From Actinomycetota bacterium (GTDB lineage: Bacteria > Actinomycetota > Actinomycetes > S36-B12), in the NCBI GenBank assembly GCA_003456155.1, contig DMPC01000001.1, forward strand, positions 1 to 34,125: a DNA stretch of 34,125 nucleotides, read 5' to 3'. The position numbers and the translations under genes were made by a program. The notes beneath the pieces were generated by a model, which was not told the DNA's origin, searched no databases, and saw nothing but the letters and a program-made list of their open reading frames with translations. This document shows positions 1 through 34,125 of this stretch, piece by piece. Positions within the stretch are counted from its first letter, which is position 1, and each line of letters opens with the position of its first letter.

Positions 1-80
1 GGCCGCATCAACTCAGGGGCGCCGCCGTCTCGCTCGGAGGACCGAGGTCATCGATGCCGCACGCACTCCCCTCCGCCTGA

Positions 81-1148
81 TCAGATGACGGAGAACCCCA
101 GCACCTTCACCTGCCGATACCGCTCTCCGGCTCGCACCACCGGCGAAGGAAAGTGGGGGAAGCGCGGGCTGTCCGGGAACTTCTGCGTCTCCAGCGTGAA
201 CCCTGCGTACCGGCAGTACGGCATCCCGCCCTTGCCGACGATCTCCGCGGACAGGTACCCGCCGGTGTACATCTGCAGGCCGGGCTCCGTCGTCCACATC
301 CGCAGCCGGCGCCCGGACACGGGCTCGACGACATCCAGCGCCTCGATGAGCTCCGGCTCTCCGGGACGGTCGACACCGCTCAGGCACCAGTTGTGGTCGT
401 ACCCGCTTCCCCCCTCGAAGATCGCGGTTCCCGTTGGCGGGAGGTCGGCCATGCGCTCGCCGATCGGGCGGGCATCGCGGAAGTCGAACGGCGTTCCCTC
501 CACCCGGCGAACCTCCCCCGTGGCGAGGAGTTCGTCGTCGACAGGCAGGTAGAACTCGGCGGGGATCCGCATGTGCTGGTTCAGCACGTCGCCCGACCCA
601 TGCCCCGCGAGGTTGAAGTAGGAGTGGTGGACCATGTTGATGATCGTGTCCTCATCGGGCACCGCCTCCATCGTCAGGCGGAGTTCACGACCCTCCACGC
701 GGTATGAACTCGTCACCTCGCATGCGCCGGGGAAGCCCATCTCGCCGTTCGCGCTGGACGTCCGGAAGGTCACACCCTTGCCGTCGGGATGCACCTCCGA
801 CGACCACAAGCGGCTGTCCCAGCCCTCGCGGCCACCATGCAGGTGGTTCGCCTTCTCGTTGCAGTCGACCTGGTAGTCCACGCCGTTCAGTCGGAACTGT
901 CCCCGCCGGATCCGATTCGCGAATCGCCCAACCGAGGCCCCGAAGTAGGCGGGAGACGCGGCATACTGCGCCGCGTCGTCGAACCCCAGAACGACGTCGA
1001 CGGTCGATCCCTCAGCATCCGGCACGTGGGCCTCCACCAACCGCGCGCCGTAATCACTGACCTTGATGTACAGGCCCTCGCCGCCGTCGATGACGAAAGC
1101 CTTCGCCTCTTGCCCGTCGACATGACCGAACGACTTCTCCGAGACCAC
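81..1148 (-). CDS. galM: aldose 1-epimerase (galactose mutarotase)
   Basis: 355-aa ORF. The translation carries mutarotase-family blocks (GRFANRI..GQF.LNG..YQ, NHLHGG..GWD, HHSYFNL, FTLETQKFPDSP). Long overlapping ORFs in other frames are Arg/Pro-rich high-GC artefacts. Confidence 0.9.
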   Translation of the reverse strand: MVSEKSFGHVDGQEAKAFVIDGGEGLYIKVSDYGARLVEAHVPDAEGSTVDVVLGFDDAAQYAASPAYFGASVGRFANRIRRGQFRLNGVDYQVDCNEKANHLHGGREGWDSRLWSSEVHPDGKGVTFRTSSANGEMGFPGACEVTSSYRVEGRELRLTMEAVPDEDTIINMVHHSYFNLAGHGSGDVLNQHMRIPAEFYLPVDDELLATGEVRRVEGTPFDFRDARPIGERMADLPPTGTAIFEGGSGYDHNWCLSGVDRPGEPELIEALDVVEPVSGRRLRMWTTEPGLQMYTGGYLSAEIVGKGGMPYCRYAGFTLETQKFPDSPRFPHFPSPVVRAGERYRQVKVLGFSVI

Positions 1149-1329
1149 CGAGCCTCCACTGTGTACGATTACTTGAACGTTCCAGATACGTTACGGCCCC
1201 GCGCCCGCGAGGTCAACAGTCGATCTCCGGAACCGGATACGGCGGCGGTGGCCAGGGTGGCACCCTTCGGACTGCGAGTCTCTGGGGCGGCCCATCCTCC
1301 GGCGAGCACCACGCGAGACAGGAGTTGCG

Positions 1330-2421
1330 GTGTCCGGATCCAGGGCTCTCGATGCTGCGGGGGTTGTCGCCTTGCGTCGCGCGGTCTCCGCGCTCGTCGA
1401 CGATCGCGGTGTCCCTGCATCCCAGATTGCCCTCGCTCGTGACGGCGAGGTCGTGCTGCATGAGACGTTCGGCGCCGCCAGTGACACGACGCGATTCGCC
1501 GTCTTCAGCGTGACCAAGCCGTTCGTATCCGCCGTCGTATGGCAGCTTCTCGACGAGGGGCTGCTCAGGCTCGACACGCGCCCGGCTGAACTCATTCCTG
1601 AGTTCGCGACTCACGGCAAGGGCGAGATCACGCTCGAGCAGGTCCTGACCCACACGGCAGGCTTTCCGAACGCGCGCCTCGAGCGTGCCGAGGCGGCCAC
1701 TGAGGAGCGGCGACGGCAGGCCTTCTCCCGCTGGAGGCTCGATTGGGCGCCCGGCACGCGCTTCGAGTACCACCCGCTTTCTGCGCACTGGGTGCTGGCC
1801 GAGTTGATCCGCAGCGTGACGGGCGAGGAACACTGCGACAGTGTCGAGCAGCGCATCCGCGTGCCCCTGGGGCTCTCCCAACGGATGCTCGGCCTCAGCC
1901 GCGACGACCAGAAGGACATCGCTCCGCTCACGCCCGTCGGCCCACCGAGCGAGAGCGATGGCGCCATCACCCTTGACGACCTGCTGACGGTGGTGGATCC
2001 CGAGGTGTGCGAGGTGGGAATCCCCGGCGCTGGTGGAGTGATGACGGCCGGCGACGTCGCCCTGTTCTACCAAGGCCTGCTCCACAACCGAGCGGGCTTA
2101 TGGAGTCCTGTGATGCTGCAGGACGCCACGGCGAACGTCCGCAACACCTTCATCGACGACTACTCCGGCGTGCCGACCAATCGCACCATAGGAGTGTGCG
2201 TGGCCGGATCCGATGGGTTCGCCGCTCGCCGCGGGTTCGGCTCACGCACGTCCCCGCGGACCTTCGGTCACGGTGGCGCGGGGGGTCAGGTGGCATGGGC
2301 CGACCCCGAGAGCGGGATGTCCTTCTGCTACCTCACGAGTGGTCTCGAGCAGGATTTCGCTCTGCTCGAGGAGCGGGAGAACGTCCTGTCCGACCTCGCG
2401 GCCGCGTGTGTCCGAGTCTGA
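1330..2421 (+). CDS. serine hydrolase, beta-lactamase/esterase (class C-like) family
   Basis: 363-aa ORF with the active-site S-x-x-K motif (FSVTKPF) near the N-terminus and an HGGAGG block near the C-terminus. GTG start at 1330 lies 8 nt after GGAG. Divergent from galM. Confidence 0.8.
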   Translation: MSGSRALDAAGVVALRRAVSALVDDRGVPASQIALARDGEVVLHETFGAASDTTRFAVFSVTKPFVSAVVWQLLDEGLLRLDTRPAELIPEFATHGKGEITLEQVLTHTAGFPNARLERAEAATEERRRQAFSRWRLDWAPGTRFEYHPLSAHWVLAELIRSVTGEEHCDSVEQRIRVPLGLSQRMLGLSRDDQKDIAPLTPVGPPSESDGAITLDDLLTVVDPEVCEVGIPGAGGVMTAGDVALFYQGLLHNRAGLWSPVMLQDATANVRNTFIDDYSGVPTNRTIGVCVAGSDGFAARRGFGSRTSPRTFGHGGAGGQVAWADPESGMSFCYLTSGLEQDFALLEERENVLSDLAAACVRV

Positions 2422-3103
2422 ACCGGGGCCTCACGCGAGTCCCCAGGCGAGCGGGTCAGGTTCCGCCCGCCACGTCTCCACGCACCCTCACCTAGCCGCC
2501 GAAACCCGCGTCGATGCCACCGAACTCAGCGTGGGAGGTGATCCGGATCAGTACCTCCAACGACATCCACAAGCGCCTCTCCACACAACGGCGTCACGGC
2601 TGAGAACTGCTTGACGTCCGCGGTGCAATGGCGGGTGACGCGGAATGCGGATCGGAAGCCCCTGTCCTAGCACTCCTCAGTGGCAGATCCTCCAAGAGTG
2701 ATGGGGGTCAAAGATGAGGATCTACGACGCCCGCCGGGGCATCCGAGCGACCCGCTAGCTGCATCTGACCCAGGAGCACTTCCGGGCTGTTGCTGACACG
2801 GTCCGTCTCTCTGCCGGTCCCGGCAGCAATCCCTCACCAGCCGTAGGGGAGCGGGGCTTCCAGCGCTCTGGGCGCTGGTGCATGAGCGGTAGATCCTCAC
2901 GATCGCTGGCAGGGACCGGGGCCATGGCGGAGGAATGACGCACTCATGGAGGCTGAAGTCGAGGGAAACGTCGTACGTGCCTCAGGTCTGCTCACCAATC
3001 AGGCGACAAGTGGATGGCGGGTTCACCCCACCCAGATCGGCCGGGTGCCCTACCGAGACGACGTGGTGTCAGTCGGCCGGTGGGGAAACGAGGAGTCAGA
3101 GAC

Positions 3104-3466
3104 GTGAATGCCTCCGGGAAGATCATCACTTTCGTGAACCTGCCCATCGTGGTGACGGTCTTCATCCTCGTCGCCAAGGCCAAGGTCAATTCGACGACGT
3201 TCCAAGACGCTACGGCGTCCTTCTCCATCGAGCTCCTCACAGGATTCGTCAATCAGGTGATCCTCCTGCCGGTGATGTACGTCTTCATGACGTTCGTGGC
3301 GGCAGTGACACCACTGCAGCTCGCCGACCGAATCGACAACGTCTTCGGGAGCTGGACCATTCCGGTGAGCCTGACGACCTGTCTCGTCCTTGCCGACTTC
3401 CTCCAATACTGGGCCCACCGCTCCGCGCATCGGGTTGAGGTGCTGCCGGGCTCACCGAGCCCGTGA
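3104..3466 (+). pseudogene. fatty acid hydroxylase / sterol desaturase family fragment (truncated after first His box)
   Basis: GTG at 3104 is preceded by GAGGAG. The hydrophobic N-terminal segments end in the first histidine box (LQYWAHRSAHR), then the frame runs into a stop. The later HxxHH boxes are absent in frame. A different frame downstream (to about 3599) reads NTYHPF..MIVEF, which may be displaced family sequence. Confidence 0.45.
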
Positions 3467-3588
3467 ACACCTACCACCCCTTCAGGCTGATGATCGTGGA
3501 GTTCGCCCACATGGGTCGGAGCATGAAGCAGATGCCGAGCGCGGGGGACTCGGCCCAGGTTCCATTCCGGCCGCCGCACTGGAAGCCG

Positions 3589-4758
3589 TCAGGCGACTGA
3601 GTGTGGCCCGCGGTCTCCACGTCTCATCCAGGAGATCACGGCTACGTCTGCGATCACGATGGCGGCTGCCACGACTCCCATCGTCGCGGGCCGGTTATCC
3701 GGCAGAAAGACGCCGGCAGCGACTAGTCCGAGCAGCAGAAGAGCGGCCACAGAGTGCACCCAGAGGAAGCTTCGCTCAGAGATGCCCGTGACCCACACCA
3801 GCACAACGAAGCTCACCATCACATAGAACAGCGGCAAGGGGAGTCGATACGACGCCAGAGCAGCGGACGCATCGTCGAACGACATCGTCGCCAGCACAGA
3901 GAAGGCCGTGGCCATCCCTATCGCTCCGAAGATGAGCAGGTAGTGCGCGGCCATCCATACGCGCACCCGACCTGCGCCGTGGGGGATCCCTGGGGGCACG
4001 ACCGTACGGAAGTAGATCGCCCACACGACGTAGATGATGACGAAAGTGAGCACCAGGTACGTCGGATTGGGAATGAAGTCGAATCCACCGAGAGTGAACA
4101 CGAGGTCGGCGAAGCTCTCGCCCAGCGAGATGATCACCAGTTGCCCGGCGCGCTCAGCCAGATGCTGTCGATCCAGCAGATGCGACGCCTCCAGCTCACC
4201 GAGGTAGACCGTGACCAGGGGGACGAGCCCCAACACCAGGACGAGAGCGAAGACGTAGGTGGTCGGGCGCGTGAGGATCGGACCGGACGCCTCGGGGAGC
4301 AGAGCGCCGATGAGGCATACCAGCGCAGCCGCACTGGTTGACCAGCCGACGATGGTGGCTCCACGTCGGTCCAATCCCCGGCGCCGAGCCCTCATGAAGT
4401 AGAGCACTGCGACCGACGCGAACGCCACGCCCAGGGCAAACAGACCCGTCGAATCGCTGAGGCCAGAGGTGCGAGAGATGGAAAGAGACGCCACCACGAG
4501 GGCGAGCATCTGGACGAGGGTGAGGAGGCGACGTAGCGTCCAATCCTCAGGGGTGGTGTTGAAGGTCAGGGTTGTGAGGAGCCACATCGTGAGCAGGACA
4601 AGCAGCGTTGCGGCAAGCCACGTCCCCTTGGCGAGCGAAGGATCCTGTTCAAAGAGGCTGCTCCCATGGAGCACCGCCGCGACCAGGATGAGGTCGTAGA
4701 GGACTTCGAACCAGCTCGCGCGTGAACCAGTGGTCGGGGCCTGAACCTGCACGGCCAT
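3589..4758 (-). CDS. low-temperature-requirement A (LtrA)-like polytopic membrane protein
   Basis: 389-aa ORF. It has the LtrA-type N-terminal motif (SWFEVLYDLILVAAV) followed by about 10 hydrophobic segments. Confidence 0.75.
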   Translation of the reverse strand: MAVQVQAPTTGSRASWFEVLYDLILVAAVLHGSSLFEQDPSLAKGTWLAATLLVLLTMWLLTTLTFNTTPEDWTLRRLLTLVQMLALVVASLSISRTSGLSDSTGLFALGVAFASVAVLYFMRARRRGLDRRGATIVGWSTSAAALVCLIGALLPEASGPILTRPTTYVFALVLVLGLVPLVTVYLGELEASHLLDRQHLAERAGQLVIISLGESFADLVFTLGGFDFIPNPTYLVLTFVIIYVVWAIYFRTVVPPGIPHGAGRVRVWMAAHYLLIFGAIGMATAFSVLATMSFDDASAALASYRLPLPLFYVMVSFVVLVWVTGISERSFLWVHSVAALLLLGLVAAGVFLPDNRPATMGVVAAAIVIADVAVISWMRRGDRGPHSVA

Positions 4759-4896
4759 ATCTTCGCAGGGAGCACCCAGGAAAGAGGTGCAACACAGGTA
4801 GCCGTCGCGCTGCTCCTCGGGGTTGCATGTTCGTAGGTGATGACGCCGGCCGGCGCCGAGCAGCAGCGGGTCGCGGACGTCCTCCGCCCCCGATGA

Positions 4897-5277
4897 TCAG
4901 TAGCAGCCGTCGAGACCGCACAGCCCTGCAGCCATGAGGACCAGGTAGACCTGTGCGAGTGACACCACGACAATGACGGCTCCCGCGATCACCACGGAGG
5001 TGAGGGCCTTAGACGCGCTGTCGACCTGAGGGCCCCCGGATCGAACTGCCTTGCGGGCTCGCGTCCCCATGATCAGGGCAATGACGGGCAGGGCGAAGAC
5101 AAGGCAGGCGAACAGGAGCACGGTGACCACCGCCGCGATATGCATCTGGAGCGGCTTGTCCGGATCCTGAGTGCCCATGGCGACCAGAACGACAACGAGC
5201 AGCTCCACGACGATGAGGATCGGGCTGGCCACCGCGCTGATGAGGGCGAGAACCAGTGCCTTGCTCGACGGTGCCAT
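4897..5277 (-). CDS. small hypothetical membrane protein (3-4 TM)
   Basis: The ORF is open to 5409, but the internal ATG at 5277 (MAPSSKALVLALISAV...) follows AAGGGTGG and begins the hydrophobic part. The upstream extension is Arg-rich and overlaps the divergent cupin start. No family recognised. Confidence 0.45.
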   Translation of the reverse strand: MAPSSKALVLALISAVASPILIVVELLVVVLVAMGTQDPDKPLQMHIAAVVTVLLFACLVFALPVIALIMGTRARKAVRSGGPQVDSASKALTSVVIAGAVIVVVSLAQVYLVLMAAGLCGLDGCY

Positions 5278-5400
5278 GCGGACCACCCTTTGTCGTAGCA
5301 GTCCTCCGGGACACGGGCAGGCTAGCGTGACGAGCCTTCGCGATCGGCCTACGCAGGAGAGTCCGCGTTGCAGCGTTGTCCGCAGGGCTAGGGTCAGACC

Positions 5401-5745
5401 ATGATCCATTCCTTTGATGCCATGGCCGCCGCCACCGAGCGGGAGGACCTGCCCTCCGAGAAGTCACTGACACCGGGCACCTGGACCGGCTATGCCGAGG
5501 TGCTCGAGGATGCCGGCCTTGAGGTCGGCGTCTGGGAGCACAGCGTCGGATCCTCGCATGACACGTTTGGGGACGAGGTGTTCGTCGTGCTCTCCGGCCG
5601 AGGCGTCGTGCGGTCCGCCTCTGGCGGGGAGATCGCACTCGCCCCGGGTGTGGTGGGTGTCCTGCATGCTGACGACCACACCACCTGGGAGATCACCGAG
5701 CCGCTACGCAAGGTCTGGATCGTGCGCGCTGAGGGTGACGGCTGA
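5401..5745 (+). CDS. cupin domain protein (DUF861/cupin_3-like)
   Basis: 114-aa ORF with the single-barrel cupin_3 pattern: GVWEHSVG..HDTFGDEVFVVLSGRG, then GVVGVLHADDHTTWEITEPLRKVWIV. Confidence 0.7.
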   Translation: MIHSFDAMAAATEREDLPSEKSLTPGTWTGYAEVLEDAGLEVGVWEHSVGSSHDTFGDEVFVVLSGRGVVRSASGGEIALAPGVVGVLHADDHTTWEITEPLRKVWIVRAEGDG

Positions 5746-5913
5746 GGGGATTGCTGTCGGTCGAGCTGACGCGATCACCAACGACCCCGCCTCATGGCGC
5801 AACTCCAGCACCCTCACCCCCCGCATTGGAGGAGTGCCAAGGAGCAGCCGAGCCCCGGCAGGCGTGGTCGTCAGGGCCGCATCAGCGGGTGATCACACGG
5901 AGTCTGGCGTGCC

Positions 5914-6759
5914 CTAGGCCTTCTCTGGACTCTTCGGCTGGGTGAACAGCGCGCCTTGCGCTGCCTGCGAACCTGCAAGGCCGCCGCCACGTCCACGCAG
6001 CATGTATGCCGCGACGACTGCGAGCGCGGCGCCGAGCAGCGGCCCAGCGAGGTACACCCAGTAGGCGGTGAAATCACCCGCGACGAGATCGGGGGCAAGC
6101 GAGCGCGTGGGATTCATCGACGCACCCGACAGCGGGCTCGCCCACAGCCCCGCAAGAGCGATGTATCCACCCACACCGAGCGCGCCGATGATGCCGATGT
6201 TCTGGGCTCCCGAAGCAGTCCCGAGGATGACGCTGACGAGTCCGAACGTGAGGATGACTTCCATCAGGAATGCCGCGACATCCGTCGTGGACTGAGCGGG
6301 ATACGTCGCACCATTGGAGGCGGATTCACCGATGACCGCCTGCAGGAGCAGGACGGCCAGGACCGCACCGACCAGCTGAGCGATGATGTAGCCGGGGACC
6401 CGGCGCCAGGGGAAGTCCCCTCGTAGGGCGAACGCGATGCTCACCGCAGGGTTGAAGTGGGCCCCCGAGACTCGCCCCATGAAGAGAATCATCGCCATCA
6501 CCATGAGCCCCGGTGCGACGACGGCGGCGGTGCGGGAGATGGGGTCGCCGAAGGCGGCGTTCATCATGCCGGCGCCTGCAGCGACAAGGAGCAGAAGGAA
6601 CGTGCCCATGACCTCCGAGAACAACCGGCGCCATTCCTGCTTCGGGTTGTTGAAGTCGGTGATTCGCTCGACGACGCCCTTGGGCAGCCCCGACAGTCCG
6701 AGATGAGGCCAGAAGCCGGGGTCATCCAGGCCATTGGGGGTCACCCCCGGAGAGCTCAC
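5914..6759 (-). CDS. MIP-family channel (aquaporin/aquaglyceroporin-like), NPA / NPT variant
   Basis: Six hydrophobic segments. The first signature is HFNPAVS and the second is SMNPTRS (NPT instead of NPA). The ORF is open to 6897, but a GTG at 6759 overlaps the TGA of the upstream phosphoesterase gene (GTGA), so the shorter coupled start is preferred. Confidence 0.85.
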   Translation of the reverse strand: MSSPGVTPNGLDDPGFWPHLGLSGLPKGVVERITDFNNPKQEWRRLFSEVMGTFLLLLVAAGAGMMNAAFGDPISRTAAVVAPGLMVMAMILFMGRVSGAHFNPAVSIAFALRGDFPWRRVPGYIIAQLVGAVLAVLLLQAVIGESASNGATYPAQSTTDVAAFLMEVILTFGLVSVILGTASGAQNIGIIGALGVGGYIALAGLWASPLSGASMNPTRSLAPDLVAGDFTAYWVYLAGPLLGAALAVVAAYMLRGRGGGLAGSQAAQGALFTQPKSPEKA

Positions 6760-8438
6760 GAGGAGGCTCCCACACCCACTCCTGCCGGCTGCTGCTCGGC
6801 CGCTGCCTGCTCTGCCTGCGCCACCTGCTCCCTCAGCTGCTTCATGACGGAATCCATCGTCTTCTTGGTCGGCGCCAAGGTGGGGAAGAGGTGCCACGAG
6901 GCCAATTCCACGAGGGTCCAGGCGACCTGCGGAGTCATGGCGAAGCCAGGCGTATCCACCTCAGCCGGGATCTCAACACCACGGGCCTTCAACTGCGCAA
7001 TGATGCCCGGGGTTGCCGCCTTGCCCAGCGCACTGAGCGAGTGGTTGGTGTACTCCCAGTTCACGTGATACTCCGGCGCCGGACGGGCGTTGATGGCGGC
7101 CCAATCCTTCGGCTCACGCGGTGCCTCCCGGGTGAAGACGTAGTCAAAGGGCCTGGCGATCGCATCGCGCGCGGTGAAGGGGTCACCCAGATTCCACAGC
7201 TTGCGCAATGTCGCGATCATCGACGTGTGTCGATGCTCCTCGTTGTACACCGAGCCTGACTCAACCCACGGCGAGACGACGATCGCCGGGACCCGGTAGC
7301 CGGAGCGGTCGAAGGCGAAGTCGCACTGACCTGGGCCGGCGTTGGGGTCCGGAGGGGGAACATCACCCGGGGGCACGTGATCGTAGGTACCGCCCGGCTC
7401 ATCCCAGCCGATGAACAAGGTGGTGTTGTAGATGTTGGCGCCCGTCTCGCTCTTCATCGAGCGGTAGGCCTTGTAGAGCCGGTTCAGGAACAGCTCGCCC
7501 GCCAGGATTGACGAGGGCGGATCGAAAGGAATGACGACGTCGCCTGGCACCATCGCACGATCCGCAGCCGGATGGTAATCGCCATGCCCAGCGAACAGGT
7601 TCGGTTCGATGAAGGAGAAGTTCGGCAGCGTGCCCTCCTTCGCGTCCTTTTCGAACTGCGAGAAGGGGGCGAAGTTGGTGGCGAACTTGTCCTTCAGACG
7701 AGACATGTGGATAAGGCCCGCGAACGACACGGGGCACGGCTCCATGACATAGACCTTCCAGGTCTTGCCGTGCGCCTCAAGTCGATCGAAGATCGTCTCG
7801 GCGGTGTTGTAGTTGATGAAGTTCGACACCGGGTGATTGATGGTGATGTTCGACGAGGTTGCTGCGGTCCAGAACGAGCGGTTCATGAACGTCTGCGAGG
7901 GCACCTCTGAGTACCAATGGTCGAAGACGCCGAAGTCGCGCGCGAGGCCGCTCAGCACCGGAATATCCTCGGGCAGGTAGCCCGTCATGATCTGCGAGTA
8001 CTCCTCGTAGGTGGGCTGGCGATCCATCTGAGGCATGAACGCACTGATGTAGTCGGTGACAAATCCGTCCATCGTCGGCTTGGTGTGCGGGGCCGGTGCA
8101 TTCCACGGCGCCGTCACGTCGCCACCCATCTTTCCCCGGTTGTGATCGTCCAGCGTGTTGAACAGCTGCACGTTGGTATGGAAGTACTCCTCGCCGGAGT
8201 CGGGGTTCGGCGAGTCCATGTCGGTGGCAGCGTGATACTTCACCACACCGCTGCCATCCGGCGGCTGGTGCTCAGCCCAGGCCGGAACGGGATTCGAGAG
8301 ATCCTTGCCGATGACGCCTTCGAAGGTCTTGCCGTCTGCGGGGCCGTAGAGATGTCCAAGCATGTTGTCGAGCGATCGGTTCTCGAACAGGACCAGGATG
8401 ACGTGGTCCATGGCGTTGGCGTTGGTGTACTGCGTCAT
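6756..8438 (-). CDS. phosphoesterase-family protein (non-hemolytic phospholipase C / AcpA-type acid phosphatase family), no signal peptide
   Basis: It has the family N-terminal block MDHVILVLFENRSLDNMLGHLY and later blocks (PNLFAGHGDYHP, GWDEPGGTYDHVPP, GYRVPAIVVSPW). ATG at 8438 is preceded by GAGAGGGAAG. The ORF extension to 8522 has no support. No Tat or Sec signal is seen at the chosen start. Confidence 0.85.
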   Translation of the reverse strand: MTQYTNANAMDHVILVLFENRSLDNMLGHLYGPADGKTFEGVIGKDLSNPVPAWAEHQPPDGSGVVKYHAATDMDSPNPDSGEEYFHTNVQLFNTLDDHNRGKMGGDVTAPWNAPAPHTKPTMDGFVTDYISAFMPQMDRQPTYEEYSQIMTGYLPEDIPVLSGLARDFGVFDHWYSEVPSQTFMNRSFWTAATSSNITINHPVSNFINYNTAETIFDRLEAHGKTWKVYVMEPCPVSFAGLIHMSRLKDKFATNFAPFSQFEKDAKEGTLPNFSFIEPNLFAGHGDYHPAADRAMVPGDVVIPFDPPSSILAGELFLNRLYKAYRSMKSETGANIYNTTLFIGWDEPGGTYDHVPPGDVPPPDPNAGPGQCDFAFDRSGYRVPAIVVSPWVESGSVYNEEHRHTSMIATLRKLWNLGDPFTARDAIARPFDYVFTREAPREPKDWAAINARPAPEYHVNWEYTNHSLSALGKAATPGIIAQLKARGVEIPAEVDTPGFAMTPQVAWTLVELASWHLFPTLAPTKKTMDSVMKQLREQVAQAEQAAAEQQPAGVGVGASS

Positions 8439-8532
8439 GACTTCCCTCTCGCTTGTCCCCATGAGACTGAACTCAGTCCCCCCGAGCCTGAGTGAGAGCG
8501 ACGCTAAACGGGGGGAACACATGGCCGCGGCC

Positions 8533-8552
8533 GCTGAGGGAAATCCCTCAGC
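8533..8552. promoter_or_regulatory. 8-bp stem / 4-nt loop inverted repeat in divergent intergenic region
   Basis: The sequence gctgaggg-aaat-ccctcagc was read directly. It lies between the phosphoesterase start (8438, minus) and the kinase start (8676, plus). Confidence 0.35.
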
Positions 8553-8576
8553 CTCACGACCAGCGGGCTTCGACCC

Positions 8577-8604
8577 CGTGAGATCGAGCCCGTGAGATCG
8601 AGCC
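8577..8604. repeat. perfect 2 x 14-bp tandem direct repeat (cgtgagatcgagcc)
   Basis: Read directly: cgtgagatcgagcc cgtgagatcgagcc, followed by a partial cgt. It sits in the same divergent promoter region as the hairpin. Confidence 0.9.
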
Positions 8605-8675
8605 CGTCATCGTCCACCCGTAGACTCTCGCCGTCTCACCGATGGCAGAGGGGCTGAGTTGGGGCGATACCCGGA

Positions 8676-10445
8676 TTGCGTGCCCCACCCAGGAGCCCGG
8701 GGTCCGGCATGACACGTGATCGCGCCGGGCTGGCGCCTGAGGCACTGCTGTCGCTCCCGGTCTTCGCCCTGTCGCTGCTCTGGACGTTCATCGTGCAGTT
8801 CGGCGAGGGAGCCGGCGCGGGCGACGGTCTCGGCGCCATCGCTCTACGCCTGTCGTTGCTCGTCGCCCTCCAGGCCCTCATGTTTCTGTTCCCATACCTC
8901 ACGTGGCGGGTCGTGTGCCCCCACCTGCCCTCCCGGATCTGGACCTGGGTGCTCGTCGTGTCCGTGGTCGTGGGGGCGGCCGTCCGCGGAGTCGCACTCG
9001 GCTTTCTGCTGACTCTCTCCGGCGTGACGGACTCGCCGGACCTCCCCTACCGGATTGCCGCGTCGGTCGGCCACTTGGCCGTCGTCACCATGATCCTGTG
9101 GTTCCTCGTGAGCGAGGTCCGCGGATTGAATTCCCGGCGCCGTCAGCTCCTGGACGACCGTGACCAGCTCCTCGAACTCCGGCAGGCCGCGGAGCGCGAT
9201 CTGCAGCGGCTCGGCGACCGAGCCACCGACGAGATTCGGCGATCAATCCTTGAGAGCCTCGGCGGCCTGCAGACCACCAACTCCTCGGATCTCCGGGAGC
9301 GACTTCGTCTCACCATTGACGACGTCGTCCGGCCGCTCAGCCACCAGCTCGCAGCACAGCCCCCGGCACGGACATCGCGACAGGAGTACCTCGAGACGAC
9401 GAAGGTCGATTGGCCGCTGGCAGTCCGAGAGGGCCTCGACCCACGCCACATCCACCCGGTGATCGTCCCGCTCCTGCTGGTCTGGCTGGGCCTCCCGCAG
9501 CACTCCTTCCAATACGGTCTGTGGGCTGCAGCAGGCCTGGTGGCGACGCTCATCATCGTGATCCCTGCCTTCTGGATCGCACGGTGGGCGGCCGTTCGGA
9601 TCACCGCCCACCGCGGGGCAGGGGCCAAGGCCGTGGCGTTCGTCGTCGCGGTGCTCCTCGGCGGGGTGGCGCTGGGCCTGGCGACACTCCCCTACATGCA
9701 TGACGAGCTCCAGCCACTCCTCTTCATCGTCGCGGCCCCACCTCTCGCCCTCCTGATCAGCGGCCCGCTGGCCATCGCCGAGGCCGCCCGAGATCAGAAC
9801 CTGGAACTGGAGGCGGATCTGAGGGCCACGACAGCGGATCTCAGTTGGATACTGGCCCGCACCCGCGAGCGGTACCGGCAACAGGAACGCGCCCTCGCCC
9901 ATGCCCTGCACGGCCGCGTGCAGGCGTCACTTGCCGCCGCGTTCCTGCGACTTGACCGTGCCGTGGCCCAAGGCACGGACGATGAAGCGCTGCTGGCATC
10001 CCTCCAGGCCGAGGCGCTCCGGGCAGTCAGCGAGCTTGACCTTCGCGATGCCGAGCCTGATCAGATCGACAAGGTGATGGCACTGACTCAGAGCAACTGG
10101 TCCGGAACAGCGGACCTCACCTTCACCCTGGACCCGGCAGCGGCGAGGGCTCTGGCGGAGGATCCACTCTGCGCGAGATCGGTGAATGACCTCATCCCCG
10201 AGCTGGTCTTCAACAGCGTCCGGCACGGGAGTGCTCGTGCGATCGAAGTACAGCTCGAGATCGTGGACTTCAGGACCTTGTCGCTCACCGTGATTGATGA
10301 CGGCAGCAGCGACCTCATGACGACCCGGTACGGACTCGGCTCCGCCCTTCTCGACGAGGCTTCGATCACGTGGAGTAGAACGCGCCTTGGTGCCCGCACC
10401 ACAACGACTTGCCTGCTGCCCGTCCTCTTCACCAGCGTGGAGTGA
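8676..10445 (+). CDS. polytopic sensor histidine kinase (HisKA_3-like H-box + HATPase_c)
   Basis: 589-aa ORF with two blocks of about 4 TM segments separated by a charged coiled-coil-like stretch (RRRQLLDDRDQLLELRQAAERDLQRL). The H-box is ERALAHALHGRVQASL, the N-box is LVFNSVRHGSA, and the G-boxes are VIDDGS / YGLGS. The start could be the ATG at 8709 (MTRDR). Confidence 0.7.
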   Translation: MRAPPRSPGSGMTRDRAGLAPEALLSLPVFALSLLWTFIVQFGEGAGAGDGLGAIALRLSLLVALQALMFLFPYLTWRVVCPHLPSRIWTWVLVVSVVVGAAVRGVALGFLLTLSGVTDSPDLPYRIAASVGHLAVVTMILWFLVSEVRGLNSRRRQLLDDRDQLLELRQAAERDLQRLGDRATDEIRRSILESLGGLQTTNSSDLRERLRLTIDDVVRPLSHQLAAQPPARTSRQEYLETTKVDWPLAVREGLDPRHIHPVIVPLLLVWLGLPQHSFQYGLWAAAGLVATLIIVIPAFWIARWAAVRITAHRGAGAKAVAFVVAVLLGGVALGLATLPYMHDELQPLLFIVAAPPLALLISGPLAIAEAARDQNLELEADLRATTADLSWILARTRERYRQQERALAHALHGRVQASLAAAFLRLDRAVAQGTDDEALLASLQAEALRAVSELDLRDAEPDQIDKVMALTQSNWSGTADLTFTLDPAAARALAEDPLCARSVNDLIPELVFNSVRHGSARAIEVQLEIVDFRTLSLTVIDDGSSDLMTTRYGLGSALLDEASITWSRTRLGARTTTTCLLPVLFTSVE

Positions 10446-10514
10446 TGCGATGCCGCTCATCGCGCGAATGGGCGAGTCCGTTGGGCCAGAGCGGTGGATG
10501 CGACCACACCGACG

Positions 10515-11168
10515 TCATTCCTCGGTACCAGGAACTCCAACGGCGAAGAAGAATCGGCGCGCTGCAGCGACTCGTGGATTCAGGGTTCCCTTGGTGTTGA
10601 TCCCCAGGTCCCGATAGATCTGTTCGATCCATCGCTCGACAGTCTTGCGGCTCACACCGCAGCGCCTGGCGATCTCGTCGTTGTCGTATCCCTCGGCGAG
10701 CAGTCTCAGCGCTCGGGACCCGTTGACGCCCAGGAATGCGAAGACGTCATCAGCCCTCTTGTCCTCCTCGACGAGGGTGCTCTGCTCGCGCAGCACCGTC
10801 TCCATCGCTTCGATCAGATAGGTCTCGTCACTCACCAGATGCTTGCGCAGGATGCCGACCCCGGGAGGCAGAGCCAGCCCATCGGTGGCCGCACTGGACA
10901 TATCGGTATGGCGCGTGAAGACGAGGATCGCTATGTCAGGTCGCGATAGCCGCATCGCGTGCGCAAGGTGAATACCGGTTGGCCCTTCGCCCAGGGAGAC
11001 ATCCAGCAGCAGCATGTCCGGATCGAAGGCATCGATCTCACGCCGCGCCTGGGCAACATCCGCAGCCATTCTCACCGTGAATCCGTGCCCGAACAGCACG
11101 TCGGCCAGGAGCGCCGCCATGAGCGGCTCGTCCTCGACGACGAGAACACGTCTGTGATCTACCGGCAC
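10515..11168 (-). CDS. NarL/FixJ (LuxR-type HTH) response regulator
   Basis: The receiver domain shows VLVVEDEP and DPDMLLLDVSLG. The C-terminal LuxR HTH reads LRLLAEGYDNDEIARRCGVSRKTVERWIEQIYRDLGI. Convergent with the kinase gene. Confidence 0.9.
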   Translation of the reverse strand: MPVDHRRVLVVEDEPLMAALLADVLFGHGFTVRMAADVAQARREIDAFDPDMLLLDVSLGEGPTGIHLAHAMRLSRPDIAILVFTRHTDMSSAATDGLALPPGVGILRKHLVSDETYLIEAMETVLREQSTLVEEDKRADDVFAFLGVNGSRALRLLAEGYDNDEIARRCGVSRKTVERWIEQIYRDLGINTKGTLNPRVAAARRFFFAVGVPGTEE

Positions 11169-11428
11169 ACCTCAACGCTACGGAATGCAGGTGAGCTCTG
11201 CCCCGGCAACGCCCCAGTCTGGCGCGCATCCATGCGGGGCCCTGAGCAAGGCCTCTCGCTCCGCCGAGTCCCATTCACCTGCGATCAGCGAGGAGAGATG
11301 ACCGATGGATATCCTCCCGCAAGCCAACGTCCAGGAAAAAGGGGTGTCAACTCAGCCAACAACAAGCCCGGATGCCCCGTCGTGCCCCTATGCTCGACTC
11401 CACCTGCCCTCAGCAATAGGAGGCCCGC

Positions 11429-11845
11429 ATGGCCATGGAAGAGTTGGAGATCTCCGAGTATTCGGAGTCGCAGAAGACCGGCTTCATTGACGCCATCAAG
11501 AAGGGCTTCAAGGGCTACGTCGTCTGGAACGCGCGGTCCACTCGGTCGGAGTACTGGTGGTGGTCGCTCTTCGCCCTCATCGTCGTGATCGTCATGGCCA
11601 TCTTGGATTCGATCATCTTTGGCGGGCAATTTGGTGCCTTCGGCCCGCTATACACGATCTCTGCCCTGGCGCTGTTCCTGCCCGGCCTGTCCGTCTCCGT
11701 TCGGCGCTTGCATGACATTGACCGCACCGGCTGGTGGCTCTGGATCCTGCTCATCCCGATCATCGGCTTCATCGTCCTGCTGGTCTTCGCGCTGCTCCCA
11801 TCCGCGATGGGACCAACTCGCTGGAACAACCGCATCCAGGCGTAG
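11429..11845 (+). CDS. DUF805 family inner-membrane protein (YhaH/YhaI-like)
   Basis: It carries the family motifs GRSTRSEYWWWSLF and VSVRRLHDIDRTGWWLW..LIPIIGFIVLLVF. Confidence 0.85.
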   Translation: MAMEELEISEYSESQKTGFIDAIKKGFKGYVVWNARSTRSEYWWWSLFALIVVIVMAILDSIIFGGQFGAFGPLYTISALALFLPGLSVSVRRLHDIDRTGWWLWILLIPIIGFIVLLVFALLPSAMGPTRWNNRIQA

Positions 11846-12118
11846 CACGTGCATCCATGGGCGTACTCATGACCCCGGGGCATGTCGAGTTGACGCACAC
11901 GCCCTGACAAAGGCCGAGCTTGATCTCGGCGCTGGCTCCGCGGTGATCAGCACGAGTGCGACGTAAGTTGATGCTGTTCGCGCGAGTACGTTGACCACGA
12001 CCACCAAGGTTCGTGTGGCTGCGGCGTGAAGTCCCGGGATCTGCACCATTGCACCGCTGAAGTCCATGCTCCTCGCGAATTCCGGGCAGCCGGAAGCCAC
12101 GCTCTGTACTCTTGCGTC

Positions 12119-14032
12119 ATGGTGCCCTTATCCCTGAGGGCGCGCGTGGGCACCGTCCTCGCCCTGTGCGTGTCCGCGATGGTCGCGATGACCACCGTCG
12201 CACCCGCGGCCCTCGCCAGCCCAGCAGGGCAGGTGCGCGAATTCTCGCCACTGCCAGGAACCAGTGGTCCCTATGACATCGTCGTGGGGCCCGACGGAGC
12301 CCTGTGGTTCACCGAGACCGTGGAGAGCGCGATCGGGCGCGTGACGACCGATGGGGTGGTCACTCAGTTCCCGACGCTGACACCGGGCGCCGGGCCTTAC
12401 GGCATCACCCTCGGCCCGGACGGTGCCCTGTGGTTCACGCAGCAGGAGGTGGGAAAGATTGGGCGACTGACCACCAGCGGCGTCATGACGGAGTTTCAGG
12501 TCCCCAGCGCGAACTCCCTTCCCACGGGGATCGCCGCCGGCCCCGATGGTGCCCTGTGGTTCACCGAGCATGGGAGCAACAAGATCGGGCGCGTGACGAC
12601 CGACGGGGTATTCACCGAGTACGACATCCCCACGCCCGGCTCCGGTCCGTGGCAGATCGCTGCCGGCCCCGATGGAGCCATGTGGTTCACCCAGTACTTC
12701 GCGAGCAAGGTGGGACGCATCGGCATGGACGGACGGATTTCGGAGTTCACGCTGCCCTCTCCCAGTTCTCGACCCTGGGACATCACGGCGGGTCCCGATG
12801 GCGCGATGTGGGTGACGGAGCGAGCTGCCAACAAGTTGGCACGGGTGACGACCGGTGGTCGCGTGGCGGAGTTCCCAGTACCCGCGTCGCCCGCCGGGGT
12901 GGAGAACGTCGCCCCTGCGCCCGACGGATCGCTGTGGTTCACCAACGCCCAGGAGGACTCGATCGGCCGCATGACTACCTCTGGCGTGTTCACCGGCACT
13001 GTGGCGAAGGTGCAGGCGACGAGCCTTGTCGCTGGACCGGGCGGTGCCATGTGGTTCACGGACTATCACACCAGCAAGGTCGGGCGAGTGAAGCGGGGCG
13101 GGAAGATCGACTCCTTCAACGTGCCCGCACGCGGTGCGACACCCATGAACCTCGCCCGTGGGCCGGACGGCGCCATGTGGGTCACGGAGTACGCCGCGAA
13201 TACGATCCGCCGCATCTGCCCCTCGGGGAAGACACGCACCTTCCGGGTGCCCACCCGTGCCGCCACACCCCAGGCGATCGTCGCCGGCCCCGATGGAGCC
13301 ATGTGGTTCACCGAGTTCTCCGGCAACCGGATCGGGCGCATCACCACTCGCGGCAGGTTCACCGAGTACCTCCTTCCCACGCCCGACTCCGGCCCGTGGG
13401 GTATCGCCGCCGGTCCAGACGGCGCGCTGTGGTTCACGGAGTTTCTGGGCAACAGGATCGGGCGCATCAGCACGAGCGGGGTCTTCAGCGAGTATCCGCT
13501 TCCGGAGGCCGGTCAGGGCCCGTGGGATATCGCGCTGGGCCCTGACGGTGCGATGTGGTTCACCAATGCGCTCGGGCATTCCATCGGAAGGATCGACACC
13601 AGCGGAGCCATAACCATCACGCCGCTCCCCGATCCGGCCAGCTCGCCGTGGGGCATCGCGCTGGGCCCGGATGGTGCCATGTGGTTCACGGAGTTCGCGG
13701 GAAACCGAATCGGGCGCATCAGCATGGATCGGGTCGTGACTGAGTTCGCTGTTCCGACGCCCGATGCGCAGCCGGCCAGCATCGCTCCAGGGCCAGATGG
13801 TGCGATGTGGTTCACGGAGTACCGGGGAAACAAGATCGGTCGCATCACTGTCGATGGAACCGTCTCAGAGTTCGCCCTACCCACCATGAATGCCGAACCG
13901 AAGGGCATAGTTGCTGGCACAGACGGGAACATGTGGTTCGCCGAACGCGCCGCTGGGTTGATCGGCTGGATCGGTACCGGCAAGGGACCCACCCTTACCG
14001 CGAGCACGCTGGGATGCCGTCCGAAGCGATAA
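12119..14032 (+). CDS. secreted tandem (14-blade) Vgb / streptogramin-lyase-like beta-propeller repeat protein
   Basis: ATG at 12119 starts a Sec-type signal (MVPLSLRARVGTVLALCVSAMVAMTTVAPAALASPAG). Fourteen repeats of about 42 aa follow, each centred on GPDGA[LM]WFTE ... IGR[IV]T. The 483-aa antisense ORF 12128..13579 is a high-GC artefact. Confidence 0.8.
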   Translation: MVPLSLRARVGTVLALCVSAMVAMTTVAPAALASPAGQVREFSPLPGTSGPYDIVVGPDGALWFTETVESAIGRVTTDGVVTQFPTLTPGAGPYGITLGPDGALWFTQQEVGKIGRLTTSGVMTEFQVPSANSLPTGIAAGPDGALWFTEHGSNKIGRVTTDGVFTEYDIPTPGSGPWQIAAGPDGAMWFTQYFASKVGRIGMDGRISEFTLPSPSSRPWDITAGPDGAMWVTERAANKLARVTTGGRVAEFPVPASPAGVENVAPAPDGSLWFTNAQEDSIGRMTTSGVFTGTVAKVQATSLVAGPGGAMWFTDYHTSKVGRVKRGGKIDSFNVPARGATPMNLARGPDGAMWVTEYAANTIRRICPSGKTRTFRVPTRAATPQAIVAGPDGAMWFTEFSGNRIGRITTRGRFTEYLLPTPDSGPWGIAAGPDGALWFTEFLGNRIGRISTSGVFSEYPLPEAGQGPWDIALGPDGAMWFTNALGHSIGRIDTSGAITITPLPDPASSPWGIALGPDGAMWFTEFAGNRIGRISMDRVVTEFAVPTPDAQPASIAPGPDGAMWFTEYRGNKIGRITVDGTVSEFALPTMNAEPKGIVAGTDGNMWFAERAAGLIGWIGTGKGPTLTASTLGCRPKR

Positions 14033-14140
14033 CACCATCGGGCTCACCGATGCGCCCGTGGCGCTGAGCCCGCTGCCACTCATCCCGATGTCGTAGGCCG
14101 GGAGCACCAGGCGACGCCGAAGCACCGGAAGCGCCCATAG

Positions 14141-14340
14141 GTGGCGAATAGTCTGGCGGAAATCCCCACCGCACTCGGTAGAACCCCCGTGCGAATGCTC
14201 GTCCACAACCTCCACATCATCATCAACCGCGATACCGGCGAGATCCTCCGCGAACTGACGATCAACACCGCCAGGGACAGCCAACCCCGCGGCGCCAAAC
14301 CCGGACCCCGCCCTGGACACCGCAAAGGCGGCATGCCCAA
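14141..14340 (+). mobile_element. IS481-like transposase C-terminal remnant (no catalytic core present)
   Basis: The translation ...LGRTPVRMLVHNLHIIINRDTGEILRELTINTARDSQPRGAKPGP... matches, from memory, the conserved tail of actinobacterial IS481/rve-type transposases (..V.V.D..TGELLRELT.DP.RDYQP.G). No upstream DDE region is present. Confidence 0.45.
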
Positions 14341-14365
14341 GGGCTACAAGTTCAAGAAATTAGAC

Positions 14366-14399
14366 TGTCCCGGGACATCCGATAAGAATGTCCCGGGAC
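14366..14399. repeat. two copies of palindromic tgtcccgggac, 23 nt apart
   Basis: Read directly at 14366-14376 and 14389-14399; the gtcccgggac core is its own reverse complement. It lies immediately after the transposase remnant, so it may be IS terminal sequence. Confidence 0.7.
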
Positions 14400-14407
14400 T
14401 TCACAAA

Positions 14408-14450
14408 GCGCGCCCGTAGGGATTCGAACACCGGACCTACGCACTACGAG
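14408..14450 (-). pseudogene. degenerate tRNA 3'-half-like fragment (anticodon-loop-like CTCGTAG to acceptor-like CGGGCGC)
   Basis: The minus strand reads CTCGTAGTGCGTAGGTCCGGTGTTCGAATCCCTACGGGCGCG. It has a TTCGAAT T-loop and an acceptor-like 3' strand, but the T-stem has 2 mismatches in 5 and no complementary 5' acceptor strand exists upstream. This is not a functional tRNA. Confidence 0.35.
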
Positions 14451-14650
14451 ACAAATTCCCTCCCCCACGGCTATGAGGGAATTGCAGTTGTACCAACGGT
14501 TTTCGTTCCATCCAGACCGCTCCAGACGACTCCAGTTCACTGGAGTTGGGGCTAACCGTGGCGCTAGCTTCCGGCCCTCCGAAAGCCAATCTCAGCGCTT
14601 GGACCTGCGCACAACCGATGCGTCGCACGATCGTCCCGGTCGCCCCGTGG

Positions 14651-15586
14651 CTAGCGCGGATCTACGTTGCCTGCTGTCGCGCCCGAAGAGGCGTGCCCGA
14701 TTCGACGCTGAGGCAGCAGCGATGCACCCAGGGCGCCGGCCTCGTCACCCATGGTCCCTGGCAGAACCTCAACCGGTCGGTCGCCGTAGTCACGGTTCGC
14801 CAACACAGTCAGCAACGGCTCGCGCAGGTGATCCCATCGACTGACAACGCTCCCAGAGATCACTACGGCGGAGGGCCGTTGGATGCTCGTGTGCGTGATT
14901 AGTCCGCGGGTCAATTGACTGGCGTACTCCGCCCACACCTCCCTCGGTGCATCCGCCCAGGGCTCGAGACCATGTCGGACCATGAGTCGGTCGAGTGCCG
15001 ACCGGGACGCAACCTGCTCCCAGCACTGGTCGAGGCCGCAGTAGCACGGGGATCCTGTCCCGCCGACCGCAATGTGACCACCCTCGGGATGCTGCCCATC
15101 GCCCCCTCGGCGCGGCTGGCCCCCCTCGATCAGTGCAACGCCGATACCGGTGCCCAACGTCACGCAGAGCACCGAATCGTGGCCCGCTCCTGCTCCCCAG
15201 GTTGACTCGGCGAGGCCCGCGACGACGGCGTCGTTGTCGATCCATACCGGCAGGCCCATCCGATCGGCCATAAGTCCAACAAGATCTATCCCGGAGAACC
15301 AGGGGAGGGTGTCAGGGTTGTTGATGACGCCAGTGGTGAGGTCGACCGGTCCGCTTGCCCCAATTCCGACGCCGACGAGACCCGATCCGCTTGGGATCAT
15401 GTCCAGCAACGCATCGACCAACAAGCTCGCGGCATCATCGGGAGCGGACCCGGCGAAACTTCGGGTGGGCACCGATTCCACCGCGTGGGTGCCGCCACTC
15501 GAGTCTGCAACGACCATACGCGTGCCCGTGCCCCCGAGGTCGACGCCCGCCCAGAGTGCCTTCGCTTCCGCCAACGCGTCGCTCAT
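14651..15586 (-). CDS. ROK-family sugar kinase
   Basis: The N-terminal ATP motif is GVDLGGTGTR and the ROK zinc motif is CYCGLDQCWE. ATG at 15586 lies 1 nt after the DeoR stop (TGAcATG). The ORF extension to 15610 was not used. Confidence 0.85.
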   Translation of the reverse strand: MSDALAEAKALWAGVDLGGTGTRMVVADSSGGTHAVESVPTRSFAGSAPDDAASLLVDALLDMIPSGSGLVGVGIGASGPVDLTTGVINNPDTLPWFSGIDLVGLMADRMGLPVWIDNDAVVAGLAESTWGAGAGHDSVLCVTLGTGIGVALIEGGQPRRGGDGQHPEGGHIAVGGTGSPCYCGLDQCWEQVASRSALDRLMVRHGLEPWADAPREVWAEYASQLTRGLITHTSIQRPSAVVISGSVVSRWDHLREPLLTVLANRDYGDRPVEVLPGTMGDEAGALGASLLPQRRIGHASSGATAGNVDPR

Positions 15587-15587
15587 G

Positions 15588-16349
15588 TCACGCGGCGATG
15601 CGCAGTGCAACGCCCATCATCTGCACGCGCTCGCGGTACGCATCCGCTAGATGGGCGTCGGTCACCACCGTGGAGATCGCGTCCAGGCCGCATACGCGGG
15701 CGAATGCCGTGGCACCGAACTTCGTCGAGTCGGCGGCGACGACGCATCGTGTGGCCACCTTCAGGGCAGTTCGCTTGATGATGGCGTCGTCCTCGTTCCA
15801 CTCCGTGCATCCGTGCTGCGGGTCGATTCCGGAGACGGTCATCACGTAGGTATCGAAGACGTGCGACTCCAACGTCGCTACCGCTGATGGGCCGACCAGG
15901 GACTCCTCGCTGCGGCGCATGAATCCACCCGTAAGAAGCAGACGGACGTTCGGCGCACCGCGGAGAATGTCAGCCACATGAAGGCTCGGGGTGCACACCG
16001 TCAATTCGCGGTCGAACAGTTCACGCGCGACGGCCACTCCAGTACTTCCACCGTCAAGGATCACCGTCTCGCGATCAGCGATCAGCTCGGCGATCGCGCG
16101 GGCTACGAGTTGCTTCTCGGCGGCCTGCCGCTCGGCGCGCACGCCGAACGGCGGCTCGTATGAGCCGCTCACGCCCTTGATGGCACCGCCGTGGACGCGT
16201 CGCAGAGCGCCGCTGCTCTCCAGTCGGTCAAGGTCGCGCCGCACGGTCATCTCGGATACTCCGAGCGTGACGGCAAGGTCGGTGATGGAGATCTCACCCT
16301 CGGCGTCGAGGCGATCGAGGATCACCTGGATCCGTTCAGCGTGCTTCAT
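15588..16349 (-). CDS. DeoR-family transcriptional regulator
   Basis: The N-terminal wHTH reads ISITDLAVTLGVSEMTVRRDLDRLESSGALRRVHGGA, followed by a DeoR C-terminal sugar-phosphate sensor region. Confidence 0.9.
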   Translation of the reverse strand: MKHAERIQVILDRLDAEGEISITDLAVTLGVSEMTVRRDLDRLESSGALRRVHGGAIKGVSGSYEPPFGVRAERQAAEKQLVARAIAELIADRETVILDGGSTGVAVARELFDRELTVCTPSLHVADILRGAPNVRLLLTGGFMRRSEESLVGPSAVATLESHVFDTYVMTVSGIDPQHGCTEWNEDDAIIKRTALKVATRCVVAADSTKFGATAFARVCGLDAISTVVTDAHLADAYRERVQMMGVALRIAA

Positions 16350-16387
16350 GGGGGAATCCTTCCATCACCGGCCGTAGCCGCGCAGGG

Positions 16388-17404
16388 TCAGCCGCTGACC
16401 CAGGCCTCGACTTCGTCCAGCCAGCCATCCGTGATCGGGGTCTCGGTGGCGATCGTGTACCAGAGGTTGCCGGATTGCTTCCAGTAGTCCTGCATATGGC
16501 GCAGGCCGTCGCGGACGTCGCCCCAGGTGATGTTCATGTCCTCGGGCTGGTAGGCCACACCCATCTCGTCCAGCTTGCCCTTGATGAAGTCAGGGTCGTT
16601 GTCCTGCAGGTGGCTCATGAGGAGCACCCCGAGGGAGACGATCTGACCGTGCAGGAACGGCCGGTGAGTCAGGTGCTCCAGCGAGTAGAAGAAGGTGTGC
16701 TCCGAGCCTTCAATCGGACGTGGATTCCATCCGGTGTTGTTGAAGGCGGCACCCCCCCAACGCAGCGCATCCATCAAGGTTCGAACGCCACGGTCGTTGA
16801 CATCGCGGATGTCAGCCGTATTCGTGATGACCGACTGCATGACTTCGTCGGCCGCGGCGATCCACTCAGGGTCATAGGGCCACTTGACCTCGCACCGACC
16901 CTCACGCTGGGCGTAGGCCCAGTCCCAGTGTCCGGTGTAGTAGCAGACGATGTCGCCGACACCAGACCGGTTGATGAAGTCTGGCGCGCTGCGCACGATG
17001 TCGTAGTCGACATAGACGATCTCGGGGATGGCCCACCCCACGTACTTCAGGATGCCCTTGTCCCGCACGGCAGCGCGCTGGGCGAACGGAGCGTTGACCG
17101 ACATCGACGTCGGGCACTGGTACAGCGGCAAGTTCAGGCGCCAGGCGAAGTACTTGGCGACGTCGATCGCCACTCCCCCGCCGATGCCGACGATGGCCTT
17201 GATGTGTGGGAGCTCGGTCAGATGACGCTCGAGGTCGACGATCTCCAGGGACTCCACCAGGTAGACGTGGCAGTCGGCGTCCGCGAAAGTCGCCTCGAAC
17301 TTGGGCCACAGGTCCTTGGCCGACACGATCAGGAAGGGCGCATTGACGATCTTCGGGATCTCCGGGAGAAGCTCGCGACCGTAGGCCACGTCGAACAGCT
17401 GCAT
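16388..17404 (-). CDS. iron-containing alcohol dehydrogenase superfamily protein (glycerol-1-phosphate dehydrogenase / AraM-like)
   Basis: 338 aa with the nucleotide-binding loop VGIGGGVAIDVAKY and later His-containing blocks (SEHTFFYSLEH, LHGQIVSLG). AAGGAG lies 5 nt upstream of the ATG. Confidence 0.7.
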   Translation of the reverse strand: MQLFDVAYGRELLPEIPKIVNAPFLIVSAKDLWPKFEATFADADCHVYLVESLEIVDLERHLTELPHIKAIVGIGGGVAIDVAKYFAWRLNLPLYQCPTSMSVNAPFAQRAAVRDKGILKYVGWAIPEIVYVDYDIVRSAPDFINRSGVGDIVCYYTGHWDWAYAQREGRCEVKWPYDPEWIAAADEVMQSVITNTADIRDVNDRGVRTLMDALRWGGAAFNNTGWNPRPIEGSEHTFFYSLEHLTHRPFLHGQIVSLGVLLMSHLQDNDPDFIKGKLDEMGVAYQPEDMNITWGDVRDGLRHMQDYWKQSGNLWYTIATETPITDGWLDEVEAWVSG

Positions 17405-17439
17405 TGTTGCTCCTTAGACGAGGTCTTGCTGTGAGTGAA

Positions 17440-18294
17440 TCAGTCCTTGACCGCCCCGAGGCTCAGTCCGCGCACGAGCTGGCGCTGCACGAGCAAGGTG
17501 ACGATCGCTATGGGGATGATGGCCAGGGAGGCTGCCGCCGCCATGGCTCCGTATTCGATGGTGCGTGAGGTGACGAAACCAGCGATGTAGACGGGCAGGG
17601 TCTTGCCGGCCTGGTCGGCCAGGATCAGGGGCATGAGGAACTCGTTCCAGCACAGCAGTGCGACGAAGATGGTTGTCGCGGCCAGGCCTGGTGCCACCAG
17701 CGGCAGGATGATGGAGCGCAGGATGCGGAACTGGCTCGCGCCGTCCACGCGAGCGGACTCCTCAAGCTCGACAGGAATGCCGCTGATGAATCCAACCATC
17801 AGCCACACGGCGAAGGGAAGGTTGATCGCCGCATATGTGATCGCCAGGACGATCGGTTGGTCGTACAGCCCCAGCCCGACCACGATCTGGAATAGGGGAA
17901 CCGCGATCACGATGCCGGGCATGGCCCGGACCAGGATCATCATGCCCTCGAAGGGGCGCCGGGTCCGGAACCGAGGGCGCCGGGCGATCGCGTAGGCGGC
18001 GAAGGAGCCTGAGACCACTGCGATGAGGGTGGCGAGCACCGTGACCACGATGGTGATGATCAGGCTCGCCTGGAACTGGCCGTCCGCGAAGACCGTGCGG
18101 TAGTTGTCCAGGGTCAACTCGCCGCCGAAGAGGCGCGGGGGCGTCTCGAAAATGGCCACACGCGTCCGAAGCGACGTGAGCAGCGTCCAGTAGATGGGGA
18201 AGAGGGCAGCGAGCGTGGCAATGCCCAGGATCGCGTAGGCGGCGATTCGGCCCAGGCGAGTTCCGTTGTGCGTCACGGATTCGCCTTCTTCCAC
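17440..18294 (-). CDS. carbohydrate ABC transporter permease (MalG-like)
   Basis: Six TM segments and an EAA-type loop (ELEESARVDGASQFRILRSIILPL). An alternative GTG start at 18276 overlaps the upstream stop as GTGA. Confidence 0.9.
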   Translation of the reverse strand: MEEGESVTHNGTRLGRIAAYAILGIATLAALFPIYWTLLTSLRTRVAIFETPPRLFGGELTLDNYRTVFADGQFQASLIITIVVTVLATLIAVVSGSFAAYAIARRPRFRTRRPFEGMMILVRAMPGIVIAVPLFQIVVGLGLYDQPIVLAITYAAINLPFAVWLMVGFISGIPVELEESARVDGASQFRILRSIILPLVAPGLAATTIFVALLCWNEFLMPLILADQAGKTLPVYIAGFVTSRTIEYGAMAAAASLAIIPIAIVTLLVQRQLVRGLSLGAVKD

Positions 18295-19148
18295 AGCCGG
18301 TAGAGCGGGAACATCAGCAGGGTGATGATGACGCCGAGGGCAGCCGCCCGGGAGGTCTCCAGGAAGGTGAAGCCCAGCCGGTAGTCCAGGAGGCTGAGGT
18401 TCTGCGTGGCTGTACCGGGACCACCGCCGGTCAGAATGTAGATGATGTCGAAGAGCTTGACACTCTCGATGATCCTGATCATCACAACGACGAGGGCCAC
18501 TGGGGCAAGCAGCGGCAGAATCACGTGCCGATACTTCTGGAAGGTGTTGGCCCCGTCGACTTGTGCTGCCTCGAGAGGGCTCACCGGCAATGCCTGCAGG
18601 CCAGCGAGCATGAGCAGCATCACGAACGCGATGTTTTGCCAGGAGTCGACAATGACAACACTGACGACGGCCATGGTTCGGTCACCGAGCCAGTCGATCG
18701 CGGGCAGACCGAACATCTCCAGGGTCCCGTCGATGACGCCGTTGTCGACGTTCATCATCAAGCGCCACATCAGGCCGACCGCGACCGGAGTGAGAAGCAG
18801 CGGCATCAACAGCGACGATCGGAAGAACCGCGTTCCCCTCAGCTCACGATTTACGACGATCGCCAGGAGCAGGCCGAGAGGTAGTTGAATCGCCAGCGAC
18901 AGGATCGAGATGATCAGCGTGACCTTGACTGAATCCCAGAACGCCGACGACGTCAGCAGGTCACGGTAGTTCTCAAGTCCAACGAATTCGCTGGTTGGCG
19001 TAAGGAGGCTGCCATTGCGGAATGAGATCCACAGCCCCAGCAGCAGGGGCAGGATCACGACACCCAGCAGGAGCAACCACCCCGGGCTGAGGTAGGCCGC
19101 TGTGTATCGGCGAACCTGCCCGGGGGGCGGCTCCTGCTGGGAGCTCAT
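18273..19148 (-). CDS. carbohydrate ABC transporter permease (MalF-like)
   Basis: TM-rich, with the EAA loop SPLEAAQVDGANTFQKYRHVILPLL. Confidence 0.9.
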   Translation of the reverse strand: MSSQQEPPPGQVRRYTAAYLSPGWLLLLGVVILPLLLGLWISFRNGSLLTPTSEFVGLENYRDLLTSSAFWDSVKVTLIISILSLAIQLPLGLLLAIVVNRELRGTRFFRSSLLMPLLLTPVAVGLMWRLMMNVDNGVIDGTLEMFGLPAIDWLGDRTMAVVSVVIVDSWQNIAFVMLLMLAGLQALPVSPLEAAQVDGANTFQKYRHVILPLLAPVALVVVMIRIIESVKLFDIIYILTGGGPGTATQNLSLLDYRLGFTFLETSRAAALGVIITLLMFPLYRLWKKANP

Positions 19149-19151
19149 GTT

Positions 19152-20465
19152 CTAGTTGCCTAGGGTGGCGGAGACTTCGGACTGCATGCTGCTCAGCCCA
19201 TCCTGGACGGAGGTCTTGCCGGTCAACATGTCCTGCACGTGGACCCCAATCTGGTTGGAGACTTCGGCCCACTGCACGAGGGCCGGAAGCCTGCGCCCGG
19301 TCTCAGATGCCGGCCCCAACAGGGCAATGTACGGGTACTTGGCGGTCAGATCGGGATCGGTGACCACTGAGGTGCGCCCGATAGCCGCAGCCCCGTTCTC
19401 GATGAACTTCACCGCGTTGTCCTTGCCGAGGAGGCACTCAAGCACCGCCCAGGCGCTGTCCTTGGCCTTGCTGTCGGCCGGGATGCCGATGTTCCATCCC
19501 GTGAGCTGGGTGATGTCTGTGTCGCCCTTGGGAATGGAGGCGGTTGCGATCTTGTCAACGAACTTCGACTGTGCCGGATCCGTGATGACCGGGTAGTAGC
19601 CCGAGTAGTTGATCATCTGGCCGACGTCTTGCGTCGTGAACAGCGTGGTCGCATCGTCGCCGGTTGCGGTCGTGGCCGACTGAGGGCTGACCGCGAGCAG
19701 GCTCTTCATGAACTCAGTTGCCTTCTGCGCCTCTGGGGTATCAAGGGTCACGTTGCCCGAGGCGTCCTGGAGGTCGCCACCGAAGCTCCACAGGAGCTGC
19801 AGCCACCACCACGAGTTGACGGAGCTGGCATTGGCGATGACCTGACCGTCGGCCAGCCCGCTCTCCTGGATTGTCTGGGCGTTGGCGAGGTACTCATCCC
19901 ACGTTGTGGGCACCTTCAGCCCGAGCTGGTCGTAGATGTCTGTGCGGTACCAGAGCAGGAACGGCTCGGTCGAGAGGTTCAGGCCGTAGGTGACCCCGTC
20001 GTACTTGCTGTAGTCCTGAAGCGGCTGCACGAAGTCCCCGATGTCGTAGGCCGTGGACTTGCCCAGGTAGGAGTCGAGCTCGGCAAGGGCGTTCTGGCTG
20101 GCGAACGGCGCGAGGTACGGGTTGTCGTACTGCACGATGTCGTAGGCACCCTGCTTCGCCTGGAAGGACAGCAGCATCTTCTGGTGGGCATCGCTATAGG
20201 GGGCGTCGACGATCGTCACCTTCACGCCAGTCTTGGCCTCACAGTCCGGAAGGCTCTTCTTAATGGCCTCCTCGGTCGGGCTCGGAATGAGGAAGGCCGT
20301 AATCTCCGATGCGGTTCCGCCACCCGATGCCGCGTCCCCCGATGGGGCCGACGAGGAGGACGAGCAGGCACCGAGGAGCAGGCTCATGGCGGACGCGCCA
20401 GCGATGGCGGCCACCGCAGTCCGGCGATGACGCCGGCGCTTAGCGGGATTGGACTGTGACTGCAC
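19152..20465 (-). CDS. extracellular sugar-binding lipoprotein of ABC transporter
   Basis: GTG at 20465 is preceded by GAAGGAG. The signal with lipobox reads RRRHRRTAVAAIAGASAMSLLLGAC-SSSS. The ORF extension to 20684 overlaps the SIS gene and is Pro/Ser-rich, so it was rejected. Confidence 0.9.
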   Translation of the reverse strand: MQSQSNPAKRRRHRRTAVAAIAGASAMSLLLGACSSSSSAPSGDAASGGGTASEITAFLIPSPTEEAIKKSLPDCEAKTGVKVTIVDAPYSDAHQKMLLSFQAKQGAYDIVQYDNPYLAPFASQNALAELDSYLGKSTAYDIGDFVQPLQDYSKYDGVTYGLNLSTEPFLLWYRTDIYDQLGLKVPTTWDEYLANAQTIQESGLADGQVIANASSVNSWWWLQLLWSFGGDLQDASGNVTLDTPEAQKATEFMKSLLAVSPQSATTATGDDATTLFTTQDVGQMINYSGYYPVITDPAQSKFVDKIATASIPKGDTDITQLTGWNIGIPADSKAKDSAWAVLECLLGKDNAVKFIENGAAAIGRTSVVTDPDLTAKYPYIALLGPASETGRRLPALVQWAEVSNQIGVHVQDMLTGKTSVQDGLSSMQSEVSATLGN

Positions 20466-20514
20466 GGGGACTCCTTCGGTCACTTCGTGTTGCGCGGTTG
20501 TTGGGTGGTGAGGG

Positions 20515-21576
20515 TCAGAGGATGTCCGTGACCTTGGAGGCCACGGAGAAGGTTCCAGCAGGGATGCCCTTGCGCTGAGCGAGGGCGAAACTGATGGTCT
20601 GGAAGGCCAGGGCATCACGGATGGTGAGGTCAATGCCGTCGGCATCGGGAGCAGGCAGCCGGGTGGCCCCCGCCGGCGCATCATCGGAGACCCACGCCAC
20701 CGACGAACCGGCGGCAGCGAGGTCTTCGGCCAATCGGACGTTTTGGTCGTGATGGGAGCCGCTGCCGTGGTCGAAGAAGGTGACGTTCAACCCAGGGCCT
20801 GCCAGTTCGATCGGTCCGTGTCGCAATGCGCCCGCGGACATGCCTTCCACCAGCACCTTGGCGGCCTCCTTGATGATCAGGCCCGCGGCGGACGCTGAAG
20901 CTGCCGCCGTGCCGCGGCCGGTGAGCAGGATGTGCTGGTCGCTGGCGAATGTCGTCGAAGCCGTGCGCACATGCGCGTCGAGTTCGTTCAGGAACTGCGC
21001 AGCCCTGTCGACAGTACGTCGCAGGCAGCCAACCACGTCCTGGGTCTGGCCCATGTACTCGCCGACGACGAGCGCACTCGCTGCCACCGTGTTCAGGAAA
21101 CTCTTGCTGCTCACCGACACCTCGTCGCCGGCGAGCAGATCGATACGCGAGTCAGCGCGACGGCCAAGGGTGCTGTCTGGGGCGTTGGTCACGCCGAGAA
21201 CATGCACATCGCTCAGGTTGAGGGTGTCGAGCAATGCCACGGTCTCGGCGCTCTCGCCGGACTGCGAGGTCAACCACACCAGCGAGCCCGGCACGATGAG
21301 GCCTCCGGCCACGTCGAGGAGTTGCGCCGTGTCCACCCACCAGACCGGGAGACCGGCTGCGGCGAGCATCTGCCACGCAGAGAATGTTGCCCAATGACTG
21401 CTGCCCATGCCGCTGAGGATCACCCGCGGACGATCGGCAAGATCGATACCCCTGACGGATTCAGCAAGGCCCGGCGCCGAATCCAGGAAGCGGCTCAGGG
21501 CAGTTGGCTGCTCGAGGACGTTGCCGAGATAGCCCTCCGCGGGCGAGGTCCAGTCAACAACGACTGACTGCTGCAT
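20515..21576 (-). CDS. SIS-domain sugar-phosphate isomerase/deglycase-like protein (GlmS C-terminal / AgaS / FrlB-like)
   Basis: Two SIS repeats are present: VILSGMGSSHWATFSA..LTSQSGESAE, and a second LLTGRGTAAASA block. It is the first gene of the operon. Confidence 0.8.
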   Translation of the reverse strand: MQQSVVVDWTSPAEGYLGNVLEQPTALSRFLDSAPGLAESVRGIDLADRPRVILSGMGSSHWATFSAWQMLAAAGLPVWWVDTAQLLDVAGGLIVPGSLVWLTSQSGESAETVALLDTLNLSDVHVLGVTNAPDSTLGRRADSRIDLLAGDEVSVSSKSFLNTVAASALVVGEYMGQTQDVVGCLRRTVDRAAQFLNELDAHVRTASTTFASDQHILLTGRGTAAASASAAGLIIKEAAKVLVEGMSAGALRHGPIELAGPGLNVTFFDHGSGSHHDQNVRLAEDLAAAGSSVAWVSDDAPAGATRLPAPDADGIDLTIRDALAFQTISFALAQRKGIPAGTFSVASKVTDIL

Positions 21577-21597
21577 GGCCAGAAACTAACAGAAATG

Positions 21598-21624
21598 ATG
21601 TTCGAATAAACAGTATTCGAACAT
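21598..21624. promoter_or_regulatory. perfect 11-bp inverted repeat with 5-bp spacer (atgttcgaata-aacag-tattcgaacat): candidate operator
   Basis: Read directly. It is AT-rich within a GC-rich genome and lies 22-48 nt upstream of the SIS gene ATG (21576), in the only sizeable intergenic gap before the operon. Confidence 0.5.
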
Positions 21625-21664
21625 AACATTTGTGTAACTGCTCAGAAGGTGTGTCAGGCGGCCG

Positions 21665-22264
21665 TCACTTGAGGCCAGCGGCCACTGGCCGGCCGGCCTG
21701 GGCCACCATGAGCACACCACCATCGGACCCCGGCGCCGTGGTCACGGACACCGGAAAACCCGGGCCGCTCGGCGAGCATGAGTAGGGGCCGACGGCCACG
21801 GGCCCGTCGAACACCAACTCCCGTACGAGGTGCGTCATCCCCTCGTCGACGAGGCCAACCCGGAGCGTGTCGCCGTCACGCCAGAGCGTGAACTCCGCGT
21901 CCCCACTCGAGATGGCCTGCTTGGACCAGTCCGAGTGCTCGCGGGTCTCCACGACGCTGAACCACGGTCCGCCGTCCAACTCGACCCCCGCCTTCAACCA
22001 GTTTCGCTCATCAACACGAACCATGAGCCCGCACTGGTCGTACGGCGATGCGAAGTCACACGACAGCCGCATAGTCACGCTGAAGTCACCTGCGCACGCG
22101 AGCAGGAACGCGTCACCGTCATCAGCTCCCATCACGCCGCCAGTGTGGCGCCAGAAGTCGCTCACCGGCCTGGTGTCCCACTCGAGCCGCCCCGTGGCAT
22201 CGACCTCCCACCGCACAGGCTCGTTGACCCAGGTGAAGCCTTCCCAACCTCCGGCAACAGTCAT
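21665..22264 (-). CDS. DUF1349 (concanavalin A-like lectin/glucanase fold) protein
   Basis: The family pattern is present: FTWVNEP..W, TDFW-type SDFWRHT, GDFSVT, YDQCGLMVRVDERNWLK, VVETREHSDWS. ATG at 22264 is preceded by GAGGAG. Confidence 0.75.
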   Translation of the reverse strand: MTVAGGWEGFTWVNEPVRWEVDATGRLEWDTRPVSDFWRHTGGVMGADDGDAFLLACAGDFSVTMRLSCDFASPYDQCGLMVRVDERNWLKAGVELDGGPWFSVVETREHSDWSKQAISSGDAEFTLWRDGDTLRVGLVDEGMTHLVRELVFDGPVAVGPYSCSPSGPGFPVSVTTAPGSDGGVLMVAQAGRPVAAGLK

Positions 22265-22409
22265 CGAATCTCCTCGATCTCGTGGTGTGTGCATCGCCTA
22301 CCCACTGTGATCGCACGCGTCGCGGTGCATGATGTCCGGCAGATCATCACAGACACCGCTGCAGCGCGAATGAGCACCCCTGAACTCGGACGAGATCGAC
22401 GAACGATTC

Positions 22410-23078
22410 GTGGTGGCTCAGCACGTGATGCGTGAGGCAGCCGCCGTCGCTCTCGGCCACCATCGGAACCTCACTGAGCTCACCATCGAGCAGAAGGGCC
22501 CGCAGGACCTTGTCAGTGAGGCCGACAGGGCGGTCGAAGCCATCATCAGGATGCTGTTCTCGCGGCCTTCCCCGAGGACGGATTCGTGGGCGAGGAGACC
22601 GGAAACCGTTTGTCTGACAAGGGAATCTGGGTCGTCGACCCCATCGACGGAACACAGGACCTCCTGCAAGGGCTCCCCACGTGGTGCATGTCTGTTGCCT
22701 ACGCCGTCGACGGTCGGTTGGCCTTCGGACTGATCACCAACCCAGCGACGGGCGACGTCTACGCCCGCCCGCACGGGCGCGGGTGCTACCTGGAACGAGC
22801 AGCCGATCCACGCGGCATCAGCGATGAGCCTGGCCGACGGGGTCATCCGATCCGTCGGATCCGGTGCCCTGATGATCGTCTGGGTGGCCACTGGGCAGTG
22901 CATCGGATACGTCGAGATGATCATCAATGCCTAGGGCTGCCTGGCGGCCATCCGCATCGTCAACGAGGCGGGTGGCCGCACCAACGACTTCCTCGCCGAG
23001 AACGGACGCGCCGGTAGCGGTCCCATCGTCGCGGGAGCACCCGCGGTGTTCGCGCAACTGACCGAACTCCTGGCCTGA
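22410..23078 (+). pseudogene. inositol monophosphatase family gene, inactivated (two frameshifts + in-frame TAG)
   Basis: IMPase blocks are spread over three frames. KGPQDLVSEADRAVEAII is in frame 0. AAFPEDGFVGEETG..WVVDPIDGT..PTWCMSVA is in a second frame, entered near 22545-22555. GATWNEQPI..GSGALMIVWVATGQCIGYVEMIINA-TAG-GCLAAIRIVNEAGG is in a third frame, entered near 22780-22785. The TAG is at 22932-22934, where the family has W-D. Confidence 0.75.
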
Positions 23079-23079
23079 C

Positions 23080-24474
23080 CTATCGGGTGAGCGCGTCCAG
23101 GAACTCACCTGAAGTGGCGATGTACGCGTCAACGTCCGCCTCGTCAATGGCGTAGGAGACCGAGGGACCAGCTGTGGCGATGGCATCCCAGACGCCGCGG
23201 TTGAGCAGGAAGACTTTGCGGGCGTCGGCCAGAGGCAGAACGAGTGAGGCGAAGCTCTCGGCCCCGTTGCGCGGCGCTTGGGGGGTGAGGCGGAACTGGA
23301 TACGGCCGCCGAGCCGGTCGATGGTCCAGGGGAGGCCGACACGGTCTACCTGCCGCTGTAGGCCGGTCTGAAGCTGCTGGCCCAAGGTTTCCACCCGGCT
23401 GCCTGCCGCAGGTGTGAAGATCTCGGCGAGACCGACGCGTGCGGCCGCCATGGACAGTGCGTTGGCGTAGAGCGTGCCGCCCACGGCGAGGCCGTGCGAG
23501 TCGCCGGTCTCGAAGAGACCGGGGTCGTGGTCGCGGTTGGCGCCGACGACGTCGGCGATCTGGTCGGTCATGCCGATGACGCCGATGGGGACCCCGCCGC
23601 CGATGCCCTTGCCTCCGGTGAGCATGTCCGGCTCAAGGCCGAAGGCGATCGTGCCTCCGCCGTGGACGGCGAACTGGACGTGGGTCTCGTCGACGATCAG
23701 GACGGCGCCGGCAGCGCGCACATCCGTATTGAGCGAGGTGACGAACTCCGGGCTAGGGAGCACCAGCCCGCAGTTGGTGAGGGCTGACTCGACGAGGACC
23801 GCCGCCACATCGCCTCGAGCGAGGCGGGCCCTCAGCGCCTCGGGGTCGTTGTAGGGGAGGACGTCGGTGGTCTGCGCGGTGGAGGGGTCGAGGCCGGTGA
23901 GATCGCCTTCCATGCCGCCGTCGTCGCTGCGCGACCACAGCGTCTGGTCCAAGTGCCCGTGGTACTTGCCGTCGAACACCAGCACCGTGGACCGCCCGGT
24001 CGCGACCCGCGCGATGCGGATCGCGTCGGTGTTGGCCCCGGTAGCCGAGAGCGTGAACTGCCACTTCGGAAGGCCGAAGCGCTCAGTGAGCAGCCGGCAC
24101 ACCTCGACCGCGTCGGTGGTCGGGAGCAGGAAGTGGTTCCCGAGGAGTGCCTGGTCGTGGATCGCGCGCACGATGGGCTCAGGAGCGAAACCCGCCGGCA
24201 TCGCCAGGTCGCAGGCGTTGAAGTCGACGTACACGTTGCCGTCGAGGTCCTCGAACTTCGACCCCGAGCCGCGTACGGCGACGACGGGGGCGTGGCGGTA
24301 GAGCGAGCGCATCCAGGCCATCGGCACTCCGCCCGGCATCCTCCGCTCGGCATCGACGAGCCACTGCGCCGAGCGTGGGGTGCGCTCGCGGAACAGGGCG
24401 AGCTCGCGGCCCAGGATCTCGCGGGCGCGCTGGATCACCGTCTCGTCGACGTGCGGATACTGCGGGGCACTCAT
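23080..24474 (-). CDS. class-III (PLP) aminotransferase, glutamate-1-semialdehyde aminomutase-like
   Basis: 464 aa with blocks DLDGNVYVDF, SATGANTDAIRIAR, VLVFDGKYHG, LIVDETH and a Lys-containing LTGGKGIGGG. Confidence 0.85.
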   Translation of the reverse strand: MSAPQYPHVDETVIQRAREILGRELALFRERTPRSAQWLVDAERRMPGGVPMAWMRSLYRHAPVVAVRGSGSKFEDLDGNVYVDFNACDLAMPAGFAPEPIVRAIHDQALLGNHFLLPTTDAVEVCRLLTERFGLPKWQFTLSATGANTDAIRIARVATGRSTVLVFDGKYHGHLDQTLWSRSDDGGMEGDLTGLDPSTAQTTDVLPYNDPEALRARLARGDVAAVLVESALTNCGLVLPSPEFVTSLNTDVRAAGAVLIVDETHVQFAVHGGGTIAFGLEPDMLTGGKGIGGGVPIGVIGMTDQIADVVGANRDHDPGLFETGDSHGLAVGGTLYANALSMAAARVGLAEIFTPAAGSRVETLGQQLQTGLQRQVDRVGLPWTIDRLGGRIQFRLTPQAPRNGAESFASLVLPLADARKVFLLNRGVWDAIATAGPSVSYAIDEADVDAYIATSGEFLDALTR

Positions 24475-24701
24475 GGTGGTCCTCGAATCTGCGTGCAGGA
24501 AACTGCCTGACCCAGCCGGCCGTGCCGCGACACACTACCCGGCTTGGTGGGGGTGCGCGGGATCGTGGTGGCTCAGTTGTCGGTGATGGAGAGGGTGGGG
24601 ATGCCGTCCGAAGCGAGAAGGCGATCGAGCTCACCGATGAAGAGACGAACAAGACTCCGATCAGGGGATAAACTCCTCATCATGGCTATCTACTCGACGC
24701 T

Positions 24702-24865
24702 CACCAAGCTCAGGTCAGGCGCAACTAGAGCGGCAGCCACCTGCTGCGCAGCGGCACTGGCCGTGCTCGCCCTGCCGCTGGCACACCAAGCTCAGGTCAG
24801 GCGCAACTAGAGCGGCAACCACCTGCTGCGCAGCGGCACTGGCCGTGCTCGCCCTGCCGCTGGCA
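24702..24865. repeat. 82-bp tandem duplication, two copies, one mismatch
   Basis: Copy 1 is 24702-24783 and copy 2 is 24784-24865: caccaagctcaggtcaggcgcaactagagcggca[g/a]ccacctgctgcgcagcggcactggccgtgctcgccctgccgctggca. Read directly. Confidence 0.95.
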
Positions 24866-25834
24866 TCTGCTTCAGCGGCAAGCATGGAGCCAGGCGCAGC
24901 TGGCAAGACCACGTACATTCAGCCGGGCTCCCTGGACGTAGATGCTTCATTGAAGTCGTACAACGGCGCCGCCCAGATGATGGACGGCGCTGCAGTGGTG
25001 TACAAGCCGACGTACACCGCCGGCCTGAAGCGAGACCCAGGGGCAACCGTCACAGTCGTCAGCAACGATTTGGTGGTGACCGATGGCACCGTTGCAAGTG
25101 GCGAGACGTACGTTGGTGCCACATACGGCTCGAAATCACGGAAGCTGACGGTCCACGAGAAAATTGGTGGCACCACGTGGGGCACGGGCGAACAGGATCT
25201 CTTCTTCTGCGCAGGCATCGAGATGTGCAACCGCGACTGGTGGCGGGACTTCCCTAGGCTATGGCCCGAGTGGGGCACGGTGGGCACTGTCCAGCTGGAC
25301 GTGGGTGAACCTGGCGAGCAGACCACCGTCACCGCTCGGGTGTTCGCGAAGTGCCGTGAGAAGTCATCCGAGTCACGGCCAAGCGACACAACTTCTCCTC
25401 AATGTGACGAGTCAGATGTGTCAGATGGAGGACTGCTCAGCTTCACGATGAAGGATCTCGAAGGTGATAGCGGCAAGAGGGCCGTGCGGGACAAGTCAGC
25501 AGCAACAACAGACATCGTGTTGGAGACAGAGGGGCTTGACTGGAACGCCTTGATCCGCATCGCGCAGGGCATGGTGCCTGTGCTCCCCGCGCCCTGGATC
25601 CCCTCGCCCATGGATCCTTGGACACATGTCCCGGTGACGATGCTGAGCACGTGTGCACAGGCCATCGCTGCAGGCACGCTAGATAACGCGCGGGCAGTGG
25701 CCTCATCTAACGGCTTCACCGTGAGAGTGTCGATGATCGATTTTCAGCCACAGGTCGGCTCGACGGACGTGAGGCAGGACCGGATCAATGTGGACATCGT
25801 CAACGACCGGATCGTGAACTGTACCTACGGGTGA
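24845..25834 (+). CDS. Cys-rich secreted-type protein with C-terminal peptidase-inhibitor-I78-like domain; N-terminal signal disrupted by the 82-bp duplication
   Basis: The annotated ORF starts at a GTG inside copy 2 of the duplication. With one copy removed, the ATG at 24682 gives MAIYSTLTKLRSGATRAAATCCAAALAVLALPLA-SASAAS, a classic signal peptide in frame with the body. Six Cys are present. The C-terminus C..AG.....VRV......TDVRQDRINVDIVNDRIVNCTYG resembles the I78 family pattern. Confidence 0.6.
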   Translation: MLALPLASASAASMEPGAAGKTTYIQPGSLDVDASLKSYNGAAQMMDGAAVVYKPTYTAGLKRDPGATVTVVSNDLVVTDGTVASGETYVGATYGSKSRKLTVHEKIGGTTWGTGEQDLFFCAGIEMCNRDWWRDFPRLWPEWGTVGTVQLDVGEPGEQTTVTARVFAKCREKSSESRPSDTTSPQCDESDVSDGGLLSFTMKDLEGDSGKRAVRDKSAATTDIVLETEGLDWNALIRIAQGMVPVLPAPWIPSPMDPWTHVPVTMLSTCAQAIAAGTLDNARAVASSNGFTVRVSMIDFQPQVGSTDVRQDRINVDIVNDRIVNCTYG

Positions 25835-25855
25835 CGAGAGCTCATCGCCCGTAGG
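25824..25855. terminator. hairpin between convergent genes (cctacggg ... cccgtagg)
   Basis: 8-bp perfect stem (25824-25831 / 25848-25855) that can extend by 2 bp past one mismatch. It spans the stop codon of the plus-strand gene and sits 27 nt from the YcaO stop. No U-tract, as is common in high-GC actinobacteria. Confidence 0.4.
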
Positions 25856-25881
25856 TCAGGTCTGGGCTGTGCGCTCACAGG

Positions 25882-27195
25882 TCAGAACGTAGGTGGGACA
25901 AACGACAGCGCGCGATCAGTCGTCGCAATCCATGGAAATCGATATGGCTCAAGTTCAGGAGTGACAACCCGGACGACCGCAACTTCGAATTCACGTCCCA
26001 TCTCCAGTTCGCGCGCGTAGACGCGGTCGAAGCCAGCTGCAGCAAGGCCCTCCAGCATCACTGCGACATCACCGTGGAAGGTTCCCGTCGATTGGTCGGG
26101 GATTTCCTGAACGGAGACTGGGCGCGCATTGGTGAAGACCGACTGAGTCGTGAAGACGTCACTGCGTCGGCTCGACTCGAAGGATCCCCTGAGGAAGTCA
26201 TCACGTGCACCCGCAACGAATATGGTGCGGGACTGGGCTGCCTCGGTCACCGCCCGCACCATTGCAATCTCGGGATCAAGGTGGCAGCCGTATCCCTTGT
26301 AGACCCCCGAACCCCTTTCATTCGACCACAAATGCGCCTCGACAGTGGGGATACCGGGCTCAGTGGGACACCAAAGCAGGGAGACCACGGCGTCAGCCCG
26401 GTGTACCTGCTCAAGGAGGCCTCTGATGACCTCGCCCGTGATGGTCGACTGGTCGATCACCAGTCGGGACGCTCCCTTTGCGTGTGCAACACTCCAGCAG
26501 CTGACCGCATCGCGCTCGATGCATTCATACAGCGCAGCGCAAAGCGCTTCTGGCACATGATTGCCGGAAGCGAGGCCATTGGTGGTCGGGGCCCAGGGAC
26601 ATCCGAGCAAGGTCTTCTCACCACTTCCCAGCATGACCAGTGGCTCAGGCAGGTACACCTCGTCGCCGGTGAACAGATCTGATGCCCGGGACCAGTTCAT
26701 CATCCGGCTGTCAACGAGACGGCTCTGCTTGATCTGGGAGAACTGCTCAGGCGGGCACGGCAGGCGGCCGCGCATATCGCCCAGAGTGGCTCTCACATCG
26801 GCGACATCACTCTCCTCGGCAACGAACCGCTCGATCGCCTCCATGGCCGCTGACGTGGCCGCAGCGGGGAGCGTCGCCCCCTTGCCGGTCTCGACAGCAA
26901 GCGTGTCTGAGCCAGGTCGAAATGCGTTTACGACAGGGATCCCCAAGGTGTCGAGGCCAGTGATATCGGCAAGGCGAGTGATGCCTGCCTTGGGCAGATG
27001 GGGCCTTATGCGCTCAAGTGTTCGAACGGGCTCCATCGCCCGATGTGTGCCCTTGACCCAATCCTTCGAAGCACGTAGCTCCCGGCCGTCGATCAGGATG
27101 GGGGCATGCGAATCGCCATTCACTCCGTCTACCCCCCGCACGGACGCAGGGCCACGGCCTGCTTCTTCCGATGACATAGCTCCTCCTGGCGTCAT
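25882..27195 (-). CDS. stand-alone YcaO-domain protein (paralog 1, distal gene of operon)
   Basis: 437 aa with YcaO hallmarks: GITRLADITGLDTLGIPVV, GKGATLPAAATSAAMEAIERF, SGNHVPEALCAALYECIERDA, KGYGCHLDPEIAMVRAVTEAAQSR. The alternative ATG at 27177 has a better SD (AGGAGGAGCT). Confidence 0.9.
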   Translation of the reverse strand: MTPGGAMSSEEAGRGPASVRGVDGVNGDSHAPILIDGRELRASKDWVKGTHRAMEPVRTLERIRPHLPKAGITRLADITGLDTLGIPVVNAFRPGSDTLAVETGKGATLPAAATSAAMEAIERFVAEESDVADVRATLGDMRGRLPCPPEQFSQIKQSRLVDSRMMNWSRASDLFTGDEVYLPEPLVMLGSGEKTLLGCPWAPTTNGLASGNHVPEALCAALYECIERDAVSCWSVAHAKGASRLVIDQSTITGEVIRGLLEQVHRADAVVSLLWCPTEPGIPTVEAHLWSNERGSGVYKGYGCHLDPEIAMVRAVTEAAQSRTIFVAGARDDFLRGSFESSRRSDVFTTQSVFTNARPVSVQEIPDQSTGTFHGDVAVMLEGLAAAGFDRVYARELEMGREFEVAVVRVVTPELEPYRFPWIATTDRALSFVPPTF

Positions 27196-27218
27196 TGCTC
27201 GACAGTGCGATCAATGCT

Positions 27219-28499
27219 TCATCTGAGCAGTTGGTCTGGGACGGATGGAATGAAGGACTTCGCACGATCCGTGACCGCCACCCAGGGAAAGCGGTAGGGC
27301 TCCAGCCCCGGCACCAGCACGCGTACCACTGCCACCTCGAACTCTTGACCCATCGTCAGCTCCCGTGCCAGCACTGTGTCGAAGCCAGCGCGGGCGAGAC
27401 CGTCGAGGATGACAGAGACATCCCCGTGGAAGGAGCCCGTTGCCCGATCGGGCAGGTCGTTCACCGAAACTGAAGTGGAGTTGTATGTGAACAAACCGGC
27501 CCCGTGAACATCACTGCGTCGGCTCGACTCGAAGGATCCCCTGAGGAAATCATCGCGAGCCCCAGCCACAAAGATGGTCCGCGCCTGGACCGCCTCGGTG
27601 ACGGCGCGGATCATGGCGATCTCCGGATCGAGATGACATCCATAGCCCTTGTACATGCCGAGCCCGGTATCGTCTGACCACACAAACGCCATGCACGTGG
27701 GAATCCCAACTTCGGTCGGACACCACATGATCGCCACGTCAGAGTCCGCTGAGCGAATCTGCTCGATCAGGCCGCCAATGATCTCACCACGCACCGTGTC
27801 AAGGTCGACCATGAGACTGTTCACGCCCTTGCGGTGGGCTACCTGCCAGCAACTCGTCGCATCACGCTCAACCACTTCATAGAGGGCCGCACACAACGCC
27901 TCGGCCACGTGATTCCCTGAAGCGAGGCCATTGGATGACGCCGCCCACGGTGTCCCGATCATCTCCGGCTGAGAGCACGGCAACTGCACCAAGAGCTCGG
28001 GCACGAACTGCTGCTCTCCGGTACGGAGGTTCCACATGGAGGACCATGGGAATGCGCGATTCGCGACAACGCGTGCGTAGGCCATGAGGGGAAGACGATC
28101 GACGGGGGCAGCCAAGCGGTCGCCAACCTCGTCAACCGTCGCGATCAGGTCCCGAACGTCATCTTCTTCCCCTACGAAGCGCTCGATGGCCTCCATCGTG
28201 GCCGAGGTGGCCGCGGCCTCCAGCGTCGCCCCCTTGCCCGCCTCCACGGCCAGCGACCCCGACGCTGGCCGCGTGGCGATCACCACCGGAACACCGAGTG
28301 TGTCGAGTCCAGTGATGTCCGCCACGCGCGTGATCCCTGCCTTGTGGAGGTGGGGTCGAATCCGTGCCAGAGTGAGCGAAGGATCCATCGCTCGGTGTGT
28401 TCCTGCCACCCACTCCTTGTCGGCCCGGATCAGCTCTGAGCCAAGTCGGATCGCAGGGAAGGACTCGTGTGCCGAAACGCCTGACTCGCCTTGCGTCAT
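27219..28499 (-). CDS. stand-alone YcaO-domain protein (paralog 2)
   Basis: 426 aa with the same hallmark blocks (GITRVADITGLDTLGVPVV, GKGATLEAAATSATMEAIERF, ALYEVVERDA). The ATG lies 3 nt after the TAG of the upstream ABC gene (TAGgccATG). Confidence 0.9.
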   Translation of the reverse strand: MTQGESGVSAHESFPAIRLGSELIRADKEWVAGTHRAMDPSLTLARIRPHLHKAGITRVADITGLDTLGVPVVIATRPASGSLAVEAGKGATLEAAATSATMEAIERFVGEEDDVRDLIATVDEVGDRLAAPVDRLPLMAYARVVANRAFPWSSMWNLRTGEQQFVPELLVQLPCSQPEMIGTPWAASSNGLASGNHVAEALCAALYEVVERDATSCWQVAHRKGVNSLMVDLDTVRGEIIGGLIEQIRSADSDVAIMWCPTEVGIPTCMAFVWSDDTGLGMYKGYGCHLDPEIAMIRAVTEAVQARTIFVAGARDDFLRGSFESSRRSDVHGAGLFTYNSTSVSVNDLPDRATGSFHGDVSVILDGLARAGFDTVLARELTMGQEFEVAVVRVLVPGLEPYRFPWVAVTDRAKSFIPSVPDQLLR

Positions 28500-28502
28500 G
28501 GC

Positions 28503-31304
28503 CTAGAGAACCTGTCGAGTCGCGAGCGCATGGAAAGCACCATGGCGTTCCATGAGCTCCAGGTAGGTGCCCTCCTCGACGACCCGACCAGCCTGCATCA
28601 TCGCAATGCGATCGGCCCCGATAATCGTCGAAAGCCGATGGGCGACGACAATCCGGGTCATTCCGAGCGCTGCGAGGTTCTCGCTGACGACTCGCTGCGT
28701 GACATTGTCGAGAGCGCTCGTTGCCTCGTCCAGCAGCAGGATGCGAGGTCGTGTGGCCAGCGCACGAGCAATGAGGAGCCGCTGGCGCTGTCCACCGGAG
28801 AACGCGCCACCGTTCAGCGTGATCATGGTGTCCAGTTTCATCGGCATGGCATTGATGTCATCGGCGAGCGCCACGACCTCAGCCAGCTCCCATGCCTCTT
28901 CGGCAGACAGTGTCGTCGCGCCAGCAAGATTCTGGTGGATTGTGCCCGGCATCAGCTGTCCGTCCTGGAGCACCACTCCGAACTGACGCCGAACCGATTC
29001 AACATCCAGGGAGGACAGATCCTGATCGTCGAACCGAACTGAACCTGCCTCCGGAGTCTCAAACCCCATGAGCGCACGCAATACCGTGGACTTGCCGCAG
29101 CCCGACTGTCCCACGAGTGCGACCATCTCACCCGCATTGATGTGAAGATCGAAATCATCCAGCACGGCCGGGCTGTCGGGATGATAACGAAAGGTCACCG
29201 AGCGGAGTGAGACTTCACCGCGGAGTGGGCCAGGGTCAGAGCGCCCTTCACCCGATTCCGGTGCCTCGGCCACAAGTTCAGCTGCGCGCTGCATCGCCGG
29301 TCGCAGTTGCAGTCCCGTGCCGATGCCCGTGACAAAGGTCATGATCCCGGCGATGAAGAGCATGTAGGTGGTCTGGAACGCGATGAACGCTCCGACATCC
29401 CTGCCTGTGTCTGTGAGAAGCACGCCAGCAAAGAGCACCGCCGTCGACAACGAGCCGACTGTTGCCCCGAAGAGCATCTGGTGTGAAATGCGAATAGTGA
29501 GCTGCTGGCCAACAGCATCGCGAAAGCGCTCGGCCCAGGCTGCGAAGGCTCGGGGCTCAGCTCCGGCCACACGCAGCTTCGGGATGGCACCCAGCACCTG
29601 GTAGAAGAAGCCGTTCACCCGACCGGTTGCCTCGTCGACCGATCGTTGAGCACGAGCGACACGCGTAGCGAAGATCAATGACAAAGCCAACACGATGAGG
29701 CCCCACGCCATGGCGACGAGGGCGAGGGTGGGGATGTAGATGAACAGGATCACGACTGAGACCAGCGAGGCAATGATCACGGGCAATGCCCCGATGATCG
29801 ACTGCTCAATCGGGTCGCGTGCAGTCTCCAGCGCCGCCAATCGCATGCTGAGGTCACCGGGGCCGAGTCGCTTCACGAGCGCAATCGGACTGCGCAGCAC
29901 CCGACCCCAGATACCGCGCTGGAGCTTCAGAGACACTGATGCCTCAAGGCTCGTCGCTGCCGCCGTCTGCGCCATCTGCACCGGCAATACGGCGATAGCG
30001 GCCATCACCAGCGCGACAACCAGCCAAGCCAGCCTGGCGCGGTCGCCCTCGGGGATGATTTCACCGTATACAACACCGGAAGCCAGCGGAACCGTCAACG
30101 TCACAGCAGCGATGACGGAGGACCACAGCAGCACGCGCACTACCTGACGGGACTCGCCCGAAAGCGCAAGGCGAATGAGCCGCGAGGGACTCAGGTTCTC
30201 GCCCACTGGGGGCTTGGAGAACACGAAGGCGTGCGCGATCAGTGACGGCGCGCCAGCCGCGTCCGCATCCACCTCAATGCCGTTGGCATCGATGATGACG
30301 CCTTGGCCCTTGCGGATCACCAGGGCAAGCGGTGCTCCCTCGACGGAGAAGCCGACCATCGGCTCCACCGTGTTGACCCACCACTGCCCAGATAGCGTCA
30401 CCGTACGCACGAACAGCCCTGACGTGGTGGCAATTGCACGGACCGCAGCGGTTCCCTCGCGCCCGCGCAACCCACCCCTAGGGATCTTGATCGAGAAGCC
30501 ATTCACGTGAGCGACCATCGATGCGACCACCACGAGCGGCTCGTCTGATCTGACTGACGACACAGAGGTCCCGCGGTCGACAAGCTCACGAGCGAGCAAA
30601 CGCAGACCTGCGGCCTCGATCTCCGCGGAGACTGCGGGCTCGGTCAGCGCTCGTTCGCGCTCCTTGACCTCGCCCTGCACGAACGAACGAACGGCACAAT
30701 CCCCCGCCAGAGCGAAGAGCCACGTGACTCCCGTCAGCCGTTCGGCGGCATCGACGAGGTCGAGCGGATGCGCAGTGAGTACGGTGCTGCCTTGACCGAC
30801 GATGCTCATGCGCCCTGCGATGGGTGCGCCACCTTTCGGCATTGCGGTCCCGGCCAGTGTGGATTCCCCCTCCACTACACGAACCCAGGACAGCCGGTCG
30901 ACGATTGCGGCGTTTCCAGATGTGATGATCATGGGTTCCGTACTCAGCCGGTCGACATGACCTGCAGGTGGAGGCACCGTTGGCCGGATCACGGAGCAGA
31001 GGGCCTCGGCTGTCGCGATCACTGCGGCCGCGAACTCGTCATCGGTCGCCTCTGCAAGGGGAACCTCAACAGCCGTGGCGTGGTGGGCCAGCACCCAGAC
31101 TTGACCCGGAGGCGGGGCGGGTGTCGCGAGAATCGCCGGTGCGAACAGCGTGACGACGGGAACGCGACGTCCGGCACCCTCACCCGGGACATCCTCCGCA
31201 AGAAAGATCGTCGTGTCACCCGCCCGAAGGAACAATGGGGAGCTCGGATCGAACGGCTCAGCTCGCTCGACTGTGATGACTTCGCTCTCTGGCATCGCGC
31301 TCAC
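28503..31304 (-). CDS. ABC exporter permease/ATPase with about 390-aa N-terminal extension (NHLP-type bacteriocin export, TIGR03797-like)
   Basis: 933 aa. It has a six-TM exporter domain, Walker A GQSGCGKST, signature FSGGQRQR, Walker B ILLLDEATSALD and H-loop VVAHRLS. The GTG start overlaps the upstream TGA (GTGA). Confidence 0.9.
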   Translation of the reverse strand: MSAMPESEVITVERAEPFDPSSPLFLRAGDTTIFLAEDVPGEGAGRRVPVVTLFAPAILATPAPPPGQVWVLAHHATAVEVPLAEATDDEFAAAVIATAEALCSVIRPTVPPPAGHVDRLSTEPMIITSGNAAIVDRLSWVRVVEGESTLAGTAMPKGGAPIAGRMSIVGQGSTVLTAHPLDLVDAAERLTGVTWLFALAGDCAVRSFVQGEVKERERALTEPAVSAEIEAAGLRLLARELVDRGTSVSSVRSDEPLVVVASMVAHVNGFSIKIPRGGLRGREGTAAVRAIATTSGLFVRTVTLSGQWWVNTVEPMVGFSVEGAPLALVIRKGQGVIIDANGIEVDADAAGAPSLIAHAFVFSKPPVGENLSPSRLIRLALSGESRQVVRVLLWSSVIAAVTLTVPLASGVVYGEIIPEGDRARLAWLVVALVMAAIAVLPVQMAQTAAATSLEASVSLKLQRGIWGRVLRSPIALVKRLGPGDLSMRLAALETARDPIEQSIIGALPVIIASLVSVVILFIYIPTLALVAMAWGLIVLALSLIFATRVARAQRSVDEATGRVNGFFYQVLGAIPKLRVAGAEPRAFAAWAERFRDAVGQQLTIRISHQMLFGATVGSLSTAVLFAGVLLTDTGRDVGAFIAFQTTYMLFIAGIMTFVTGIGTGLQLRPAMQRAAELVAEAPESGEGRSDPGPLRGEVSLRSVTFRYHPDSPAVLDDFDLHINAGEMVALVGQSGCGKSTVLRALMGFETPEAGSVRFDDQDLSSLDVESVRRQFGVVLQDGQLMPGTIHQNLAGATTLSAEEAWELAEVVALADDINAMPMKLDTMITLNGGAFSGGQRQRLLIARALATRPRILLLDEATSALDNVTQRVVSENLAALGMTRIVVAHRLSTIIGADRIAMMQAGRVVEEGTYLELMERHGAFHALATRQVL

Positions 31305-33505
31305 TCCTGCACCAGCCTCGCGTAGACACCGTCAAGGGCCATGAGTTCTTCATGACGACCCATCTCTACGACCCTGCCCGATGACATGACGAGAATCAGG
31401 TCGGCGTCACGCACGGTACTGAGTCGATGTGCGACCACGATCGTCGTGCAGCCGCGGCGCTGTAGAGCTGCGTCCACCTCAGCCTCAGTCTCAGCGTCAA
31501 GCGCGCTGGTGGCCTCGTCGAGAAGCAGGATGGAAGGGTTGCGCACGAGGGCACGTGCAATCTCCAGCCGTTGTCGCTGCCCTCCCGACCAGTTCGTTCC
31601 ACCATCGGCGACGACGGCTGCGTAGGATCCGATTCGCGCGGCGATTGCGGAGTGGATCTGCGCATCCTGGGCGGCGCGAACGAGATCCTCTTCCGAGGTC
31701 GACGTATCCCACAGGGTCAGGTTCTCCTTGACGGTGCCGCTGAACAAGGCGATCCGCTGGTCGACCATCGCGATCGAGCGACTGATGACAGGACGAGGAA
31801 TGTCCTGGCGCAAGCGACCGTCGAATCGAACTTCACCAGACCACGGCTCATGAAGGCCGGCGAGCAGGCGCACCAGTGTCGACTTTCCGCTGCCGGAGGT
31901 GCCGACGATGGCAACCCGCGCGCCAGGCGGAATGTCGATCGAGAAGTTGTCAATGAGGGGTGGGACTGTGGTCTTGAATCCAAAGGTGACATTGCGCATG
32001 GAAATCGCCCCGCGAAGGCGGGCCTCTTCCCCCGGCATCAATGCAAAGCGCTGGATTCTCGGGTCGCAGGAGACATCGATCTTCTCGTCAAGCACGTCGT
32101 CGAGTCGTCTCACCAGATTCTGGACCTGCTGCATCATCCATGCGAATCCGACAAGGTCGGCGATCGGTCCCTGGAAGTAGTTGACAAGGACCGTGAAGGC
32201 GACCAGCGAGCCGATCTCAAGCGATCCGTTGATCACCTGCAGTGCGCCGACGCCTAGCACCGCAGCCGATGTGAGCGCCCTGAGCAGCGTTGGGACGGCA
32301 TTTCCGACCTGAGTGTGCAGCGCGATCTCCTGCCGCACATCGGCGACACGCACTGCGGTGCCCTCCCAACGAGCGTAGAAGTCACCTTCGAGGCCACCAG
32401 CCTTGATGGTCTCTAGCGTGAAGGCTCCATAGGCGGTCGTCTGGGCAAGCATCGCCTGCTGCTGCACGAGGAGTCGTGCCGAGTCGCGTCGGCGCTTGAG
32501 GGCGCTGCGAAGCGCAAGGAGGTTGCCGAGTGTGAGAATGAGCGCGATCAAGGCCAAGAACGGATCAACGACGAACATTGCCACCGCATAGACGGCGACA
32601 GTGATGGCACCCACCGAGACGACAGCGAGTCGACCGGTGAGCAGCGCCGCTACCTCCTGATTGTGCTGAACACGCTGCGAGAGGTCGGGGATCGACCGCG
32701 CCATGAAGTACTTCTCAGGCAGACGTAGCGCCTTGCGAACGAAAGCCGATGAATCGACGATCGTCATCCCGATTGAGGCACGAATGAGCACGCGCTGTTG
32801 AAACCAAGTGATGAGCACTTGCAGAGCAACAATTGCAAGGAGCCCGATGATCAGGCTCGAGGCCGCACTTCGATTCCCGCTGATAAGCACGTCATCGAGG
32901 AACATCTTCGAGATCGCGGCAATAGCTAGGCCGGGCACCGTCACCATGAGGCCGAGCAGGACCACCGCGATGACTTCGTTCAGCGCCTTGAAGACCCTCT
33001 GCAGCACCCCTCGCCATGGGCGTGGCCTTGAGCCACTCTTCGTGAAGTCTGGGGAGGGGCGGAGAATCAGGCATACCTTGGAGTACTCGGTCTCGAGTTC
33101 TGCGGATGTTACGAATCTCGGTCCGAATGCAGGATCGTTGAGTTGGGCTCCCCCCTCGACCAATCCCTCAAGCACCACAAAGTGGGACCCCCTCCAGAAG
33201 AGGATGACCGGGTAGCCGTTCCTGTGGAGGTTCGCTGCACGCAGGTAACTGCCGTGTCCGTCCAATCCATAGTGTCGGGCCGCCTTCAGCAGATCCGACA
33301 TGGATGTACCGTCCCTCGAGGCACCGCATGTCTCGCGCAGCTCTTCGAGTGGAATCCACTTCCCGTAGTAGGCGAGCACCATTCCGAGGGCCGCAGCACC
33401 GCATTCGGTGACCTCCATCTGGAGGTACGTTGGCACCCTAACGCGGCGGTCGCTGCCGTGAGGCAGGCTTGCCTTCTTCTCAGAGGCTTCCTCGGTGACA
33501 GTCAT
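31301..33505 (-). CDS. C39-peptidase / permease / ATPase ABC exporter (double-glycine leader processing; NHLP-type, TIGR03796-like)
   Basis: 734 aa. The N-terminal C39 domain has catalytic Cys (LQMEVTECGAAALGMVLAYYG), His (GSHFVVLEG) and Asp (LNDPAFGP). The ABC motifs are Walker A GTSGSGKST, WSGGQRQR, ILLLDEATSALD and VVAHRLST. The ATG shares one base with the HlyD TGA. Confidence 0.9.
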   Translation of the reverse strand: MTVTEEASEKKASLPHGSDRRVRVPTYLQMEVTECGAAALGMVLAYYGKWIPLEELRETCGASRDGTSMSDLLKAARHYGLDGHGSYLRAANLHRNGYPVILFWRGSHFVVLEGLVEGGAQLNDPAFGPRFVTSAELETEYSKVCLILRPSPDFTKSGSRPRPWRGVLQRVFKALNEVIAVVLLGLMVTVPGLAIAAISKMFLDDVLISGNRSAASSLIIGLLAIVALQVLITWFQQRVLIRASIGMTIVDSSAFVRKALRLPEKYFMARSIPDLSQRVQHNQEVAALLTGRLAVVSVGAITVAVYAVAMFVVDPFLALIALILTLGNLLALRSALKRRRDSARLLVQQQAMLAQTTAYGAFTLETIKAGGLEGDFYARWEGTAVRVADVRQEIALHTQVGNAVPTLLRALTSAAVLGVGALQVINGSLEIGSLVAFTVLVNYFQGPIADLVGFAWMMQQVQNLVRRLDDVLDEKIDVSCDPRIQRFALMPGEEARLRGAISMRNVTFGFKTTVPPLIDNFSIDIPPGARVAIVGTSGSGKSTLVRLLAGLHEPWSGEVRFDGRLRQDIPRPVISRSIAMVDQRIALFSGTVKENLTLWDTSTSEEDLVRAAQDAQIHSAIAARIGSYAAVVADGGTNWSGGQRQRLEIARALVRNPSILLLDEATSALDAETEAEVDAALQRRGCTTIVVAHRLSTVRDADLILVMSSGRVVEMGRHEELMALDGVYARLVQE

Positions 33506-34125
33506 CAGCGGAAGATCTCCGATGCCACGGACTGACGCGAAGTCTCGATGGACGCGAGCCCGATTGACGTGATGGGCGGCGCCTTCGGCGGACCCTCACC
33601 GACAGTCCATGCGTACCCGCTTGGAGTGCTTGCCGGCACGAGCTCGATCTGCACCTCGTACAACGGCCCTTGCTGTGCCACCTCCGCAGCCAATGATCCG
33701 GACCCCAGCACCGCGGCTATACGAGTGCTCGACACCGGAGTCTCGCTCACGTTCTCGACTATCCCCATGAGCCGGCCACCGCTCTGTTGGTTCACCGTCG
33801 GGAACGCGATGGTCACATTCTGGCCAACGAGAAGTCCACTCACCTGGGCCGATCCCACCAGTCCGAGGGCCATGGCGCTCTCTCCTGCCGGTGCCAGCAG
33901 GAAGACCGGGGAACCCACTCCCGTCACCTGACCGACTACGGCGTCGCTGTCGGCAACGACACCATCCATGGGAGAGACAACCTCAATCTCACCGACGGCT
34001 GGATTGATGAGGGTGGCAAGCCTCTGCCCTGTGGTGACCGAATCGCCCTCCGCAACAAACACAGCACCGATCACCCCCGATTCGAGGGTTGCGACCGGGA
34101 GAAGACCCGACTTGGGTGCGATCGC
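33505..34125 (-). CDS. HlyD-family membrane-fusion/secretion adaptor, 3' part only (gene runs off window edge)
   Basis: The reading frame stays open from 34074 to 34125 (AIAPKSGLLPVATLESGVIGAVFVAEGDSV...). It shows HlyD beta-barrel-type blocks (VSPMDGVVADSDAVVGQVTGVGSPVFLLAP). The listed start at 34074 is only an internal GTG. Confidence 0.75.
   Translation of the reverse strand, partial: AIAPKSGLLPVATLESGVIGAVFVAEGDSVTTGQRLATLINPAVGEIEVVSPMDGVVADSDAVVGQVTGVGSPVFLLAPAGESAMALGLVGSAQVSGLLVGQNVTIAFPTVNQQSGGRLMGIVENVSETPVSSTRIAAVLGSGSLAAEVAQQGPLYEVQIELVPASTPSGYAWTVGEGPPKAPPITSIGLASIETSRQSVASEIFR

Follow-up and report, generated by a model that had tools for sequence, protein, structure and literature searches.

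An eight-gene YcaO-TfuA locus of uncultured Actinomycetota, probably for thioamidation, methylation and export of Nif11-leader peptides

The five minus-strand genes at the end of the window, as we call the whole stretch of 34,125 nucleotides analysed here, are the tail of a larger operon within a RiPP locus of eight genes, of which the window carries the 3' two-thirds. This locus comprises two Nif11-leader precursors and a six-gene translationally coupled operon made of a tfuA-OMT fusion, hlyD, the C39-ABC gene, ABC2, ycaO-A and ycaO-B. We consider it likely that the locus is an uncharacterised variant of the YcaO-TfuA thioamide-forming peptide pathway, in which thioamidation is combined with methylation, GG cleavage and export. 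The genes themselves were observed and the chemistry is what we infer from them; thioamidation is argued from homology and gene context, because a product has been observed for no family member.

Gene layout and the upstream part of the operon

An ORF check of the window recovered, at unchanged coordinates, the five tightly packed minus-strand ORFs described in the initial annotation (Table 1), and a reading of the sequence gave the same junctions. The HlyD and ABC1 genes overlap by 1 nt (TGATG), ABC1 and ABC2 share a GTGA overlap, the YcaO-A start follows the ABC2 stop as TAGgccATG, and 23 nt separate YcaO-A from YcaO-B. These overlaps and short gaps agree with the single, tightly coupled operon proposed at the outset. 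In public gene calls, ABC2 starts at an alternative ATG at 31295, three codons downstream (930 aa), and YcaO-B starts 6 codons downstream (431 aa). The end of a convergent ORF (24845-25834, plus strand) and the stop codon of YcaO-B are 47 nt apart.

Table 1. Features of the locus that lie within the window
Feature	Position	Strand	Description
YcaO-B	25882-27195	-	437 aa; second YcaO paralogue
YcaO-A	27219-28499	-	426 aa; YcaO kept throughout the family
ABC2	28503-31304	-	933 aa from GTG start; permease/ATPase without peptidase domain
ABC2 N-terminal extension	30546-31304	-	About 253 aa; outside the TIGR03797 model
ABC1	31301-33505	-	734 aa; peptidase-containing ABC transporter (PCAT)
C39 double-glycine peptidase domain of ABC1	33050-33436	-	Residues 24-152
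HlyD-type periplasmic adaptor	33505 to beyond 34125	-	C-terminal 206 of 301 aa; gene cut by the window edge

Searches of the window for a precursor-like ORF found none (tblastn E > 7; leader HMM E > 1), and none of the large ORFs matches a Pfam family for TfuA, E1/ThiF-like proteins, dehydrogenases or lanthionine enzymes, as had been noted before. The apparent lack of a precursor and a partner arises because the window edge cuts the operon. The upstream genes were read from closely related strains, with 99.6% identity to the window, and not from the window's own DNA: contigs L001, L002, L004 and L005 encode the same C39-ABC protein without a difference and show 99.6% identity to window positions 24784-34125. 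Contig L006 is 100% identical, and L003, an NCBI MAG contig with the window's own downstream flank, begins within the tfuA-OMT fusion gene. The complete hlyD (301 aa) lies at 9096-10001 of L001, with 99.6% identical DNA.

Directly upstream of HlyD, the near-identical contigs encode a 773-aa TfuA plus Methyltransf_2 protein and two ORFs of 100 and 101 aa with the PF07862 Nif11 domain, and the TfuA-OMT gene overlaps the hlyD start by 4 nt (ATGA) in every contig reaching that far. The TfuA domain of the fusion matches PF07812 (E 1.5e-39) and PDB entry 6xp8 (E 1.6e-26). The C-terminal half of the protein, an O-methyltransferase-family (OMT) domain, comprises PF00891 and a dimerisation domain, with a DnrK-like fold and an invariant DxGGGxG SAM motif. 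It does not point to a particular methyl acceptor, because this fold family includes enzymes that methylate O, N or S and even some that do not methylate at all. The loci examined yielded no gene for ThiS, ThiF or another sulfur carrier. Neither an RRE-type domain nor an immunity gene was detected.

Both precursors, PreA and PreB, pass the TIGR03798 leader_Nif11 cutoff (53 against 32.3 bits), have leaders ending in AAIAGG and are preceded by GGAG-type ribosome-binding sites. A substrate combining a GG site with a leader of the Nif11/NHLP type had been expected upstream of 34125 and is present there in the near-identical contigs; the RiPP character of the system is likewise confirmed. The cores did not follow the expectation of a Cys/Ser/Thr-rich composition: the two are about 28 residues long, Ala/Gly/Val-rich and devoid of Cys, and that of PreA also lacks Ser and Thr. 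Across 25 cores, A, G, V, I and L make up 76% of the residues, and Cys occurs only twice in total. Asp or Glu is found within the first six residues of 23 of the 25 cores and beyond position 12 in none, and acidic core heads are also present in the TfuA-only relatives L017 and L018. Matches of the precursors to PF10439 are weak (E 0.002-0.004; 17.5-18.3 bits, cutoff 27.1).

YcaO paralogues, export genes and their distribution

The initial identification of two YcaO proteins is confirmed by their matches to PF02624 (E 2.1e-58 for YcaO-B and 9.3e-65 for YcaO-A). The two are paralogues with 62% identity. The best NCBIfam match of YcaO-B is TIGR03266, the McrA thioamidation YcaO (220 bits; cutoff 365), and YcaO-A scores 231.6 bits with this model as compared to 113 bits with the SagD-type TIGR03604; neither protein reaches the equivalog cutoff of any specific NCBIfam model. 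MJ1094 is the best PDB match of both (6pe3; E 6.7e-30 for YcaO-B and 1e-29 for YcaO-A). YcaO-B keeps the GKG...S..MEAIER and RAVTEA.Q.R motifs, and neither protein has the C-terminal PxPxP motif, which marks azoline-forming YcaOs. On sequence grounds, the closest relatives of both are TfuA-dependent thioamide-forming YcaOs and not azoline-forming ones.

More than 12 Actinomycetota genomes from metagenomes share the gene order. The architecture was found again in L008, L009, L012-L018 and L034-L037, and most family members (L008, L009, L013-L018, L034-L037) have a single YcaO. Orthologues of YcaO-A, with 50-79% identity, occupy the same operon position in L007-L018, and in nearly all of L019-L033 a relative with 33-42% identity immediately precedes tfuA; the distant loci L019, L021, L022 and L026 are of the adjacent ycaO-tfuA type with Nif11 precursors. 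YcaO-B orthologues occur in L007 and L012, and full-length ones, with 69-75% identity, are kept in three lineages. The second YcaO comes from an old duplication and is present in some lineages only.

ABC1 contains the Pfam domains Peptidase_C39, ABC_membrane and ABC_tran and passes the TIGR03796 cutoff (864.9 against 853.3 bits). The best NCBIfam match of ABC2 is TIGR03797, which at 653.2 bits misses its cutoff of 709.4 and spans model positions 1-686, corresponding to ABC2 residues 254-932. The HlyD ORF (HlyD_3, E 1.3e-10) matches TIGR03794 best, also under cutoff. The NHLP/Nif11 type suggested earlier for the export trio holds, as does the retention of its catalytic residues: ABC1 and ABC2 each have intact Walker A, ABC signature, Walker B and H-loop motifs, and the C39 domain (PF03412, E 8e-30; best PDB match 6mpz, LahT150, E 2.9e-36) shares Gln29, Cys35 (ECGAA), His108 (HFVVL) and Asp124 (NDPA) with LahT150 in the alignment. 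Judged by this similarity, the domain is LahT150-like. For the N-terminal extension of ABC2, neither Pfam (E <= 10) nor a PDB search by family profile produced a match, and the AF2 single-sequence model was too poor for use (pLDDT 38). Family members conserve the extension, and 22 alignment columns are invariant among them.

Proposed pathway and alternative readings

The precursors, of about 100 aa, would be made with a 72-residue Nif11 leader, and YcaO-A and YcaO-B would use ATP to activate backbone amide carbonyls of the Ala/Gly/Val-rich core. The TfuA domain would supply sulfide equivalents, probably via a ThiS-like thiocarboxylate encoded elsewhere, to give one or several backbone thioamides. 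TfuA is a hydrolase of a thiocarboxylated carrier (PMC13063428), and the thiostreptamide YcaO/TfuA pair iteratively thioamidates a Val/Met/Ala tail (PMC8153245). The two YcaO paralogues probably split the work by precursor or by site. The TfuA-tethered methyltransferase domain may add one methyl group to the same peptide, with an Asp/Glu carboxylate in the first six core residues as the putative acceptor and our best guess. The LahT-like C39 domain would cleave after the GG (or AG) motif, and the ABC1/ABC2/HlyD machine would export a hydrophobic peptide of about 28 residues resembling class II bacteriocins; as there are two precursors, the product may consist of two peptides.

It could be argued that one or both YcaOs do not thioamidate and instead form azolines at the few Ser/Thr residues or an amidine, as in bottromycin, klebsazolicin and streptamidine, with TfuA serving one enzyme only. 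YcaO enzymes share one common ATP-dependent mechanism of amide activation and differ in their nucleophiles, which permits such a divergence; some Ser or Thr is present in 24 of the 25 cores, and the paralogues have been retained since before the A/B-clade species diverged, so that distinct roles are suggested. Additional ycaO genes whose function is unknown have already been noted in other clusters (PMC8120280). We nevertheless regard this as unlikely, given the identity between the paralogues, thioamidation YcaOs as the best match of both, SagD-type scores half of the McrA-type ones and under cutoff, the missing PxPxP motif, the PreA core, and the absence of an E1/ThiF-like partner, an RRE and an FMN dehydrogenase from 22 kb of L001. 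In addition, a free core N-terminus, needed for an N-terminal amidine, arises only on export.

A further reading takes YcaO-B not as a second enzyme but as redundant, or as a structural partner of YcaO-A without catalytic activity, such as a heterodimer subunit or a substrate-binding scaffold; it is in our view about as improbable. One YcaO suffices in most family members and YcaO proteins are typically dimeric; however, the ATP/Mg-binding motifs of YcaO-B are intact and its full-length orthologues persist. In L012, the YcaO-B copy comes after a separate array of four precursors, a sign of substrate specialisation that argues against such a role. The initial annotation had seen a RiPP whose sole modifiers are two partner-less, stand-alone YcaOs wired to the exporter, outside known classes, and the content of the window, with neither TfuA, E1-like protein, dehydrogenase nor precursor, agrees with it. 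However, the window stops inside hlyD, and a TfuA-OMT gene lies at the hlyD start in all near-identical contigs that reach upstream and in every more distant family member, with the two Nif11 precursors following it upstream in the former. The extended contigs refute the partner-less reading, to which we give practically no credence.

Comparison of the putative thioamidation locus with known systems

Rather than escaping classification, as had been supposed, the architecture falls with the YcaO-TfuA thioamidation clusters, for which Malit et al. [quoted passage not shown] Those clusters share with ours a Nif11-type leader with a GG site, YcaO and TfuA, and that of Desulforegula also has dedicated NHLP/Nif11-type transporters (PMC8120280); the product is known for neither type. 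They were mined by ycaO-tfuA adjacency, whereas in our locus, unlike in characterised pairs, the two genes lie apart with three exporter genes between them. In addition, our TfuA carries a fused Methyltransf_2 domain, the hosts belong to the uncultured Actinomycetota, and the B12-rSAM enzyme of the Desulforegula cluster is absent. The locus is unusual in its TfuA-methyltransferase fusion, in the placement of the exporter between tfuA and ycaO, in having a duplicated YcaO and in the type of its cores; we found no prior report in the literature of the fusion, the exporter placement or such cores.

Thioamitides (thioviridamide, thiostreptamide S4; TsaH/TsaI) likewise combine a YcaO, a long-form TfuA and a Val/Ala-rich stretch, and iterative thioamide formation by their YcaO/TfuA comes first and acts as the gatekeeping step (PMC8153245). 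The N-terminal 440 residues of our TfuA are 34-37% identical to the TfuA of Streptomyces- and Sorangium-type clusters. The C-terminal Cys, HFCD decarboxylase and phosphotransferase/HopA1 lyase pair are lacking here, so an AviMeCys macrocycle is impossible; the His methyltransferase and oxygenase are also absent, the leader is of the Nif11 type and removed by a PCAT, and the cores are two to three times longer. Both YcaOs and the TfuA domain find their best structural and NCBIfam matches in the methanogen McrA-glycine pair (YcaO MJ1094/TfuA; TIGR03266, NF033432), with conserved ATP-binding motifs, at scores far under the equivalog cutoffs (220-232 against 365; 151 against 235). The substrate of this pair is a protein and not an exported peptide, and the archaeal TfuA, of 217 aa, lacks the helical middle region and methyltransferase of the fusion.

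Bottromycin biosynthesis has two YcaO paralogues without an E1-like partner and a SAM-dependent O-methyltransferase esterifying Asp (in part PMC4603692), to which the two YcaOs without an E1-like partner and the O-methyltransferase-family domain of our locus bear a likeness. Its follower peptide, Cys-derived thiazoline and macroamidine chemistry, rSAM methyltransferases and lack of TfuA have no match here. ABC1, the C39 triad and the TIGR03798-passing precursors correspond to NHLP/Nif11 bacteriocin export (TIGR03794/03796/03797) and the LahT PCAT, from which the locus differs in the sub-cutoff ABC2 and HlyD, a short HlyD (301 aa against a 421-position model) and the extra N-terminal domain of ABC2, which has no detectable relatives. 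Class II and two-peptide class IIb bacteriocins resemble our system in their small, hydrophobic, Gly/Ala-rich cores after a GG site, C39-ABC export and two adjacent precursor genes, to which the weak PF10439 match of our precursors can be added; their leaders are of about 20 residues, as compared to the 72-residue Nif11 domain found here, where dedicated backbone-modifying enzymes are also present.

The operon within and beyond the window

The five-gene operon is real, and it is conserved. Our ORF list places the five minus-strand genes exactly where the initial annotation had put them, and the Pfam and NCBIfam matches bear out its family assignments: two YcaO proteins, a C39-ABC transporter (ABC1), a second ABC protein (ABC2) and an HlyD-like protein, the last represented in the window by the cut ORF at 33505. 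Direct reading of the sequence gives the junctions as TGATG, a 1-nt overlap, between HlyD and ABC1, a GTGA overlap between ABC1 and ABC2, TAGgccATG between ABC2 and YcaO-A, and a 23-nt separation of YcaO-A and YcaO-B. An ATG three codons past the GTG of ABC2 yields the 930-aa product found in public gene calls.

Coordinates of the operon genes; virtual window positions are converted from the contigs that reach upstream of the window edge
Feature	Position	Strand	Size or state
YcaO-B	25882-27195	minus	437 aa
YcaO-A	27219-28499	minus	426 aa
ABC2	28503-31304	minus	933 aa from GTG
ABC1 (C39-ABC)	31301-33505	minus	734 aa
HlyD	33505 to beyond 34125	minus	truncated
hlyD start	virtual window 34410		
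tfuA-OMT	virtual window 34407-36728		
PreB	virtual window 36920-37225		
PreA	virtual window 37453-37755		

The upstream context was taken from six contigs carrying the exact C39-ABC protein. The DNA of window positions 24784-34125 is 99.6% identical to L001, L002, L004 and L005 and 100% identical to L006, while L003, an NCBI MAG contig, has its downstream flank in common with the window. All of the contigs that reach upstream show a gene for a 773-aa protein directly before hlyD (301 aa), with its stop codon overlapping the start of hlyD (ATGA), which extends the coupling to six genes; still further upstream lie two short genes encoding 100 and 101 aa. The larger protein, here called TfuA-OMT, fuses an N-terminal TfuA domain (PF07812, E 1.5e-39; PDB 6xp8, E 1.6e-26) to a C-terminal O-methyltransferase-family module composed of a dimerisation domain and PF00891. 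Although it lies outside the window, the TfuA-domain protein belongs to the same operon in L001, L002, L004, L005, the MAG contig L003 and all of the more distant members. The products of the two short genes, PreA and PreB, are Nif11-leader precursors by their matches to PF07862 and TIGR03798, the latter above its cutoff of 32.3 bits (53.2 and 52.6 bits, for sequences from L001 and not from the window). Both genes have GGAG-type ribosome-binding sites, and both leaders end in ...EEQLAAIAGG, followed by the cores QLRNEGAVIGVGVVVGAGAVGAAAVAGV (PreA) and FQEETFIVVGGMVGGSAVVAVGLTAAAGF (PreB).

These genes change the picture drawn by the initial annotation, according to which no precursor or partner gene was in view. 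For the window itself this is correct, since neither tblastn nor the leader HMM found a precursor-like ORF there; beyond it, the absence is an edge artefact. Because the window ends inside hlyD, the YcaOs looked partner-less and substrate-free, and the description "partner-less" has to be dropped, as a TfuA domain is encoded directly upstream of hlyD wherever the contigs extend that far. The reading as a RiPP system survives, and so does the predicted location and type of the precursor, found in the near-identical contigs upstream of the edge with a Nif11 leader and a GG site. The Cys/Ser/Thr-rich core that had been expected gives way to hydrophobic cores, described below. The case calls for caution at window edges, given that the apparent oddity arose from a window stopping within hlyD.

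Promoter and terminator scans across the extended locus gave results at chance level only, and structure in the intergenic regions 3' of the precursors was not significant (z -1.3 and -0.8), leaving an attenuator unsupported. The long-form TfuA has an all-helical middle region (L001 7480-8190, residues ~235-472 of protein P0002) that is not present in the 217-aa archaeal TfuA. This region has no Pfam match, its profile retrieves from the PDB sequences only the SurA N-terminal domain at a non-significant E of 0.13, and Foldseek with the model of the whole fusion returned methyltransferase matches only. It is a candidate peptide-binding module.

The YcaO pair, the exporter and the operon family

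Both YcaOs are full-length members of PF02624 (E 2e-58 and 9e-65; 198.6 and 219.5 bits against a cutoff of 25.7, with profile positions 1-325 covered) and share 62% identity. Their ATP/Mg-binding motifs are intact: S..EA.ER and TE..Q.R are present, and E..ERD is seen in the alignments with MJ1094. A C-terminal PxPxP motif occurs in neither. For both proteins the best specific NCBIfam model is TIGR03266 (McrA thioamidation), although their scores of 220.0 and 231.6 bits, below the cutoff of 365, place them outside the McrA-glycine thioamidation equivalog; with TIGR03604, which describes the azoline-forming SagD type, they reach 108-113 bits against a cutoff of 219. The best solved structure for both is MJ1094, a methanogen thioamidation YcaO (E about 1e-29). 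The genome-wide search also returned relatives with 33-42% identity whose genes adjoin tfuA on its upstream side; their sources include Sorangium, Streptomyces and MAGs of Gemmatimonadota and Myxococcota.

Most members of the operon family have a single YcaO. In the neighbour-joining tree, YcaO-B groups with the second copies of the relatives L007 and L012, forming a clade sister to that of YcaO-A, which takes in L007-L013; this placement indicates an old duplication that some lineages have retained. The Acidimicrobiales MAG contig L012 carries nine Nif11 precursors in two arrays (1-1601 and 11301-12647), four of them between its two ycaO genes, an arrangement which suggests that each YcaO paralogue serves its own precursor set. 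In L008, an ABC-2-type ATPase and permease pair with no equivalent in the window lies convergent to the single ycaO (11626-13379, minus strand) and may be an immunity transporter.

The exporter genes are related to the NHLP/Nif11 bacteriocin export system to different degrees. ABC1 combines C39 peptidase, ABC membrane and ABC ATPase domains and passes TIGR03796 (864.9 bits against a cutoff of 853.3, with model positions 1-710 covered). The closest PDB entry to its C39 domain is 6mpz, LahT150 (E 3e-36), in whose alignment Cys35, His108 and Asp124 are identical, so that the catalytic triad is intact, as had been read from the sequence at the outset; the same is true of the ATPase motifs, with Walker A, signature, Walker B and H-loop kept in both ABC proteins. 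TIGR03797 is the best model for ABC2 and is covered in its entirety, and TIGR03794 is the best for full-length HlyD, taken from L001, yet both scores fall below cutoff (653.2 against 709.4 bits and 76.7 against 156.2 bits, respectively), and we therefore regard the two proteins as divergent relatives and not as equivalogs. Membership in this export system extends to ABC1 and the precursors, but not to ABC2 and HlyD.

Outside the TIGR03797 model lies an N-terminal extension of ABC2 of ~253 aa (window 30546-31304, minus strand), which is conserved in the operon family, 22 of its alignment columns being invariant. Pfam yields no match to it at E <= 10, the search of its family profile against PDB sequences was empty, and its AF2 single-sequence model has a pLDDT of 38; it may serve to bind the substrate or the leader. 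In L034 (16383-19189), ABC2 is called as two ORFs of 579 and 365 aa; the gene may truly be split, or the break may stem from a frameshift or assembly error.

The gene order tfuA(-OMT), hlyD, C39-ABC, ABC2, ycaO, accompanied at close range by 1 to 9 Nif11 precursors, recurs in L008, L009 and L012-L018 as well as in four more distant fusion-bearing contigs (L034-L037). Full-length TfuA-OMT fusions form ~55 protein clusters at 90% identity, all from metagenomes or MAGs and none functionally named. The methyltransferase module is missing in L017, L018 and the distant loci where ycaO and tfuA are adjacent, as they are in nearly all of L019-L033.

The composition of the cores was determined from 25 cores of fusion-bearing loci. 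Their mean length is 28.8 residues, A+G+V+I+L make up 76% of them, and only 2 Cys and 2 Lys/Arg occur altogether; the PreA core has no Cys, Ser or Thr. Asp or Glu is present among the first six residues in 23 of the 25 and past position 12 in none, and the C-terminal residue of the cores is Ile, Ala, Val, Phe or the like. With PF10439, which represents class II double-glycine bacteriocins, the precursors score 17.5 and 18.3 bits, below the threshold of 27.1, and the likeness to these bacteriocins is one of core composition only. Nif11-leader precursors also accompany adjacent ycaO-tfuA genes in Gemmatimonadota, Longimicrobium and Chlamydiae MAGs (L019, L021, L022/L033, L026), where the cores are short, hydrophobic and start with R/A/T-T/S-x-x-W; the pairing of Nif11 leader and TfuA therefore spans several phyla.

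Proposed pathway and relation to known RiPP systems

We propose that the YcaOs would convert backbone amides of the core into thioamides, with the TfuA domain delivering sulfide equivalents; according to one account, TfuA hydrolyses a thiocarboxylated carrier (PMC13063428). No convincing ThiS-like gene was found near the clusters, where the candidate ORFs ending in GG look spurious. Thioamidation may be iterative, as in thiostreptamide S4, whose Val/Met/Ala tail is thioamidated iteratively by TsaH/TsaI in a first step that also shields against proteolysis (PMC8153245). For the fused methyltransferase, AF2 gives a confident DnrK-like fold (mean pLDDT 86.8; Foldseek E about 1e-18), its DxGGGxG motif is invariant, and the enzyme very likely acts on the peptide that the YcaOs would thioamidate. 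Since the acidic core head is conserved, the simplest guess is O-methylation of its carboxylate, although by Foldseek the fold family spans other acceptors and includes N-methyltransferases (RosA, PhzM), an S-methyltransferase (DtpM) and non-methylating enzymes. The LahT-like domain and the type of leader then point to removal of the leader behind GG or AG, after which the PCAT/ABC2/HlyD machine would export the product.

The system is plausibly a so far uncharacterised form of thioamide RiPP biosynthesis by YcaO and TfuA, several of whose features have no earlier report. Thioamitides are set apart by their AviMeCys machinery (HFCD decarboxylase, phosphotransferase, lyase), which is not in L001 or L034-L037, and by a C-terminal core Cys, which these cores do not have; on both grounds the system is not a thioamitide. 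A TOMM/LAP pathway would bring an E1-like/RRE partner and an FMN dehydrogenase, and with no such C or B proteins in 22 kb of L001 and cores that are not rich in Cys, Ser and Thr, this class does not fit either. Bottromycin precursors have a follower peptide, while here there are a leader peptide and TfuA, so the system is not bottromycin-like. Because the methyltransferase fold family includes DtpM, S-methylation of the fresh thioamide to a thioimidate is conceivable, and the paired YcaOs could also lay runs of thioamides on a membrane-helix-like Ala/Gly/Val peptide. Either would make a new RiPP class, with methylated, polythioamidated, possibly two-peptide products that are membrane-active or metal-binding and come from uncultured Actinomycetota, but we consider this unlikely.

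The general combination of Nif11, YcaO and TfuA is already known in silico from Malit et al. 2021 (PMC8120280), who mined clusters with adjacent ycaO and tfuA. [quoted passage not shown] Genome mining that demands ycaO-tfuA adjacency would overlook the present operon family, because hlyD, ABC1 and ABC2 (~5.9 kb) separate the two genes. A literature search, with most subscription journals outside its coverage, returned no report of the product, of a TfuA-Methyltransf_2 fusion or of the tfuA-exporter-ycaO order, and no characterised member of the family appeared in the literature searched. Two leads were discarded: in the cysimiditide preprint "TfuA" is the name of a Thermobifida fusca precursor, a coincidence, and the thioamitide cluster Tha-1 of the Ayikpoe 2022 platform paper (LahT150, thioamide, Nif11) is unrelated.

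The system is neither categorically new nor very surprising, and suits natural-product specialists as an expression target. Should thioamide formation be borne out, the few ribosomal peptides known to bear thioamides would gain a structurally new family, with long, hydrophobic, bacteriocin-like products from uncultured Actinomycetota, and the TfuA-methyltransferase fusion would physically couple sulfur delivery to a second tailoring step.

Flanking genes and differences between strains

The remaining genes of the window are unrelated housekeeping genes (aminotransferase, DUF1349, SIS, sugar ABC importer, DeoR, ROK, Vgb-lyase-family protein and others); a 589-aa ORF (8676-10445, plus strand) has no Pfam match. 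The 329-aa ORF that converges on YcaO-B (24845-25834, plus strand) has no Pfam or NCBIfam match. It was excluded as a member of the system: only near-identical strains have it beside the cluster, and more distant relatives in the family lack it. The class III aminotransferase (23080-24474), considered for a daptide-like pathway, was also set aside, as the L001/L002 flank lacks it and Thr is not the last residue of the cores.

Just beyond the convergent ORF, at window ~24784 (L001 18722-21023), synteny breaks between strains. In L001 and L002, a 92% copy of the Vgb-lyase-family region (window 12143-14405) replaces the aminotransferase/DUF1349/SIS flank, which L003 retains as in the window. The 668-aa protein encoded at window 12026-14032 (plus strand) is built of repeated units of the Virginiamycin B lyase family (808 bits, 4 stretches), and a close paralogue or orthologue of it adjoins the cluster in other strains.
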